From: Candidatus Dormiibacterota bacterium | GTDB taxonomy: Bacteria; Chloroflexota; Dormibacteria; Aeolococcales; Aeolococcaceae | Assembly (NCBI GenBank): GCA_963718525.1 | Contig: OY970355.1 | Location: forward strand, 1,856,001-1,920,000 | Reading direction: 5' to 3' | Length of the DNA stretch: 64,000 nt | Shown: piece after piece, positions 1-64,000 of the stretch | Position numbering within the stretch: the stretch's first letter is position 1 | Layout: each line of letters begins with the position of its first letter | The notes under the pieces: generated by a model | Seen by the model: the letters and a program-made list of their open reading frames with translations, nothing else | Databases searched by the model: none | Told to the model about the DNA's origin: nothing | Program-made: the position numbers and the translations under genes

Positions 1-621
1 ATGGTGCTGGTGCCGGTGGATGCACCCGGCGTGACCATCGTGCGGCAGCTCAAGGTGTTCGGTTTCGACGATCCGGGCAGTCATTGCGAGATCCTGCTCG
101 AGAACGTGCGGGTGCCACAGAGCAACCGCATCGGGGATGAGGGGACCGCGTTCATGATTGCTCAGGCGCGGCTTGGCCCGGGGCGTCTGCATCACTGCAT
201 GCGCCTGATCGGGGCTGCGGAGCGGGCGCTGTCGTTGATGTGCGAGCGGGCGAAGTCACGCACGGCGTTCGGCAAACGGCTCGCTGAGCAGGGCGTGGTG
301 CGCGAGCAGATTGCCAGGTCGCGCATCGAGATCGAGCAGGCGAGGTTGTTGTGCCAGAAGGCGGCATGGCTGCTCGATACGCAGGGCAGCCTCGGCGCCC
401 GGTTCGAGATCTCGGCGATCAAGGTCGTCGCGCCCAATGTTGCGCAGGCGGTCATCGACCGCGCGATTCAGGTGCACGGCGGGGCCGGGGTGTCGCAGGA
501 CCTGCCGCTGACTCAGATGTTTGCGTACGCGCGCTCGGCGCGGTTCATGGACGGGCCGGACGAGGTGCACCTTTCGATCATCGGGCGTGAGGAGCTGAAG
601 CGCGAGGAGGGTCGCGCGTAG
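1..621 (+). CDS. Acyl-CoA dehydrogenase, C-terminal part (5' truncated by window)
   Basis: [24 protein letters not shown] and DGPDEVH motifs typical of the ACAD10/11-like family. Confidence 0.92.
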
Positions 622-681
622 GGTCTGATTGCGCTCCGCGCAGCTCTCGGCCGGCTTCGCGGGGTTACTGCGGGCAGTTAC

Positions 682-1614
682 TCAGCTCAGACGGCGCCGT
701 ATCCAGACAACGGCAATACCGATACACACCAGCGAGATCGCGGCGTAGAAGCCGGCCTCGATGAACTGAAACGGCCAGAAGCGATCCGCGGGTTGGAAGA
801 CCACACTGGCGTGGATGCCGTACTGCGCCAGGCACGGCCCCGCCAACTTCGGTCCTTGAAGAAGCTCTCGCCCGCAGAGTTGGAATGCCTGCGCCTCGAA
901 CACCTGATGTCCGAACCTGTCCACCAGGCCCTGGTCGAGGATCCACGCGCCGGGTGGGGCGGCGTTGCTCGTGTCGAGGAGCGTGACGGGGGTCGCGAAG
1001 TGCGGCCGCGCCAGGAACTCGATCGGCAGACGCACCGCGAGGAATCCGGCGAGGGTCACGATCATTGCCGGGATGGTGCGACGGAGTAGCGTCCCCGCGA
1101 GGACCCCAAGCGACACCGCGAAGAGACTGTATGCCAGGGGCATCAAGCCCTCGAAGTCGAAGCCCGAGGCATCGAACGAAGAATTGATGATGTCCCACGG
1201 CTGCCGCCACCAGCTCAGGAGCAATGTCATGGCTCCTCCCACCGCAGCGGCGAGCACCACGATCCCGGTGATCTTGACGGCGATCCAGCGCCGGCGCGTG
1301 ACCGACTGAGTCCAGGCGAGCCGATGTGTCCCGCGTTCGAGTTCGCGAGCCACGAGGGGCGCACCCACGAAGAGGCCCAGCGACAGCGGAATCACATTGA
1401 GCCATCCGCTCAGATTGAAGAGCGTTCCGAATGCGCGGAGGAAGTCTCCCTGCCCACCGCAACTCCGCGCTGCGTTGATGCTCAGGCATGCGAGGCCGCC
1501 TTCGAACCCTCGCATCTCGACACCGGTGCCAACCACCGCAGCAGCGAGGAGCGCCAGCAGGACGGCCAGGCCAAGATACGCACCTCGCAACTGGCGCCAG
1601 GTGAGCCAGATCAT
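682..1614 (-). CDS. ABC transporter permease
   Basis: Multiple TM segments, GAPLVARELERGT motif; coupled to upstream ATPase. Confidence 0.88.
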   Translation of the reverse strand: MIWLTWRQLRGAYLGLAVLLALLAAAVVGTGVEMRGFEGGLACLSINAARSCGGQGDFLRAFGTLFNLSGWLNVIPLSLGLFVGAPLVARELERGTHRLAWTQSVTRRRWIAVKITGIVVLAAAVGGAMTLLLSWWRQPWDIINSSFDASGFDFEGLMPLAYSLFAVSLGVLAGTLLRRTIPAMIVTLAGFLAVRLPIEFLARPHFATPVTLLDTSNAAPPGAWILDQGLVDRFGHQVFEAQAFQLCGRELLQGPKLAGPCLAQYGIHASVVFQPADRFWPFQFIEAGFYAAISLVCIGIAVVWIRRRLS

Positions 1615-2513
1615 CGGGCAGTACCCGACGGGACGACCTCGAGCACCCGATCGGCGTCGACGGGGCTGCGCAGGTACGCGAGCACCATCTCCTCCAGGCT
1701 GACGTCGCGTACCTCGATGCGCGGATCCGGCGTTGCGCCGTCGCCACGTACGAGAGCAGTCAGTTGACGCTCGGTGGCACTCCGCTCGATGACGTGCTGA
1801 CGCCGCAGAAGGATGTCGACCCGCTCACGGGCACCGGTGACGAGGTGGTGCTCCGCCAGCAGCGCTTCCGCCGCCCCGGCGATCACGACGTGCCCATGGG
1901 ACAGCACGATGAGGTGGTCACAAACTCGCTCGAGGTCGGAGATGAGGTGTGAGGACAGGACGACGGTGACGCCGCTCTCGGCGACCGTCTCCATCAACAC
2001 TTCAAGGAACTCGCGCCGTGCAAGCGGATCGAGCCTCGCAACGGGTTCATCGAGGAGCAGGATCTCGGGACGCTTCGCTACGGCGACCGCAAGTGCCACC
2101 TGTGCTTGTTGCCCGCCCGATAGCTTCCCGCAAGGACGCTCGAGAGGAATGTCGAGCCGCTGCAACCGCCGGCGGGCTAATCCGTCGTCCCAGCCCGGGT
2201 TCAGATGCGCACCGAAGCGCAGCATGTCAGCGACCGAGAAAGAGCCGTACAGCGGTGCATCCTGTGCGACGAACCCAAGCCTGGCCAGGGTTCTCGCAGG
2301 CTGCCCCCGCATCGATGAGCCGAGGACCTGAATGTCGCCCTCGGTGGGCTCGAGGAGCCCGCTGGCGAGTTGGAGCAGCGTGCTCTTGCCGGCGCCGTTC
2401 GGCCCGATCAACGCGGTCACCGAGCCTATTGGGACTGAGACCGAGCAGTTGCGAAGCGCCCAGACTCTGCCGTATCGACGGCCGACATCGGTCGCCTCGA
2501 CCGCGAGGTTCAC
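1611..2513 (-). CDS. ABC transporter ATP-binding protein
   Basis: Walker A GPNGAGKS, LSGGQ, LLLDEP, SSH. Confidence 0.95.
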   Translation of the reverse strand: MNLAVEATDVGRRYGRVWALRNCSVSVPIGSVTALIGPNGAGKSTLLQLASGLLEPTEGDIQVLGSSMRGQPARTLARLGFVAQDAPLYGSFSVADMLRFGAHLNPGWDDGLARRRLQRLDIPLERPCGKLSGGQQAQVALAVAVAKRPEILLLDEPVARLDPLARREFLEVLMETVAESGVTVVLSSHLISDLERVCDHLIVLSHGHVVIAGAAEALLAEHHLVTGARERVDILLRRQHVIERSATERQLTALVRGDGATPDPRIEVRDVSLEEMVLAYLRSPVDADRVLEVVPSGTAR

Positions 2514-2902
2514 GCGATATCCTCGACCGCGATCTCGCGCCGGGTTGCCGCGATCAGGGCATCGACCGCCTCGTCATCAAGGCCGGCTGCCCCGGCCTCC
2601 GCGAACCACCTCCTCAACCGCCGGCGCAGTGACTGGAGGTCCTCGACACGGGGACCCGGGAGGTCCCGCACGACGAACGTTCCCTGCCCCTGCCTGGTGG
2701 CGACAAGGCCGGCGTGCTCCAGCTCGCCATACGCTTTCAAGACCGTGTTGGGGTTGATCGCCAGGCGTCCGACCACGTCTTTCGCCGTCGGCAATTGGTC
2801 GCCCGGCGCCAGCAGGCCGATGCGGAGCGCCTGCCGAACCTGACGCACGAGCTGCATGTACGTCGGGACACCAGACCTGGGATCGAGCCGGAAATCGATC
2901 AT
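2510..2902 (-). CDS. GntR family (YtrA subfamily) transcriptional regulator
   Basis: Short GntR wHTH (GDQLPT...INPNTVLKAY...GQGTFV) heading an ABC operon. Confidence 0.93.
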   Translation of the reverse strand: MIDFRLDPRSGVPTYMQLVRQVRQALRIGLLAPGDQLPTAKDVVGRLAINPNTVLKAYGELEHAGLVATRQGQGTFVVRDLPGPRVEDLQSLRRRLRRWFAEAGAAGLDDEAVDALIAATRREIAVEDIA

Positions 2903-2920
2903 CGCTGCCCCTATAGAGCT

Positions 2921-2964
2921 ATACCACTAGTGACATAGTACTATCGTGCCAGGTGCCCTGTCAA
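2921..2964 (-). promoter_or_regulatory. Sigma70-type promoter (TTGACA-18-TACTAT) overlapped by an AT-rich imperfect palindrome, probable YtrA operator
   Basis: Minus strand TTGACA 2964-2959, TACTAT 2940-2935; ACTA-gtgaca-TAGT inverted repeat. Confidence 0.7.
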
Positions 2965-3001
2965 TTGCCGAGGAGCTCCTGGTTCCCGTCCGGGCTCGCC
3001 G

Positions 3002-3505
3002 CTAGGTGTCGCGGTCGGTGGCCCCGTCGATCCGTTCGCGGAGCAGGTCCGCGTGGCCGTTGTGGCGCGAGTACTCCTCGATCATGTGGTTGAGGATCCA
3101 GCGCATCGAGACTTCCCGGCCGGTCTTTTGGCGACCGGTCGCGTCGAGGGCGCGGCGGGAGATGATCTCGTCGGCCTGTTCGCGCTCCTCGCGCCAGGCA
3201 GCGAATGCTTCGTCAGGATCGGCGGTGTCGACGTTTTCGAAGTCGCCGTCGCGGTCGTCGGCGGACGAGTACCGATCGGCGACATCCTCTCCGGCGAGCG
3301 TCCGCCGGAACCATCCGCGCTCGACGTCGGCCATGTGGCGCACGAGCCCGAGCAGCGACATGGTTGACGGCTCGACCGAACGTCTCCGCAGTTGGTCAGG
3401 CTCGAGATTGGCGCATTTCCGAGCCAGGGTGGCGCGCTGCCATGCAAGGAACGCGAGCAGGGTCGAGCGCTCGTCGCCGGTTCGGGGAATTTCCTCGTAG
3501 TCCAT
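3002..3505 (-). CDS. DinB/DUF664 family protein
   Basis: SLLGLVRHMADVE...WF and HMIEEYSRHNGHADLLRERIDG motifs; start set at MDYEE. Confidence 0.9.
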   Translation of the reverse strand: MDYEEIPRTGDERSTLLAFLAWQRATLARKCANLEPDQLRRRSVEPSTMSLLGLVRHMADVERGWFRRTLAGEDVADRYSSADDRDGDFENVDTADPDEAFAAWREEREQADEIISRRALDATGRQKTGREVSMRWILNHMIEEYSRHNGHADLLRERIDGATDRDT

Positions 3506-3563
3506 TCGGCTGAAAGTATGGCCGGTGTCAGAGCGGGGGACACAGGCGGGCACGCGCCGCTGC

Positions 3564-3581
3564 GAACGTCTGTTCTATACT
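3564..3581 (+). promoter_or_regulatory. LexA (Cheo-type) SOS box GAAC-N4-GTTC abutting a -10 TATACT
   Basis: cGAACGTCTGTTCt at 3564-3575, TATACT 3576-3581, ATG at 3588 (probably leaderless). Confidence 0.8.
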
Positions 3582-3587
3582 ACTGGG

Positions 3588-4802
3588 ATGTGTGATGGCG
3601 AGGACAAGCTGGGACAGCTCGAGCGGCTCCTGCAGGCGGTCGAGGCGTTCGTGGCCTCGCCGGGGGGTGAGATCAGCGGGTTCGACCTCGGCGAGCGTCT
3701 GATCCGCTTTCGCCACGGCATTGACCTCCTCGAGCTCCGCTTCGCCCACGAGGCTGCGACCTTTGCCTCCAGCGATGAGTACGAGGTCCAGGGCTCGAAC
3801 TCCCCGATCGATTGGGTCCGCCACCAGTGCCGGATGTCCAGCACCGCTGCGGCTCGTTCGATCGCCACCGGGGAGGCGGCACCCCAGCTTGCGGCCAGTG
3901 TGGTGGCGCTCCAGGAGGGCCGGATCGGGTTCGCCCATCTCTCCCTGCTCGCGGGGTTGGAGCGGGCCGCGGCGCGCACCGGGCAGAGCTTTGCCGAGGG
4001 TCCCCTCCTCGAGCTTGCCCTCGAGCACTCGGTCGGCCGCTTCGTCAAGGACTGTGAGCACGCCCGCCATGCCGCCGATGCCGCCGCGGTGCTCGCCGAG
4101 CACGTCGATGCGGTCGACGCCCGCTCTCTCGAGCTCACCACCTGCGAGGACGGCCGGCTGGCCGTGCACGGCGTCCTCGACCCGGTCGGCGGGGCCACGC
4201 TGCGGGTGGCCCTGGCACCGCTGTGTGGCCGCTCGGGGGTGGGCGACGAGCGACCCCGGGCTCGCCGCCTCGCCGACGGTCTCGTCGAGCTCGCCATGCA
4301 TGCCCTCGACCACGGCTTCACCACCGAGGGTGGGACGACTCGGACCCATCTCCAGCTCACCGCCTCGGTGGAGACGGTGATGGGGCTGTCCGGTGCGCCC
4401 GGTGGCGAGCTCGAGTTCGCCGGGGTGGTCCCGGCGGCCACGGTGCAGCGGCTCGCCTGTGACGCGAGCATCCGCCGGGTGCTGCTCGGTCCCGACTCTG
4501 CGGTGATCGACGTGGGCCGGGCGCTGCGGGTGCCCTCGGGTGCGGGACGTGCCGCGCTCCGGGTCCGCGACCAGGGCTGCGTCTGGCCGGGCTGTGAGCG
4601 TCCCTCGTCCTGGACCAACGCTCACCACGTCCTCCACTGGGGACACGGCGGGGAGACCAACCTTGAGAATCTGGTCCTGCTCTGCCACCGCCATCACTGG
4701 AAGGCGCATGAGGGTGGCTGGCAGGTGGTCAGGTCAGAGGAGGGGCGAATCCTGACGATCCCGCCGTCGCATAGGTACCAATCGTGGACTCGCGCCGGCT
4801 GA
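3588..4802 (+). CDS. DUF222 + HNH endonuclease protein (REP13E12-like)
   Basis: RRLADGLVEL, RLACDA, RDQGCVWPGC, AHHVLHWGHGGETNLENLVLLCHRHHWKAH. Confidence 0.92.
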   Translation: MCDGEDKLGQLERLLQAVEAFVASPGGEISGFDLGERLIRFRHGIDLLELRFAHEAATFASSDEYEVQGSNSPIDWVRHQCRMSSTAAARSIATGEAAPQLAASVVALQEGRIGFAHLSLLAGLERAAARTGQSFAEGPLLELALEHSVGRFVKDCEHARHAADAAAVLAEHVDAVDARSLELTTCEDGRLAVHGVLDPVGGATLRVALAPLCGRSGVGDERPRARRLADGLVELAMHALDHGFTTEGGTTRTHLQLTASVETVMGLSGAPGGELEFAGVVPAATVQRLACDASIRRVLLGPDSAVIDVGRALRVPSGAGRAALRVRDQGCVWPGCERPSSWTNAHHVLHWGHGGETNLENLVLLCHRHHWKAHEGGWQVVRSEEGRILTIPPSHRYQSWTRAG

Positions 4803-5227
4803 AGTCGGAGTCATGGAGGACTTTGGCGGTTGCGCAGTCGTCTTCGCTTGTCTCGGTGGTTGGATGGGTCTTGACGCGGCGGCCAACGCGGAAGGCGCGA
4901 TAACGGGTTGTGCCTCGACGAATTCGAGGTAGATCTGGTCGATCTGCTGATCGGTGAGGTCGGCCGAGGGCCGCTCGACCTTCACAGCCTCAAGAACCCT
5001 CAGGAGAATGCTCAAGTACTGGTAGAGCGGCCAGCACCTGCGGTCGCGGATATGGTTGGCGAGCCGAGCAAATTCCGGCTCCTTGGTGCGCGATCGCGAT
5101 CGCCGTCCCCTACCGGGGTTCGTCCGGCGTCGGCACCCGCCGCGAGATCGAAACTCGCTTGTGACGAGATCGAGCGACGGTAACGCCGTATATACCCCAT
5201 CCTTGACACCCAGAGCGGTTTCAATTC
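4734..5227 (-). pseudogene. Possible gene fragment of unknown function
   Basis: Open frame with protein-like stretch (KEPEFARLANHIRDRRCWPLYQYLSILLRVLEAV) but no convincing start; overlaps the HNH 3' end. Confidence 0.25.
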
Positions 5228-5249
5228 ACCAGACCGGAAGGGAGCCACG

Positions 5250-5780
5250 ATGACCCCGATTCGATTTCTCATTGGCACGGCACTCGTCGGCATGGTTGCC
5301 GGATGCGGTGCGGCCATCGTCAATGCCCCGGCAGGGGCCACGGCTGCACCGACCGCAGCGGCGACGGCGGCTTCGACCGTTCCGACGGCGGTTCCGACCG
5401 CTGTCCCCACCGCCGCACCGACTCCCGTGCCGACGGCGGTTCCGCCAACGCCTAAGCCGACCCCGGTCGTGACGACCGCTATGGCCAATGCGGCTGCGGC
5501 TGCCGCGCAGTATCTCGCCGAGGGCACCGGATTCTCGAAAGCCGGTTTAATCGCGCAGCTGGATTCCTCGTACGGTGATGGGTACACAGTTGCAGAGGCG
5601 ACCTACGGGGTCGATAGCCTGAACGCGAATTGGGATGCTCAAGCGGCTTTGGCGGCCAAGGCGTACCTCGCCACCGGGACGTTCTCGCGGGCCGCCATGA
5701 TCGCGCAGCTTGATTCCGCGTACGGGGATCAATTCACCTACGCGCAGGCTGTGTACGGCGCGACGGCTGCGGGGCTCTAA
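5250..5780 (+). CDS. Ltp-family surface lipoprotein
   Basis: Lipobox VAGC, Pro/Thr/Ala linker, two repeats A..YL...FS...LI.QL.S.YGD.(F/Y)T...A.YG. Confidence 0.85.
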   Translation: MTPIRFLIGTALVGMVAGCGAAIVNAPAGATAAPTAAATAASTVPTAVPTAVPTAAPTPVPTAVPPTPKPTPVVTTAMANAAAAAAQYLAEGTGFSKAGLIAQLDSSYGDGYTVAEATYGVDSLNANWDAQAALAAKAYLATGTFSRAAMIAQLDSAYGDQFTYAQAVYGATAAGL

Positions 5781-5919
5781 ACCAACTCGACGTTCGCCAC
5801 TACACGCAAAAGTAGTAGCCCGACAGAGCCTCTGAGACACGTCGAAGCGTCGAGTGCACTCTCGATCGTGTGACGCGCTACCCAGCCCCCTCATGGGCTG
5901 CCAGCAGCCCCCGCAGCGA

Positions 5920-5961
5920 TGCCCCGCCCAGATCGAAGGCGCGTGCCCCGCCCAGATCGAA
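5920..5961 (+). repeat. 18-bp direct repeat TGCCCCGCCCAGATCGAA x2
   Basis: Exact copies at 5920-5937 and 5944-5961. Confidence 0.85.
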
Positions 5962-6071
5962 AGAGCTGCTGACGCGTTCGACGCGAGAGTAGCGAATCCA
6001 CAACGACTGGCCCTCCCCGGAGCAGCACGTTGCCGCCGGCGCCTTCCCGCTCGCTACGACCCGACTTCTCA

Positions 6072-6116
6072 GGGCGCAACTGACTGGGCAACCTCGTCAA
6101 TCGTTAATACAACCCC
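6072..6116 (+). repeat. HNH-fragment/foreign junction, motif B copy 1
   Basis: ggcgcaactgactggg-CAACCTCGTCAATCGTTAATACAACCCC. Confidence 0.8.
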
Positions 6117-6318
6117 CTCCGGATTCGCGTGGCGGGGCGAGGCCGAATCTACAGCTGAAGGGGTCGTGGCCAGTCTCTGACACGGGCCCCCCGCTGGCTT
6201 GGGGGCGCACCGCCGCAGGCGGCCGATCCGTCCCACGTCGGAGCCTGCATCCGAACCGGGGATCGTGGGCTGGATCTCGGCGGGCGGCGCGGCTGAGCTG
6301 TGACAGAATTGCGCCGCG

Positions 6319-6780
6319 ATGCCCACCGTACGCGTCAGTGTCAACGGTGCGACGCACGAGCTCGAGGTCGAGCCGCGCGACCTCCTCGTGCACGTCCTGC
6401 GCGAGCGGCTTTCCCTCCACGCGACGAAGGTCGGCTGCGACACCTCGTCGTGCGGTGCGTGCACCGTCCTGCTTGATAGCGAGTCCGTCAAGTCGTGCAC
6501 GGTGTTCGCGGTGCAGGCGGACGGCACCGCCATCACGACGCTCGAGGGACTCGCCCACGGTGGCGACATGCATCCGGTGCAGCGAGCCTTCCATGAGAAC
6601 CACGGCCTGCAGTGCGGCTTTTGCACCCCGGGCATGGTCATGGCGGCGGTCTCGCTGCTGCGCGAGAACCCGCATCCGACCGCGAGCGATGTGCGCCAGG
6701 CGCTCGAGGGCAACATTTGCCGTTGCACGGGATACCACAACATCGTGCAGTCCGTCCTCGCCGCCGCCGCGACGGGCTGA
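6319..6780 (+). CDS. Molybdenum hydroxylase small [2Fe-2S] subunit (CoxS-like)
   Basis: GCDTSSCGAC, QCGFCTPG, GNICRCTGY. Confidence 0.95.
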   Translation: MPTVRVSVNGATHELEVEPRDLLVHVLRERLSLHATKVGCDTSSCGACTVLLDSESVKSCTVFAVQADGTAITTLEGLAHGGDMHPVQRAFHENHGLQCGFCTPGMVMAAVSLLRENPHPTASDVRQALEGNICRCTGYHNIVQSVLAAAATG

Positions 6781-6787
6781 CCCCGCC

Positions 6788-7648
6788 TCAGCCGGTTGCC
6801 CGGTCGAAGGCCTCCTGGACGGTACGACGCGTCAGCACGCGGGCAAGGTGACGTCGAAATTCCGCATCGGCGGAGAGATCGCTTACGGGCGATGTCCCCT
6901 CTGCCGCCAGCTCGGCGGCGCGGGGGATTGAGCCGGCGGCGGCGCCGGCCAGCGCCGCCTCGACCCCCGCGGCGCGCAGTGGGGTCGGGCCCATGTTCGC
7001 GAGCCCCACGACCGCACGGCTGATCTCCCCGTCCCGACGCTCGATGATCGCCGCCACTGCGACCGTCGCCCAGTCCTGCGCACGGCGGCGGAACTTCGTG
7101 TACGCCCAGCCGTGCCGGCGCGGCGGCACGGGGATGCGCACCTCCGCGATCAGCTCGCCCGGCCGCAACGACGTTTCCAGGAACGAAACGACGAGTTCGT
7201 CGACGCCGAGCTCTCGCCGGCCGTCGCGACCGTGGACGACGATCGTGGCATCGAGCGTGCGCAGCGCCGTGGGCACGTCGCCGGCAGGATCGGCGTGCGC
7301 CACCGCGCCTCCGATCGTGCCGCGATGGCGAACCTGCGGATCGCCGATGAGGCTGGCGACATACGCGAGGAGCGGGACATCTTCGCGCAGAACGGCGGAT
7401 GTCGCCACGTCATGATGTCGCGTCAAGGCGCCGATGGCCACGGTCTCTCCCTCCCGGCGCGTGTACGCGAGCTCGCCGCGCAGCGGGCCGATGTCGACGA
7501 GCGTCGACGGCCGCGCCATGCGCAGGCGCATCAGCGGGATGAGAGACATGCCGCCTGCGAGTGCTTTGGCCTCGTCGTCATGGGCGAGCAGCGCCGCCGC
7601 CTCATCGAGGCTGGAAACGCGACGGTACTCGAACGGTGCCGGAATCAC
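6788..7648 (-). CDS. Molybdenum hydroxylase FAD subunit (CoxM-like)
   Basis: MIPAPFEY start (GTG overlapping the coxL stop), LAGGMSLIP, RHRGTIGG. Confidence 0.93.
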   Translation of the reverse strand: MIPAPFEYRRVSSLDEAAALLAHDDEAKALAGGMSLIPLMRLRMARPSTLVDIGPLRGELAYTRREGETVAIGALTRHHDVATSAVLREDVPLLAYVASLIGDPQVRHRGTIGGAVAHADPAGDVPTALRTLDATIVVHGRDGRRELGVDELVVSFLETSLRPGELIAEVRIPVPPRRHGWAYTKFRRRAQDWATVAVAAIIERRDGEISRAVVGLANMGPTPLRAAGVEAALAGAAAGSIPRAAELAAEGTSPVSDLSADAEFRRHLARVLTRRTVQEAFDRATG

Positions 7649-9963
7649 GCGGTCGCCTGAGCATGCGCCGCTGCCAGCGCGGCCACCACGCGCTGCGGCG
7701 AGCAGGGCATGTCGATGTGGCGCACGCCGGCGTGTGACAGGGCGTCGACGACCGCGTTCTGCACCGCCGGCGTCGCCCCGATCGCCCCGGACTCGCCGAT
7801 CCCCTTGGCTCCGAGCGGGTTGATCGGCGTCAGGGTCTCCATGCTGTGCAGCTCGAATGCGGGAAGCTCGGCGGCGGAGATGATCTCGTAGTCGGCGAAT
7901 GTCGAAGTCAGGAGGTTCCCGTCGGGATCGTACGTGATGGACTCGAGGAGCGCCTGGGCGCTGCCCTGCGCGATACCGCCGTGCAGCTGCCCCTCGGCGG
8001 CCACGGGGTTGACGATGCGCCCGGCGTCGTCGACCGCCACGAAACGCCGCAGGACGGTGCCACCGGTCTCGGTGTCGACCTCGACGACCGCCAAGTGCGC
8101 GCCGAACGGAAACGTGCCTCCCCGAACGGCGAATACGTGGTCGATCGCGAGCGCGCCACGCGCAGCGGCGGCCAGGTCCTTCCAGGTTTTGGCATCGAAC
8201 GGGGCACCGGCCACGTGGAATCGGCCGCTCTGCCGATCGAAGAGGACGTCGGCGACGTCGGCCTCGAGCGCCTCGCCGGCGAGGTGACGGGCGCGTTCGA
8301 CGAGCAGGTCGGCGGTCTCGACGACGGCATTGCCAATGGTCTGTACGGAGCGCGATCCGGCGGTGAGGTTGCCGGACCCGATGACGTTTGTGTCGCCGCA
8401 GATGACCTCGACGTCTTCGACCAGCACGCCCAGGCGGTCGCTCGCGATCATCGCCCACGTCGTCGCATGCCCCTGCCCCTGCGGTGAGGAACCGAGGCGC
8501 ACCAGGACGTGACCGTCGGGCCGCATCTCCATCGCGGCCGGCTCGGCGCCCGGAGCGAGCGACGTCACCTCGACGTAGACCGCCAAGCCCAGGCCAAGCT
8601 GCACCGGTCCTCCCTCGATGCGGCGGTGCTCCTGCTCGGCCCGCAGCGAGGCGTAGCCCAACTCCTCGAGCAGCCGGTCGAGCGCGGTCGCATATGCGCC
8701 CGAGTCGTACACCGCCGGCGCCAGCAGCATGCGCGCCATTGGGTCGACGTCGTCGTCGGGTCCGAACGTGCGGCCTGTGCGGGTCGCGAACGGGAACGCG
8801 TCGTCGGGGATCACGTTGCGCCGGCGCACGTCGGCGGGGTCCATGCCGATGCGCGCGGCGAAGAGGTCGACGGCGCGCTCGATGGCGGCGGCTGCCTCGG
8901 GTCGACCTGCACCGCGGAAGGCGATGACGGGGGCCGTCGTCGTCACGACGCTCCGGCCGTGTATCGCGATGTTCTCGATGTCGTAAACGCCCTGCGCCAT
9001 CATGCGGGTCAGATAAGCGAGAAAGGGGGCGACCGCCGGGTAGGCACCCGAGTCCTGGATGATGTCGAGCCGATACGCCTCGATGCGCCCGTCGCGGCTG
9101 CCGCCGATAGTGATGCGCTGCACCTGGGCGCGGCCGTGACCGCCGGCGAGCAGGTTCTCGCTGCGCGTCTCCGTCCAGCGCACGTCCCGGCCGATGTGCC
9201 GTCCTACCCAGGCAACGAGCAGCTCCTCGGGCATGAGATCCGTCTTCGTCCCGAAGCCGCCGCCGACGTCAGGGGCGATGACCCGCACCGCATCCAGCTC
9301 CACGCCGAGAGCGCCTGCCAGCTCGCCGCGGACGGGGTGGACGCCCTGCGTCGAGACCTGGAACGTCAGGTGGCCATCGCTCCATGAGGCCGCCGCGCCT
9401 CGCGTCTCGAGAGGCGACGCCGATACGCGCTGGTTGACGATGCGCTGCTCGACAACGACCTCGCACCGCGCCAGGGCGTCGGCAACGTCGCCGACGGTGA
9501 ACTCGTCGACGAGGTTGGTGCCCGCCTCCGGGAACAGCAGCGTCGCGTCGTCGAGGGCTGCCTCCGGGTCGACGACGGCGGGGAGCGGGACGTAGTCGAC
9601 CTGCACCAGCTCGGCGGCGTCGACCGCCTGCGTACGCGTCTCGGCGACGACGATGGCGACGGCCTCGCCGGAGAAGCGCACCGTGTCGCGAGCCAGCCAT
9701 GGCCGGGCCATCGCGGGGTGGCCGCCGAGCCCGGGAGGCGCCGGCGGGATGTCGACGTCAGCGGCGGTGAGCACGGCGAGGACTCCGCTCGCCGCCGCCG
9801 CCTGAGACGTTTCGATCCCCCGGATGCGTGCGTGAGCGCGGGGGGAGCGGACATAGACGATGTGGGCGGCGTCAGGCAGCTCGATGTCGTCCAGATACGT
9901 CCCGCCGCGAGTCAGCAGGCGGGGATCCTCGGTGCGCAGGACTCGCGTGCCCAGGATGCTCAT
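7645..9963 (-). CDS. Molybdopterin-binding large subunit (form II CoxL-like / xanthine dehydrogenase family)
   Basis: VGGGFG, AFRGAGR, QGQGH, GAKGIGE. Confidence 0.93.
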   Translation of the reverse strand: MSILGTRVLRTEDPRLLTRGGTYLDDIELPDAAHIVYVRSPRAHARIRGIETSQAAAASGVLAVLTAADVDIPPAPPGLGGHPAMARPWLARDTVRFSGEAVAIVVAETRTQAVDAAELVQVDYVPLPAVVDPEAALDDATLLFPEAGTNLVDEFTVGDVADALARCEVVVEQRIVNQRVSASPLETRGAAASWSDGHLTFQVSTQGVHPVRGELAGALGVELDAVRVIAPDVGGGFGTKTDLMPEELLVAWVGRHIGRDVRWTETRSENLLAGGHGRAQVQRITIGGSRDGRIEAYRLDIIQDSGAYPAVAPFLAYLTRMMAQGVYDIENIAIHGRSVVTTTAPVIAFRGAGRPEAAAAIERAVDLFAARIGMDPADVRRRNVIPDDAFPFATRTGRTFGPDDDVDPMARMLLAPAVYDSGAYATALDRLLEELGYASLRAEQEHRRIEGGPVQLGLGLAVYVEVTSLAPGAEPAAMEMRPDGHVLVRLGSSPQGQGHATTWAMIASDRLGVLVEDVEVICGDTNVIGSGNLTAGSRSVQTIGNAVVETADLLVERARHLAGEALEADVADVLFDRQSGRFHVAGAPFDAKTWKDLAAAARGALAIDHVFAVRGGTFPFGAHLAVVEVDTETGGTVLRRFVAVDDAGRIVNPVAAEGQLHGGIAQGSAQALLESITYDPDGNLLTSTFADYEIISAAELPAFELHSMETLTPINPLGAKGIGESGAIGATPAVQNAVVDALSHAGVRHIDMPCSPQRVVAALAAAHAQATA

Positions 9964-10104
9964 CGTGCGCAGCGGACCTTAGCGCAGCGCGCCTGCGGCA
10001 CGCAGCTAACCGAGGTCGGCACAGCTCCGGCGCCAGCTGGGGGTTGAAACCTTCTCAGCATGCCTTTGTGGACTCGCTGCGTGTTGGCAGGTGGTCATCC
10101 GCAT

Positions 10105-10155
10105 CATGCCGGCGCAACCAACCTTGCCAACCTCGTTCATCGCTGATACAACCCC
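10105..10155 (+). repeat. HNH-fragment/foreign junction, motif B copy 2
   Basis: cat gcc ggc gca acc aac ctt gcc aac ctc gtt (HAGATNLANLV) followed by CATCGCTGATACAACCCC. Confidence 0.8.
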
Positions 10156-10275
10156 CGGAGAGGCGGGCGAACGAGTTGGGTCGAGTGCCATCGCGGACAT
10201 CACGCAAGGGTCCGGGGAGGATGCAGGATTTCGCGGTGGTGTGCTGGCCGTTTCTGTCGAGAAATGGATGCAGTC

Positions 10276-10518
10276 CTAGTAGACGTGAGTCGTCCGGACC
10301 ATCCTCACCAAGTCCGCGATCCGTGAATCCACGGCAACCCGCGTTGCACGACCTGCCAAGTCGCTCAGTTCACGATCAATGTGATCGAGGATCGCGCTCA
10401 CCTCCTCATCATCGAGCGGAAAGCCGACCACCGCGGCAGCGGCATCGACGTCCTCACTTCCAATGGTGACGGGGATCCGCACCTCGCGGGTCATCGCAGT
10501 GCTAACCATGGCGAGCAT
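10276..10518 (-). CDS. Small hypothetical protein
   Basis: GGAGG RBS, protein-like composition. Confidence 0.55.
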   Translation of the reverse strand: MLAMVSTAMTREVRIPVTIGSEDVDAAAAVVGFPLDDEEVSAILDHIDRELSDLAGRATRVAVDSRIADLVRMVRTTHVY

Positions 10519-10746
10519 CGTCATCCTCCAGTGCGGGCTGAGAGGTGTGACGGGCTGTTTACGCCCGTTTTCTCTGGAATCCATCGTTTCCGAACGTGCG
10601 CCGATGCACAAGAGCAGAACGTCCCGTTTGGAAGAACGGGAGGAGAGCCGATTGTCACACCGGCCACTGTCCTAACGATGAGGAGGGCTCGTCGTCTGGC
10701 GATCTGATGTCGCTGGTACCCGCGCGGCGGGGCCGACGTGGTTTGG

Positions 10747-10876
10747 TGAGCTCTGGGTTTTGTGGAGTTGAGTCATTGGACTGTCATGCTGCAGTCCACC
10801 AGGAGGACGGCATGGGGCAGACGGGGCTATCCGGCGGAGAGTTTCGGTAGCGTGTCCTTGCCTGGTAGCAGCTAGG
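10747..10876 (+). mobile_element. Degenerate IS3-family left end with orfA stub
   Basis: TGAG..GGGTTTTGTGGAG IR-like start, AGGAGG RBS, ATG 10812, decayed MG.RGYPAEFR.RVL.LVAA-like sequence with indels and stops. Confidence 0.6.
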
Positions 10877-10908
10877 TGGCCAACCTCGTCCATCGTTAGT
10901 ACGACCCC
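10876..10908 (+). repeat. HNH-fragment/foreign junction, motif B copy 3
   Basis: gtggc-CAACCTCGTCCATCGTTAGTACGACCCC. Confidence 0.78.
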
Positions 10909-10946
10909 TCGAAGACCGCCGGGTGCGATTAGCGGCGACTCCTCGC

Positions 10947-11942
10947 CTATAAGTGAGCCGTGAGCCAGGCAACGATCGCCGTGACGGTGTCGGGGTCCAG
11001 TGAGGTGTCGGCCGCGTTGTACATTTGCATCGCCTGCTCCTGCACGAGCTGCTCACGCGGTCGCGGCTCATATTTCAGCACGTGATTGGCGTTCTCGGGG
11101 AAGAGGAAGCTGACGTCGATCAGCCCCGCTGCGGCGCGCTGCAGGGGCTTCACGTCGGCGTGCCAATCGACCTGTAGATCTTTTTTCCCGATGACGATGA
11201 GCACGGGCACGCGCACCTCCCTGAGCGGTGCTGCCGCGTCCGCGGTCCAGAGCTCACGGGCAAATGGAAGGTTGGCGGGGGTCTCCAGGGCCGATATCAG
11301 ATAGCGCACGCCCTCCGGCAGGGCCGGATCTGGGGTGGCGGGCTCACCCGCAAGAAATCTAGCGACCGCGGCGTCGTACAGGCGGAGCAGCTGCTCGCCA
11401 TTCGGGACGCCCTTGGCTTGGGCTGCAAGCTGGGACCGGGTGACGGCACCCACGGTGCGGCCGGGCGGCCCTGTCAGCACCAGGCCGGCCAAGGGGATGC
11501 CGGGGTCATGAACCTGGTAGTTGAGAGCGTGGAGGGTCCCTTCGCTATTGCCGAGGGCGAAGATCCGATCCCGCCGGACGTCCTGTTGCTCGGCAAGGGT
11601 GCGCACCGCCCCCGCGAGCTCATCGACGTGGCTCTGCATGGTGATCGCGCCGATCAGGAGGGGGATCGTCTCGCGGACATGGGGGCCGGAAGCGCGTTTG
11701 TCGTAGCGCAGTGAGGCGAAACCAGCTCGCCCGAGCGCCTCGGCGAGCAGGCGACCGCTGCCATTGGTCCCGGGAAGGAGTCGGGAGTTCCAGTCGCGGT
11801 CCGTCGGGCCACTGCCGGCAACGAACACGACCCCCGGGAAGGGACCGGCTCCCTCCGGCTTTATCGCGGAGCCATGGACAGTGGTGGGGCCAAGCGGCCA
11901 GCTGACCTCCATGCTCTGCGAAGACGAGGTGCTATCAGTCAT
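10947..11942 (-). CDS. Alpha/beta hydrolase
   Basis: AGSGPTDRD, RYDKR, GNSEG nucleophile elbow, GKKDLQV, NHVLK. Confidence 0.88.
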   Translation of the reverse strand: MTDSTSSSQSMEVSWPLGPTTVHGSAIKPEGAGPFPGVVFVAGSGPTDRDWNSRLLPGTNGSGRLLAEALGRAGFASLRYDKRASGPHVRETIPLLIGAITMQSHVDELAGAVRTLAEQQDVRRDRIFALGNSEGTLHALNYQVHDPGIPLAGLVLTGPPGRTVGAVTRSQLAAQAKGVPNGEQLLRLYDAAVARFLAGEPATPDPALPEGVRYLISALETPANLPFARELWTADAAAPLREVRVPVLIVIGKKDLQVDWHADVKPLQRAAAGLIDVSFLFPENANHVLKYEPRPREQLVQEQAMQMYNAADTSLDPDTVTAIVAWLTAHL

Positions 11943-12027
11943 CGTGCAGTCCTCCAGATGCTGGCGTTCGCCGCGGTCGGTCCTCGTAGGTCGCCGATGC
12001 ATTCGAGCCGGGTGTGGCGCTGCTGGT

Positions 12028-12777
12028 TCACCGATCCAACGTCCGGGCACCGGTGAGGTGCGTAGCGAACATCAAGAGCCCCAGCGTTGCTCCCACGGTG
12101 ATGCCGACGCCCTGCCACGGAACGCCCCCTTTGCCTGCGAGCAGGTCCTGAATCCCGGAGGACAGCGAAGTCGGCAGCCACAACGCCAGTGCGCTGATTG
12201 AGTCCAGGAGCGCCAGCGCAAGCAGGGTGGCGATGCTCCAGCCAACGACTGCCAGGACGCTCCTGACGATCGCCGCCCAAGCGGTTACCACCGAGACCGT
12301 GAACGCGACCCAGAGCATCTCAAGTCCGCATCCGGCCGCGAGCGCGGCCGGCGACACGTAGCCTATGAGAAGCCGGGTCTCATACCAGGCGGCAGCAGTT
12401 CCCAGAACCAGCGCGAGCATGGCTGTGAGTGCCGTCGCCGTCGAGCGGGGAAGGAGGAGCATCACCGGACGGCGGATCCGTGTCCGATAGAAGATGGCAA
12501 GCGAGGGGTGGGCGTCGACGGCGATGCAAGCTGCCGCCACGATGACGACGACGAGGGTGCCCAGTTGGGCAGCCTCCTGGGAGAACGATTTCATCGCCCC
12601 AAAAGCGGTGGTGGGCGGAAGGACGATCTTCACCCCATTCGTGCCGCTTTTCACCAACTCGGGGAGGTAGTAAGTGAGCACCGGCTCGCCGAAGCCGAGG
12701 ACGAGGAAGGCCCCGAGCAGAGCCACCACGCGTCGGGTGCGCCAGAGACGGAGCACCTCGAGGCGCCAGAGGTTCAC
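12028..12777 (-). CDS. ABC-2 type permease
   Basis: GTG start MNLWRLE overlapping the ATPase stop; about 6 TM helices. Confidence 0.85.
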   Translation of the reverse strand: MNLWRLEVLRLWRTRRVVALLGAFLVLGFGEPVLTYYLPELVKSGTNGVKIVLPPTTAFGAMKSFSQEAAQLGTLVVVIVAAACIAVDAHPSLAIFYRTRIRRPVMLLLPRSTATALTAMLALVLGTAAAWYETRLLIGYVSPAALAAGCGLEMLWVAFTVSVVTAWAAIVRSVLAVVGWSIATLLALALLDSISALALWLPTSLSSGIQDLLAGKGGVPWQGVGITVGATLGLLMFATHLTGARTLDR

Positions 12778-13691
12778 CGCGTTTGCGCCTCCGCTTTCGC
12801 TGCGGAAGCGGTGAGCGCAAGGAATGCCGCGTCGAGGGTCGGGCGGATTGGCGAGAGTGAGATCACCCGGGCTCCTACGTCGGCAAGGAGCATGGGCAAC
12901 CGGAGCTCGACCTGATCGGCGGCTGTGGCGTGAAGCTCGATGCGCCCTGGTGCCGTCTCGGCGACCTCCAGCACCCAGGGGGCTGCCCTGAGGCGCGGTA
13001 TGAGCCGATCTGCCGGCGGGCGAACCTCGACCTGCCAGCGGTTCCCACTCACGGTCGCCAAGAGGTCGGGGGTCGTGCCCTGGAAGATGAGGCGGCCGTC
13101 GACCAGCACGCCGATGTCGCTGCACAACTCCTCGACCCCGGAGAGGTCGTGGCTCGAGATGACGACGGTGCTCTGGCCGGCCAGCGAGGCGAGGAGATCC
13201 AGAATGTCCGCGCGCCCCAGCGGGTCGAGGGAGGCCACCGGTTCGTCGAGCAGCAGGATCCGCGGCTCGAGGACCAGCGCAGCGCTCAGGTTGAGACGGG
13301 TGGTCATGCCTCGGGAGAAGCCGCCAACCCGCCGATCCGCTGCCTTCGTGAGGCCGACCCGGCCGAGCGAAGCGGACACGGCACCCTGATCTGCGCGTCC
13401 GCCAAGTAGGCTCACGGAGAGGGCCACCACCTCAGCCGCGGTCAGCCAGGGTTCGAACTCGGCGACGTCCGGGCAGTAGGCGATGGCGGAGTGGGGCGAA
13501 GCCAGATGGACCTCACCGGCGCTAGGACGACGGAGCCCCGCCAGAATCTCGAGGAGTGTCGTCTTGCCCGCTCCGTTCGGTCCAATGAGACCGTAGAGCG
13601 CGCCCGTCGGCACCTCCAGCTCGACGCCGGCCAGCGCGGTTGTCGTGCCGTACGTTTTGTCGAGTGCGGTCGTGGAAACGGCGATGGTCAG
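12774..13691 (-). CDS. ABC transporter ATP-binding protein (probable CTG start)
   Basis: GPNGAGKT, FSRGM, LLLDEP, SSH; start placed at CTGA overlap with upstream gene. Confidence 0.9.
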   Translation of the reverse strand: MTIAVSTTALDKTYGTTTALAGVELEVPTGALYGLIGPNGAGKTTLLEILAGLRRPSAGEVHLASPHSAIAYCPDVAEFEPWLTAAEVVALSVSLLGGRADQGAVSASLGRVGLTKAADRRVGGFSRGMTTRLNLSAALVLEPRILLLDEPVASLDPLGRADILDLLASLAGQSTVVISSHDLSGVEELCSDIGVLVDGRLIFQGTTPDLLATVSGNRWQVEVRPPADRLIPRLRAAPWVLEVAETAPGRIELHATAADQVELRLPMLLADVGARVISLSPIRPTLDAAFLALTASAAKAEAQTR

Positions 13692-13900
13692 CGGGGTTTC
13701 CCGACCGCGAGGTAGACGATCCCCGCCAACGGCGAGATGGTCACGCAGAGGATCGCCCACGCCCAGCGGGGCAGGTACGCGGCTCTCTTCGCTCTGGCGA
13801 TGTCGACCAGGCAGAAGACGTCGAAACCGACGACCACCACCAACAGAGGGACGAGCGCGGCCACCAGGGTCGCGCTTGCGATGGCGAGCATCGTTATCAT
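13688..13900 (-). CDS. PLDc N-terminal domain small membrane protein
   Basis: CLVDIAR...LPRWAWAILCV...PLAGIVYLAVGK pattern. Confidence 0.8.
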   Translation of the reverse strand: MITMLAIASATLVAALVPLLVVVVGFDVFCLVDIARAKRAAYLPRWAWAILCVTISPLAGIVYLAVGKPR

Positions 13901-13924
13901 CTTCGTGAATGATAGCAGAAGTGT

Positions 13925-13941
13925 GAACATTGTTCTAGGAT
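13925..13941 (+). promoter_or_regulatory. Palindrome GAACATTGTTC next to -10 TAGGAT between divergent genes (putative ArsR-type operator)
   Basis: Inverted repeat 13925-13935; ATG at 13948. Confidence 0.5.
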
Positions 13942-13947
13942 GGGCTC

Positions 13948-14643
13948 ATGGCCGATGCGAACCTGCTGCTCCACCCCATCCGCCTCCGGATCATCCAGGC
14001 GTTTCTGGGCGATCGCGCGCTGACCACCGGCCAGCTCAACGCCGAACTGCCGGACGTGCCCCCGGGGAGCCTGTACCGGCATGTCGGCCTACTTGTGAGC
14101 GCAGGCGTGCTCAGTGTCGTGGCCGAGCGCCGGGTTCGTGGCGTCGTAGAGCGCACCTACGTGCTTCGCGAGAGCGCCGCCTATGTGAATCCCGAGATGA
14201 CCATCGAGGAGCACCGCCGTGCGTTCATGACCTTCATCGCAGGGCTCCTCGGTGACTTCGACCGCTACCTAGCGCTCGGCCAGCCCGACCTGGTGCGTGA
14301 TGGAGTCGGGTATCGCCTCGGCGCGATGTGGCTGTCTGACGTTGAGTTCACCGAGTTCCTTCGAGACCTGGCTCGCGTAATCCAGCCTCGGATGGCGAAC
14401 GCTCCCTCGCCGGCGCGCCGGCGCCGCGTAGTGGCTGGGGTGACGTTGCCCACGTCCCCTGCACCCAAGACACGCTCAAGGGGCCGACAAAGGAAGGACC
14501 GAACGAGCCGTAGAGCTGAACTCATGAAGCTGTCCGTGGGCCGGCCCTGCCCCGTAATGGAGGTTATGGCGTCAGGCCTGCCCTACGCCAAGCGAACCGA
14601 CCATTGCTCACGCCAGTGTGGTCAACCTACATTTGTGGATTAA
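13948..14643 (+). CDS. ArsR-like HTH transcriptional regulator with non-conserved-looking C-terminal extension
   Basis: LLHPIRLRIIQAF...SLYRHV...ERRVRGVVERTY; ORF stops inside junction motif A. Confidence 0.85.
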   Translation: MADANLLLHPIRLRIIQAFLGDRALTTGQLNAELPDVPPGSLYRHVGLLVSAGVLSVVAERRVRGVVERTYVLRESAAYVNPEMTIEEHRRAFMTFIAGLLGDFDRYLALGQPDLVRDGVGYRLGAMWLSDVEFTEFLRDLARVIQPRMANAPSPARRRRVVAGVTLPTSPAPKTRSRGRQRKDRTSRRAELMKLSVGRPCPVMEVMASGLPYAKRTDHCSRQCGQPTFVD

Positions 14644-14651
14644 CGGGCACC
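14625..14651 (+). repeat. Foreign/HNH junction, motif A copy 1
   Basis: ACCTACATTTGTGGATTAACGGGCACC; 25/27 identical to 15866-15892. Confidence 0.82.
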
Positions 14652-14712
14652 CCAGCGCGCACTCACAACACCCGAGCCGAGCGGTCGCGCGTGGCAGGAG
14701 GATGATGCTTCC

Positions 14713-15156
14713 ATGTCATCGCACTCTCGTTGGGGGATTAGTCCGCGACGCAACATCGAGGCTGAATGCAGGCGCCGGGGGAAGGCCGAAGTGGTTGCGG
14801 GGTGCATCGCTCTCTTCGATGGGGACACGCGCGACCGCAGGCTTATCGTCGCCCTGGGAGGGCCGCCCGCGCGGGAGATGCTGATCGGCAACTCGCGCGC
14901 TGACCTTCTGCTCTGGACGCGGGTTTGGGCGGTCAGGGGCTTACTGTGGGCCTGGGACGAGTCGGCGCGCGACGCGCTCCGCGCCGCCCTAGACGACGAC
15001 GCCTGGCGAGTCCGGGAGATGGCCGCTAAGGTGGTCGCTCGGAACCTCCTCGGCGACGTCTTGAGCAGCTGTGCAAACCTGCGCAACGACCCCGTAGCTC
15101 GAGTGCGGCAGGCAGCCGGGCGATCGGTTGCCCGGCTGACCCTCTCTAGAGCCTGA
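14713..15156 (+). CDS. HEAT-repeat protein
   Basis: ALDDDAWRVREMAAKV and LRNDPVARVRQAA repeats; AGGAGG upstream. Confidence 0.8.
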   Translation: MSSHSRWGISPRRNIEAECRRRGKAEVVAGCIALFDGDTRDRRLIVALGGPPAREMLIGNSRADLLLWTRVWAVRGLLWAWDESARDALRAALDDDAWRVREMAAKVVARNLLGDVLSSCANLRNDPVARVRQAAGRSVARLTLSRA

Positions 15157-15332
15157 TGTGCCACCTCTGTTAAACGACCCACGGCACGTCCGCCTCGCTG
15201 ACGCCAGCGTGCCGTCAACACACTTGAACTGAGGAAGCGAACCACTCCAGAAGCGGCCGGGACCGGAGCGACGAAATCGCAACTCTGAGTGGTCCGAATG
15301 CCGCGAAAGACGGGAAGACCTGAACTCGGAAG

Positions 15333-15566
15333 CTACTGGAACGACGGTATGAACCTAATCGTCCTCTGGCCCGCAGCAAAACCGAGTCGGTTCTCGATCA
15401 ACTCGGGATGCGGGTCCGCGCGCTCCTGACCCTCGGCGAAGGTGCCCTGGTGGGGGTAACGCGCTCGCCCCATACCCGATGCGAAGTCGCCCCGCTCACC
15501 GGCGAGCTCTGGATGGTGCTCGGATATCTCTTGCCCCACGGCAAAGGTTCCCTCGTGCTTGTGCAT
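15333..15566 (-). CDS. Small internally repeated protein (4x FAxG)
   Basis: GGGAGA RBS; HEGTFAVGQE..HPEL..GDFASG / HQGTFAEGQE..HPEL..GFAAGQ. Confidence 0.65.
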   Translation of the reverse strand: MHKHEGTFAVGQEISEHHPELAGERGDFASGMGRARYPHQGTFAEGQERADPHPELIENRLGFAAGQRTIRFIPSFQ

Positions 15567-15865
15567 GTCAGTCTCCCAGGACCCTGAATGACCGTCCAGC
15601 GCCGGGTCCCACAAGCCGACCAGCCGGTAGTGGTGGAACAGCCTTGAGCGTACGAAGGTGCGGTCACGACTTCCGTGCGGTGGCGAACATAAGCGAACAG
15701 CGTCGTCGACTCCGATCGGGGAAATCGATCGGGGAGGCCTCACTTGACCCGCCAGGAGCGCCTCTGTCGGCATACCTCGTGGGGTTGACGCGCTTGCCCA
15801 ACAGAGCGTGCTGTCACCTGAACCGGTCCGGGACGTGCCTGGCACCGGTCGAAGAAACCATTTGG

Positions 15866-15960
15866 ACCTACATTTGCGGATTGACGGGCACCACGTCCTC
15901 CACTGGGGGCACGGCGGGGCGACCAACCTTGAGAACCTCGTCAATCGTTAATACATCCCC
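15866..15960 (+). repeat. Motif A + HNH left-arm fragment + motif B copy 4
   Basis: 15889-15942 matches 4623-4676 at 50/54; flanked by ACCTACATTTGCGGAT and AATCGTTAATACATCCCC. Confidence 0.9.
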
Positions 15961-16029
15961 CAGAGCCCGCCGAGTGGGATCTGCTTCGGTTGGGCGAGGA
16001 ACTCCTAGTGCTCGCGCCTTGCGACGACC

Positions 16030-16047
16030 GTGAATCCCGGCCTGCCG
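16030..16047 (+). repeat. 18-bp direct repeat C, copy 1
   Basis: GTGAATCCCGGCCTGCCG, exact copy at 16941-16958. Confidence 0.82.
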
Positions 16048-16123
16048 ACGTCTGCGGTTGGCGGTCCGGGCCAAAGAGGAAACAGCCTCCGACGTCGCTA
16101 TTCGGGTTCATTCGCCGACACGA

Positions 16124-16819
16124 TCAGTCGGACTGGCGATCCTGTTGGTCTTCAGCCGTCAGGCTGGCTGATGGATTTGGCGCTGGTGCAGCACCCGCTG
16201 ATTGGGCAAGGTTGGTGCTGTCCGGCGATGCGATGGTGACGATTCGGGGCGCCTGCTCGACGCGGATTCTGTCCTGGAGGCCCTCAATCCCGCCCGTCAG
16301 CCAACCGGGAACACTAACAGCGTCGATGCCCAGGGGACGCCGCGCCCGGTGATCCATCCTGATGAGGGTTCGCGTGAGCCACTCGAAATCCTCATAGACG
16401 CCGTGACCTTGTTCAGCCCGCCACTGCTGGACATAGGGCTCAAGGACCGTCCACCAGATAAAGATGGCACTCCCGAACAAACGACAGAGCAGCTTGATGT
16501 CAAGGTGCCCGCTCCGGCTGAGCGAGCCCAAGCCTTCAAAGTAGTTGCCAACGGCTATTCCGGCCCCGGCAGGGATCTCGCGCTTATCGCGGGCGGCGAC
16601 GAGGATCGCGAGTCGATGGCGAAGAATGCGCTCGTCGTCGAACTGTTGGGATAATTCATTGACCAGCTCGACCGCGCGCCCGCTCCGGGCGAGTCGGACC
16701 TGGCGGTATATCGCGATGAATGTGATCGCAAGGGCCGTGAACTGGAGCGCGGCCCAGAACCACTCCGAGCCCGGTCCGATGAATGCCATCCCCTTGGTGT
16801 TGATGAACGTCACGTCCAT
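16124..16819 (-). CDS. Hypothetical membrane-anchored protein (DUF4760-like)
   Basis: GGAGG RBS, N-terminal TM, NYFEGLG...YEDFEWL pattern. Confidence 0.7.
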   Translation of the reverse strand: MDVTFINTKGMAFIGPGSEWFWAALQFTALAITFIAIYRQVRLARSGRAVELVNELSQQFDDERILRHRLAILVAARDKREIPAGAGIAVGNYFEGLGSLSRSGHLDIKLLCRLFGSAIFIWWTVLEPYVQQWRAEQGHGVYEDFEWLTRTLIRMDHRARRPLGIDAVSVPGWLTGGIEGLQDRIRVEQAPRIVTIASPDSTNLAQSAGAAPAPNPSASLTAEDQQDRQSD

Positions 16820-16940
16820 ACCTCCGTTGCGCTAGCAGGATGGGCGGGACGATACAAATCGCGGGATCCGCAAGCAACGAGGGACGCGAGCTAGCCTCGG
16901 AGGTCAGCACCAGCGTCGAGTTCAGTGTGGCAGCCCTATA

Positions 16941-16958
16941 GTGAATCCCGGCCTGCCG
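16941..16958 (+). repeat. 18-bp direct repeat C, copy 2
   Basis: Exact copy of 16030-16047. Confidence 0.82.
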
Positions 16959-17142
16959 GGCGCGATGTCGACTCCCCAGAGGCTAGTGTCGGGCGGTCTC
17001 AGCGCCGCAAGTCAAGCAGCGACCTGGACGCTGACGCTTCGCCGAACAAGAGATCCCCTCCACGCTGACAGTCGCTGGGCCGTCCTCCTCGGCCGAGAGG
17101 GGCTTACAAGAGGTCGGGGCCCCTCTTGCTGGCGAAAAGCAT

Positions 17143-17715
17143 CTAAGGATCGGGATTTGGCCCGGACGACGGCCGCCATTGACGCCTGATCAGCCCGTAT
17201 ACCCACGAGTCCGACACCTCGCCGTTCACGACGCAGTCCTCCCGCAACGTCCCTTCACGCACGAATCCGAGCTTTTCCAGGACGCGGGCAGAAGCCGCAT
17301 TGCGCGTATCGGTCTCGGCCTGGACTCGATTCAGGTCCAGCGTGTCAAATGCCCACTGCAGCAAGGCGCGCCCGGCCTCCGTCGCGTAGCCGTGACCCCA
17401 GGCCGCATCGTCAAGGCAGAAGCCCATCGACGCACTGCGGTAGTCAGGGTTCCACCGGGTCAGACCGCACCATCCGATGAACCCATTGTCGGAAATACGG
17501 TCCAGGGCCAGCCGCGCCCCGCTGCCGTCCTCTTCCATGCGCCCACAATCCGCGACAAAGCGCTCGGCCCGCGCACGTTCGCTCCAGGGCGGCGCATCCC
17601 AGTAGCGCAGCACGTAGGCACTACTGTGCAGCGCGAAGAGGGCATCCGCGTCCGCGCTGGTGAAGGGGCGCAACCGCAGGCGAGCGGTTCGCAGTGTCGG
17701 GGTGGGCAAGGACAT
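17143..17715 (-). CDS. GNAT acetyltransferase, RimJ/RimL family
   Basis: TARLRLRPF, WGHGYATEA, NAASARVLEKLGFVREG. Confidence 0.93.
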   Translation of the reverse strand: MSLPTPTLRTARLRLRPFTSADADALFALHSSAYVLRYWDAPPWSERARAERFVADCGRMEEDGSGARLALDRISDNGFIGWCGLTRWNPDYRSASMGFCLDDAAWGHGYATEAGRALLQWAFDTLDLNRVQAETDTRNAASARVLEKLGFVREGTLREDCVVNGEVSDSWVYGLIRRQWRPSSGPNPDP

Positions 17716-17855
17716 TCGTGCCATCTTGCCTTTCCATGAGCGAAGGCGGGGCAACCGCCTACGCGAGCCCGAGACCCGGACCCCGCTGAGAGTCCAATCT
17801 ACAAGAGTGCAGCTCACGACAGGCGAGGTCCGGAACCCGGGCAAGCCAGATCGGC

Positions 17856-17940
17856 AATCTGGTCCAGCTCTGCCACCGCCATCACTGGAAGGTGCATGAG
17901 GGCGGCTGGCTGGTGTCAGGTCCGAGGAGGGCCGAATCCT
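17856..17940 (+). pseudogene. HNH right-arm fragment (NLV.LCHRHHWK.HEGGW...)
   Basis: Matches 4668-4753 with 6 substitutions and 1 gap. Confidence 0.9.
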
Positions 17941-20755
17941 ACAACGCCCTGCCACGGCCACCAAGCAGGTCTTGCAACTGATCGAGCGGCATCGGACGCG
18001 CGAAGAGGAATCCCTGCGCGTACTCGTAGCCGATCTCCCTGAGGGTGGTCGCCTGCGCCTCGGTCTCGATACCCTCAGCGACGATCGATGCTCCGATCGC
18101 CATGCTGAGTTCAAAAATCGCCGCTGCCATCGATCGTGCCTCGGAGCGCTCGGCAACGTCGATGACAAAAGCGCGATCAAGCTTGATGACATCGACGGGG
18201 ACGTCTTGAAGCCGGGCCAGCGACGAGAATCCGGTGCCGAAGTCGTCGATTGCAATGCGTACCCCTCGGCTGCGCAGGCGCTCGAAGGCCGCACGAACCG
18301 CAGCCAGGTCATCCAGGAACGCACTCTCCGTGACCTCGATCGTCAGAGCCGTCGGGGGAAGTCCAGTAGCCTCAAGGATGCCGTCAAGCCACGTGCTGAA
18401 CTCACCAGCCATCAGCTGGCGGACGGAGACATTGACGCTGACCTTGAGATCGTGGTCGCGGTACAGGCGAGTCGTGTCTGCACATGCGCGTTTCATCACC
18501 CACTCGCCGATTGGGACGATGAGCCCGGTGGCCTCAGCGATTGGGACGAACTCCGCAGGCGAGATCGCTCCCCGCACCGGGTCATCCCAGCGCAGCAACG
18601 CCTCCGCCCCGACGATGCGGTGGTCAGTGAGGCTGACGATGGGCTGATACACGAGCCGTAGCGAGCCGGCCTGGAGCGCAGCCCGGAGACCGCTCTCCGT
18701 GGTCAGGCGATGCTGGAGGCGGCGGCGGGACTCGGCGTTGTAGATTCTCGTCTCGCTCCTGCCGGCGCGTTTCGCCTCGTGAAGCGCCGAATCGGCGTCG
18801 CGGAGAAGATCGACCGACGAGCCATCGGCGTGCGCGAACGCGATCCCAATCGATGCGGTGATGGTCACGGGGTGTCCATCGACCCAGACCACTTGAGGCA
18901 GAACCCGGCAGATCTGTTCCGCGACGTCGTGGGCGTCGCGCTCGGATGCGGCGCCCGGCACCACGACCGCGAACTCATCGCCACCGGGGCGCGCCACCAT
19001 GAGATCGGGGAGACCGCCCGTCAGGCTGGATGCGACCTCGATCAGGACCCTGTCGCCGACCTCGTGGCCGAGGCTGTCGTTGATCACCTGGAGGTCGTCG
19101 ACGTCAACCAGGAGGAGGGTGCAGGGCCGGTGCTGAGAGGCAAGGACGGAATCGAGATGCTCGGCCAGAGCGGCTCGAATCGGCAGACCGGTGAGGGGAT
19201 CGTGCCGCGCGATGAAGAGAGCCTGCTGTTCGGAGCGATGACGCTCGGTGACGTCAGTCACGACGGCGAGGACGCCGATGACGGTACCGCCCGCGTCCCG
19301 GCTGGGCGTGTAGAAGGCTTGGTAGAAACTGCCCTCCTGCTCGACCGTGGCCGTGACTTCCTCGCCGCCGAGCGCTCGGTCGACGAATGCGGCCCCGATG
19401 CCGTTGCCGGCGACAGCATCCAAGCGACGCCCAACGAGGAGCTGGATCGAGCCACCCTCGTACAGCCGGCCGGCGCCGTCGACCAGGCGGCCTTCAACAT
19501 CGAACGAGGCGACCAGCATCGGAACGGCCGCGAGGACCGTCTCGAGCAGGGCTCGGCTGTGCGAGCCGGCGGCCTCGGCGGCCACCTCGACCGAGATGTC
19601 TGTGGAAACTGAGATGACGCCGGTGATCTCCCCTGCATGATCACGGATCGGGGCATGCACTGTCGCGAAGGTCTTGCCTGAGTAGACCGTTCGCGTCGAG
19701 GACTGCTGCCCGTCGAGAGCGGCTTGAAGCGCACGCAGTGTGGCCTCGTCATCGATGACCTCGCGGATGTCGCGGCCGAGGAACTCGCTGGCGCGTCGGC
19801 CGGCCTGAGCGATCCCGCCACCGGCAAGGAAGGTGAAGCGCAGATCGCGGTCAACGGTGGTCACCGAGACCTGGGACGAGGCCATCGCCGTCTCGAGCAC
19901 CATCCGGCTCTCCCGCGTGGCGTCCTCCGCGGCCCGCTGCGAACTCAGCTCCTGTACCAGCACCAACAGCTGGCTTACACGGCCGTCCTTATCGCGGACC
20001 GCGCACACGCTGTCGAGCACAGGCACGAGGTGGCCGTCGCTGCATGGAAAGTCGCGTTCCACGACGTATGAGTCGATCTCGCCGCTCAGGAGGCGATCGG
20101 TGGGCGTCCGATCCCACGCGCCGCCGTGCCGGAAGAGCCGATCCCCGTCGCCACCCAGGAGTTCCTCTCGCGTGTAGCCCATCAGGGTGCAGAGGACCTG
20201 GTTTACCGCGGTGATGCGGAATCCAGGAATCTCCATGGTCAGCTGCCCGATCGAGGCATCCTCGAACATGCGCTGGTAGCGATTCATATCCTCGAGGAGG
20301 GCATGCTCGGCCGCCTGGGCACGACGCCGCTCGGTCACATCCTCGATGACCATGACGCGGCCGGCGAACGAAACGTCCCCGCCCTCAACGTGCATGCTGC
20401 GGACCCGACCCCAGACGACACTCCCGTCGGGTCGTTGGACGCCCCAGTCCTCTTCGGTTCCGGGCGCGAGGGCGATCGCCCTGCGCTCGGGGTACGTGCC
20501 GTCCTCGGACACCGACGCCGGGGCGAGCACCTCCGTAGCGCTGCGACCGAGGAGGTCGTCGCGGGTCCGACCGAAGAAGTGGCAGGCGGCGGTGTTGATG
20601 CGGACAAAGCGCTGGTTCGCATCGAGGACGACAAGAGCGAGGGACGACTCGTTGAAGGGCTCGACGAGATCGGAATTGCTATTGAGAGGTACTCCGGCGT
20701 CGTGAATGACTGGAGTGGTCGCATCGCCGTCCCGAGCCACGGTCCTGTCGTCCAT
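17939..20755 (-). CDS. Multi-PAS GGDEF-EAL diguanylate cyclase/phosphodiesterase
   Basis: About 4 PAS domains, HDPLTGL, GGDEF, EALLRW, IDDFGTGFSSL, EGIET. Confidence 0.95.
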   Translation of the reverse strand: MDDRTVARDGDATTPVIHDAGVPLNSNSDLVEPFNESSLALVVLDANQRFVRINTAACHFFGRTRDDLLGRSATEVLAPASVSEDGTYPERRAIALAPGTEEDWGVQRPDGSVVWGRVRSMHVEGGDVSFAGRVMVIEDVTERRRAQAAEHALLEDMNRYQRMFEDASIGQLTMEIPGFRITAVNQVLCTLMGYTREELLGGDGDRLFRHGGAWDRTPTDRLLSGEIDSYVVERDFPCSDGHLVPVLDSVCAVRDKDGRVSQLLVLVQELSSQRAAEDATRESRMVLETAMASSQVSVTTVDRDLRFTFLAGGGIAQAGRRASEFLGRDIREVIDDEATLRALQAALDGQQSSTRTVYSGKTFATVHAPIRDHAGEITGVISVSTDISVEVAAEAAGSHSRALLETVLAAVPMLVASFDVEGRLVDGAGRLYEGGSIQLLVGRRLDAVAGNGIGAAFVDRALGGEEVTATVEQEGSFYQAFYTPSRDAGGTVIGVLAVVTDVTERHRSEQQALFIARHDPLTGLPIRAALAEHLDSVLASQHRPCTLLLVDVDDLQVINDSLGHEVGDRVLIEVASSLTGGLPDLMVARPGGDEFAVVVPGAASERDAHDVAEQICRVLPQVVWVDGHPVTITASIGIAFAHADGSSVDLLRDADSALHEAKRAGRSETRIYNAESRRRLQHRLTTESGLRAALQAGSLRLVYQPIVSLTDHRIVGAEALLRWDDPVRGAISPAEFVPIAEATGLIVPIGEWVMKRACADTTRLYRDHDLKVSVNVSVRQLMAGEFSTWLDGILEATGLPPTALTIEVTESAFLDDLAAVRAAFERLRSRGVRIAIDDFGTGFSSLARLQDVPVDVIKLDRAFVIDVAERSEARSMAAAIFELSMAIGASIVAEGIETEAQATTLREIGYEYAQGFLFARPMPLDQLQDLLGGRGRAL

Positions 20756-20881
20756 GCGCTGGACTTAGCACTTAACGAGGTCGGCACCGTCTTTCGCCGC
20801 AACTGTCACCGAGTCGGTGGCGGCGAAGCGCGGCGCGTCACCGCGAGGCGATCACTGCCCGGCCCTTACCTCGCGTGACAT

Positions 20882-22126
20882 TCAGGGATGCTGGCCCGTG
20901 TGACGGTGGTCACCCTCCGCCACCGCAGCTGCGACGATGGCCGCGTCCTCGCCGACGCCGAGGAGCAGCGAAGACTTGCGCTTGCGAAGGAAATGCACGC
21001 CGCAGAAGTGCAGGCCGGGCGCGACCGTGCTGGAGCCGTTGACGTGGAGGGGAAAGCCGAGCTCGTCGAAGGCGTCGAGATGGATCCATCGTGCGTAATC
21101 AGGACGGAAGCCACACGTAAAGATCACCGTGCCAAAGCCGTCGAGCCCGAGCGTCTCCGGCGAAGCGGCGCGGAACGGCGGCGGATCGTGAATGTCGGGT
21201 GTCGGGGTCCCGCCGAGCTCGCACCACTTCCGGATCGCGGCGCGCACCTCGTCGTAGCGGGCGTCACCGAACGCGACAGATTCCGCCAGGTCTGGCGCAA
21301 ACTGCGCCGTCCCGCCGTCCGTGCCGAGGAAGTGGCCCAGCAGCGTGACCCCGATGTCCTGAAGGACGCGGTAGTGGAGGTCGTGGCCACCGCCATGGCC
21401 GGTGGCCTGGACGTTGGCGACGAGTCGCGAAGCCGGCGACGGCAGCGATGAGGCCTCGGCGTCGTAGTACCCGCAGTCGACGAGCCAACGCAGGACATCG
21501 CGCCCGTCGATGCGGCGCGTGCACCACGGCGCCCGACCGCAAGCGAGGAAGACCTCGCGTCCTGCCTCGGTCAGCTCCTCGGAGATCTGGCAGCCCGTCT
21601 GGCCGCTGCCGACGACGAGCACCTTCCCGGGTGGAAGGGCCGACGGGTTGCTGTAGCCCTCTGCGTCGATGACGGGTAGGCCGGCCGGCACGCTATCAGC
21701 GGCGGCCGGCCGATGCGGCCTCTGGTACGCGCCGGAGCAGACGATCACCTGCTCCACGTGGAGAACGCCGCTGGACGTCTCTAGCGCGAAGCCACCGCCG
21801 GCATGCCGCAGAGCCGTGACGTCGACGTCCTCCCGCACTGGAGCCTCAAACGAGGCTGCGTACGTCTCGAGGTGGCGGACGATATCGTCGCGGCGCAGAT
21901 AGCCGTCCGGGTCGTCGCTCGCGTAGGCGCCGCCGGGGAGCTGAACGGTCCAATTGGGGGTGACGAGGCAGAAGCTGTCCCAGCGGTCGCGCCAGGTCTG
22001 GCCGACACTGCCGCGCTCGAGGACGACGTGCTCGACATCGCGCGCGGTGAGCTCGTGACTCATCGCGAGTCCGGCCTGGCCGCCGCCGATCACGGCGACG
22101 CGGACACGCTCAGCGCTCGCCCCCAT
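20882..22126 (-). CDS. Flavin-containing monooxygenase-like FAD/NAD(P) oxidoreductase
   Basis: GGGQAG, WRDRWDSF, VVGSGQTG. Confidence 0.88.
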   Translation of the reverse strand: MGASAERVRVAVIGGGQAGLAMSHELTARDVEHVVLERGSVGQTWRDRWDSFCLVTPNWTVQLPGGAYASDDPDGYLRRDDIVRHLETYAASFEAPVREDVDVTALRHAGGGFALETSSGVLHVEQVIVCSGAYQRPHRPAAADSVPAGLPVIDAEGYSNPSALPPGKVLVVGSGQTGCQISEELTEAGREVFLACGRAPWCTRRIDGRDVLRWLVDCGYYDAEASSLPSPASRLVANVQATGHGGGHDLHYRVLQDIGVTLLGHFLGTDGGTAQFAPDLAESVAFGDARYDEVRAAIRKWCELGGTPTPDIHDPPPFRAASPETLGLDGFGTVIFTCGFRPDYARWIHLDAFDELGFPLHVNGSSTVAPGLHFCGVHFLRKRKSSLLLGVGEDAAIVAAAVAEGDHRHTGQHP

Positions 22127-22250
22127 CGGCGCAGCGTACACGTCTGGAAAGTGCCGTCAAGCACCCCGACGCTTGTATTCGCACCACAAGGGCCGGCATG
22201 ACGCGCAACACACGTCGAACCCCTGCGCGGCGAGGAATGCCGCGTCCGTG

Positions 22251-23327
22251 CTACGCGATGGTGACCTGCTCGTTCAGGTACACGTCCTGAACCGCGTTGA
22301 GCAGATGAATGCCGTCACGCATCGGTCGCTGGAAGGCCTTGCGACCGGTGATCAATCCGGTCCCACCCGCGCGCTTGTTGATGACCGCGGTGCGCACCGC
22401 CTCGCTCAGGTCGCGGGCGCCGACCAACTCACCGCCGGAGTTGATCAGTCCCACACGCCCGGCATAACAGTTGAGCACCTGGTAGCGGCAGAGGTCGATC
22501 GGATGCTCGGAGGTCAGCTGGGTGTACACGGCATCGGCGGTCTTGCCGAAGTTGAGCGCGGTGAAGCCGCCATTGCTGGTCGGCAACTTCTGCTTGATGA
22601 TGTCGGCCTCGATGGTCACACCGATGTGATTCGCCTGACCGGTCAGGTCGGCCGCCAGCGCGTAATCGACACCGTCCTTCTTGAACGCGGCATTGCGCAG
22701 GTAGCACCAGAGGATCGTCGCCATGCCGAGCTCGTGCGCCTCGGCGAACGCGCGCGACACCTCCTGGATCTGACGGTCGGCGCCGTCTGAGCCGAAGTAG
22801 ATCGTGGCGCCCACCGCGACCGCGCCGATGTCCCACGCTTCCTTGACGGTGCCGAACATGATCTGGTCGAACTTGTTCGGGTAGGTGAGCAGCTCGTTGT
22901 GATTCAGCTTGACGATGAACGGGATCCGGTGCGCCCAGTGCCGCGACAGCGCGCCGAGCACGCCGAACGTCGACGCCACCGCGTTGCAGCCGCCCTCGAC
23001 GGCCAGCTCCACGATCTTTCCGGGGTCGAAATATTCGGGGCTCGGAGCGAACGACGCGCCTGCGGAGTGCTCGATCCCCTGGTCGACCGGGAGAATCGAC
23101 ACGTACCCGGTGCCGCCGAGCCGGCCGTGCTCATAGATCGATGACAGGTTGCGCAGCACGCGATTCGAACGGTCGGTGCCCGACCAGATGCGATCGACGA
23201 AGCCCGGACCCGGGAGGTGCAGCATCGCCTTGGGCACCGTCTCGCATCGATGCTCCAGCAGCAGCGTGGCGTCATCGCCAAGGAGCTGCTCGACGGTCTC
23301 GGTTGGGGGAAGCGTTGCGGTTGCCAT
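22251..23327 (-). CDS. fbaB: Class I fructose-bisphosphate aldolase
   Basis: [34 protein letters not shown]. Confidence 0.96.
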
Positions 23328-23439
23328 GGGTGCTCTCCCGATGCGTATCGACGCTCCGTCTGAGCGCCACTCCCTAATCTACGCGGTCGGCACGCGGATC
23401 GACCCGGTTCCCGGGCGCCGTCGGGTACGGTAGGCGGAG

Positions 23440-24744
23440 ATGGAACTCCTGCGCATCCGTGGCGGGCGTCGGCTCGAAGGCAGCGTCGCGATCTCCGGGA
23501 GCAAGAACGCGTCACTTCCGGTCATGGCGGCGGCGCTGCTCACCGATCAGGAGGTGGAGCTGGGGAATGTCCCCGACATCGAGGACATCTCCACCATGGC
23601 TCGGATGCTCGAGCACGTGGGCGTCAAGGTCGAGCACCCGAACACCAACACCTGGCGCCTGCATGCCGCGTCACTCGCGACCACGGAGGTCGATCCGAAC
23701 CTGAGCAGGCGGATGCGTGGCTCGTTCCTGCTGCTCGGAGCTCTGGTGGCGCGGGCCGGTGAGGCGAGCATCGCCAAACCGGGCGGCGACGACATCGGCA
23801 TGCGCCGCGTGGAGCAGCACCTCGAGGGGCTCCGCCTCATGGGTGCCGAGGTCGAGGAACAGGCGGGAGGCTACGTCGCCCGGGCGCGCCGCCTCCACGG
23901 TGCCCGGATCTCGCTCGACATGCCCACCGTCACCGGGACCGAGAACCTGATGATGGCGGCCGTGCTCGCGGAGGGCATCACCGTGATCAGCAATGCGGCG
24001 CGCGAACCGCACGTGTACGACCTGGCGCGCTGTCTCATCGGCATGGGAGCGCACATCAGCGGGGTCGGCACCGAGCTGATCGTCATCGAGGGCAGTGGCG
24101 GTCTGCTGCACGGGACCACGCACAACATCACCGCCGATTACATCGAGGCGGGCACATACATGATCGCCGCCGCCGCGACGTACGGAGACGTCGTCGTCGA
24201 GGCGATGCGCCCCAGCGACCTGCGCTGGCTGTTCAGCAAGCTGCGTTCCGCCGGGTGCGACATCGTCGAGGGTGCGAACCACGTGCGCGTGACCTGCAAG
24301 CACCTGCGCGGCGTCGACATGACCACGTGGCCGCACCCTGGCTTCGCAACCGACATGCAACCCCAGTTCTGCGCGCTCATGACCCAGGCGACGGGGCCGA
24401 GTGTCATCAGTGAAGCGTTGTACGAGAACCGTTTTCGTCACGTCGAGTTTCTCCAGCAGATGGGTGCCAACATCGCGATCGACGGGAGGAGCGCGGTGAT
24501 CAACGGGCCGGCGCGGCTGCACGGGACGAGGATGAGCATCCCCGACATTCGCAGCGGCGCGGCGCTGGTCATCGCAGGACTCTGCGCAGAAGGCACCACC
24601 GAGCTCGACAGGGTGTTTCACCTCGAACGCGGCTACGACGACCTCGAGCGGAAGCTCGCGCGTCTGGGCGCCGACATCGAGCGCGTCACCACCGACGAGC
24701 CCGGCACCGAGGTGCGCGACCTCACCGGCGTCGTCGGCGACTGA
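23440..24744 (+). CDS. murA: UDP-N-acetylglucosamine 1-carboxyvinyltransferase
   Basis: SGSKNA, TENLMMAA, AREP, PGFATDMQ, DIRSGAAL, HLERGY. Confidence 0.96.
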   Translation: MELLRIRGGRRLEGSVAISGSKNASLPVMAAALLTDQEVELGNVPDIEDISTMARMLEHVGVKVEHPNTNTWRLHAASLATTEVDPNLSRRMRGSFLLLGALVARAGEASIAKPGGDDIGMRRVEQHLEGLRLMGAEVEEQAGGYVARARRLHGARISLDMPTVTGTENLMMAAVLAEGITVISNAAREPHVYDLARCLIGMGAHISGVGTELIVIEGSGGLLHGTTHNITADYIEAGTYMIAAAATYGDVVVEAMRPSDLRWLFSKLRSAGCDIVEGANHVRVTCKHLRGVDMTTWPHPGFATDMQPQFCALMTQATGPSVISEALYENRFRHVEFLQQMGANIAIDGRSAVINGPARLHGTRMSIPDIRSGAALVIAGLCAEGTTELDRVFHLERGYDDLERKLARLGADIERVTTDEPGTEVRDLTGVVGD

Positions 24745-24756
24745 GGACGCGCACCA

Positions 24757-25755
24757 GTGCTGGGCAAGAAGGTTGGCATCGACCTCGGCACGACGACGAC
24801 GCGGATCATCGTCAAGGGTGAGGGCATGATCGCCAGCGAGCCGACGGCGGTGGCGATCCGCGACGGTGGCATGCAGGCGGCGGTGTTCGGTGAGGCGGCG
24901 TTCGAGACCGTGGCCGGCGACCCCGAATTCCTGCTGCACCGGCCCATCGCCGGCGGCGAGATCGCCGATGCCGCGTCCGCGCGATGGCTCGTCAACCACG
25001 CGATGATCCGCGCGGCCGGGCGGCAGCGCATCTTCAAGCCGGACGTGGTGATCGCGGTGATGTCGTGTCTGCCGGGCGGACAGCGACGCTCGCTGCTCGA
25101 GGCGGCCGCGCTCGCCGGTGCGAGAACGGCATACCTGCTCGACGCGCCGCTCGCCGCTGCGATGGGTGCGGGGGTCCGGCTGAGCGGACCCAATGGTCAT
25201 CTGCTCATCGACATCGGCGCCGGCAAGACCGACATCGCCACCCTGGCGCTCGAGGGCACCGTGAGTGGCCGCTGCCTGCGCGGTCACGGCGGCGTGCGTC
25301 TACACGCGTCGATCGTCGACCACGTGCGCGAGACCCACGGGGTGACGCTTGATGCGGCGACGGTGGAGGAGGTGGTCGCGTCGCTCGCGCGGGTGGGTTC
25401 GCACGAGGAGCGGCGCCTGGACGTCATGGCCACCGGCGAGCGCGGCGAGCAGAGCGTGACGATCACCTCCACCGAGCTGACCGCGTGCCTCGACGCGCAC
25501 GTGCGGCCGATCCTCACGGCGCTTGACGGTGTCCTCGCCGATACTCCGGAGCGGTTGATTGACGACATCAAGCGCGAGGGCATCCTGCTCTGCGGGGGTG
25601 GTGCGCGTCTCGAGGGCCTCGATGGCGCGATCGCGTCGGCCACTGGAATCGACGTGCACCGGGACAGCGAGCCGCAGCTCTGTGCGGTGCGCGGGACCGG
25701 CTATGCCCTGGACAACCTCGACGTGCTCAAGCGCGCGCTCATGTACATCCGGTAG
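24757..25755 (+). CDS. Divergent MreB/Mbl-like actin homologue
   Basis: GIDLGT, PLAAAMGAG, DIGAGKTDIA, LCGGGARL. Confidence 0.85.
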   Translation: MLGKKVGIDLGTTTTRIIVKGEGMIASEPTAVAIRDGGMQAAVFGEAAFETVAGDPEFLLHRPIAGGEIADAASARWLVNHAMIRAAGRQRIFKPDVVIAVMSCLPGGQRRSLLEAAALAGARTAYLLDAPLAAAMGAGVRLSGPNGHLLIDIGAGKTDIATLALEGTVSGRCLRGHGGVRLHASIVDHVRETHGVTLDAATVEEVVASLARVGSHEERRLDVMATGERGEQSVTITSTELTACLDAHVRPILTALDGVLADTPERLIDDIKREGILLCGGGARLEGLDGAIASATGIDVHRDSEPQLCAVRGTGYALDNLDVLKRALMYIR

Positions 25756-25764
25756 GAGGACGCC

Positions 25765-26772
25765 TCAGAGCGTCGCCTCGATCCCCGCAAGGACATCCTC
25801 CACTCGGATCTGGTCCATGCTCGCCGGGTTCTCGATGCCGTCCTCGTAGAGAGGGGGCGCCAGCGCCTGGACCACGCGGTGCGCGGGACCGTAGGCGCCG
25901 CCACGAGCGCCGTCGGTCGGTCCGAACAGCCCCACCGTGGGCGTGTCCATCGCGGCGGCCAGCTGGAGCAGCGGGGTGTCGCTGCCGACCAGGAGGTCGC
26001 ACCGGGCGATCACCCCGGCGAGGGTCGCCAGGTCGATCTCGCCGACCAGGTCGGTCGCAGCCGCTCTCAGATCCATCTTGGTGCGCTCCGCGGCGTACCG
26101 GTCATGCGCCGAGCCGACCAGGAGGATTCCGGCGCCGTGTCGCTGGGCGAGCAGGTTGGCCAGGTGAGCCCAGCGCTCGGGGTCCCAGGCGGTTGCGGCT
26201 GCGGCGGCCGGGCCGTGGCTCTCCGCGTAGCCGGTGCCCGGCGCGATCGCGACCAGGAGGCGGCCGTCACCGAGCCCGGTCCCGTGGAGCACCTGCTCGG
26301 CTCGACGGCGCGCTTCAGGCCCCGGCTCGAAGACCGGGCTGTGCAGCTGCTGGTGGACGCCGCCGACCTGGGCGAGACGCAACCACGTCTCCGCCTGGTT
26401 CTCGGCCCGGCGTGGCTTGACGCGGCCGGTGAGCAGCAGCCCGATGCCGCCGCCGACGCCGCTGCGCTGCGGGATGCCGGCGAAGTAGGCGGCCGTCGCC
26501 GCGATGGAGCCGGAGGTGCACAGGAAGACGGCGTCGAGACGCATGCTGCGCAGCTTCGCCCACAGGCGGAGGCCCCCCGTCCCCGTGCCGCGCAGCCCGG
26601 GAAGTGGCACGACCTGGTCGACCGGCGGAATGCCGTCGGCGAGGTCGGTGGCCGTCGACGGGCAGACCAGCGCGATCCGGGCGGTGGGATATCCCGCGCG
26701 CAGGGTCCGCAGCAGCGGAGTCGTCTGCAGGGTTTCGGCCATGCCGCCATTGACCACAACTGCGATGTCCAC
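25765..26772 (-). CDS. Glycosyltransferase family 9 (heptosyltransferase-like)
   Basis: TPLLRTLR..YP, DTPLLQLAAAMDTPTVGLFGPT. Confidence 0.85.
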   Translation of the reverse strand: MDIAVVVNGGMAETLQTTPLLRTLRAGYPTARIALVCPSTATDLADGIPPVDQVVPLPGLRGTGTGGLRLWAKLRSMRLDAVFLCTSGSIAATAAYFAGIPQRSGVGGGIGLLLTGRVKPRRAENQAETWLRLAQVGGVHQQLHSPVFEPGPEARRRAEQVLHGTGLGDGRLLVAIAPGTGYAESHGPAAAAATAWDPERWAHLANLLAQRHGAGILLVGSAHDRYAAERTKMDLRAAATDLVGEIDLATLAGVIARCDLLVGSDTPLLQLAAAMDTPTVGLFGPTDGARGGAYGPAHRVVQALAPPLYEDGIENPASMDQIRVEDVLAGIEATL

Positions 26773-26858
26773 GGCCGAACGGTATAGCGTGTGACGCTCT
26801 GTGCGCGGGATTGCGCACGGGACGCGCTACCGGCGTCTCGGTGCAACCATATGAGTGG

Positions 26859-27806
26859 ATGAGTCAATCGCTCGCCGGACGCGATCTCCTGAGCATCGCG
26901 GACCTCAGCTCCGACGAGATCATCACCATCCTCGACCTGGCAGACGCTGCCAAGTCGGGGCGTGATCTCGGCAGCCCGCTCGCGGGCCGATCGCTCGCGC
27001 TCATCTTTCAGCGTCCGAGCAACCGCACCCGGGTGTCATTCGAGGTGGCGATCCATCGGCTCGGCGGTCACCCGATCGCGCTCTTCAACCCCGAGGTGCA
27101 GCTCGGTGAGCGCGAGTTTGCGGCGGACATCAGCCGCATCCTCGACCGGTACGCCGACGGGATCGTGGCCCGCCTCGTCTCGCATCGGGATCTGGTGACC
27201 ATCGCCGGAGCGGCGTCGTCGCCGGTCATCAATGCCCTCACGGACTCGGAGCATCCCTGCCAGGTGCTCGCCGACTGCATGACGGTTCGAGGCGTGACCG
27301 GGCGGCTCAAGGGAACCACCGTCGCGTACATCGGCGACGGGAACAACGTGTGCACGTCCTGGATCTATGCGGCGGCGCTCCTCGGGGTGAACCTGCGGAT
27401 CATCTGCCCGCCGGGCTACGAGCCACCTGCGGCGGTGGTCGACAGGGCCTCGGGACTGCGCGCGCCGGGCACCGGCTTCGAGATCACCCACGATGCGCCC
27501 TCGGCGCTCCGCGATACCGAAATCATCTACACCGACGTTTGGACCAGCATGGGCCAGGAGACCGAACAGCAGCGCCGGCGCGAGGACTTCGCCTCGCTGC
27601 AGGTGAACGACGCTCTGGTTGCGCTCGCCCCGCCGGGCGTCCGGGTGATGCACTGCCTTCCCGCGCACCGGGGTGAGGAGATCACCGACGCGGTGATCGA
27701 CGGACCCCATTCGGTGGTGTTCGACCAGGCGGAGAACCGCCTCTGGGTGCAGCAGGCGCTGCTCGCTCTCATCTACTCGCAGGACGGGGCCGGAGTGGCG
27801 GCGTGA
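26859..27806 (+). CDS. argF: Ornithine carbamoyltransferase
   Basis: SNRTRVSF, HPCQ, DGNNV, SMG, HCLPAHRG, QAENR. Confidence 0.92.
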   Translation: MSQSLAGRDLLSIADLSSDEIITILDLADAAKSGRDLGSPLAGRSLALIFQRPSNRTRVSFEVAIHRLGGHPIALFNPEVQLGEREFAADISRILDRYADGIVARLVSHRDLVTIAGAASSPVINALTDSEHPCQVLADCMTVRGVTGRLKGTTVAYIGDGNNVCTSWIYAAALLGVNLRIICPPGYEPPAAVVDRASGLRAPGTGFEITHDAPSALRDTEIIYTDVWTSMGQETEQQRRREDFASLQVNDALVALAPPGVRVMHCLPAHRGEEITDAVIDGPHSVVFDQAENRLWVQQALLALIYSQDGAGVAA

Positions 27807-28672
27807 GCGACTTCCTGCGCAACGCGCACTTCTTCCTCCAGAGCCTCAGCTGGCGCGACGGCCTCGACGTGCTCGTGGTGGCGTTCCTGCTGTACCAGCT
27901 CCTCAAGCTGATCAGGGGCACCCAGGCGGTGCAGCTGCTGCTCGGTCTCGCGGTGATCTTCGCGGTGGGCTGGGCGGCGCAGCTGCTGCACCTCCGCCTG
28001 CTCGAGTTCATCTTCAACAACGGCACCCAGGCGATCGTGATCGCCGCGATCGTCCTCTTCCAGCCGGAGCTCCGCCGAGCCCTCGACCAGGTCGGGCGAT
28101 TGGGGACGGTTCGCGCAGTGCTCGGACGCCAGCCGGAGCTGGCGTACGCGCGCACGGTGGACGAGGTGCTCCGCGCGGCGCTGTCGCTCTCGGAGCGCAA
28201 GGTCGGGGCGCTGATCGTCTTCGAGCGCGAGACCGGACTCGAGAACCTCGCGGCGACCGGTGTTGCGGTCAACGGCGACGTCACCGCCGAGATGCTCGCG
28301 ACGATCTTCATCCCCGGGTCGCCGCTGCACGACGGCGCGGTGATCATTCGAGATGGCCGGATCGTGGCGGCCGGGTGCGTCCTGCCGCTCGCGGAGACGC
28401 TGCCGGGCGTGGGTCGCATGGGCACGCGCCACCGCGCGGCGCTCGGCCTGACGATGCAGAGCGACGCCGTGGTGCTCATCGTGAGCGAGGAGACGGGCCT
28501 GATCAGCCTCGCGCATGACGGCAAGATCTACCGTGGTCTGGACCAGGCCACGCTCCACGAGATGCTGGTGACCCTGCTCACCAAGGAGGACGGGTCCGGA
28601 CGCGCTGCGATGCTCCGTCCGCTCGCCAGAGTCCGCCCCCTGCGCACGTTGGGGCGCCGCTCGCACCCGTGA
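27803..28672 (+). CDS. cdaA: Diadenylate cyclase CdaA/DacA
   Basis: 3 TM, FQPELRRAL, HDGA, GTRHRAA. Confidence 0.95.
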   Translation: MSDFLRNAHFFLQSLSWRDGLDVLVVAFLLYQLLKLIRGTQAVQLLLGLAVIFAVGWAAQLLHLRLLEFIFNNGTQAIVIAAIVLFQPELRRALDQVGRLGTVRAVLGRQPELAYARTVDEVLRAALSLSERKVGALIVFERETGLENLAATGVAVNGDVTAEMLATIFIPGSPLHDGAVIIRDGRIVAAGCVLPLAETLPGVGRMGTRHRAALGLTMQSDAVVLIVSEETGLISLAHDGKIYRGLDQATLHEMLVTLLTKEDGSGRAAMLRPLARVRPLRTLGRRSHP

Positions 28673-29643
28673 GGATCCCAGGCTTCATCCGGCGGAACTG
28701 GCAGCTCAAGGTGGGGTGTTTCTTCATCGCGTTCGTCACCTGGGTCGGGGTCGTCTACGCAGGCAATCCCCCGGAGACGCGGGTGGTGTCGGTCACGATT
28801 CCCCAGAGCCCATCGAACATCCCTGCCAGGTACGTGCTGGTGAATCCCATCAACCCCGTCCAGGTGCGCATCGGCGGTAATCAGAACACGCTCGACGCGT
28901 TCAATCCAGCGGTGCTCGACGTGAACGTGGACTGGGCTGCGGTGAACCGCGCGGGCACGTATGCGATCCCCATGTCGATCACGAGCCCCGATCCCAACAT
29001 CGAGCTCATCAGTCCACCGACGTCGCTGCTGGTCGACATCGATACGTTCACATCGAAGTCGGTACCGGTCACCATTCAGATCACCAGTCCGCCGCCGGTG
29101 GGGTATGCGAGCGGTTCGCAGCAGGCGTCCCCGTCAACGGTGGTGGTGGCGGGTCCCTCGCATGAGCTGGTCGGGATCGAAGCGCGCGTGACGGTGAATC
29201 TGGGCGCCCAGAAGGCCAACTTCCAGGCGCCGCTCAGCGTGCTGGTCTACGACTCGGAGGGGCTGCAACTCGACAACGTGAGTGTCGATCACGCGTACGT
29301 CACCGTGGCGATCACGATCACGGCGGACGTGACCAACCGCGTCGTCGCGGTGTTTCCCAAGACGACAGGGAGCCCGTCGCCCGGGCATTACCTGACCGGC
29401 ATCATCGTGTCCCCGCTCACCGTCATCGCGACCGGATCGCAGGATCTGCTCAACACCCTTGATTCCGTGTCGACGATGGCGATTTCGTTGAACGGCGTCT
29501 TCGGCACCTACACGCAGTCGGTCACGCTGGATCCGCCGGCCGGTGTGACCCTGTCCCAGAGCAAGGTGACGGTCACGATCGAGATGGGCTCCGTCCCCGC
29601 GCCGCCGACACCCACGCCGACGCCAACTCCGTCACCCACGTAA
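28669..29643 (+). CDS. cdaR: CdaR/YbbR-domain regulator
   Basis: N-terminal TM plus beta-rich YbbR-like repeats, directly after cdaA. Confidence 0.85.
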   Translation: MRIPGFIRRNWQLKVGCFFIAFVTWVGVVYAGNPPETRVVSVTIPQSPSNIPARYVLVNPINPVQVRIGGNQNTLDAFNPAVLDVNVDWAAVNRAGTYAIPMSITSPDPNIELISPPTSLLVDIDTFTSKSVPVTIQITSPPPVGYASGSQQASPSTVVVAGPSHELVGIEARVTVNLGAQKANFQAPLSVLVYDSEGLQLDNVSVDHAYVTVAITITADVTNRVVAVFPKTTGSPSPGHYLTGIIVSPLTVIATGSQDLLNTLDSVSTMAISLNGVFGTYTQSVTLDPPAGVTLSQSKVTVTIEMGSVPAPPTPTPTPTPSPT

Positions 29644-29677
29644 CCCCTTCCTACGCACCCCGTTCCAGAGAGGTCCC

Positions 29678-31510
<1,833 letters not shown>

Positions 31511-31517
31511 TCGTCGG

Positions 31518-32762
31518 ATGACGATGGTTGTCGGGGTCGATGTGACCGTGGTGGATCGCATCGCGGCCGCTCTGGCGCGCCACCCACGGTTCGCGCAGAA
31601 GATCTATACCGAGGGTGAGCGGCGGTACAGCGCCAGCAAGCCTGAGCGATGGGCGAGCAGGTGGGCGGCGAAGGAGGCGGTGCGCAAGCTCTGCTCGTCG
31701 TCCGGAGAGGCGATGCCCGCGTATCGCGACATCGAGGTCGTCCGGCGCCGTGGCGGGCCGCCTCGCGTTCATATCCGCGGCGAGGCGACGCCGATCGCGC
31801 TCTCGCTCACGCATGACGGAGGTCTCGCCATTGCGGTGGCGGTGGACCGCACCGGCGGCCGGCGCCGCGAGACGCCGGTGCCTCCGGGCGACCTGAAGCT
31901 CGCCGATCGCCCCGACGACGGGCACAAGGGCACCTTCGGCCGCGTCGTGGTGGTGGCTGGGTCGCAGGGATTCACCGGCGCGCCGCGGCTGGCGGCGATG
32001 GGTGCCGCGCGGGGTGGGGCTGGGCTGGTCGAGGTCTGCGTCCCCGAGGCGATCCACTCGATCGTCGCCGCCGGGTGCCTCGAGGTGATGCCGACTCCGC
32101 TCCCCGACGCCGGCACGGGCACCCTCCACCCCGGCGCCGTGCCGGCTGTGCGCGAGCGGCTCGCCGGGGCCGATGCCGTCGTGATCGGGCCAGGGCTCGG
32201 TCGCGCCCAGGAGACGGTCACCGCACTCCTCGAACTCCTCGTGGGGTTGCCGTGTCCCGCGGTCATCGACGCCGACGCCCTCAACATCGTCGCCGCCTCG
32301 GGCTTCGACCTCCGACGGAGTGGCGGCTCCTGCGTCGTGACCCCGCATCCCACCGAGATGGCCCGTCTCGCCGGCACCGACACCGCCGCAGTGCAGGCGG
32401 ATCGGGTTGGCACCGCGGAGCGCTACGCAGAACAGCACGGTGTGGTCGTCGTGCTCAAGGGCGCGGAAACCGTGATTGCGGCGCGCGGCCATCCGGCGCA
32501 CATCGACACGCACCGGATCGTGGCCCTCGCCACCGGCGGGACCGGTGACGTGCTCGCGGGGTTGATCGGATCGATGCTCGCCCAGGGACTATCGCCGCGC
32601 GACGCGGCGGTGGCGGGCGTGACCGTGCACGCTCAGGCCGGTCTGATGGTCCAGGCTCGTCGCGGACGCGCAGGCGCGCTCGCCTCAGACCTGATCGATG
32701 CGCTTCCCGCGGCGCAGGAGCTCCTGCGCCAGGCGCTCGAGGCGGCTACTGCCCGTAGATGA
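31518..32762 (+). CDS. Fusion: holo-ACP synthase (AcpS) + NAD(P)HX dehydratase (NnrD)
   Basis: GVDV...RWAAKEA...SLTHDG then HKGTFG, GPGLG, DADAL, TPHPTE, GGTGDVLAG. Confidence 0.9.
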   Translation: MTMVVGVDVTVVDRIAAALARHPRFAQKIYTEGERRYSASKPERWASRWAAKEAVRKLCSSSGEAMPAYRDIEVVRRRGGPPRVHIRGEATPIALSLTHDGGLAIAVAVDRTGGRRRETPVPPGDLKLADRPDDGHKGTFGRVVVVAGSQGFTGAPRLAAMGAARGGAGLVEVCVPEAIHSIVAAGCLEVMPTPLPDAGTGTLHPGAVPAVRERLAGADAVVIGPGLGRAQETVTALLELLVGLPCPAVIDADALNIVAASGFDLRRSGGSCVVTPHPTEMARLAGTDTAAVQADRVGTAERYAEQHGVVVVLKGAETVIAARGHPAHIDTHRIVALATGGTGDVLAGLIGSMLAQGLSPRDAAVAGVTVHAQAGLMVQARRGRAGALASDLIDALPAAQELLRQALEAATARR

Positions 32763-33840
32763 AGCCTTCGATGCTGCCGTCCGTATCGCTGATCACGCGG
32801 TAGTCGACGCGGTTCCAGCCGGCGAAGTTCATCTCCGAGAGCTTGAAGGATCCCGCCGGGATCCCTGCTGCAGGACCGACCGCCTCGACGTACGCGACGT
32901 GACCCTCCCAGCTCACGCCGTCGACGCCGGGACGGAACACGACGATGGCGCCTGCAATTGGCGTCCTGCCTTCCTTGTAGCCCATCTGCGCCGCCGCGAT
33001 GAGCCAGCTGCTGGCGTTGCCGAGCCACGGGACGCATCGGCGCGTGGCGACGTAGTACGTGCAGAACCCGTACGCGAAGTGGTTGCCGCAGCTTCCCGAG
33101 CCGACGTGGATGGGGGACTCGAGCAGGGCGATCTCATTGTCGATGTTGGCGATCTCCGCGGCGATCTGGCGCGCAGGGCCGTTGAGCCCGGCGAACAGCG
33201 TGTTGCGGCTGGTGAGGATGGTGAGCAGCAGATCACTCTGGGCAGCGAGCTGGCCTTCGAGCGTCTGCGCTTTCGCTGCATCCGAACGGATCGACGCCTG
33301 CTCCGCGAGGATCGCGCGATTGGCCGCGGCGAGCTTCTCGACGAGGTCGAGCACCTGTTGCGACACCTGGTTCGCCGCCTTCAACTCGTCGATCGCCTGG
33401 TTGAACGATTGCGCGCTGAGCACCGCTGCGAGCACCTGGTTGCCGCCACTGGTTTCGTACGTTGCGCGCGTGATCCCGGCAAGCTGGGCCTTGTCCTGAG
33501 ACGCAGTCGCGTTGTTGCTGTTCAACTGGCTGCTCAGTGACAGCAGTAGTGCATTGAGCTTGGTGAGCTGGTTGCGCTCGTTCAACACCCGCGTCTGCTG
33601 CGCGTTGAACATCGCTTCGGCCGAACCGACGGAACCGCCGGCCGCACTCAAGCCCGGCTGCATCGCGGCGAGCTCTGCGATGAGGATCGCGCGCTTCTGC
33701 TGCAGCGCTGCGATCGCAGAGTTCGGCGCCTGCGAACCACTGGAAGGTGATGCCTGAGTGTCTGCGATGGTTCCGATTCCGGTGGCCAGAAGGGTGATGA
33801 CACCTGCGACGGTCAGGGCCACCTTCCGGCTCCACGTCAA
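32746..33840 (-). CDS. Secreted coiled-coil + CHAP domain peptidoglycan hydrolase
   Basis: Signal peptide, coiled coil, GFCTYY, GNA..W, GHVAYVE, SEMN. Confidence 0.9.
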   Translation of the reverse strand: MTWSRKVALTVAGVITLLATGIGTIADTQASPSSGSQAPNSAIAALQQKRAILIAELAAMQPGLSAAGGSVGSAEAMFNAQQTRVLNERNQLTKLNALLLSLSSQLNSNNATASQDKAQLAGITRATYETSGGNQVLAAVLSAQSFNQAIDELKAANQVSQQVLDLVEKLAAANRAILAEQASIRSDAAKAQTLEGQLAAQSDLLLTILTSRNTLFAGLNGPARQIAAEIANIDNEIALLESPIHVGSGSCGNHFAYGFCTYYVATRRCVPWLGNASSWLIAAAQMGYKEGRTPIAGAIVVFRPGVDGVSWEGHVAYVEAVGPAAGIPAGSFKLSEMNFAGWNRVDYRVISDTDGSIEGFIYGQ

Positions 33841-33863
33841 AATAGGCGTCCTCCATGTGATCT

Positions 33864-33969
33864 GCCGCTGGTGCCCGGACGGGCATCGGTCGGTTCCCCG
33901 GGCGCACCTTACCGGCCTTGAGGGTCCGAGTGCAAGCCGGACACCCGGGCGCCACCGTACCCCAGCGAC
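33864..33969 (-). ncRNA. Candidate structured leader RNA upstream of the CHAP gene
   Basis: Nested pairings GTCGCTGG/CCAGCGGC, CCCGGGTGT/GCGCCCGGG, CCGGCTTG/CAAGGCCGG. Confidence 0.35.
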
Positions 33970-34058
33970 CGTCCACGTATATTGCGGTCGTGTGACGTTG
34001 GATCCATACCCGGAGCGCGAGCGAGCGTTCGAACTCGGGGGGCGCGACGCTCGCCGAC

Positions 34059-35036
34059 GTGGGTGAGCGGGCCCTGCTCAGCGCGCTCACCGAGATCGCG
34101 CGGCCGACATCGGTGACCCTCGCCGTGGGCTCCGGCGACGATGCCGCCGTGTGGTCGCCCGAGCCCGGCCGCGACGTTGCGTTGAGCCAGGACGCCCTCG
34201 TCGAGGGCGTCGATTTCCGCCGGTCCTGGATCAGCCCGCGGCGGTTGGGTGCCCGGGCATTGACCGTCGCCCTGTCCGACCTCGCCGGGATGGGAGCCCG
34301 CCCCGTCTGGTGCTCCGCGACGCTCTGTGCCCCCGCGAGCACGTGCTTCGAGGATGTCCTCGAGATCCAGCGCGGGCTCTGCGCTGCTGCAGTGAGCGCG
34401 GGATGCGCGGTCGCCGGGGGTGACGTGAGTGCCATCAGCGGACCGCTGCTCATCGACGTCTCTGTTGGGGGGACGGTGGTGGCGGGGCAGTTGCTCCGGC
34501 GCGATTCGGGTCGTCCCGGCGACGTGGTGGTGGTCAGCGGAACCCTGGGGAGGGCTGCCGCAGGACTGCGACTGCTCCTTGACGGCGGCGACGTGCTGTC
34601 CGAACAGGAGCGGGCCTGGGTCGACGCTCAGCTCTCGCCGGTCGCCCGGATCAATGAGGGCCTGGAACTGGTCGCTTACGGGATCCGCTGTGGCGGCGAC
34701 ATCAGCGACGGGCTGCTGGTCGACCTGGAGCGGATCACCGACCTCTCCGGCTGCGCCGCGGAGATCTGGCTGGACCGGCTCCCGGTCGAGCAGGCGCTGA
34801 TCAGCGATTTCGGCGCCGCCTGGCCCGAGCTGGCGGTCGGCGGTGGCGAGGACTTCGAGCTCGTCGCCACCGTTGCGCACGACCAGGCAGACGCGTTGCT
34901 CGCGTCCTGGCCGGGCTCGCTGGCGCCGCTGACCGTCGTCGGCTGCCTCCGCGAGGGCGCCGGCGTAACCGTCCTCGACCGCGAGGGCGGCGTGGCCGTC
35001 ACGCGGCCGCAGACGAGCTCGCGGCACTTCGCGTGA
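34059..35036 (+). CDS. thiL: Thiamine-monophosphate kinase
   Basis: GDDAA, EGVDF, LSDLAGMG, GGD, DISDGL, GGEDFEL. Confidence 0.95.
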   Translation: MGERALLSALTEIARPTSVTLAVGSGDDAAVWSPEPGRDVALSQDALVEGVDFRRSWISPRRLGARALTVALSDLAGMGARPVWCSATLCAPASTCFEDVLEIQRGLCAAAVSAGCAVAGGDVSAISGPLLIDVSVGGTVVAGQLLRRDSGRPGDVVVVSGTLGRAAAGLRLLLDGGDVLSEQERAWVDAQLSPVARINEGLELVAYGIRCGGDISDGLLVDLERITDLSGCAAEIWLDRLPVEQALISDFGAAWPELAVGGGEDFELVATVAHDQADALLASWPGSLAPLTVVGCLREGAGVTVLDREGGVAVTRPQTSSRHFA

Positions 35037-35509
35037 GCGCCGAGGAAGGGGTGGCGGCTCGATGCGTGACCGAGGCGGACACTCTCGCCCTCGGGGAACG
35101 CGTCGGGACCCGGGTCGAGCCGGGTGACCTCATCCTTCTGAGCGGGCAGCTCGGCGCCGGCAAGACGGTGCTGGTCCGGGGTATCGCGACGGGCATGGGC
35201 ATCGACCCGATGCAGGTGCGTTCGCCGACCTTCGTGCTGCATCACGTCTACCGCGCCGGTGCCAAGGTCCTGAACCACCTCGACCTGTACCGGCTCGGAC
35301 CGGATGCCGACGTCCGCCTGCTGGATGTCGATGAGATGCTTGAGTCCGGTGGTGTGGTGGTCGTGGAGTGGGGCGAGCACGCCGGGCGCGACCTGAACGC
35401 GCAGATCCGCATCCGCATCGATATCGATGACGACGGTTCGCGTGTGATCACGTCGCGCGGCGCGCCCGAACGTCTCGCGTCAGCGTGGAAACAGGCGAGC
35501 CCACGGTGA
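35033..35509 (+). CDS. tsaE: t6A biosynthesis ATPase
   Basis: GQLGAGKT, SPTF, HLDLYRL, VEW. Confidence 0.95.
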   Translation: MSAEEGVAARCVTEADTLALGERVGTRVEPGDLILLSGQLGAGKTVLVRGIATGMGIDPMQVRSPTFVLHHVYRAGAKVLNHLDLYRLGPDADVRLLDVDEMLESGGVVVVEWGEHAGRDLNAQIRIRIDIDDDGSRVITSRGAPERLASAWKQASPR

Positions 35510-36067
35510 CGGTCCTCGCCATCGACACCTCGTCGAGGTCGCGCGTCGTCTGCGTGCTCGCGACGCCCGGCGGCGAGCTGCTCGAACTCGGAGTTGATCC
35601 GCGGCCGGCCGGTTTCGTCATCACTGCCCGATGCGCTCGGGGAGCTGCTCCCCCGCGTGGACGGCGCGGTGGTGGTCGTCACCGGACCGGGCACCTACAC
35701 GGGCGTGCGCGCGGGGATGGCGGCCGCACTCGGCATCGCTCACGCGCGCGCACTGCCACTCCATGGTGTTGGCTCACTGGAGGTGACCGCGTGCGGCGAC
35801 GCCGGCGTGCGCGGTGATGACTGGGTCATCGCCGACGCGGGGCGGGGCGCTCTCTACGTGGCGCGCGCCGGCGCGGCGGCGGACGTCACCCGCATCGGGG
35901 TCGACGGGTTCGACGCCGATGGCGTTCGTGTGTTCAGCAGCGACGACGTGGCCGTCCCCGGTCTGATCCGAGTCGACGGAGCGCGAGCCCTGGCACGCGC
36001 GGTCGTGCTTGCGCTCGCGCGTCCGGCGCTCGAGCGCGCGGGGTTGAGCGCCGGCTACGTGGACTGA
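35506..36067 (+). pseudogene. tsaB: tsaB with +1 frameshift near 35587 (possibly sequencing error)
   Basis: VLAIDTS in one frame, GPGTYTGVR and DAGRG in another; removing one base gives 187 codons. Confidence 0.85.
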
Positions 36068-36076
36068 GCGCCGCCG

Positions 36077-36682
36077 CTACAGCCAGCCGTGCTGTTCGGC
36101 GGTGCGCACGGCCTCGAGGCGATTGCGTGCGCCGGTCTTCTGAATCGCGGAGGAGAGGTAGTTGCGCACTGTGCCCGGGGAGAGAAACATCGTGGTGGCG
36201 ATCGCCGCGATGCTGGCGCCATTCGACGCCGCGTGCAGCACGTCTCGCTCACGTGGGGTGAGCGGATTCGAACCATCGCTGAGCGCCGCCGCCGCGAGCG
36301 CGGTGTCGATGACCCGCTCACCGGTGACGGCGCGACGGATCGAGACCGCGAGCTGATCGGCCGGTCCGTCCTTGACGACGAACCCGGTTGCCCCCGCCTC
36401 CATGGCTTTGCGCAGGTAGCCGGGCCTGCCGAAGGTGGTGAGGATGATGATCGTGCACGCGGGCTGCGCTGCATGGAGCAGCGCCGCGGCGCTGAGCCCG
36501 TCGATGCCCGGCATCTCGATGTCCAGCAGGGCGACGTCCGGATTTGCAGCCTGGGCAGCGGCCACGACCTCGTCGCCGCGAGCGCACTGCGCCACCACGT
36601 CGATGTCCTCCTCGAGCGCGAGCAGCGTGGCGAGCGCGCCGCGGACCATGCCCTGGTCCTCGGCGATGAGCACACGAATCAC
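36077..36682 (-). CDS. NarL/DesR-type response regulator
   Basis: AEDQ, DIEMP, TTFGRPGY, LuxR HTH GTVRNYLS. Confidence 0.95.
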   Translation of the reverse strand: MIRVLIAEDQGMVRGALATLLALEEDIDVVAQCARGDEVVAAAQAANPDVALLDIEMPGIDGLSAAALLHAAQPACTIIILTTFGRPGYLRKAMEAGATGFVVKDGPADQLAVSIRRAVTGERVIDTALAAAALSDGSNPLTPRERDVLHAASNGASIAAIATTMFLSPGTVRNYLSSAIQKTGARNRLEAVRTAEQHGWL

Positions 36683-37830
36683 GCCGCGGCTCGGGGAACG
36701 TACGCCTGCAGGCGGAAACCGCCCGCGTCGCCCGGTCCCGCTTCGAGGCGGCCACCGGCGGCGCCGACGCGCTCGCGGAGCCCGTGCAGACCGGTGCCGC
36801 CCGCACTGGCGACACCGCCGACACCGTCGTCGACGATCGCAACCGTGAATCCGCCGTTGCTCGATTCGAGGGAGATCTCACAGTGGTGCGCGCGGCTGTG
36901 GCGGAGCACGTTGGTGACGCCCTCGCGCACGGTCCACGCGAGCAGGCTGTCCACCGGCGCCGGCGGCACGCTGCTGTCGCGGTTGACGGAGAACGCGATT
37001 CCGGCTGCGTCGAGCACGTCGCGCGCTCCCTGCAGCTCGTCGGCGAGCGAGCGCTGCCGGTAGCCGGTGACCATCGCGCGCACCTCTGCGAGCGAGTCAC
37101 GCGCCACCGACTCGACGTCGCCCATCGCCTCGGCAGCAGCGCCGGGGTCACTGTGCATCAAGCGGCGCGCGACCTGGGCCTTGAGCGCGATCACCGACAG
37201 GCTGTGGCCAAGGATGTCATGAACATCGCGGGAGATGCGGAGCCGCTCGTCGGCGATGGCGAGCCGCGCGACCTCGGCGCGCGCGGTGCGGAGCTCGATG
37301 ACCGTCGCGATGAGGCGGCGAAACGCGAGCATGGTGAACCCGAGCGCGACAGTGAGGAAGGTGATGAAGCCCAGGTCGGCCCAGGCATAGCCGAGCAGCA
37401 CGCCGGACACGACCATGAACACCCCGAGCGCGAGCAGGACGGGGACGAGGTAGCGCCAGCGCAGCGTCCAGCCTGCGGCGACGCCGCAGTACACGAGCAC
37501 GCCCGACCACTGTCCGCGGAAGAGCAGCGCAAGCGTGATCCCCAGGACGAAGAGCGCCACCAGCGGCAAGAGTTGCGCGCCGGTGGCGACGCGCGGCACC
37601 AGGGTGAGGCACGTCCACATCGCGAAGAGATACGTGGCTGCGAATGCCACCAGGCAGATCCACGCGACGATTGCGCGCGCCGGCGAGTATCCGGCGCCGA
37701 GGATGTCACCGATCGGATATCCCAGGAACACGAGCCAGATCGCCGCCCAGCCGAGCCGGGCGGCGGTCGGGATCGGCCACATCAGGTTGTCGGGCGCGCC
37801 CATCTGTCTGGCCCCATGTTTGCCGGGCAT
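36679..37830 (-). CDS. DesK-type sensor histidine kinase
   Basis: 5 TM, ERLRISRDVHDILGHSLS, EGVTNVLRHS, DDGVG. Confidence 0.94.
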   Translation of the reverse strand: MPGKHGARQMGAPDNLMWPIPTAARLGWAAIWLVFLGYPIGDILGAGYSPARAIVAWICLVAFAATYLFAMWTCLTLVPRVATGAQLLPLVALFVLGITLALLFRGQWSGVLVYCGVAAGWTLRWRYLVPVLLALGVFMVVSGVLLGYAWADLGFITFLTVALGFTMLAFRRLIATVIELRTARAEVARLAIADERLRISRDVHDILGHSLSVIALKAQVARRLMHSDPGAAAEAMGDVESVARDSLAEVRAMVTGYRQRSLADELQGARDVLDAAGIAFSVNRDSSVPPAPVDSLLAWTVREGVTNVLRHSRAHHCEISLESSNGGFTVAIVDDGVGGVASAGGTGLHGLRERVGAAGGRLEAGPGDAGGFRLQAYVPRAAA

Positions 37831-37851
37831 GCTCAGGATGCTAGGCCACCT

Positions 37852-38592
37852 TCAGGCGGTGCGCAGGGTGAGACGGCGGGACACCGCCACTGCGACCAGG
37901 GCCGCACCGGCAAACCATGCGAGCAGGATGAACCCGTCACCGAGCGCAGGCGCGACGCCGCGAGCGACGTACCAGCCGAGTTGCGCGAGGTGATACGAGG
38001 GCAGCGTCTTGGCGACGGTCTGCATCGCTGACGGGAGGATCTGGACGGGCATCCAGAGTCCGCCAAGTGCTGCGAGCACGAGGTACAGGACCATGGTGAG
38101 CCCCGTGGCGCCGTCACCGTCGGCGACGCTGCCGACCACGATGCCCATCGCCGCGAAGGGCAGACAGCCCGCCGAGATGAGCAGCGCGAGCACCGGCCAC
38201 TCCCACAGCGGCAGCGTCACGTTCTTGACCAGGGCCGCCGTGATGAACGTGAGCACGATCGCAGGAAGGCTCAGCGTCATCGCGCTGATCAGGCGGACGG
38301 CGAGGATCCGGGCGGGCGACATCGGCGTCAGGCTGAGCTGGCGGAGCCAGCCGATCTGCCGGTCGATGGCAAGGCGCGGTCCGGAAGCCATGAGCACACC
38401 GCCCATCGCACCGAAGGCAGCCATCGCGACCATGATGCCGATCGTCGGCGGCAGCCCTTCAGCCCTGTCGGCCGCTGAGCCGAAGACCGTGGAAAAGAGG
38501 AGGTACGCCGCAACCGGCCATCCGACGACGAGCAGCAGGTAGCGGCGGTCGCGCAGCGAGCGACGGAGTTCGAGTGCAAGGTAGGAGCGCAT
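37852..38592 (-). CDS. ABC-2 permease
   Basis: GWLRQL.LTP, LGGLWMP; about 6 TM. Confidence 0.9.
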   Translation of the reverse strand: MRSYLALELRRSLRDRRYLLLVVGWPVAAYLLFSTVFGSAADRAEGLPPTIGIMVAMAAFGAMGGVLMASGPRLAIDRQIGWLRQLSLTPMSPARILAVRLISAMTLSLPAIVLTFITAALVKNVTLPLWEWPVLALLISAGCLPFAAMGIVVGSVADGDGATGLTMVLYLVLAALGGLWMPVQILPSAMQTVAKTLPSYHLAQLGWYVARGVAPALGDGFILLAWFAGAALVAVAVSRRLTLRTA

Positions 38593-38609
38593 GGCGTGTG
38601 GTTCCTTAT

Positions 38610-39578
38610 TCAGGCGGCGATGCCGTCGGTGATGGTGATGAAGGCGTCTTCGAGGCCGATCCCGGCGACCTCGATGTCATGAGCGTCGGCGCGAGCCGCG
38701 AGCAGGGCGCGAAGTGCGATGTCGGTGTCGCGGCAGCGCAGCTCCACGCGGTTGCCGTGCACGTTCGCTGAGACGACGCCGGGGAGAGCGTCGAGACCTG
38801 CGATGCCCGGCTGCACGATCGAGAAGCGGATCACCCGGAGGCCGACCGAGTCCTTGATCGATGCCGGGGTGCCGTCGGCGACGACGCGACCTCGGGCCAT
38901 CATCACGATGCGATCGGCGGCGACGTCCGCCTCCTCGAGGTAGTGGGTCGAGAAGAGGATGGTCCGGCCGCGCTCGGTGAACCCCTCCATGGCGTGCCAG
39001 AAGCTGCGCCGGGTCTCGACGTCCATCGCCGCCGTGGGCTCGTCGAGGATGAGCATCTTGGGGTCGCCGACGAGCGCCATGGCGAGGCGGAGCCGCTGCG
39101 ACTGGCCGCCGGAGAGGCGGTCGACGCGTCGCTTCTCGAGCCCGCGCAGCTGCGCGATGTCGATTGCCTCATCGAGGGGCAAGGGCGCGGGGTAGAGGCC
39201 GCGCACCATGGCGAGGAGCTCGCCGACCTGGACACCCGGCATCATGCCGCCGTCCTGGAGCATCGCGCCGACGCTGCCGTGCGCTGCCGCGGAACCAGGC
39301 GCCGCGCCGAAGACCTCGATCGTGCCGGCGTCCGGTGCGGAGAGCCCGAGCAGCATCGAGATGGTGGTCGTCTTGCCGGCGCCGTTCGGGCCGAGCAGCG
39401 CCAGTGTCTCGCCGCTTTTGACCGCGAGGCTGATGTTGTCGACCGCGAGGACCGGGCCGAACCGCCGGGTGACTCCGTCGACCCGGACGGCACACGCGCC
39501 GTCGCCGTCGGAGACCAGCAGGCCCGGCGCGCCCGACCGCGGGCCGTCCGCTGTCGAATCGTAGGTGTGATTTCTCAT
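38610..39578 (-). CDS. ABC transporter ATP-binding protein
   Basis: GPNGAGKT, LSGGQ, LDEPT, STHYLEEAD. Confidence 0.94.
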   Translation of the reverse strand: MRNHTYDSTADGPRSGAPGLLVSDGDGACAVRVDGVTRRFGPVLAVDNISLAVKSGETLALLGPNGAGKTTTISMLLGLSAPDAGTIEVFGAAPGSAAAHGSVGAMLQDGGMMPGVQVGELLAMVRGLYPAPLPLDEAIDIAQLRGLEKRRVDRLSGGQSQRLRLAMALVGDPKMLILDEPTAAMDVETRRSFWHAMEGFTERGRTILFSTHYLEEADVAADRIVMMARGRVVADGTPASIKDSVGLRVIRFSIVQPGIAGLDALPGVVSANVHGNRVELRCRDTDIALRALLAARADAHDIEVAGIGLEDAFITITDGIAA

Positions 39579-39638
39579 GTGCCCAGCGTGGGGGCGCGCC
39601 ACCTGTTCGCGGTAGTGAGACGGGTCAGCAACCTCGCA

Positions 39639-39650
39639 TGACATCTGTCA
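39639..39650. promoter_or_regulatory. Palindrome TGACA-TC-TGTCA, putative DesR-type binding site
   Basis: Perfect inverted repeat about 60 nt upstream of the ABC-DesKR operon. Confidence 0.65.
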
Positions 39651-39723
39651 CCCACGCGGCTCCGTGTCCGGAGGCCGCGGTTATGATGCAGAGGCCGACT
39701 CCACCATAGATTTCAGGGCATGC

Positions 39724-40278
39724 ATGCAGGTCGTCCCCCGTCTCTCAGTCGAGCCGATGCGCTACGAGGACATCACCGCGGTGCAGGCGATCGAGCGCCA
39801 GGTCTTCGCGTCCCCGTGGCCGAAGAATGCGTACGCGAGCGAGCTGTCGCAGAACCGGCAGGCGTCGTACATCGTGCTCCGCCAGGAGGGCGCCATCGCC
39901 GGGTATGCGGGGCTGTGGCGGGTCGCGCTCGAAGCGCACGTCACCACCATCGGCGTGCGCGCGGGTGACCATTCGAAGGGCTACGGCACCGTCCTCTTCG
40001 CGGCGCTGGTGCAGCGGGCCTACGCGCTCGGGGCGCGCTGGATCACGCTCGAGGTGCGCGACACCAACGACCACGCCATCCGCCTGTACGAACGATTCGG
40101 CTTCAAGGCGATCGGCCGCCGGCGCGGCTACTACACCGACAACGGCGAGGACGCGGTGATCATGTGGAGCGACAGCATCCACGCACCGGAGTTCAAGCGC
40201 CGCTTCACGGCGATTCTCAGCGGCCTCGACGTGGCAGGGGTCGGTGGCGGTCCCACCATGGAGTACCCGTCCGCCTGA
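39724..40278 (+). CDS. rimI: Ribosomal protein S18 alanine acetyltransferase
   Basis: EAHVTTIGV, TLEVR..N..AI.LY..FGF, RRGYYTDNGEDA. Confidence 0.93.
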   Translation: MQVVPRLSVEPMRYEDITAVQAIERQVFASPWPKNAYASELSQNRQASYIVLRQEGAIAGYAGLWRVALEAHVTTIGVRAGDHSKGYGTVLFAALVQRAYALGARWITLEVRDTNDHAIRLYERFGFKAIGRRRGYYTDNGEDAVIMWSDSIHAPEFKRRFTAILSGLDVAGVGGGPTMEYPSA

Positions 40279-41291
40279 ACCTCCTCGCCATCGAAACCTC
40301 CTGCGACGAGACTGCCGCGGCGGTGCTGTCCGACGGCCGCGAGGTGCGCTCCTCAGTGGTGTCATCGCAGATCGCGCTGCACGCCGCGCATGGTGGTGTC
40401 GTCCCCGAGCTCGCCGCCCGCGCCCACCTCGAGGGGCTTGCCACGGTGGTCGAGGCCGCGCTCGCGCCGGTTGCGGGTGGCTGGGACGCCATCGACGCGA
40501 TGGCAGTCACCCGTGGTCCCGGTCTTGCCGGATGCCTGATCGTCGGCGCCATGTATGCCTCGGGCGCGGCGATGGCTCGTGGTCTCCCCATCGTGGGCGT
40601 GTCGCATCTCGCCGGTCACGTGTACAGCGCCTGGCTCGCCGATCCCGCGCTGGAGCCGCCGTACCTGGCGCTGCTGGTCAGCGGGGGACACACCGAGTGC
40701 GTCGTGCTCCGCGAACACGGTGTCGCCCAGCGGCTGGCAGCAACCCGAGACGATGCCGCAGGCGAGGCGTTTGACAAGGTCGCCCGCCTGCTCGGCCTGG
40801 AGTACCCGGGTGGCCCGGCGATCCAGCGGGTTGCAGCCTCCGGGGACCCGACCCGCTTTCCGCTCCCCCGCACCCGGCTCGACGGCGCCTTCTCGTTCAG
40901 CGGCCTCAAGACAGCGGTGCGATACATGGTCCGAGACCTCGGACCATCAGCGCTGACCGCCGCGGGTGTGCCCGCGGACGCGCAGGTCGTGGCCGACCTC
41001 GCGGCGAGCTTCCAGGTGGCGGCGGTCGATCAGCTGGTGGCCGGATTGGCGGCGTCGGTGGAGCGCACCGGCGCGACGACCGTGGCGGTGGTGGGGGGTG
41101 TCGCGGCCAACCGGGCACTGCGCGAGGCGGTCGGCGCGCGCTTCAGCGGGCTGCGCGTCGTGATTCCGCCGTTCGATCTGTGCACCGACAACGCGGCGAT
41201 GATCGCGGCCGCCGGGTGGCACCGGCTTCGGGTGCACGGTCCGGACGCTCCCGGCTTCGACGTGGATCCCTCGCTCGCGGAGTGCGCGTAG
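40275..41291 (+). CDS. tsaD: t6A transferase (probable CTG start)
   Basis: LAIETSCDET, GGVVPELAARAH, HLAGH, SGGHT, GEAFDK, CTDNAAMIA. Confidence 0.96.
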   Translation: MNLLAIETSCDETAAAVLSDGREVRSSVVSSQIALHAAHGGVVPELAARAHLEGLATVVEAALAPVAGGWDAIDAMAVTRGPGLAGCLIVGAMYASGAAMARGLPIVGVSHLAGHVYSAWLADPALEPPYLALLVSGGHTECVVLREHGVAQRLAATRDDAAGEAFDKVARLLGLEYPGGPAIQRVAASGDPTRFPLPRTRLDGAFSFSGLKTAVRYMVRDLGPSALTAAGVPADAQVVADLAASFQVAAVDQLVAGLAASVERTGATTVAVVGGVAANRALREAVGARFSGLRVVIPPFDLCTDNAAMIAAAGWHRLRVHGPDAPGFDVDPSLAECA

Positions 41292-41302
41292 ATTCCATTC
41301 GC

Positions 41303-41998
41303 ATGACCGACGGTGACCCGCCGCTCCAGCGATCTGAGACCACCGAGCGATATCTCGAGGCGATCTACTACATCGAGCACGAGGGCGAGGTCCCGCGCCC
41401 CGGCCGGCTCGCCGAGTGGCTGGGCGTGAGCGCGCCGACGGTGTCGGTATCGCTGCAGCGTCTCGCCCGCGACGGGCTCATCCGGATCGCGGGGGACCGG
41501 TCGGTCGAGCTCACCGACGGCGGCGCCGAGGCGGCGGCGACCATAGTGCGCCGCCATCGGATCGTCGAGCGGTGGCTCACCGACGTGCTCGGATTCGACT
41601 GGGCGACCGCGGACCTCGAGGCACAAACCCTCACCCACGGCATGTCGGCGACGGTGCTCGAGCGTATCGACGAGTCGCTCGGGAGACCCACCACATGCCC
41701 CCACGGCAACGTGATCCCGGGACGGACCCCGCCGCTTGGCAGGCGGTTGATACGGGTGACCGAGCTCGAGGATGGCGACCAGGCGCGGGTTGCGCGGATC
41801 TCGGAGGTGGCCGAACATGAGGCGCCGCAGCTGCTCCATCTCCTCGACGAGCGCGGCATCGTCCCCGGGATCGAGATCGGCCTCGTGTCGCGCTCGCCCG
41901 GCACATGGAACCTCACTGTCGCGGACACCCACGCCGCGGTCGACGCGGCGACCGCCCGGGCGATCTGGGTCGAGGCTCCGAACGGACGGGTCGGTTAG
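41303..41998 (+). CDS. DtxR/IdeR metal-dependent repressor
   Basis: YLEAIY, VSAPTVS, RRHRIVERWL, CPHGNVIPG, FeoA-like C-terminus. Confidence 0.93.
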   Translation: MTDGDPPLQRSETTERYLEAIYYIEHEGEVPRPGRLAEWLGVSAPTVSVSLQRLARDGLIRIAGDRSVELTDGGAEAAATIVRRHRIVERWLTDVLGFDWATADLEAQTLTHGMSATVLERIDESLGRPTTCPHGNVIPGRTPPLGRRLIRVTELEDGDQARVARISEVAEHEAPQLLHLLDERGIVPGIEIGLVSRSPGTWNLTVADTHAAVDAATARAIWVEAPNGRVG

Positions 41999-42013
41999 GT
42001 TAGGCTAAGCTAA
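41995..42013. promoter_or_regulatory. DtxR/IdeR iron box
   Basis: TTAGGTTAGGCTAAGCTAA, close to consensus TTAGGTTAGCCTAACCTAA, upstream of the iron permease. Confidence 0.9.
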
Positions 42014-42055
42014 CCGCGCTCGGGCGTCATTCACTCTGTCCAAAAGGGTCGATCC

Positions 42056-42901
42056 GTGGTCGGAAGCCTGCTGATCTTTGCCAGAGAGGGAATCGAAGGC
42101 ACGCTGATCTGCTCGATCCTGCTCACCTATCTGGCCTCAGCGGGGCGGCGCGACCTCTTTCGTTATGTGTTCGTGGGTGCGGGTGCGGCCGTCGTCCTGG
42201 CCACGGCCATCGGGATCGTGCTCTGGATCGTCAGCCGGGACGCGTTCATCGGCTCCGCATCCCAGCAGTGGTTCGAGACCGTCGTGTTTGCCGTCGCGGT
42301 CTGCGTCCTCACGTACATGACCTTCTGGATGCGACGGCACAGCCGCAACATGGGACGCGAGCTGCGCGCCCGTGTCTCCGGGGTGGTGAGCGGTGGCTCC
42401 GGGCTCGCCCTTGGCCTGGTCGCGTTCGTGACCGTTGGACGCGAGGCGGTCGAGACGGTGATCTTCCTGCTGGCGATCGCGTACCAGAGCTCGCCGTTGC
42501 AGGTGGTGATCGGCGCCGTGATCGGCTTGGGGATAGCGTTCGCCGCGAGCTTCGCGATGTATCGCGTTGGGCTGCGTCTCAACCTCAAGCGCTTCTTCGC
42601 CATCGTCGGCAGCCTGCTGATGGTGGTCGCCGCCGGCCTGCTCGCCGACGCCGTGCAGAACCTGCAGGAGCTCCGAGTGTTTCCCGGCGCCGCCGCGACC
42701 CTCTGGAACATGAGCGGCACCCTCCCCGACGATGCCGGGATCGGGGACGTGCTCCACGGGCTCGTCGGCTACAGCGCGGCGCCGACCGTGCTCCAGGCGA
42801 TCCTGTGGGTGGTCTTCCTCGCTGTGGGGCTCACCCTCTTCCTGCGGCCGGCGCGGCAGCGCATGTCCGGTCCGCCGTCGGCCCCCGCCGCCGCCGTGTG
42901 A
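42056..42901 (+). CDS. FTR1/EfeU family iron permease
   Basis: REGIE and REAVE (RExxE) motifs, YMTFWMRR. Confidence 0.92.
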   Translation: MVGSLLIFAREGIEGTLICSILLTYLASAGRRDLFRYVFVGAGAAVVLATAIGIVLWIVSRDAFIGSASQQWFETVVFAVAVCVLTYMTFWMRRHSRNMGRELRARVSGVVSGGSGLALGLVAFVTVGREAVETVIFLLAIAYQSSPLQVVIGAVIGLGIAFAASFAMYRVGLRLNLKRFFAIVGSLLMVVAAGLLADAVQNLQELRVFPGAAATLWNMSGTLPDDAGIGDVLHGLVGYSAAPTVLQAILWVVFLAVGLTLFLRPARQRMSGPPSAPAAAV

Positions 42902-42928
42902 CAACCCCCCTGATTTCGGGGCTCAGGC

Positions 42929-42986
42929 TTGCACGGCTGGCACTCGGTTAGGTAGAGTGTTAGCAGTCACCCACCAAGAGTGCTAA
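42929..42986 (+). promoter_or_regulatory. groESL promoter with two overlapping CIRCE (HrcA) operators
   Basis: CTGGCACTC-N9-GAGTGTTAG 42937-42963; TTAGCAGTC-N9-GAGTGCTAA 42960-42986; TTGCAC-18-TAGAGT. Confidence 0.9.
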
Positions 42987-43002
42987 GAACCCAGGAGGTC
43001 CC

Positions 43003-43314
43003 ATGTCCCTCAAGCTGCGCCCCCTCGCCGATCGCGTCGTCGTCAAACCGGTCGAGCGCGAAGAGATGACCAAGAGCGGCATCGTGCTGCCGGACACCAT
43101 CAAGGAGAAGCCCCAGGAGGGCATCATCGAGGCTGCAGGCAACGGCCGTTACAACGAGCAGACAGGCGTTCGCGTCCCGCTCGACGTGAAGGTTGGCGAT
43201 CGCGTGATGTACGCGAAGTACGCCGGCAGCGAGGTCAAGATCGACGATGTCGAGTACCTGATCCTCGGAGAGAAGGACATCCTGGCCGTCGTCGAGAAGA
43301 ACGGCACCAAGTAA
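43003..43314 (+). CDS. groES: Co-chaperonin GroES
   Basis: [27 protein letters not shown]. Confidence 0.98.
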
Positions 43315-43320
43315 GCAGCG

Positions 43321-44974
43321 ATGGCAGCCAAGCAGCTTCGCTTCGAGGCGCCCGCGCGCGCCGCGCTCGCACGCGGCGCGGCGATCGTCGCCGACGCCGT
43401 CGCGGTAACACTCGGACCACGCGGTCGCGCCGTGGTGCTGGACAAGAAGTTCGGCCCGCCTCTGATCAGCAATGACGGGGTGACGATCGCGCGTGAGCTC
43501 GAGCTCGAGGATCACTTCGAGAACATGGGCGCGCAGCTGCTCAAGGAAGTGGCGATCAAGACCAACGACATCGCGGGGGACGGCACCACAACGGCCACGG
43601 TGCTGGCCCGGTCGATGCTCGACGAGGGGTTGCGGAACCTCGCGGCGGGTGCTGCACCCAACGACCTGCGCCGCGGCATGATGGCCGCGTCCGACGCCGC
43701 CGTCGAGTTCGATCCGGGCGCGCTCGCACCCGGTCAAGGGCGGCGACGACATCCGTCGCGTGGCGACGATCAGCTCCGGAGACGACGTCATCGGCGCCAT
43801 GATCGCGGACGCCTTCGACAAGGTCGGCAAAGAGGGCGTGGTGTCGGTCGAGGACGGAACCGGGATCGAGACCGAGGTCGATGTCGTCGAGGGCATGCAG
43901 TTCGACCGGGGATACATTTCCGCGTACCTCGTCACCGACGCGCAGCGCATGGAGGCGGTCCTCACCGACGCTCGAGTTCTTGTCACAGATGCCAAGATCT
44001 CATCGGTCAGCGATCTCCTGCCCAGCCTCGAGCTGGTGATGCGTGCGGGCCGCCCGCTGCTCATCGTCGCCGAGGACGTCACGGCTGAAGCCCTGGCCAC
44101 GCTGGTCGTCAACCGCGCCCGGGGGACATTCACCGCGGTGGCGGTCAAGGCTCCCGCATTCGGGGAGCGCCGCGACGCCATCCTCCAGGACATCTCGGTG
44201 CTCACCGGAGCGACGGTCATCAGCGAGAAGACCGGCCTGCGCCTCGACGCCGTGCGTGACGACCAGCTCGGCTCCGCCGCGCGGGTCACCGTCACCAAGG
44301 ATGACACCACCATCGTCAGCGGCGGCGGGTCGAAGGCGGCGATCGAGGCACGCGCCGCCGAGATCCGCCAGCAGATGGAGGAGACGACCTCCGACTGGGA
44401 CCGCGAAAAGCTGCAGGAGCGGCTCGCGCGGCTGACGGGTGGCATCGCGGTGATCAAAGTCGGGGCGGCCACCGAGGTCGAGATGAAAGAGCGCAAGTCC
44501 CGCGTCGAGGATGCGCTCTCCGCAACGCGCGCCGCCATCGAGGAAGGCGTGGTCGTCGGAGGCGGCGTGGCATTGCTGCGCGCGATCCCGGCGGTCCAGG
44601 CGCTCAAGCTCGAGGGAACGGCACGTGTGGGCGCGGACATCGTTGCCCGGGCGCTTCGCGAGCCGCTCCGGATCATTGCCCAGAACGCCGGACTCGAGGG
44701 ACAGGTCGTCGTGAACGAGGTCCTGGAGGCCACGGGCGACCATGGCTTCGATGCAGCGACCGAGACCTACGGCAACCTCATCGAGCGTGGAGTCATCGAT
44801 CCCACCAAGGTCGTCGTCTCGGCGTTGGTCCATGCAACGTCGATCGCCACCATCGTGCTCAGCACCGACGCACTGATCGCGGATGCGCCGGAGCCAGAGC
44901 AGGCCCCCGCGGGCGGTGGCCACTCCCACGGCGGTGGTGGCATGGGCATGGACGACGACGACATGGACTTCTAG
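43321..44974 (+). pseudogene. groEL: GroEL with +1 frameshift near 43711 (possibly sequencing error)
   Basis: [14 protein letters not shown] in the first frame; [15 protein letters not shown] in the second; removing one base gives 551 codons. Confidence 0.93.
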
Positions 44975-45088
44975 CCTCGGGCAACCCAGCCTCGGCGCAT
45001 CCCCGGCGGCACGTCCGTGACCTCGACCGGTGTCGTACCGTTGCCATGGTCATGCACCGACCACCACTGACGCCGCCGACCCGCTGAC

Positions 45089-47761
45089 GTGTGCGGGATA
45101 GCGGGCTTCTGGGGGTCGCCCGACAGGGCGCTGCTCGAGGCGATGACCGAGTCGCTCCGGCACCGAGGTCCGGACGATGACGGGCATTTCGAGGATGCGG
45201 TCGCGTCGCTCGGGTTCCGCAGGCTCAGCATCATCGACCTCGCGCACGGCAACCAGCCGATGTCTATGGATGACGGCAAGCTGCAGATCGTCTACAACGG
45301 TGAGGTCTACAACTTTCGCGAGCTCCGGACCGAGTTGGAGGTTGCGGGACACGCCTTCAACACGACGTGCGACACCGAGGTGGTGCTCCACGCGTATGCG
45401 GAGTGGGGAACCGACTGCTTCCGCCGTTTCAACGGCATGTGGGGTCTCGCGATTCTCGACGAGCGTGCATCGGTGCCGAGGATGGTGCTCGCGCGCGACC
45501 ACTTCGGGATCAAGCCCCTCTTCTACGCGCGTCACCACGGCCGGGTCGTCTTCGCGTCGGAGATCAAGGCGATCCTCCAGGACGAGACCTTCCCTCGCGA
45601 GGTCGACGAGCAGCAGATGTACGAATACCTTCGTTTCGGTCTCTTCGACCACAACGACGGAACGTTCTTTCGCGGCATCCGCCAGGTCCCCGCAGCGGCA
45701 TTCGCGGTCATCGAAGGCGGCACGATCTCCGAGTCGGTGTACTGGACCCCGCGGCTGTCCGAGGACGGGGATGCGAGCCCGGAAGCGTTTCGGGCGATCT
45801 TCGAGCGTGCCGTGCAGCGGCGCCTGGTGGCCGATGTTCCCGTCGGCATCTGCCTGAGCGGCGGACTCAACTCGTCATCCATCTGCACGGTGATGGCCCA
45901 GCAACTCCGCGATCACGTTCGCGATACCGAGTCGCTCGGCGACCGCCTCAAGACGTTCTCCGCAGTGTTCCCCGGAGATCGCATCGACGAGAGCGCCTAC
46001 ATCGACAGCGTGCTCGAACTCACCGGCGCGGACAACAGCGCGGTGCAGCCGACCGACCAGGACTTCATCCGCGAGCTCGAAGCGTGGGTCTGGCACATGG
46101 AGGAGCCGATGGTCTCGTCCGCGCCGTTCGCGATGTGGATGGTGATGCGGCTCGCGCGACGCCAGGTCACGGTCACCCTCGACGGTCAGGCCGGGGACGA
46201 GCTGCTCGCCGGCTACGACCACTACCCGTACGTGCTGCTCCGCCAGCTGTTGCGCGACCGTCGCTACGCCGAGTTTGCTCGCGAAGCATGGCTGCTCCGC
46301 GACATCGTCGGGCCACTGGTGCGCAGGCGGCTGCGTGAGCGCGGCCAGCGCGTCGATGTGGCAGGGATGCTGTCGCCATCGTTCACGCGGGGGCGCAAGG
46401 CGCCGGCCGACGACCGGGTGGCCGACGATCTCAAGCGCCGCCTGCTTCAGGACTTCCGCACCTACAGCCTGCCGCCACTGCTCCGCTACGAGGATCGAGC
46501 CTCGATGGCGCATTCACTCGAAGCGCGTTTGCCCTACCTGGACCAGGAGCTCGTGGACTACATCCTCACCCTCCCGCGCAGGGCGATCATCCACAGCGGG
46601 TGGACGCGGGCGATCGTTCGCCAGGCGCTCCACGGGGTCCTGCCGGCGAAGGTCGAGGCGCGCCGCAAGAAGATCGGCTTCACCACACCCGAATTCCGCT
46701 GGTACCGCCGCCAGCGCGCGGTGCTGCAGAGCCTGATGCGCTCACCGTCGTTCCGTGCGCGTCCGTACTGGAAGGCCGCGGCGGTGGCCGAGAACTTCCG
46801 TCGCGCCTGCACCGGCGAGGTCGAGGAATCGATGTTCTTCTGGCGCGCCGTCAACGCCGAGGTGTGGTTGCGCGTCTACATCGACGGCAAGACGAAGGCA
46901 CTGGACAAGCACAGCTATGAGGGCGGGTTCGTCCGTCGCGGTGATCGCGCGGCCGCGCGCAGGCTGGCCGGCGGCGAGGCGCTGCTCGAAGGTGCGCGGC
47001 TCAACTGGGGCCGGCATCTTTTCCTCGAGGACAGGGGGCGCATCTGGGCCCGATTCCCGCTCCGCTCGAGCCTGATCAAGCCCGGCGACGATATCCTCGA
47101 AGCGATCGCCGCCAGCGTCGAGCGGCTGCGCGGCGACGGCGTCGCCATCGAGGACGGCGACGTGCTGCTGGTGAGTGAGAAGGCGCTGGCCATCAGTCAG
47201 GGCCGCTCCTACCCGATCGACGAGATCCCCGTCTCGCGAACGGCGCGCGTGCTCTCCCGGTATGTGAGCCACGAGCCCACCGGGATCGGCCTTTCGCATC
47301 CCACCACCATGCAACTGGCCATCGATGAAGCAGGAGCACCGCGGATTCTCATGGCCGCGATCGCCGCCGCCGCGACCAAGCCACTGGGGATGCGCGGCAT
47401 CTTCTACCGCGTCGCCGGACACGGGGTCAACGCGATCGACGGGCCTTCGTCGCTCAACTTGCCTCCCTACGACAAGTGGGCGACCAAGTCGCCGCTCGAT
47501 CCGTCGGGCGCTGCGCTCGAGATCGCCGCGGACCTGCGCCGCCGCACCGCGCGCCGTGTCGCCGTGGCGATCATCGACGCCAACGACATGGCCGCCGAGG
47601 TGTTCGCATCGGTCGGTGTCGACGCCGAGTCAGTTCTAGCCATGGTTGCCGACAACCCGCTGGGACAGTCGGATGAGCAGACGCCCTTCGGTCTGGTGCG
47701 CCGCGTCGCGCCGGCAGAGGTTGCAGCGCCTGCGCCGGAGCCCGTACCGGTCGGAGCGTGA
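45089..47761 (+). CDS. Fusion: AsnB-type glutamine amidotransferase + CofE-like (F420-0 gamma-glutamyl ligase-like) domain
   Basis: MCGIAG, RLSIID, NGEVYN, LSGGL, GDELLAGY; C-terminal GDVLLVSEKALAISQGR...IDAND...DNPLGQ.DEQTP. Confidence 0.88.
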   Translation: MCGIAGFWGSPDRALLEAMTESLRHRGPDDDGHFEDAVASLGFRRLSIIDLAHGNQPMSMDDGKLQIVYNGEVYNFRELRTELEVAGHAFNTTCDTEVVLHAYAEWGTDCFRRFNGMWGLAILDERASVPRMVLARDHFGIKPLFYARHHGRVVFASEIKAILQDETFPREVDEQQMYEYLRFGLFDHNDGTFFRGIRQVPAAAFAVIEGGTISESVYWTPRLSEDGDASPEAFRAIFERAVQRRLVADVPVGICLSGGLNSSSICTVMAQQLRDHVRDTESLGDRLKTFSAVFPGDRIDESAYIDSVLELTGADNSAVQPTDQDFIRELEAWVWHMEEPMVSSAPFAMWMVMRLARRQVTVTLDGQAGDELLAGYDHYPYVLLRQLLRDRRYAEFAREAWLLRDIVGPLVRRRLRERGQRVDVAGMLSPSFTRGRKAPADDRVADDLKRRLLQDFRTYSLPPLLRYEDRASMAHSLEARLPYLDQELVDYILTLPRRAIIHSGWTRAIVRQALHGVLPAKVEARRKKIGFTTPEFRWYRRQRAVLQSLMRSPSFRARPYWKAAAVAENFRRACTGEVEESMFFWRAVNAEVWLRVYIDGKTKALDKHSYEGGFVRRGDRAAARRLAGGEALLEGARLNWGRHLFLEDRGRIWARFPLRSSLIKPGDDILEAIAASVERLRGDGVAIEDGDVLLVSEKALAISQGRSYPIDEIPVSRTARVLSRYVSHEPTGIGLSHPTTMQLAIDEAGAPRILMAAIAAAATKPLGMRGIFYRVAGHGVNAIDGPSSLNLPPYDKWATKSPLDPSGAALEIAADLRRRTARRVAVAIIDANDMAAEVFASVGVDAESVLAMVADNPLGQSDEQTPFGLVRRVAPAEVAAPAPEPVPVGA

Positions 47762-48888
47762 GCCCGAACGGCGCGGGGGACCCGCTCCGCTGGGCGGAGA
47801 TCGACGTCGCCGCGCTGGCGGGAAATGCCGAGGTGATCGCGACGCTCGTGCGCCCGGCGCAGGTGATGGTCATGGTCAAGTCGAACGGCTACGGGCACGG
47901 TATCACCATCGCGGCACGCGCGGCGCTTGACGGCGGGGCATCGTGGCTCGGGGTCTACACCCCCGACGAGGCGCTCCTGCTCAGAGCGGCTGGGTTCGAC
48001 GCACCCGTGCTGGTCGTGGGCTGGAGCCCGCCCGCGACACTGGATGCGCTGATCGGCGCCGGCGTCGATGTCAGCGTTCTGGACGCCGACGGGCTGCGCG
48101 CGGTGGCCCACGCCGCTGCCGGTCACCGACCTCGCATCCATCTCAAGATCGACACGGGCCTGCATCGCCTCGGCACGCAGCCCGAGAGCGTGGACTCGCT
48201 GACCTCGGCGGTGCGTGACGCGGGCCATCGCGTGGAGGTGGCCGGGATCTTCACCCACTTCGCCGACGCGGGCGAGGACGCGGCGTTCACAGTCACCCAG
48301 CACGGGCGTTTCCTCGAGGCCGTGGCAGCACTTCGGGGGGTGGCGCCGGAGGCGCTGCTGCACACGTCGGGCAGCGCCGCGATCCTGGCGCATCCCGCGA
48401 TGCACCACGACCTGGTGCGTGTCGGTATCGCCTTCTACGGCTACCCGCCGGTCCCTGTTCCGGAATCGCTGAAGCTCGCGATGCACGTGTTCGGCCGCGT
48501 CGCCCAGGTGCGCACCGTCGAGCCCGGCGAGAGCGTCGGCTACGGGCGCACCTGGCGTGCCGCCTCCACGCGCCGGATCGCAACGGTGACGCTCGGCTAC
48601 GGGCAGGGCCTGCCACGGGCGCTCTCCAACCGCGGGCATATCGGCATCCGCGGCAGCCTGTGCCCGATCGTCGGGATCGTGAGCATGGATCAGGTCGGCG
48701 TTGATGTGTCCGACGTCGACGGCGCTGTGGCCGGCGACGCCGCCATGTTCATCGGCGAACGCGACGGAATTCGCATCGGCGCCGACCGAGTGGCCGACCT
48801 CGCGGGCACCCTGCCGCACGAGATTCTCTGCGGCATCTCGGAGGGCATCCCTCGCCATCCTGGGGTCACGCCGGCTGCGCTACCGTGA
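47758..48888 (+). CDS. alr: Alanine racemase
   Basis: VKSNGYGHG, HLKIDTGLHRLG, VGYG, VSMDQ. Confidence 0.95.
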   Translation: MSPNGAGDPLRWAEIDVAALAGNAEVIATLVRPAQVMVMVKSNGYGHGITIAARAALDGGASWLGVYTPDEALLLRAAGFDAPVLVVGWSPPATLDALIGAGVDVSVLDADGLRAVAHAAAGHRPRIHLKIDTGLHRLGTQPESVDSLTSAVRDAGHRVEVAGIFTHFADAGEDAAFTVTQHGRFLEAVAALRGVAPEALLHTSGSAAILAHPAMHHDLVRVGIAFYGYPPVPVPESLKLAMHVFGRVAQVRTVEPGESVGYGRTWRAASTRRIATVTLGYGQGLPRALSNRGHIGIRGSLCPIVGIVSMDQVGVDVSDVDGAVAGDAAMFIGERDGIRIGADRVADLAGTLPHEILCGISEGIPRHPGVTPAALP

Positions 48889-48892
48889 GGGC

Positions 48893-49764
48893 ATGAGCCG
48901 CCCGGTACGCATCGCTGTCGCCCAGTACGAGCCGCGTGTCGGCCAGCTCGAGCACAACCGGTCGCAGGCGGTGCTCTGGGCGACAGCGGCTGCGGACCGG
49001 GGAGCGAACCTGATCGTGCTTCCCGAGCTGGCGTCCAGTGGCTACGTGTTCGGCGATGACGCAGAGGCGCAGCGCGCGGCCGAGGACCCCGACGACGGGC
49101 CGACGGTCCGGGCACTGCGCGAGGTGAGTGCGACGCACGGGTGCTACATCGTTGCAGGCATCAGCGAGCGCGCCGGCGACTGCAGGCACAACAGCGCGGT
49201 GCTCATCGGCGCGTCGGGGCGCATGGCCACGTATCGCAAGCTGCACCTCTATTACGACGAGCAGACGTGGTTCGAACCCGGTGACGACCTGCCGATCGTC
49301 GACCTTCCCTTCGGGCGGGTCGGCATGATCATCTGCTTCGACCTCTGGTTCCCCGAACCCGCCCGGGCCCTCGCGCTCGCCGGTGCGGAGATCATCGCAG
49401 TGCCGACCAACTGGGTCGCGTCGTTCAAGCGCACCGTCTGGGACGAGCGAGGCTACTGCCAGGGTGATTACGTCGCGATGGCGACCGCTGCGCAAAACGG
49501 CGTGGTGATGGCCTGCGCGGACCGCGTGGGGGTTGAACGCGACGTCAACTTCATCGGCGCCTCGATCATCGTCGGGGCTGATGGCTGGCCGGTGTCCGGC
49601 CCCGCGAGCAAGGATGCGGAAGAGTTGCTCCTCGCCGACGTCGACCTCGATTCCGTCGAACAGGCGAGACGGCGCACGCCGCGCAACCATCTGCACGGCG
49701 ACCGGCGACCCGATGCCTATCACGCATCGATGGGGAGCACCGCGCCGGCGACCGAGGCCCGCGC

Positions 49765-49768
<4 letters not shown>
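48893..49768 (+). CDS. Carbon-nitrogen hydrolase (nitrilase family)
   Basis: LPEL, YRKLHL, ICFDLWFPE catalytic triad. Confidence 0.92.
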
Positions 49769-54028
<4,260 letters not shown>

Positions 54029-54054
54029 GCAGCGATACTGAATTCGTGACAACC

Positions 54055-56073
54055 ATGGCCACCGCACGGCGCGCGGAGCGCCTCCTGGACGACAAAGCGC
54101 AGCTGCGCGCGCGATTGCGGGCGTCTCCGGACGGTCCGGGCGTCTATGTGATGCGCGGGCCGGACGCGCGGGTCATCTACGTTGGCAAGGCCTCGAACGT
54201 CCGCAACCGTCTGCGCTCGTGGTTCAGCGGCGTCGATGCGCTGCAGCCCCGCACCCATCAGCTGATCGGCACCGTGTTCGATTTCGAGGTGATCGCGTGC
54301 CAGAGCGAGCACGAGGCCCTCGTCCTCGAGAACACGCTCATCAAGCAGCACCGGCCGCGGTTCAACGTGCGCCTGAAGGATGACAAGAGTTATCTCTATC
54401 TCAAGATTCCGCGTCCCGGGGTGCACGACGCGGTCGCACCCGGCACGGCGCGCGAGGAGGTCCGCAAGCCCCGGGGCAAGAGCGCCGAGGGAGCGACGGA
54501 GTTCCCGAGGCCGTACTACACCCGCAAGGTGATCCGCGACGGCGCGCGATATTTCGGGCCGTACACGAGCGCGCAGTCGCTGCGCACCACCGTCCGATCA
54601 CTGCGCACCATCTTTCCGTTCCGAACCTGCAGCGACGAGGTCTTTCGTCGCGGCAGGGTGTGTCTCGACTACCACATCAAACGATGTGCGGGACCCTGTG
54701 AAGGCAGGATCGGCGGTCCGGAGTATGCGGAGCTGCTCGATCAGGTCCAGGAATTCATGGACGGCAAATCCGACACCCTCCACGACGAATTGCGCGATCA
54801 GATGGACGCGGCCGCCGGCAATCGCGACTACGAGCTCGCGGCGCGATTCCGCGACCGTCTGCGTGCGATCGAGCGCATCAGCGAGCGCCAGACCGTGCTT
54901 CGCGGGGCGCGATCCGACGAGGACTGCATCGCCGTCGCCGTCGAGGCCGGGCGTGCGATGGCGGCGGTGCTGAGCATCCGCCAGGGACGCGTCATGGCGA
55001 TGGAGACTCACGAGCTCGAGGGGGTCGCGGGGCTCGATGCCGCCGCCTGCCTCGCTGGTTTCCTTCCTCAGTATTACGCGAACGCGACCTCGATTCCCCG
55101 TCGCGTGCTGGCGTCGGAGGACATCGAGGAACGCCAGGTGCTCGAGGAATTCCTGTCGGCGCAACGCGGTGCTCCCGTGGAGGTGCACGTCCCCAAACGC
55201 GGCGACTCGAGGCGGCTCATCGAGCAGGCCGCAGAGACCGCGCTGGTCGCGCTCCGGCAGCAGCGCATCGTCGACGACTATGACGCCGCGAAAACCGAGG
55301 CGCTGCTGGACGATCTCGCGACCCGGCTGCAGCTCCCGGCTCCCCCCCGGCGGATCGAGTGCTACGACATCAGCAACACCATGGGCACGAACTCCGTGGG
55401 GTCGATGGTGGTGTTCGAGGAGGGCCGTCCGGCGCCTGCGAGCTACCGGCATTTCGGCATCAAGACCGTCGAGGGATCCAACGATTTCGCCTCCATCGAG
55501 GAGACCCTGCGCCGCCGCTTCCGGAGGCTCGGACCTCGCGACGGTGGCCCGGATTCCGACGTTCCGGTGCTGGATCCGGCGGGTGCGAACGGTACGAACG
55601 AGCGGCCGCGGCGTGCACCGCGTGGTGGTGACGATGCGGACATGAGCTTCTCGGTGCTGCCTGACCTGATCCTCATCGACGGCGGCAAGGGCCAGTTGAG
55701 CGCCGCGGTGAAAGCACTTCGGGAGGCAGGTCTCAACCAAGTCCCCGTGTTCGGGCTGGCGAAGCGAAACGAAGAGCTCTACAAACCGGGACGATCGCGG
55801 CCGATCATCATCGAGCGAGACAGCCCAACGCTGTTCCTCGTGCAGCGGGTGCGCGACGAGGCGCATCGTTTTGCGATCACCCGCCATCGAGCACGTCGCG
55901 GACGCGCTGCGCTGCGCTCCAAGCTGGACGTCGTGCCGGGTCTCGGCCCCGTTCGCCGGCGGGCGTTGCTCAGGCAGTTCGGCAGCATCGACGCCATCCG
56001 TGATGCACCGGTGGAGCAGCTCAGCACAGTGGTGCCGAGGCCGGTGGCGCTGCGCGTCAAGGAACTCCTGTGA
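54055..56073 (+). CDS. uvrC: Excinuclease ABC subunit C
   Basis: GVY..YVGKA, ECYDIS, DGGKGQ, RDEAHRFA; alternative in-frame CTG at 54025. Confidence 0.96.
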   Translation: MATARRAERLLDDKAQLRARLRASPDGPGVYVMRGPDARVIYVGKASNVRNRLRSWFSGVDALQPRTHQLIGTVFDFEVIACQSEHEALVLENTLIKQHRPRFNVRLKDDKSYLYLKIPRPGVHDAVAPGTAREEVRKPRGKSAEGATEFPRPYYTRKVIRDGARYFGPYTSAQSLRTTVRSLRTIFPFRTCSDEVFRRGRVCLDYHIKRCAGPCEGRIGGPEYAELLDQVQEFMDGKSDTLHDELRDQMDAAAGNRDYELAARFRDRLRAIERISERQTVLRGARSDEDCIAVAVEAGRAMAAVLSIRQGRVMAMETHELEGVAGLDAAACLAGFLPQYYANATSIPRRVLASEDIEERQVLEEFLSAQRGAPVEVHVPKRGDSRRLIEQAAETALVALRQQRIVDDYDAAKTEALLDDLATRLQLPAPPRRIECYDISNTMGTNSVGSMVVFEEGRPAPASYRHFGIKTVEGSNDFASIEETLRRRFRRLGPRDGGPDSDVPVLDPAGANGTNERPRRAPRGGDDADMSFSVLPDLILIDGGKGQLSAAVKALREAGLNQVPVFGLAKRNEELYKPGRSRPIIIERDSPTLFLVQRVRDEAHRFAITRHRARRGRAALRSKLDVVPGLGPVRRRALLRQFGSIDAIRDAPVEQLSTVVPRPVALRVKELL

Positions 56074-56480
56074 GCGAAGCGGAATCCGCGGGAGACGTCG
56101 CTGTCGCGATGATGTCGTTCGGCTTCAAGTTCGGTCTGCCTCCTGACGCCGGCTGGGTCCTGGACGCGCGCATGGTGCGCAACCCCTTCTGGGTCCCCGC
56201 GTTGCGCTCGTACACCGGGCTCGATGCCGCAGTTCGTGACTACGTCCTCGAGGATGCCGTGGCGCACGAGCTCATCGAGCGCGCCCATGCGCTTGTGCTG
56301 TGGACGGCTCAGCGGTCTGCGGAACGCAGCCGGGACCACCTGAGCTTCGCCGTCGGTTGCACCGGAGGCCGGCATCGATCGGTGGCCATCGTCGAGGCGC
56401 TCGCGGGCAGGTTGCGGGATGACGGGCTGGGCGTTGCCGTGACCCACCGCGATGTCGACGTCCCGGATCCTCGCCTGTGA
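56070..56480 (+). CDS. RapZ C-terminal domain-only protein
   Basis: SFGFKFGLP, DAR..RNP, GCTGGRHRSV, HRD; no N-terminal P-loop. Confidence 0.85.
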   Translation: MSEAESAGDVAVAMMSFGFKFGLPPDAGWVLDARMVRNPFWVPALRSYTGLDAAVRDYVLEDAVAHELIERAHALVLWTAQRSAERSRDHLSFAVGCTGGRHRSVAIVEALAGRLRDDGLGVAVTHRDVDVPDPRL

Positions 56481-56526
56481 CCACCTCCGCGTGATGCACG
56501 AGCGCAAGACCCACGAGCGCAAGGCA

Positions 56527-58432
<1,906 letters not shown>

Positions 58433-58441
58433 GCGCCTTCG

Positions 58442-59647
58442 ATGACAGCGACGTCGAAGGCGACGATCGACGACATCGACGTCCATGGCAAGCGCGTCCT
58501 CCTCCGTGAGGACCTCAACGTACCGATGCGTGACGGTGCCATCGCCGACGATCGCCGGATCCGAGAGTCGATTCCCACCATCGACGCGCTCCGGTCAAGG
58601 GGCGCGCGCGTGGTCGTCATGGCCCACCTCGGACGTCCCAAGGGCAAGATCGACGACAGCGTCAGGCTCGGACCGATCGCGGCACGCCTGAGCAGCCTGC
58701 TCGGCGAAGACGTGCGTCTGGCTTCCGACGTGGTCGGCGACAGTGCACAGAGCATGGTCAACTCGCTGCGTGACGGCGATGTCGGCATGCTCGAGAACGT
58801 CCGTTTCGAACCCGGCGAGGAGGAGAACAGCCCCGAGTTTGCGGGGCGGCTCGCAGCGTTCGGCGACGTCTTCGTGAACGACGCGTTCGGGACTGCCCAC
58901 CGTGCGCACGCGTCCACCGAGGGGGTGGCGCACCTCCTTCCGGCGGTTGCGGGCAAGCTGATGGCGCGCGAGCTCGAGAAGCTCGGCGGCGTCTTGGACA
59001 ATCCGCGAACGCCCGTGGTCGCCATCGTCGGCGGTTCGAAGATCTCGACAAAGGTCGGCGTGCTCGACCACCTGCTCGATCGCGTCGACGTCCTCTGGGT
59101 CGGTGGCGCCATGGCCTGCACGTTCTACCGCGCGCTCGGCGAGAGCACCGGCACCTCACTGGTGGAGGAGGACCAGGTGGACACCGCCCGCCGCCTGCTT
59201 GAATCGGCCGCGGGCCGTCGTGCCGATCTCCGCCTCCCAGTCGACGGGGTCGTCGTCGAGAAGGTCGCCGCCGACTCGCCTACGCAGATCGTCGCCTGGA
59301 AGGCGATCCCCGACGGTTGGATGGTTGTCGACGCCGGCCCGGACACGGTCCGGCGCATCGCCGCTGATTGCGCGGCCGCCGGGACGATCATCTGGAACGG
59401 ACCGCTGGGCATCTATGAGGTCCCGGCATTCGCGACCGGCACTCGCGATGTCGCGCGTGCCGTGGCCGCATCCAAGGCCACCACGGTGATCGGCGGGGGC
59501 GACCTCGCCGCCGCAGTCCAGGACGCCGGCGTTGCCGACAAGATTGGCTTCATCAGCACGGGCGGTGGCGCGACCATCGAGTTCCTCGAAGGGAGGACAC
59601 TGCCGGGTGTTGCGGCGCTTCGAGATCGCGAGGTCGCTCGGCGTTGA
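58442..59647 (+). CDS. pgk: Phosphoglycerate kinase
   Basis: DLNVP, NDAFGTAHRAHAS, STGGGA. Confidence 0.98.
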   Translation: MTATSKATIDDIDVHGKRVLLREDLNVPMRDGAIADDRRIRESIPTIDALRSRGARVVVMAHLGRPKGKIDDSVRLGPIAARLSSLLGEDVRLASDVVGDSAQSMVNSLRDGDVGMLENVRFEPGEEENSPEFAGRLAAFGDVFVNDAFGTAHRAHASTEGVAHLLPAVAGKLMARELEKLGGVLDNPRTPVVAIVGGSKISTKVGVLDHLLDRVDVLWVGGAMACTFYRALGESTGTSLVEEDQVDTARRLLESAAGRRADLRLPVDGVVVEKVAADSPTQIVAWKAIPDGWMVVDAGPDTVRRIAADCAAAGTIIWNGPLGIYEVPAFATGTRDVARAVAASKATTVIGGGDLAAAVQDAGVADKIGFISTGGGATIEFLEGRTLPGVAALRDREVARR

Positions 59648-60426
59648 CGGTGCAATCCCGGCTGATGGTGGCCGGGAATTGGAAGATGAACACCACGGTG
59701 GAGGAGGGTGTCGCCCTGGCGCGGGCGGTGTGCGCCGTCACCGCGCCGACCGACGAGGTTGACGTCGCACTCCTGCCGCCGTTCACGCACCTCTGGGCCG
59801 TGCACCCCGTCCTGGCCGGGAGTGGCGTCCTGCTCGGTGCGCAGAACGTGTACTGGAAGGATTCGGGCGCGTTCACGGGCGAGATCTCGCCGTCGATGCT
59901 GGCGGGCTGGTGCGACCTCGTGCTCGTCGGGCATTCCGAGCGCCGTCATGTGTTCGGCGAGCGCGATGACGAGGTGGGAAAGAAGTTTGTGGCTTCGCTT
60001 GCACACGCGCTCCAGGTGATCGTCGCAGTCGGTGAGACGAGCGAGGAGCGCGACGCCGGTAGCACGTTCGCTGTCGTGGAGCGCCAGCTCGATGCCGTGT
60101 TCGACGAGCTGGACGGGACGCCCGACATGGATGCATGGGTGATTGCCTACGAGCCCGTGTGGGCGATTGGCACCGGCCGGACTGCGACGCCGGAACAGGC
60201 GCAGGAGGTGATCGCGCACATCAAGCAGCATGTGCGCGCGAGGTTCCTCGACGGCGCACCCCGCGTCCTCTACGGCGGCAGCGTCACCGCCGCCAACGCC
60301 GCCTCACTGTTCGCCGAACCGGATATCGACGGCGCGCTGGTCGGTGGCGTGAGCCTGCGGGCCGAGGAATTCGGCGTGATCGTCGCCGCGGCCGTGTCGG
60401 CCGCGGGCACCCGCCGCGCCTCCTAG
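59644..60426 (+). CDS. tpiA: Triosephosphate isomerase
   Basis: AGNWKMN, GHSERR, AYEPVWAIGTG. Confidence 0.98.
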   Translation: MTVQSRLMVAGNWKMNTTVEEGVALARAVCAVTAPTDEVDVALLPPFTHLWAVHPVLAGSGVLLGAQNVYWKDSGAFTGEISPSMLAGWCDLVLVGHSERRHVFGERDDEVGKKFVASLAHALQVIVAVGETSEERDAGSTFAVVERQLDAVFDELDGTPDMDAWVIAYEPVWAIGTGRTATPEQAQEVIAHIKQHVRARFLDGAPRVLYGGSVTAANAASLFAEPDIDGALVGGVSLRAEEFGVIVAAAVSAAGTRRAS

Positions 60427-60433
60427 CCGCACG

Positions 60434-61972
60434 GTGAGTCGCGGGGTGCGGCCGTTCGTGCTCGTCATCCTCGACGGATGGGGCAGCAACGCGGATCCGT
60501 ATGGCAACGCGATCGCGGCCGCGCGTACGCCCGAGCTGGACGCGCTCGAGCAACGCTGGCCGCACACCGAGGTCGAGGCCAGCGGTGAGGCGGTGGGATT
60601 GCCGCCTGGCCAGCAGGGCAACTCCGAGGTGGGCCACCTCACCATCGGCACCGGCCGTCTGATCCACCAGCCGCTGTCGCGCATCAGCCGTGCGATCGAG
60701 GACGGCAGCTTCTACGAAAACCCCGCGCTCTGCGAGGCGGTCGATCGCGCACGCGAGCGCGGCGGCGCGGTGCACTGCCTCGGATTGATCTCGCCCGGTG
60801 GGGTGCACAGCCACCAGAATCACGCGGTTGCACTCGCCGCACTCGCCCGCCGGCGCGGCCTGGACTCGGTGTGGTTCCACGTGTTTCTCGACGGCCGTGA
60901 CGAGCCGCCGACGAGCGCCGCGGGGTTCGTGCGCACGTTCGTCGGCGAGCTCGATGGCGTCGGCGCCGGGGCGATCGCGTCGGTATCCGGCAGGTATTTC
61001 GCGATGGATCGCGACCGCCGCTGGGACCGGATACAGCGCGCCTACGAGGTCATCGCCGGCGCGGGTGGCGGCACCGCTGCCGACCCCGTCGCCTACATCG
61101 AGTCGCAGTACGCGTCGGGGATCACCGACGAGTTCGTTCCGCCAGTGTCGATCCTCCACGACGGCAGGCGAGTGCGCATCGAGGACGGCAACTCGATCAT
61201 CTTTTTCAACTTCCGTCCGGACCGCGCGCGCCAGCTGTCGCACGCACTCGTCGACCGAGACTTCGACGGGTTCCCGCGGTCGAAGGTGTTGCAGGATGTC
61301 GACCTCGTCACGTTCACCGAGTACGAGCGCCACCTCGACGCGCGTGTGGCATTTCCGCGTGAGGACGCCGGCCACACCCTCGCGGAGGAGGTGAGTGCGG
61401 CGGGGTTGCGCCAGTTCCACGTCGCGGAGACCGAGAAGTACGCGCATGTCACGTACTTCATCAACGGAGGACGCGAGGACGCGTTCGATGGCGAGGAGCG
61501 GTTGCTCGTCCCTTCCCCTCGGGTCGCGACCTACGACGCGGTGCCCGAGATGAGCGCCGCCGGCGTCACGGATGCCGTGATCGCTCGACTTCAGAGCAGC
61601 GACGACGCGCTGCTCATCGCCAACTACGCCAACGCCGATATGGTCGGCCATACCGGCGATTTCGATGCCACCGTACGCGCCGTCGAGTTCGTCGACACCT
61701 GCCTCGGGCGCCTCGCCCGCGCGGTCGACGCTGCGCGGGGCGGTTTGCTCATCACCGCAGACCACGGCAACGCCGAGTACAAGATCGATCGCAGTGACGG
61801 GTCGGTGCTCACCGCCCACACCACCAGCCCGGTGCCGGTGATCCTCTGCGGCGCCGGCGACGGCGGGCTCCGTGGCGGGGGAGGGTTGCGTGACGTGGCG
61901 CCCACGGTGCTGGAGGCGATGGGGCTCCCCGTCCCGGCGGTCATGACGGGCCGGTCGCTGCGCGAGGCCTGA
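60434..61972 (+). CDS. gpmI: 2,3-BPG-independent phosphoglycerate mutase
   Basis: ILDGWG, GNSEVGH, AETEKYAHVT, DMVGHTG, TADHGN. Confidence 0.98.
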   Translation: MSRGVRPFVLVILDGWGSNADPYGNAIAAARTPELDALEQRWPHTEVEASGEAVGLPPGQQGNSEVGHLTIGTGRLIHQPLSRISRAIEDGSFYENPALCEAVDRARERGGAVHCLGLISPGGVHSHQNHAVALAALARRRGLDSVWFHVFLDGRDEPPTSAAGFVRTFVGELDGVGAGAIASVSGRYFAMDRDRRWDRIQRAYEVIAGAGGGTAADPVAYIESQYASGITDEFVPPVSILHDGRRVRIEDGNSIIFFNFRPDRARQLSHALVDRDFDGFPRSKVLQDVDLVTFTEYERHLDARVAFPREDAGHTLAEEVSAAGLRQFHVAETEKYAHVTYFINGGREDAFDGEERLLVPSPRVATYDAVPEMSAAGVTDAVIARLQSSDDALLIANYANADMVGHTGDFDATVRAVEFVDTCLGRLARAVDAARGGLLITADHGNAEYKIDRSDGSVLTAHTTSPVPVILCGAGDGGLRGGGGLRDVAPTVLEAMGLPVPAVMTGRSLREA

Positions 61973-61982
61973 ATCCGCCCCT

Positions 61983-63284
61983 CTACGGCGAAGGCGACGG
62001 GGACTGGTAGGGGACAGGCTCGATCTGGTCGACGGGATGCGGACCGCTTCGCCATCCATCGCCGGGCCCGAGGGTCAGGTGACAGTCGGCGCCGGTGACC
62101 GGGTTGCAGGCCACCGGTTGGGTGTGGATCGCAACTCCGTCACTCCAGCTCACCGTGATGCTGATGGTGAAGGTCTCCGTCGCCGTGACGGTCGCGCCGG
62201 CCGAGACCACCGCATAGTCGTGGCTCACCGCGCACGGGTCGTTCCAGCGCTGCGTCGACGGGTCATACAGCGGCAGGAGTGCCGGTACACGCTCGGCCGG
62301 GCCTGGCGCGATCGTGGTCGAGCCGTCGCCCCAACTCCACGCGACCGGTCCCGGCGTCACCGTGACGTCGTAGAGCAGGAACAGCGTGTACCCGCCGACG
62401 ACCGTGGTCGTGAGTGCGTGCGATGCGACGGGCGCTGCCGGAACCGTTGAGTCGGTCCACGCGCAGGTCGGGATGTGCACGAAGGTGCGCGACGTCGTCG
62501 AGCCACCGGGCAGCATGTCGATGCTTCCAACCGTCCACGCGCTGGTCAGCGCGGCGACGAGGTTCGCGCCGGTCGGAAATGGCGGGCGGTCGAGCACGCC
62601 GGTCGGAGGCACCGGCGGCGGTGCGTTGCCGGCGAGGTATGGAGCGCTGAACACGAACATCGCCCCCTGGCAGCTTCCGCCAAAGGGTGCCACCGGCTGC
62701 GCGTCCTGCCAGGTGCCGCGGGTGTACAGGAAGGCCGTCACGGCGATCAGGTGGCCTGCGACATTTGCGGCGGTCGCGAGCGCGCCCGGCGCAGTGTCGG
62801 TCGCGACGCCGCCCGGCGGGATCGCGCCCGCGACCGCGTACGCGAACCGCGCTTCGGACCCGTCGTAGCCTCCCGCCGCATTCCGCGTGAAGACCGGATG
62901 GATCGAGATCACCGCGACGATGCCGCCGCCGGGCGACGGCGATCCAGGACCGACATGGAACACGTTTGACTGCGGGCAGGCCATCCCCTGCGGATTCGGC
63001 CCGGGCGGCGGGGTCTCGAGTGGGTTGTGCGGGTCAGTTCCCGGTGGGGTGATGGTCGACGGCACGATTGGGAGATACGTCCCTCCGGCACCGGCGACCA
63101 GCTTGCCATGCGTCACCGCCGCAATGCCGGCGCTCGACGGCCCGGGAGCGGCGCCGCCCGAGCCGCCTCCGCCACCGGATGCGATCGCGGTTGAGGTCGG
63201 GATCACGGCGAGCACAACGCCGGTGACGAGCATTCGGCGGGCGCGACCCGTCATCGTCCGCACCCGGTCACGGCGAGCAGCCAT
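61983..63284 (-). CDS. Secreted Pro/Gly-rich hypothetical protein with PKD-like WSWGDG segment
   Basis: Signal-like N-terminus, several Cys, WSWGDG. Confidence 0.65.
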   Translation of the reverse strand: MAARRDRVRTMTGRARRMLVTGVVLAVIPTSTAIASGGGGGSGGAAPGPSSAGIAAVTHGKLVAGAGGTYLPIVPSTITPPGTDPHNPLETPPPGPNPQGMACPQSNVFHVGPGSPSPGGGIVAVISIHPVFTRNAAGGYDGSEARFAYAVAGAIPPGGVATDTAPGALATAANVAGHLIAVTAFLYTRGTWQDAQPVAPFGGSCQGAMFVFSAPYLAGNAPPPVPPTGVLDRPPFPTGANLVAALTSAWTVGSIDMLPGGSTTSRTFVHIPTCAWTDSTVPAAPVASHALTTTVVGGYTLFLLYDVTVTPGPVAWSWGDGSTTIAPGPAERVPALLPLYDPSTQRWNDPCAVSHDYAVVSAGATVTATETFTISITVSWSDGVAIHTQPVACNPVTGADCHLTLGPGDGWRSGPHPVDQIEPVPYQSPSPSP

Positions 63285-63487
63285 GCACCGATCAACGTCA
63301 TCGCGAGCCCCCTCACCACCTCACCTCGAAACTCTCGCTGTGCGCAACGGACGGCGAACGCCCGATGGCCGCTTCGCTCGGCCCTCCCCGTGGGGCGGCT
63401 AGCATGGCAGTTCGCGGTGTCCGCCGGGGCTGAGGACGGTGACGGACCGGTCACCTGCGCGCAAGTTTCGCTGGGTACGCTGGATGA

Positions 63488-63793
63488 ATGGCAGGTCCGG
63501 GCGATCTCAACTCCGCGCGCCTGCGTCGTGACCTGAGCCTCGTGCTGCGACGCAAGCTCACGCTCTATTCGGGGATCGGCGCCGTGGGCCTCACCGTGGT
63601 CTTCTCGGTGGTCGCGGCCACAACGGCGCCGGGCAAAGCGTCGCCGGTCGTGCCCTCAGCGTCGCCGTCCAATCCAGGCGCGAGCCAGCAGCCCGAGGCG
63701 CCGGCCGCCAATCAACCCAGCCTCGTGATCCCGGTGCAGCCTCCTCAGAGCGGTTTCGGCGGCTCGCCGGCCACGATTTCCGGCGGCTCCTGA
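63488..63793 (+). CDS. Small membrane protein with Pro/Ser-rich tail
   Basis: One TM helix followed by a low-complexity tail ending SGGS. Confidence 0.6.
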   Translation: MAGPGDLNSARLRRDLSLVLRRKLTLYSGIGAVGLTVVFSVVAATTAPGKASPVVPSASPSNPGASQQPEAPAANQPSLVIPVQPPQSGFGGSPATISGGS

Positions 63794-63821
63794 TGCGCTC
63801 GCGGCTCGCAAGCCGCGCCGA

Positions 63822-64000
63822 TCATCGACTGCTCGCAGCCTCGGTGAGCAATTCCCCGAGCCGCGAGCCGTCGAGGTTGCCGCCGCTGACGATCGCCACC
63901 GTGCGCGGCGTGGATCGCCCGTCGAGCATGGCCGCATAGCCAAGCGCACCGGCACCCTCCGCGACGACCTTCAGCTCGGTCGCCATGCGCGCGACCGTCC
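63822..64000 (-). CDS. Threonine/serine dehydratase-type PLP enzyme, C-terminus (truncated by window)
   Basis: Minus-strand translation KVVAEGAGALGYAA...TVAIVSGGNLD; absent from the ORF track because the start is outside the window. Confidence 0.85.
   Translation of the reverse strand, partial: TVARMATELKVVAEGAGALGYAAMLDGRSTPRTVAIVSGGNLDGSRLGELLTEAASSR

Follow-up and report, generated by a model that had tools for sequence, protein, structure and literature searches.

The phiRv1 element of Mycobacterium tuberculosis, as described in the available parts of one study, carries a serine-recombinase integrase and lies within a REP13E12 repeat (PMC9317374). Excerpts of two others assign REP13E12 to the HNH endonuclease/DUF222 family (PMC10589994, PMC13157036). 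In the composite SCC islands at rlmH, LSR elements enter one conserved gene and form tandem units with internal att boundaries, and some of the att-flanked units lack recombinase genes. The structural unit that is excised may depend on the site used, and the oldest element is taken to be the one lying farthest from the end of the target gene (PMC13739063, in the portion available). The Enterococcus cassette chromosome is grouped with the SCC-type systems (PMC6222049, likewise in part). The tycheposons of Prochlorococcus are presented, in the accessible text of a preprint, as site-specific integrative elements with modules for integration, replication and cargo; as new elements enter the same site, those already there are displaced inward, old seams are marked by partial target copies, and a minority use LSRs (bioRxiv 10.1101/2020.12.28.424599).

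The window, the whole 64,000-nt stretch of DNA analysed here, holds four co-oriented repeats. We think it probable that these are the seams of mobile DNA spliced serially into a selfish HNH gene by an LSR, which would have built an array of cassettes. The host belongs to Candidatus Dormibacterota, which to our knowledge is known only from metagenomes.

Hybrid sites in the window and in the genus

A pattern search of the window gave exactly four matches, all on the + strand (6090-6116, 10129-10155, 10882-10908 and 15934-15960). In 100 dinucleotide-preserving shuffles of the window there were 0 matches, and 0 are expected by chance. The sequence-only reading had reported four co-oriented copies, and it was right about their positions and letters; our matches are its 28-mers without the first base. 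All four also read, as it had claimed, NLV-(N/H)-R-stop in the HNH frame, with TAA, TGA, TAG and TAA. A position-weight scan, which it had proposed as a check, found 13 copies at 18 bits or more in the whole 3.34-Mb genome. The weakest of these scored 34.6 bits, with none between 18 and 34.6, and the distribution of scores is sharply bimodal. The genus contains 123 copies spread over 30 of 42 genomes, and a reversed control pattern gave 1 match. Motif-bearing relatives have the label of Candidatus Dormibacterota MAGs. The system extends across the lineage and is not peculiar to this window.

In each copy the left arm derives from the end of a DUF222-HNH (13E12-type) gene, to differing degrees. 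Site 4 has a clear HNH arm (LRIDGHHVLHWGHGGATNLE-NLV): tblastn places HNH residues 365-384 at 15883-15942, and over 59 nt (15884-15942) the sequence shares 90% identity with positions 4618-4676 of the intact gene. The arm of site 2 is shallow (HPHHAGATNLA-NLV), that at 10881 is a decayed remnant with an in-frame stop, and that at 6089 is a decayed remnant reading ...GRN*LG-NLV in frame. For the last of these the sequence-only reading had given 'GATD.G'; the arm is indeed an HNH-type remnant, but it matches only across a frameshift. No HNH gene body lies directly upstream of site 1, which makes 6089 a provisional left end for the array. The left arm of this site is one of a conserved family that does not look like HNH and is also present in other genomes.

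Among 89 copies, 16 left arms are full HNH, 28 are GGxTxLx remnants and 45 are weak remnants. Positions -12, -10, -4, -3 and -1 are conserved even among these 45, with the reservation that, a pattern having been used to collect the copies, conservation within the motif is to some extent circular. HNH left parts stop exactly at residue 384, the V of NLV, where the motif follows, and HNH right parts begin there. The earlier proposal that the copies are att-type junctions joining an HNH left arm to a foreign right arm is supported. The left arms, termed b below, probably stem from once-complete HNH genes.

The intact HNH gene of the window lies 1.3 kb to the left of site 1 and reads ...GGETNLE-NLV-LLCHRHH without interruption. 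It is one of three near-identical genome copies (98-100% identical, the repeat unit being the ORF), the others lying at 1-1227 and 539401-540645 (98%). There is no motif beside the intact HNH copies in this genome.

LSR elements and the recombination site

An LSR attP is about 50 bp long and forms an imperfect inverted repeat with a non-palindromic dinucleotide at its centre. The conserved right part of the motif, CCTCGTC[C/A]ATCG[T/C]TAATAC[A/G]ACCC, is the P' half-site of an imperfectly palindromic attP of ~50 bp, and the left part is the B half-site supplied by an HNH gene. As a check, the sequence-only reading had proposed looking beside integrase genes for arms without HNH, and we found the complementary arm, free of an HNH left part, at two LSR genes. 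Both genes (Resolvase, Recombinase and Zn_ribbon_recom) start ~30 bp from P-B' junctions, with the P half directly before the gene and fused to the missing HNH C-terminus ('LLCxxHH'). The P arm (GGGTCATATTAGCGA...) is an inverted repeat of the P' arm, agreeing with the reverse complement of the P' consensus at 16 of 25 positions and at 12 of the outer 15.

At the far end of each of the two elements a motif copy is fused to a long DUF222-HNH left part (residues 33-384), and the split copy of element 1 matches both DUF222 and HNH in Pfam. The element junctions have the features of LSR att sites, namely an adjoining LSR gene, a ~50-bp inverted-repeat attP, and reciprocal B-P' and P-B' ends that split one target. 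The two 25-nt halves of attP meet at the AA of AAC, the centre of symmetry, which suggests that crossover takes place within the AA of the NLV Asn codon. A central dinucleotide CC, which would make intact AATCTG copies immune, was rejected because the P arms put the centre of symmetry on AA. In addition to its LSR, element 1 contains a Prim-Pol protein with PriCT_1, cargo, and an HTH_17 (excisionase-like) ORF at L063:4537-4740, a candidate directionality factor only.

The in-frame stop is kept in 100 of the 123 genus copies (TAA 70, TAG 21, TGA 9) and missing from 23, in 9 of which the triplet is CAA (all hand counts). Retention of the stop had been put down either to selection against a half-nuclease or to chance, and our data do not support the former. 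Single transitions away from TAA keep a stop in 30 of 39 cases where two-thirds are expected (binomial p = 0.115, the copies being non-independent). The mirrored triplet is TTA or CTA in all four P arms, where it stands in the leader of the recombinase gene, outside the HNH frame. The triplet thus belongs to the recombinase's palindromic recognition sequence, and the retained stop is a by-product of that palindrome, for which selection against a half-nuclease is not needed.

Arrays, reassortment and alternative explanations

From 6089 to 17966 the window contains four LSR-less cassettes of 4.0, 0.75, 5.05 and 1.9 kb and closes with an HNH right piece (Table 1). That the four sites make up one array ending in such a piece had escaped the sequence-only reading, as had the putative crossover in the AA and the lineage-wide spread. 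On its left each cassette has a P' arm of its own, and on its right a b arm in some degree of decay. The closing piece matches HNH residues 378-415 in tblastn, its positions 17856-17915 are 93% identical to 4668-4727 of the intact gene, and this b-B' site looks like a reusable attB. We also considered the left arms of 17844 and of the solo copy at 2951618 as P-type arms of a second attP family and rejected the idea; diverged b arms are preferred because both read G-x-S-Q-I-x-NLV, without the TATTAGC block. The cargo consists of ordinary accessory genes, and both genus locus L062 and the array of element 2 have further DUF4760 cassettes. Cassettes have a median size of 1.43 kb (n=38, range 142-6796 bp), and their ORFs, which include regulators, lie in the same orientation in 34 cases and in the opposite one in 41.

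Table 1. Features of the window array, the intact HNH gene and the two LSR elements (window positions unless marked as genome)
Feature	Position	Strand	Evidence or remark
Intact DUF222-HNH gene, 425 aa, unoccupied attB candidate	3525..4802	+	Pfam DUF222 5.2e-18, HNH 1.9e-4
Site 1, b-P' hybrid	6089..6116	+	51.2 bits; putative crossover AA at 6090-6091; decayed HNH-type left arm
Cassette 1, 4.0 kb: three-subunit molybdenum hydroxylase genes	6117..10127		Pfam
Cassette 1, 2Fe-2S subunit	6319-6780	+	Pfam Fer2_2
Cassette 1, FAD-binding subunit	about 6788-7640	-	Pfam FAD_binding_5 with CO_deh_flav_C
Cassette 1, MoCo-binding subunit	7645-9963	-	Pfam MoCoBD_1/2
Site 2, b-P' hybrid	10128..10155	+	43.0 bits; left arm ...AGATNLA-NLV
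Cassette 2, 0.75 kb: single small ORF 10276-10611 (-)	10156..10880		0 Pfam families
Site 3, b-P' hybrid	10881..10908	+	46.2 bits
Cassette 3, 5.05 kb	10909..15932		Pfam, repeats, tblastn
Cassette 3, alpha/beta hydrolase	10947-12050	-	Pfam
Cassette 3, ABC ATPase	12774-13760	-	Pfam
Cassette 3, HTH_20 regulator	13948-14643	+	Pfam
Cassette 3, HEAT-repeat protein	14713-15156	+	Pfam
Cassette 3, HNH-left remnants	14625-14651, 15825-15942		repeats D4, D9, D17
Site 4, clear HNH left arm	15933..15960	+	49.4 bits
Cassette 4, 1.9 kb: DUF4760 protein and GNAT acetyltransferase	15961..17843		Pfam
Cassette 4, DUF4760 protein	16124-16819	-	Pfam
Cassette 4, GNAT domain	about 17260-17680, within ORF 17143-18324	-	Pfam
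Array right end, b-B' piece: short HNH-type left arm, then NLV-QLCHRHHWKVHEGGW	17844..17966	+	attB-like; core AA 17856-17857
LSR1	genome 1001826-1003250		Resolvase, Recombinase, zinc ribbon
Element 1, 24 kb	genome 1001814 to 1025692		HNH right half at one end, HNH left part at the other
LSR2	genome about 2467630-2469024		Resolvase, Recombinase, zinc ribbon
Element 2, 12 kb	genome 2467632 to 2479765		HNH right half at one end, HNH left part at the other

Related genomes share the layout of an HNH left part, then sites and cassettes, then an HNH right part. The P arm is fused to an HNH right half in all four genus loci with an LSR at least 55% identical to LSR1, and in 12 of 15 metagenomic LSR relatives of 47-66% identity (read by eye). 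More than 120 clusters are at least 57% identical to LSR1, the closest named relatives being a 'recombinase family protein' in Mycobacteriales, Microthrixaceae and Acidimicrobiales MAGs (~60% identity). An LSR of a second lineage, at locus L095 of G128 (33% identity), likewise adjoins an HNH right half. All six LSR-less arrays whose far end was captured (the window, L044, L045, L049, L060 and L062) end in an HNH right piece beyond the last site, and three more arrays, those of elements 1 and 2 and of L048, have an LSR at the far end. In no array examined does a B' piece stand between two sites. L044, L045, L060 and L062 have three sites each and the window has four, all without an LSR. Of the 30 genus genomes with the motif, just 3 have a close LSR (at least 55% identical), so most arrays are without a cognate enzyme in their (incomplete) assemblies.

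The copies had been attributed to independent events, and the flanks agree, being fully reassorted: none of 3828 junction pairs shares both of them. Wherever a left-flank cluster has more than one member (nine clusters), it is joined to different right-flank clusters, and the same holds in reverse for all five right-flank clusters (14 clusters in total, among 88 junctions). The left arm tracks the left flank (5.6 mismatches versus a background of 10.8) and the P' arm tracks the right flank (2.8 versus 4.25), which places the point of exchange at the core.

Contigs from three soil runs bridge the sites, with sites 1-3 covered by record 3 of run X2 (4718-11149) and site 4 by record 5 of the same run. 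In the contigs of four soil runs (X2-X5), compared with window positions 3001-20000, there were no excision or circle junctions and no joint linking two sites. A joint in X2 from 4537 to 15888 connects the intact HNH gene to an HNH remnant; it is weak, being found in one contig with 31 letters on the shorter side. A viral origin was rejected, viral contigs giving 0 exact matches. In genomes G015 and G017 the homology to the window does not begin before 17941 and 17956, and the neighbouring DNA maps elsewhere in G000. No empty orthologous site was found in relatives because synteny is lost.

From these sequences we infer catalysis by the LSRs described here and the following order of events. 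LSR elements would integrate at the b-B' end by recombination of attP with attB, and an element could later excise using its own attR and any upstream attL-type site. Excision through an alternative attL would make the element carry cassettes off or leave cassettes behind. Repeated rounds would build and reshuffle arrays with b-P' at all internal seams and only one B', at the far end. The LSRs at 1.00 and 2.47 Mb could act in trans on the window array. Canonical LSR chemistry alone could not produce the first internal b-P' site, which would require an extra HNH gene inside or beside an element; the gradient of HNH remnants is the one feature that points to such a gene.

The same LSR family could instead have relaxed site pairing and run a system resembling an integron. 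Single cassettes of 0.6-5 kb, each with one b-P' site, would then excise as circles and be reinserted independently by b-P' x b-P' or b-P' x b-B' recombination, no complete LSR element would be needed alongside the cassette, and the selfish HNH landing pads would be renewable. Such movement would suit the small cassettes, the complete reassortment at the core and the lack of an LSR in cis for most arrays. It would also suit the conservation of near-core left-arm positions even in arms without an HNH signature, and the occurrence of one arm family fused both to P' (site 1 and others) and to B' (L049). We nevertheless consider it rather unlikely. Characterised LSRs follow a directionality rule under which attL recombines neither with attL nor with attB, according to the available portions of two sources (PMC3783163, PMC5499577), and no circle or deletion junction was seen in the soil contigs. 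The cassette genes have no common orientation and bring their own regulators, unlike those of integrons, and use of alternative attL sites by whole elements fits the same data.

Two further readings were considered. The motif could be a homing or insertion target that the DUF222-HNH nuclease cuts, copying its own gene in beside it, as the multiple HNH copies and the nearness of an intact one to site 1 might suggest. However, the HNH part at the motif always lacks the C-terminal LCxxHH and so cannot be an active inserted copy, the missing C-terminus lies at the opposite end of the array or element, beside an LSR, and the intact copies have no adjacent motif, all of which makes homing improbable in the extreme. 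It is very improbable, too, that the motif is a dispersed repeat, perhaps REP- or terminator-like and without a role in recombination, which spread by duplication from one ancestral truncated HNH junction with its stop kept by selection. The frequent in-frame stop and a downstream hairpin-like extension common to 29 of 89 copies would fit such an origin, but the left arms come from clearly different HNH alleles, and the flanks are unrelated save for the 14 clusters, which are always reassorted. The mirrored P-arm triplet lies outside any frame, and transitions that preserve the stop show no excess. Evidence for an RNA element was unconvincing: over 5500-18500 Rfam had 0 matches at E <=1, and fold z-scores were weak in three site-bearing stretches (-1.67, -0.53 and -2.24); that of L005:160-260, a stretch without a site, was +1.63.

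With serial splicing by LSR elements as the preferred reading, a mobile-DNA system is identified in Candidatus Dormibacterota, and a hypervariable island would become an ordered array rather than noise. A widespread soil clade of LSRs appears dedicated to one codon of the 13E12-type HNH motif, the position being the same in 12 of 15 sampled loci. The single precedent of phiRv1 would be extended to a general strategy in which a selfish multi-copy gene serves as landing pad. For one integrase family the collection offers some 120 attL variants from nature, along with several P arms and numerous attB alleles, as raw material for the study and engineering of LSR site recognition. If cassettes move singly, the system would be a serine-recombinase counterpart of integrons; it would then break the rule that serine integrases recombine only attP with attB, and would be the main route of accessory-gene exchange in an uncultured soil phylum.

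Comparison with described systems

Integrons consist of an IntI tyrosine recombinase, an attI site beside the array, attC sites, and promoterless co-oriented cassettes. Like integrons, the arrays described here have co-oriented sites separating small accessory-gene cassettes that reassort between genomes. Unlike in integrons, PF00589, the family that holds IntI, is absent from the window and from both LSR elements; the nearest of its 11 genome matches lies ~18 kb from an array site, beyond the HNH-left end of element 1. Each site is a hybrid of double-strand LSR half-sites rather than a folded site of the attC type, and the cassette genes face both ways and have their own regulators among them.

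The tycheposons resemble element 1, which pairs an LSR, HTH_17, Prim-Pol/PriCT_1 and cargo, as far as their modules are set out in the accessible text. In the same text they target tRNA genes, mostly with tyrosine recombinases, whereas the system here has a protein-coding HNH motif as target and an LSR as enzyme, with hybrid half-sites rather than partial tRNAs at the seams. The SCC islands, in the portion of their description available, share tandem units, internal att boundaries and recombinase-less units at one target gene with the window and with L044, L045, L060 and L062. The LSRs found here are not Ccr, scoring 50.7 and 55.9 bits against NCBIfam CcrB (cut-off 900) and 42.1 and 26.2 against CcrA (cut-off 700). 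The target also differs, being a multi-copy selfish HNH gene and not single-copy rlmH. The cassettes are much smaller than those of SCC (median 1.4 kb) with far more per array, and the hosts are uncultured soil bacteria.

As in phiRv1 and REP13E12, the target is a DUF222/13E12 HNH gene (Pfam DUF222 and HNH) and the integrase directly adjoins the junction. The host phylum differs from that of phiRv1, and here there are multi-cassette arrays without an integrase. By analogy, the closest relatives of the system appear to be phiRv1 in REP13E12, the composite SCC islands and the tycheposon islands.

Distribution of the junction motif and its split target

We found four matches to the motif B pattern in the window, all on the + strand, and none in 100 shuffles scanned with the window pattern as a chance control. 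The feature is real and non-random. The motif sequences quoted in the sequence-only reading, with NLV-(N/H)-R-stop in frame, are correct for all four window copies, and conservation in an alignment of these copies is confined to a stretch that begins about 20 nt left of the motif and ends at its last C. The weight-matrix scan proposed in that reading (threshold of at least 18 bits) returned exactly 13 copies in the host genome, a single contig of 3.34 Mb and 66% G+C, with the lowest score being 34.6 bits. Seven of the nine copies outside the window lie in co-oriented groups, including three at 2.4766-2.4798 Mb and two at 1.0243-1.0257 Mb, and the rest are single. The genus contains 123 motif copies in 30 of 42 genomes (the control gave 1 match), and outside the genus the motif occurs in 4 of 75 genomes of the family. 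Among 185,579 species genomes there were 32 exact matches, nearly all in records labelled as Candidatus Dormibacterota MAGs; the viral contigs searched for the exact motif gave 0 matches.

When the genome was searched by tblastn with the intact DUF222-HNH gene, the HNH left parts stopped exactly at residue 384, the V of NLV, with the motif next in each case, and the HNH right parts started at residues 370-384. The DUF222-HNH gene also forms a DNA repeat of 99-100% identity (window 3551-4795; genome 5-1226 and 539402-540646). The repeat unit coincides nearly exactly with the ORF, which points to gene conversion or to the HNH gene itself being mobile as an ORF-sized unit. A trio of GntR, ABC ATPase and ABC-2 permease genes (window 682-2902, - strand) lies immediately to the left of the intact gene, and its gene content matches that of a cassette of 2.6 kb found in arrays L046 and L050. 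BLAST with one segment of locus L099 showed a repeat of about 120-200 bp that is present at least 12 times in 70 kb (genome 2177152-2247731).

Coordinates of the motif sites, cassettes, target gene parts and recombinase elements
Feature	Location	Description
Intact DUF222-HNH gene	window 3525-4802	425 aa; one of three copies, 98-100% identical
Site 1	window 6090-6116 (+)	motif match
Cassette 1	window 6117-10127	4.0 kb
Site 2	window 10129-10155 (+)	motif match
Cassette 2	window 10156-10880	0.75 kb
Site 3	window 10882-10908 (+)	motif match
Cassette 3	window 10909-15932	5.05 kb
Site 4	window 15934-15960 (+)	motif match
Cassette 4	window 15961-17843	1.9 kb
HNH right part (closing piece)	window 17844-17966	tblastn
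Element 1	genome 1001826-1025666	LSR element, loci L063-L065
Long HNH left part	genome 1025684-1026775	residues 33-384; tblastn, motif next
Element 2	genome 2467630-2479739	LSR element, loci L063-L065
Long HNH left part	genome 2479757-2480633	residues 33-384; tblastn, motif next
Array L062, HNH left part		residues 59-384; clearest array
Array L062, sites	5913, 8385, 11680	
Array L062, HNH right piece	12260-12418	residues 362-414

Recombinase elements and the attachment site

Two genes of the genome encode large serine recombinases (LSR1 and LSR2) with Resolvase, Recombinase and Zn_ribbon_recom domains. For both, an HNH right-half junction (1001814 and 2467632) lies about 30 bp from the gene start, and at the opposite end of both elements are motif copies fused to long HNH left parts, an arrangement that indicates elements of 24 and 12 kb inserted in HNH genes. 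The LSR elements split these genes between NLV and LLCxxHH, and motif B is their attL-type junction. The sequence-only reading had described an att-like junction of an HNH left arm with a foreign right arm, which matches this attL-type end; it had proposed to look for a free attP beside an integrase gene, and the complementary arm (the P arm) directly adjoins the LSR genes. This arm, GGGTCATATTAGCGA..., is an inverted repeat of the motif right arm (P'); set against the reverse complement of the P' consensus, it matches 16 of 25 positions by hand count, and 12 of the 15 outer ones. All four P arms of the clade have the same spacing. The two 25-nt halves join at the AA of the Asn codon, giving a predicted attP of about 50 bp with a non-palindromic centre, as the LSR family would predict. 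From the motif spacing, the Asn of the crossover codon is very probably the N of H-N-H. The elements also carry a Prim-Pol (with PriCT_1) or Rep_trans replication gene, an HTH_17 protein and defence-like genes (HEPN_Swt1-DUF499, SNF2/ResIII helicase, OLD-type AAA-TOPRIM nuclease and TIR protein). In element 2, IS256- and IS110-type transposases immediately follow the LSR.

In LSRs of the genus that are at least 55% identical to LSR1, the P arm is fused to an HNH right half at all four loci; at about 45% identity the outer arm is similar and the targets differ. An LSR of 33% identity to LSR1 (G128:C20, locus L095) directly adjoins an HNH right half starting at residue 385. It represents a second, distant LSR lineage, and targeting of the NLV codon may have arisen more than once. 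Fifteen metagenomic LSR1 relatives had upstream sequence, and we read their junctions by eye: 12, at 47-66% identity, read P arm, AAYCT, xLCxxHH, a thirteenth (L142) was ambiguous, and the order was absent in the two at 36-40% identity. Public data contain more than 120 protein clusters with at least 57% identity to LSR1; the few that have names are from Mycobacteriales, Microthrixaceae, Acidimicrobiales and other soil MAGs. Judged from the junctions, the LSR1-type recombinase family is dedicated to the HNH target.

The sequence-only reading was mostly right in that these are real att-type junctions. One of its suggestions, that the stop could be kept by selection against a half-nuclease, found no such support. 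A hand count of the sixth codon in the 123 genus copies gave TAA in 70, TAG in 21, TGA in 9, CAA in 9, TAC in 3, GAA, AAA and TGG in 2 each, and TAT, TTA, TCG, GGA and GAG in 1 each. There is no clear excess of stop retention among transitions from TAA, with 30 of 39 preserving the stop against two-thirds expected (p = 0.115, which overstates the evidence because the copies are related). At the mirrored position, three P arms read TTA and one reads CTA, and no HNH frame exists there, so the stop belongs to the recognition palindrome. A truncating stop may be convenient as well, and separate selection is not needed.

Cassette arrays, their seams and their cargo

We mapped twenty regions with co-oriented motif runs. 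The recurrent order is a DUF222-HNH left part, then a site and cassette repeated three times, then an HNH right piece. The far end was captured without an LSR in six arrays (the window, L044, L045, L049, L060 and L062) and has an LSR in three (elements 1 and 2, and L048). In no mapped array are two sites separated by an HNH right piece. The closing piece combines a short HNH-type left arm with an HNH right half and thus resembles a usable attB. The window array, with four sites and a closing piece, fits this layout; its left end has no HNH gene body to define it.

Flanks of 250 nt on each side were clustered for the 88 junctions with enough flank. Nine left and five right clusters had multiple members, always joined to different partners, and 0 of 3828 junction pairs had both flanks in common; this reassortment bears out the earlier proposal of independent events. 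The 20-nt left arm tracks the left flank (5.6 mismatches, background 10.8) and the P' arm tracks the right flank (2.8, background 4.25), so relatedness switches at the core; with only the left flank in common, the P' arm is no better than background (4.07 against 4.25). Each cassette has its own P' arm at the left and its own HNH-type arm (b) at the right.

Left arms were classed in 89 distinct motif copies. The full HHxxHWxxGGxTxLx signature is present in 16 (for example site 4), the GGxTxLx part only in 28 (sites 2 and 3), and weaker remnants in 45 (site 1), in which positions -12, -10, -4, -3 and -1 remain conserved. Internal sites have truncated HNH bodies, which in the window occupy 15825-15942, plus a scrap at 14625-14651. 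We infer that the left arms are decayed, once-complete HNH left parts with the half-site under constraint. A 27-nt HNH fragment from the LHLxIxGH region occurs twice in cassette 3 (14625-14651 and 15866-15892, 93% identity), and this duplication hints that the cassette is two older units fused after loss of the separating site.

A conserved left-arm family of about 60 nt that does not look like HNH precedes site 1 (window about 6030-6089) and translates roughly as LPAPSAR.C.R.FA.R.W.A-NLV. It recurs in at least four other genomes (L031, L048 twice, L049, L052 and L053 twice), and in L049 an HNH right half follows it immediately. On the other side, 29 of the 89 copies have a conserved AGAGCCGCCGAGTGAGATCAGCGTCGGCTGGGCGAG-like extension after the P' arm, about +30 to +70 from the motif, as at window 15961-16005, with a short stem around a conserved GAGTGAGATCA loop. 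The extension is found in otherwise unrelated cassettes and could be an accessory site or a terminator; comparison of the extension and motif regions with Rfam gave no family, and fold z-scores were weak.

The 38 cassettes have a median length of 1.43 kb (range 142-6796 bp) and contain 75 ORFs, 34 with the site orientation and 41 against it. Pfam families were found in 39 of the 68 ORFs covered by the counts; six window ORFs were scanned separately, and window 7112-7660 (+), probably a shadow ORF of the oppositely oriented FAD-subunit gene, was left out. The families include SnoaL-like proteins, alpha/beta hydrolases, TetR, GntR and MerR regulators, ABC and MFS transporters, MTHFR, GGDEF, DUF4760, a glycosyltransferase and an ice-binding-like protein. 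The window cargo comprises a three-subunit molybdenum hydroxylase, a hydrolase, an ABC ATPase, an HTH regulator, a HEAT protein, DUF4760 and GNAT. In cassette 1 the 2Fe-2S small-subunit gene (6319-6780, +) and the genes for the FAD and MoCo subunits (6788-9963, -) are not co-directional but face each other, and in relatives these genes are likewise on opposite strands.

Proposed mechanism and known systems

Starting from the observed site anatomy, split target, LSR adjacency, array layout and exchange at the core, we propose that attP x attB recombination would insert an element at the b-B' end of an array, B' being the HNH right half. At excision the attR of the element could pair with any upstream attL-type site, and alternative attL use would let cassettes leave with the element or stay behind. 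A lineage would acquire its first internal site through insertion of an element into an HNH gene situated within or next to another element. This element model needs canonical LSR reactions only, and it would explain why all seams are b-P', why each array has one B' and why LSRs are at the B' end only. The small cassettes and the many arrays without an LSR are also consistent with single cassettes being mobile through recombination between attL-type sites, but such mobility is at odds with the known directionality of serine integrases and we consider it unlikely.

No excision joint was seen in contigs of other soil runs, though these contigs bridge sites. In one contig of soil run X2, window position 4537 in the intact HNH gene is linked to 15888 in the HNH remnant; the joint leaves out 11,350 bp and its shorter side has 31 letters. 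The contig may come from a strain without the first three cassettes of the array or be a repeat artefact. Empty-site comparison with relatives met eroded synteny, and no unoccupied orthologous locus was found. We read the window array as the local case of a lineage-wide, serine-recombinase-based cassette array in which selfish HNH genes are the landing pads.

We found no paper on LSR cassette arrays in HNH genes, and among the papers listed none combining DUF222 with a recombinase term, in a literature search that excluded subscription journals and preprint supplements. Composite SCC islands are described as tandem arrays of LSR elements divided by internal att boundaries, with some units lacking ccr and with different units able to excise (PMC13739063), but the LSRs of this genome fail Ccr models and the target is different. 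Tycheposon islands are described as growing by serial integration, in which older elements are displaced inward and the seams are marked by partial copies of the target (bioRxiv 10.1101/2020.12.28.424599); according to the same source they use tRNA targets and mostly tyrosine recombinases, whereas the target here is an HNH gene and the enzyme an LSR. Array logic is the sole feature in common with integrons. The prophage-like phiRv1 is described as located in a REP13E12 repeat and as having a serine recombinase (PMC9317374), and REP13E12 is assigned to the HNH/DUF222 family (PMC10589994, PMC13157036). The motif B system shares this target family.

Follow-up and report, generated by a model that had tools for sequence, protein, structure and literature searches.

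The value of serine integrases as tools lies in their strict directionality, with one attP and one attB. Large serine recombinases (LSRs), in this case CcrAB and CcrC, also serve the SCCmec and pseudo-SCC islands at the staphylococcal rlmH/orfX gene. Integron arrays are organised around IntI, attI and attC. CIMEs, and the tandem accretion of ICEs and IMEs, were reportedly treated by Pavlovic et al. in 2004. Bibb and Hatfull are said to have described the integration of phiRv1 into REP13E12 repeats in 2002 and 2005.

For Mycobacterium tuberculosis, passages of PMC9317374 place phiRv1 within a REP13E12 repeat and name its serine recombinase as Rv1586c. Integration in REP13E12 repeats by this large serine recombinase is the account given in parts of PMC9317374, PMC1470463 and PMC10654092, and the part of PMC10654092 concerned calls phiRv1 PICI-like. 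In Dehalococcoides, sections of PMC3146451 describe islands at ssrA with a CcrB-family serine recombinase near one end. The same sections list fifteen islands that have no integration module and are read as cis-mobilizable.

Here we describe a split HNH segment in a window of 64,000 nt, the whole stretch of DNA that was analysed. The segment is probably the distal unit of a tandem accretion array. The array would have formed by site-specific recombination at the N-L-V codons (AAYCTSGTC) of a DUF222-HNH (REP13E12-type) remnant, through a system of the phiRv1 kind. Positions in the window carry the prefix w where needed; those marked 'genome' refer to the whole 3.34-Mb genome.

Two halves of one HNH motif around a two-gene unit

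The features of the window on which the description relies are listed below.

3525..4802, plus strand: intact DUF222-HNH paralogue, the reference for both arms (Pfam DUF222 5.2e-18, HNH 1.9e-4)
6090..6116, plus strand: array site 1, core AACCTC and then the 21-nt end motif GTCAATCGTTAATACAACCCC (0 mismatches; nhmmer E 4e-16)
10129..10155, plus strand: array site 2, with a decayed HNH left half as left flank (HHAGATNLA, then NLV; nhmmer E 5.3e-15; HNH-left PWM p=0.0025)
10882..10908, plus strand: array site 3 (nhmmer E 3.2e-17)
15866..15942, plus strand: left half of a 'mini-HNH', a 22-nt lead CTACATTTGCGGATTGACGGG and then HNH codons HHVLHWGHGGATNLENLV (nhmmer HNH-left model E 3.8e-17; BLASTN 50/54 for 15889-15942)
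15934..15942, plus strand: core copy 1, AACCTCGTC, coding for N-L-V
15940..16047, plus strand: element left end, the 21-nt motif GTCAATCGTTAATACATCCCC and a conserved head of ~85 nt up to the 18-nt repeat (1/21 mismatch to the 21-mer)
16030..16047, plus strand: 18-nt direct repeat, copy 1, GTGAATCCCGGCCTGCCG (exact, 100%; copies 911 nt apart)
16124..16819, minus strand: cargo gene for a DUF4760 membrane protein (Pfam PF15956 6.4e-12)
16941..16958, plus strand: 18-nt direct repeat, copy 2
17143..17724, minus strand: cargo gene for a RimJ/SpeG-like GNAT acetyltransferase (Pfam Acetyltransf_3 1.1e-36; phrog_1249 5.4e-22)
17770..17855, plus strand: right-end module, ending ...GCAAGCCAGATCGGC right before the core
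17856..17940, plus strand: HNH 3' half, NLVQLCHRHHWKVHEGGW..., the only 3' half of the array, with core copy 2, AATCTGGTC, at 17856-17864

The original prediction was of matching arms on either side of an insert, and both arms were recovered at the positions it gave. In BLASTN searches of the whole genome, the left arm (w15889-15942) matches w4623-4676 with 92.6% identity (50/54, ungapped, E 2.5e-16). The right arm (w17856-17940) matches w4668-4753 with 91.9% identity over 86 columns (79/86, 6 mismatches, 1 gap, E 4e-28). A separate alignment of the arms to the intact copy agrees with BLASTN. That copy, w3525..4802, is one of three that are 98.6-98.8% identical over ~1.2 kb, and its own N-L-V site (4668-4676) is unoccupied. 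The last letters of the left arm are AACCTCGTC and the first of the right arm are AATCTGGTC. Read in frame, the left arm gives DGHHVLHWGHGGATNLENLV and the right arm NLVQLCHRHHWKVHEGGW; as foreseen, these are the two halves of one HNH motif. An uninterrupted remnant in the relative G021:C12 matches both arms (86.5% and 88.3%). The locus has the HNH part alone and no DUF222 part. The rebuilt motif is a 5'-truncated mini-HNH and no more, with HNH-like sequence from ~15877.

The insert of 1913 bp (w15943-17855) splits HNH at AAYCTSGTC. Core copies 1 and 2 differ at 2/9 positions, and position 6 is C beside the end motif and G beside the HNH 3' half. Thus compared, the repeated N-L-V codons have the behaviour of a common core in site-specific recombination, which is how they had been interpreted. 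Right-arm homology running well upstream of these codons, named beforehand as a sign of independent remnants, was not found: upstream of 17856 the nhmmer HNH-left model has no match at E<=10 and the PWM gives p=0.088. The left arm carries the changes GGG/GGA, AAC/AAT and CTC/CTG, which are synonymous, and GCG/GAG, which is Ala/Glu. A synonymous bias had been taken to point to a functional paralogue as the source. Three of four changes do agree with this, but the argument rests on four changes only.

Neither arm is confined to this locus. G008 has two mini-HNH left modules with the identical 5' boundary, and further ones are found in G012, in G015 and at genome 2463069. The left arm is therefore a recurrent module, perhaps the terminal part of the unit before it and not a freshly broken gene. 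The right arm is closer still to an orphan 3' remnant at genome 3052901-3052980 (95% over 80 nt). It reaches its limit at 17940 and gives the stop codon of a convergent GGDEF-EAL gene; homology of that gene to relatives starts where the HNH 3' half ends.

The insert was expected to carry DUF4760 and GNAT genes only and no recombinase of its own. Pfam agrees, with no recombinase domain in 15943-17855. All NCBIfam matches of the GNAT protein lie under their cut-offs, and the DUF4760 gene has no match in PADLOC, PHROGs or NCBIfam. A defence function was considered and rejected, PADLOC having no match for DUF4760, GNAT, LSR or HNH. Another DUF4760 gene adjoins the left end of a 12-kb LSR array (genome 2478.3-2478.8 kb). 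The insert interior looks composite, with exact 18-nt repeats flanking the DUF4760 gene. As a whole, the unit was found nowhere else, and a DNA comparison with 40 relatives gave no match to the GNAT gene. No transposase was found in the insert, and its ends have no terminal inverted repeats.

The two ends of the insert differ in kind. The left end (15940..16047) is 87-92% identical to element left ends in G010 and G017, where the conserved head stops at the 18-nt repeat motif; the G017 element carries an LSR. The right-end module is 78.8% identical over 85 nt to genome 2951621-2951702 (minus strand), which likewise precedes AACCTGGTC and then an end motif. Compared with the conserved LSR-side arm (consensus ATGGGGTCAGATTAACAA...), the right-end flank gives a PWM p=0.38; the value for the HNH-left arm is p=0.088. 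The right junction fits neither known arm type.

Other signals in the region were weak. The GC content of the insert (0.62-0.66 versus 0.68 for the window) is uninformative. A scan of 15700-18000 returned 0 promoter-like sites and 1 terminator-like site, not above shuffles. Across the whole window no Rfam family reached its gathering score, and RF01495 near the insert was dismissed as chance level (19 bits against a 37-bit cut-off). Folding of w15930-16050, which covers the end motif and head, gave a z-score of 0.08 and no structure signal. A partial hairpin, GCCGCCGA..TCGGCGGC, was seen by eye in some copies of the end motif.

Arrays of end motifs and exchange of units

The unit is not the isolated insertion into a gene that had been supposed. 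It is the distal, and last, unit of a four-site co-oriented array. The plus-strand sites in the window are at 6096, 10135, 10888 and 15940, and there is one 3' half, at 17856.

We scanned for motifs using the 21-mer at <=4 mismatches, nhmmer models, and PWM p-values for the HNH-left and LSR-side arms. The left-end motif, GTCAATCGTTAATACAxCCCC, has 12 copies in this genome at <=4 mismatches and 13 by nhmmer. A survey of 42 genomes of the genus found 118 copies in 28 of them and 0 for the reversed pattern used as control. The copies cluster in co-oriented arrays with a spacing of 0.4-5 kb. Arrays begin at a DUF222-HNH 5' half, or a remnant of one, and finish with a single HNH 3' half; each has one 3' half, distal in every case. 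At three of 10 loci (L143, L144 and L145) an HNH 5' half is followed by 3-4 sites and a single HNH 3' half. The array layout is also seen in L024, L027 and L142. Units span 0.4-5 kb and hold 1-3 accessory genes, with GNAT, SnoaL, TetR and glyoxalase-like proteins and small unknowns as cargo. We found no recombinase or transposase domain at E<=1e-4 among 48 ORFs of 7 arrays, and tblastn found no LSR1 homologue in the 10 array loci. There is no Phage_integrase domain beside the array heads, and the only tyrosine-integrase fragment (L032:47-553) lies outside the array, past the 3' half.

The end motif is joined to unrelated left flanks, and the flank is of HNH type in 29/56 distinct sites. Internal flanks ending ..TGGCC had looked by eye like LSR-side arms; this was rejected by the PWM (0/56 at p<0.01). 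Because 0/56 array flanks fit the LSR-side arm, the arrays call for something more than canonical attP x attB integration of circles that lack an LSR.

Comparisons between genomes place the breakpoints within the site, from core to end motif. The sequence at genome 1397854 is 94.4% identical to G008 over 1506 nt up to motif position +5 and unrelated past that point. L145 and L146 share 97.4% up to +20, L148 and L149 95.5% to +19, and L022 and L026 94.4% to +18. Homology thus stops at site +5 to +20 in 4/4 examined pairs that share a left unit. A fifth pair, L141 and L149, has one shared unit with an internal indel. At the left junction of our unit, the left module is common to G012 (-74 to +20) and the right module to the G017 LSR element (-9 to +106). 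Since homology between genomes breaks within the site, the units behave as exchangeable modules. Blocks around the locus also have their own distributions. Block w14650-15208 is found in G015 only; block w15201-15809 has counterparts, in different surroundings, in G008, G024, G009 and G011. The head (w15943-16046) is shared with G010, G017 and G008, DUF4760 has a wide distribution, and the GNAT gene occurs nowhere else.

A search for empty-site alleles in related genomes had been proposed as a check. None was found at the locus in G015, G017 and G021, the three relatives that share the GGDEF-EAL gene. In these, homology ends at w17941/17956 and the HNH remnant is wholly absent. The HEAT-gene side in G015 is on a different contig. 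Metagenome contigs contained only the occupied form, with no excised form or circle. The sole joint across the insert, 15933>17856, is present in sequencing runs X2 (depth 46) and X5 (depth 4.3), with a loose end identical to w4593-4622; run X3 has a comparable paralogue-type record. The joint carries the upstream sequence of the intact paralogue and hence reflects paralogues, not an empty site. Of the proposal that the unit is integrated and non-autonomous, the lack of a recombinase therefore stands, but mobilizability is unsupported, the right end matching neither arm type. Given this right end, which fits neither the LSR-side nor the HNH arm, and given that no excised form was seen, the present-day mobility of unit 15943-17855 is doubtful.

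Large serine recombinases and the origin of the unit

Two LSR genes of this genome, LSR1 (genome 1001826-1003250) and LSR2 (genome 2467627-2469024), encode Resolvase, Recombinase and Zn_ribbon_recom domains (Pfam) and lie directly beside HNH 3' halves. At the far ends of their elements (genome 1025666 and 2479739) the same end motif adjoins HNH 5' halves. An LSR with Resolvase, Recombinase and Zn ribbon domains is also present at G017:C165, and the left end of the 5.4-kb LSR element of G017 is 92% identical to w15931-16046. The LSR start codon and the crossover are ~25 nt apart. The arm between them is highly conserved, and the LSR-side arms mirror the left-end motif (GGGGG..TATTA). Where LSR genes are present they adjoin the distal 3' half in 4/4 cases: twice in G000, at G017:C165 and, truncated, at G010:C4. 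At G010:C4, 69 residues of the resolvase domain are left beside the 3' half, together with a capsid fragment. No HNH-left match was found by nhmmer inside the LSR elements of this genome. We discarded the idea that the end motif is a TTGAC -35 box for the LSR in the circle; LSR elements have GTCCAT/GTGCTT, not GTCAAT.

This LSR clade is associated with HNH halves beyond the genus as well. We collected 77 Actinomycetota-wide LSR loci with 50-63% identity and enough flank. HNH halves abut 46 of these, 36 being the 3' half and 10 the reverse-complemented 5' half. The corresponding counts in 306 control windows were 2 and 0. Mycobacterium LSR homologues have 51-54% identity, and 10 abut a reverse-complemented HNH 5' half. 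Full-length LSR1-clade loci are scarce in the genus, with only 3 at an identity of at least 58%, against 118 sites. Judged from these flanks, the N-L-V codons of the HNH motif are the predicted crossover point of a widespread LSR clade. DUF222-HNH/REP13E12 genes would often be 'partial' because the clade crosses over at these codons (46/77 loci).

The following course of events would account for the array. LSR-encoding integrative elements would have their attB in the HNH motif. Their junction on the HNH 5' side would consist of HNH-left, core and GTCMATCGYTAATACAxCCCC; on the 3' side the order would be LSR start and 25-nt arm, core, HNH-right. In this genus, small units that lack a recombinase also follow one another head to tail at such sites, from a single HNH 5' half to a single 3' half. 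Unit 15943-17855 may have entered, or been left at, an uninterrupted mini-HNH that closed the array. The mini-HNH would thereby have been split, 15866-15942 becoming its left arm and 17856-17940 its right. Both junctions would be the work of an LSR that acted in trans or was formerly present in cis. The exchange would lie within AAYCT, and the array would grow at its distal end.

A more far-reaching version of accretion can be put forward tentatively. This is an integron-like cassette system working on a serine-integrase site. The hybrid attL-type site (HNH-left half, AAYCT, GTCMATCGYTAATACAxCCCC) would itself exchange, recombinase-less cassettes would be excised and inserted in trans, and 15889-17940 would be the latest capture. 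The enzyme might be a phiRv1-family LSR, perhaps aided by a directionality factor, that accepts site pairs which canonical serine integrases refuse; alternatively, it might be one so far unrecognised. Each insertion would regenerate a truncated mini-HNH landing pad distally, so that arrays would grow there.

Explanations of other kinds must be set against accretion. The unit might be the deletion remnant of a once autonomous LSR element, of which the left end, some cargo and the HNH 3' junction remain. Its left end and head are 92% identical to the LSR-bearing element of G017, the truncated locus G010:C4 (69-residue resolvase remnant and capsid fragment) confirms that elements decay, and the 12-kb LSR array of this genome likewise has a DUF4760 gene at its left end. 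We nevertheless think this unlikely. The 27 nt that precede the core are no match for the conserved LSR-side arm (p=0.38), yet HNH homology begins exactly at the core. Random deletion would not be expected to yield a right-end module that recurs directly before the core at genome 2951.6 kb. Furthermore, because LSR elements contain no HNH-left matches, units with HNH-type right ends are not simple remnants of such elements. Less probable again is that the arms are independent remnants of different events or elements and the DNA between them a mosaic of leftovers. Both junctions have the same 9-bp core, orientation and frame, the arms jointly give one motif, the uninterrupted G021:C12 remnant matches both, and arrays elsewhere repeat the layout. 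This outweighs the mosaic of blocks with separate distributions among relatives, the exact 18-nt repeats around DUF4760, and the differing best matches of the arms (three full copies for the left, the orphan remnant at genome 3052901 for the right). Even as independent remnants, both junctions would be products of one site-specific system.

A split unrelated to site-specific recombination is highly improbable, be it by homologous recombination or gene conversion between paralogues, HNH homing, or transposition with a 9-bp duplication. Such routes can appeal to DUF222-HNH genes being multi-copy and near-identical, to a superficial likeness of the 9-bp repeat to a target-site duplication, and to passages of PMC13061034 that describe REP13E12 loci as gene-conversion hotspots in M. 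tuberculosis. Conversely, the insert has neither a transposase nor terminal inverted repeats. The differences between the core copies, at 2/9 positions, depend on which partner lies alongside. Over 118 sites the end motif is conserved while attached to unrelated left flanks, and the LSR-HNH association is 46/77 versus 2/306.

Accretion at the N-L-V codons ties the phiRv1-type integrase family to chains of small recombinase-less units at the codons of the HNH catalytic motif. If the integrase, or a partner, processes hybrid sites, this would be a natural serine-recombinase counterpart of integron/SCC-type cassette capture in Actinomycetota, and would offer new, easily testable att-site pairs. 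If the arrays are fossils, they would be an ordinary graveyard of integrative elements.

Comparison with known systems

A literature search of limited reach found no description of cassette arrays at DUF222/HNH genes. Integrons share with the arrays co-oriented units of 1-3 genes, a conserved site between units, cassette-typical cargo and shuffling between genomes at the sites. However, the arrays have no tyrosine integrase at the head, the site does not fold as an imperfect palindrome (z-score 0.08), and gene orientation varies within units. Transposons and insertion sequences differ in that the unit has no transposase and no terminal inverted repeats, and its 9-bp copies are inexact (2 differences).

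Resemblance to SCCmec lies in the use of LSRs, a single target gene, head-to-tail chains, repeated att-like sites and recombinase-less members. Here, however, the target is an HNH catalytic motif that is multi-copy and is destroyed, whereas orfX stays intact; the units are much smaller, and there is no Ccr orthology. The similarity of LSR1 to CcrA/CcrB in NCBIfam is weak and far under the cut-offs.

In the sections of PMC3146451 that treat them, the Dehalococcoides islands are likewise in tandem downstream of one target and bounded by its short direct repeat. By the same sections, the ssrA target is single-copy and preserved by its 20-bp repeat, and the islands are larger, with a multi-gene integration module. 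In tandem ICE-IME accretion and CIMEs, as parts of PMC5704250 present them, the enzymes are tyrosine integrases, tolerant of att pairs that canonical serine integrases refuse; in the arrays the LSR element is always distal, beside the 3' half. Furthermore, half of the internal junctions here have an attL-type structure (HNH-left, core, end motif), and an LSR-side arm is seen at none of them.

The system described here appears, by analogy, to match the phiRv1/REP13E12 kind. The differences are that our unit has no integrase, that sites in the genus form multi-unit arrays of small accessory-gene units, and that the orientation relative to the HNH gene is reversed compared with mycobacterial loci. 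The likenesses are a multi-copy DUF222/HNH (REP13E12-type) target, an LSR at one end of the element and a short common core. In addition, mycobacterial LSRs 51-54% identical to those here abut HNH halves, and the element of one relative (G010:C4) keeps a capsid-gene fragment, in line with phiRv1 being PICI-like (PMC10654092).

The split HNH segment

The window comes from a single 3.34-Mb contig (bases 1856001–1920000). In genome-wide BLASTN, the left arm of the split segment was 50/54 identical to part of an intact DUF222-HNH gene (window 4623–4676; E 2.5e-16). The right arm matched window 4668–4753 over 86 columns, with 6 mismatches and one 1-nt gap (E 4e-28). The features are as follows.

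15889–15942, HNH left arm, ending AACCTCGTC
15943–17855, 1913-bp insert
16124–16819, minus strand, DUF4760 ORF within the insert
17143–17724, minus strand, GNAT ORF within the insert
17856–17940, HNH right arm, starting AATCTGGTC

These matches confirm the original prediction of matching arms around a two-gene insert of ~1.9 kb. As it also stated, N-L-V codons (core AAYCTSGTC) occur on both sides; translated in frame, the left arm reads ...DGHHVLHWGHGGATNLENLV and the right arm NLVQLCHRHHWKVHEGGW.... The arms and core at 15889–17940 are real. No recombinase was found in the 1913 bp between the arms.

End motifs, site flanks and arrays

Directly right of the left arm is GTCAATCGTTAATACATCCCC, with 12 genome copies at ≤4 mismatches and 13 by an nhmmer model. 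The four copies in the window (6096, 10135, 10888 and 15940) are all on the plus strand. Common to the copies is AACCTS followed by the 21-nt end motif GTCMATCGYTAATACAxCCCC; a subset extends 40–85 nt more, and the sequences are unrelated beyond. At ≤2 mismatches, the degenerate 21-mer had 118 copies across 28 of 42 genus genomes, and its reversed-pattern control gave 0 matches in every one of the 42. The genus sites are grouped and co-oriented, with a spacing of 0.4–5 kb, as in these clusters.

Genome G042, contig C6: 70079/71733/72468/73106
Genome G006, contig C2: 773327/774360/776593/779203

An exact 18-nt direct repeat, GTGAATCCCGGCCTGCCG, flanks the DUF4760 gene (16030–16047 and 16941–16958, copies 911 nt apart). 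In relatives G010 and G017, the same motif is where the conserved head beyond the end motif stops, and G010 has an additional copy 1.5 kb on. The repeat may be another type of junction, lying within units.

We surveyed the left flanks of 56 distinct sites from this genome and the fetched loci (L-numbers). Twelve carried an in-frame HHxxHW. Seven of these continue upstream into CxxPGC and are therefore host genes. Four, including the left arm studied here, are truncated with a common lead (...CAACNTACATTTGYGGATTGAYGGG|CACCAC) and are termed mini-HNHs; the twelfth, L028, is also truncated and is preceded by a different sequence. A 27-nt HNH-left PWM, tested against all 4019 genomic AAYCTS positions, identified 17 further flanks at p<0.01 as decayed HNH left halves (total 29/56). 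Conversely, a PWM built from 35 LSR-side arms, the ~25 nt between a large serine recombinase (LSR) start and the core (consensus ATGGGGTCAGATTAACAA...), matched 0/56 flanks at p<0.01. Thus, internal junctions are largely HNH-left/core/end motif, and not joined LSR-side/end-motif sites.

The mini-HNHs share one 5′ boundary, and a 22-nt quasi-palindrome, TCAACCTACA-TT-TGTGGATTGA, precedes every one (window 15866–15888; genome 2463069; L024, L025, L027). At window 14622–14654, the quasi-palindrome forms the last codons (QPTFVD, then stop) of an HTH_20 gene (13948–14643), and the HNH-like sequence after it is only 8 nt long.

The right end of the insert fitted neither arm model (LSR-side PWM, p=0.38; HNH-left PWM, p=0.088), and the HNH-left nhmmer model gave no match there at E≤10. 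Hence, the concern that right-arm homology might extend upstream of N-L-V was not borne out. The insert's final 85 nt, up to the right core, match genome 2951621–2951702 at 78.8% identity; that segment likewise precedes AACCTGGTC and then an end motif. The right end is thus a recurrent end module.

Ten more array loci were mapped using the end-motif model, tblastn (two HNH types and LSR1, one of the two LSR genes of this genome) and a six-frame HNH right-half pattern.

L143 (genome G053): DUF222-HNH 5′ part, four sites, one 3′ half
L144 (G045) and L145 (G049): 5′ part, three sites, one 3′ half
L024, L027, L142 and L149: layout as L143–L145, but the head is a remnant or unrecognised

There is one HNH 3′ half per array, no more, and it is always distal; where an LSR gene or stump is present, it adjoins this half (4/4 cases). 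Uninterrupted mini-HNHs lie at array ends (L027:6028–6197; genome 2462960–2463091). An LSR1 homologue was absent from 10/10 fetched array loci by tblastn, and 48 candidate ORFs in seven of the ten included no recombinase or transposase domain. The cargo comprises TetR, SnoaL, DUF4760, cation-efflux protein, SGL, cupin, PadR/HAAS, GyrI-like, GGDEF, SDR, GntR with ABC, histidine kinase and small unknowns.

The window, with sites at 6096, 10135, 10888 and 15940 and then a single 3′ half at 17856, fits this layout. Hence, the insert closes a four-site accretion array as its most distal unit, and it lacks a recombinase. Left of site 6096, no HNH sequence can be recognised; the intact DUF222-HNH gene ends 1.3 kb upstream.

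Of the other units, the first (6281–10029) carries CO/xanthine-dehydrogenase-type genes, the small subunit on the plus strand being convergent with medium and large subunits on the minus strand. The only relative with this block is G023, at 90% identity, and G023 lacks end-motif sites. In the second unit, 0.75 kb long, the cargo (10169–10803) recurs at 85–93% identity in G021, G047, G012 and G019; in G047 and G019 it is ~215 nt from an end-motif site, oriented opposite to the window. A 600-nt block (15201–15809) is 85–90% identical in G008, G024, G009 and G011, where the sequence on either side of it differs. It holds a small minus-strand ORF (~15333–15569) with an internal repeat, GTFAxGQE....HPEL, that has no family match in PADLOC, PHROGs or NCBIfam; the longer ORF 15333–15944 has none in Pfam. 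Elsewhere, another short unit without a recombinase, genome 1396390–1397854 (L007), spans 1.4 kb from an end-motif site to an HNH 3′ half and holds a single GNAT gene. The neighbour on its left has a 94% identical counterpart among the G008 units, but L007 itself differs.

Association with large serine recombinases

This genome has three near-identical intact DUF222-HNH genes, several 5′ parts ending exactly at N-L-V and several orphan 3′ parts starting there. Two orphan 3′ parts directly adjoin Resolvase + Recombinase + Zn_ribbon_recom genes (LSR1, genome 1001826–1003250; LSR2, 2467627–2469024), with the LSR start codon ~25 nt from the core. Both LSR-bearing stretches (24 kb and 12 kb) have an HNH 5′ part at the far end, followed by the core and end motif described above (genome 1025666 and 2479739). 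A 5.4-kb element in G017 has the same layout, and its end motif and head are 92% identical to window 15931–16046, the left end of the insert. LSR1 matched phrog_95, 'integrase' (1.5e-93).

A scan of one genome per species found 80 loci with LSRs 50–63% identical across many Actinomycetota, including Nocardioides, Arthrobacter, Geodermatophilus and numerous Mycobacterium species. Among the 77 with ≥120 nt of flank, an HNH 3′ half (N-x-x-L-C-x-x-H-H) started right at the junction in 36, and a reverse-complemented HNH 5′ half (HHxxHWxxGGxTEL) was present there in 10, labelled Mycobacterium or Mycolicibacter plus one unnamed actinobacterial MAG. For comparison, 306 control windows taken at these loci gave 2 and 0 matches respectively. 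In the mycobacterial clade members (among L084–L137), the integrase end meets the reverse-complemented 5′ half, an orientation opposite to this genus.

Across the clade (L061–L140), the LSR-side arm shows strong conservation (ATGGGGKCAGAYTARCRA...). Within it, the LSR start codon appears in reverse complement, 25 nt from the crossover, and the hexamer TAATCT lies 6 nt before the ATG on the LSR strand. Thus, LSR expression may depend on what the crossover joins.

The DUF222-HNH copies (window 3551–4795; genome 5–1226 and 539402–540646) are 98.6–98.8% identical over ~1.2 kb, the repeat unit being almost exactly the gene itself. All three are intact at the N-L-V site despite the two cognate-type LSR genes. 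The LSR-bearing stretches (genome 1001.8–1025.7 kb, L001 and L002; 2467.6–2479.8 kb, L003 and L004) carry defence-like and plasmid-like genes, among them Prim-Pol, HTH_17, small resolvase, DUF499 + HEPN_Swt1, SNF2-type helicase, NOV_C, TIR_2, Rep_trans, and IS110 and Mutator transposases.

Exchange, mobility and known parallels

Sites whose left flanks resemble each other were compared in pairs over ±1.5 kb.

Extent of homology between paired sites
Genome 1397854 and G008: 94.4% over 1506 nt; to +5 of the motif, unrelated beyond
L145 and L146: 97.4%; −522 to +20
L148 and L149: 95.5%; −664 to +19
L022 and L026: 94.4%; −192 to +18

The left junction of the insert shares only its left module with G012 (−74 to +20) and only its right module with the G017 LSR element (−9 to +106). 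Thus, the core is a breakpoint where modules assort independently. Core position 6 is C beside end motifs and G beside HNH 3′ halves; the right core copy here is of HNH type at positions 3 and 6. This polymorphism by flanking partner would place exchange within the first five core bases.

In contigs from two further metagenome samples of a possible source study (X2 and X3), both occupied junctions are spanned and show no differences, and identical pieces of the insert occur in a second study (X5). The sole joint bridging the insert has the intact paralogue's upstream sequence and so is not an empty site. Three relatives (G015, G017 and G021) share the neighbouring GGDEF-EAL gene (17939–20755, minus strand). 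None has an HNH remnant beside it, and homology to them starts exactly where the right arm ends. In this genome the GGDEF-EAL stop codon is formed at the junction with the HNH arm (17936–17960); in the three relatives the frame runs on into ~60 nt of shared sequence missing here. The entire unit was not found in 40 relatives, a tally that includes three genomes flagged as unpublished (G027, G032 and G036) and is the only result here to draw on them. An empty site was found neither at the locus in the three relatives nor in contigs. An uninterrupted mini-HNH in G021 (contig C12) matches both arms and is what this locus would look like without the insert. The proposal of a non-autonomous integrated unit is partly supported, with two genes and no recombinase at a shared core; the unit belongs to a four-site array, and its mobility today is unproven.

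Taken together, the junctions appear, from sequence comparison, to be part of a widespread, LSR-linked, phiRv1-like site-specific system targeting the N-L-V codons of DUF222-HNH genes. A limited literature search found no published description of arrays at DUF222/HNH genes. PMC9317374 places phiRv1 within a REP13E12 repeat, with Rv1586c as its serine recombinase. The association of HNH halves with LSRs agrees with that published description. Canonical attP × attB chemistry does not explain the hybrid internal junctions. For such chains, SCC composite islands are among the closest described parallels. So too are the ssrA islands of Dehalococcoides, which have a CcrB-family integrase and some members lacking one (PMC3146451), and CIME accretion (PMC5704250). 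Compared with all three, the arrays described here have another target, small cassette-like units and mostly hybrid internal junctions.
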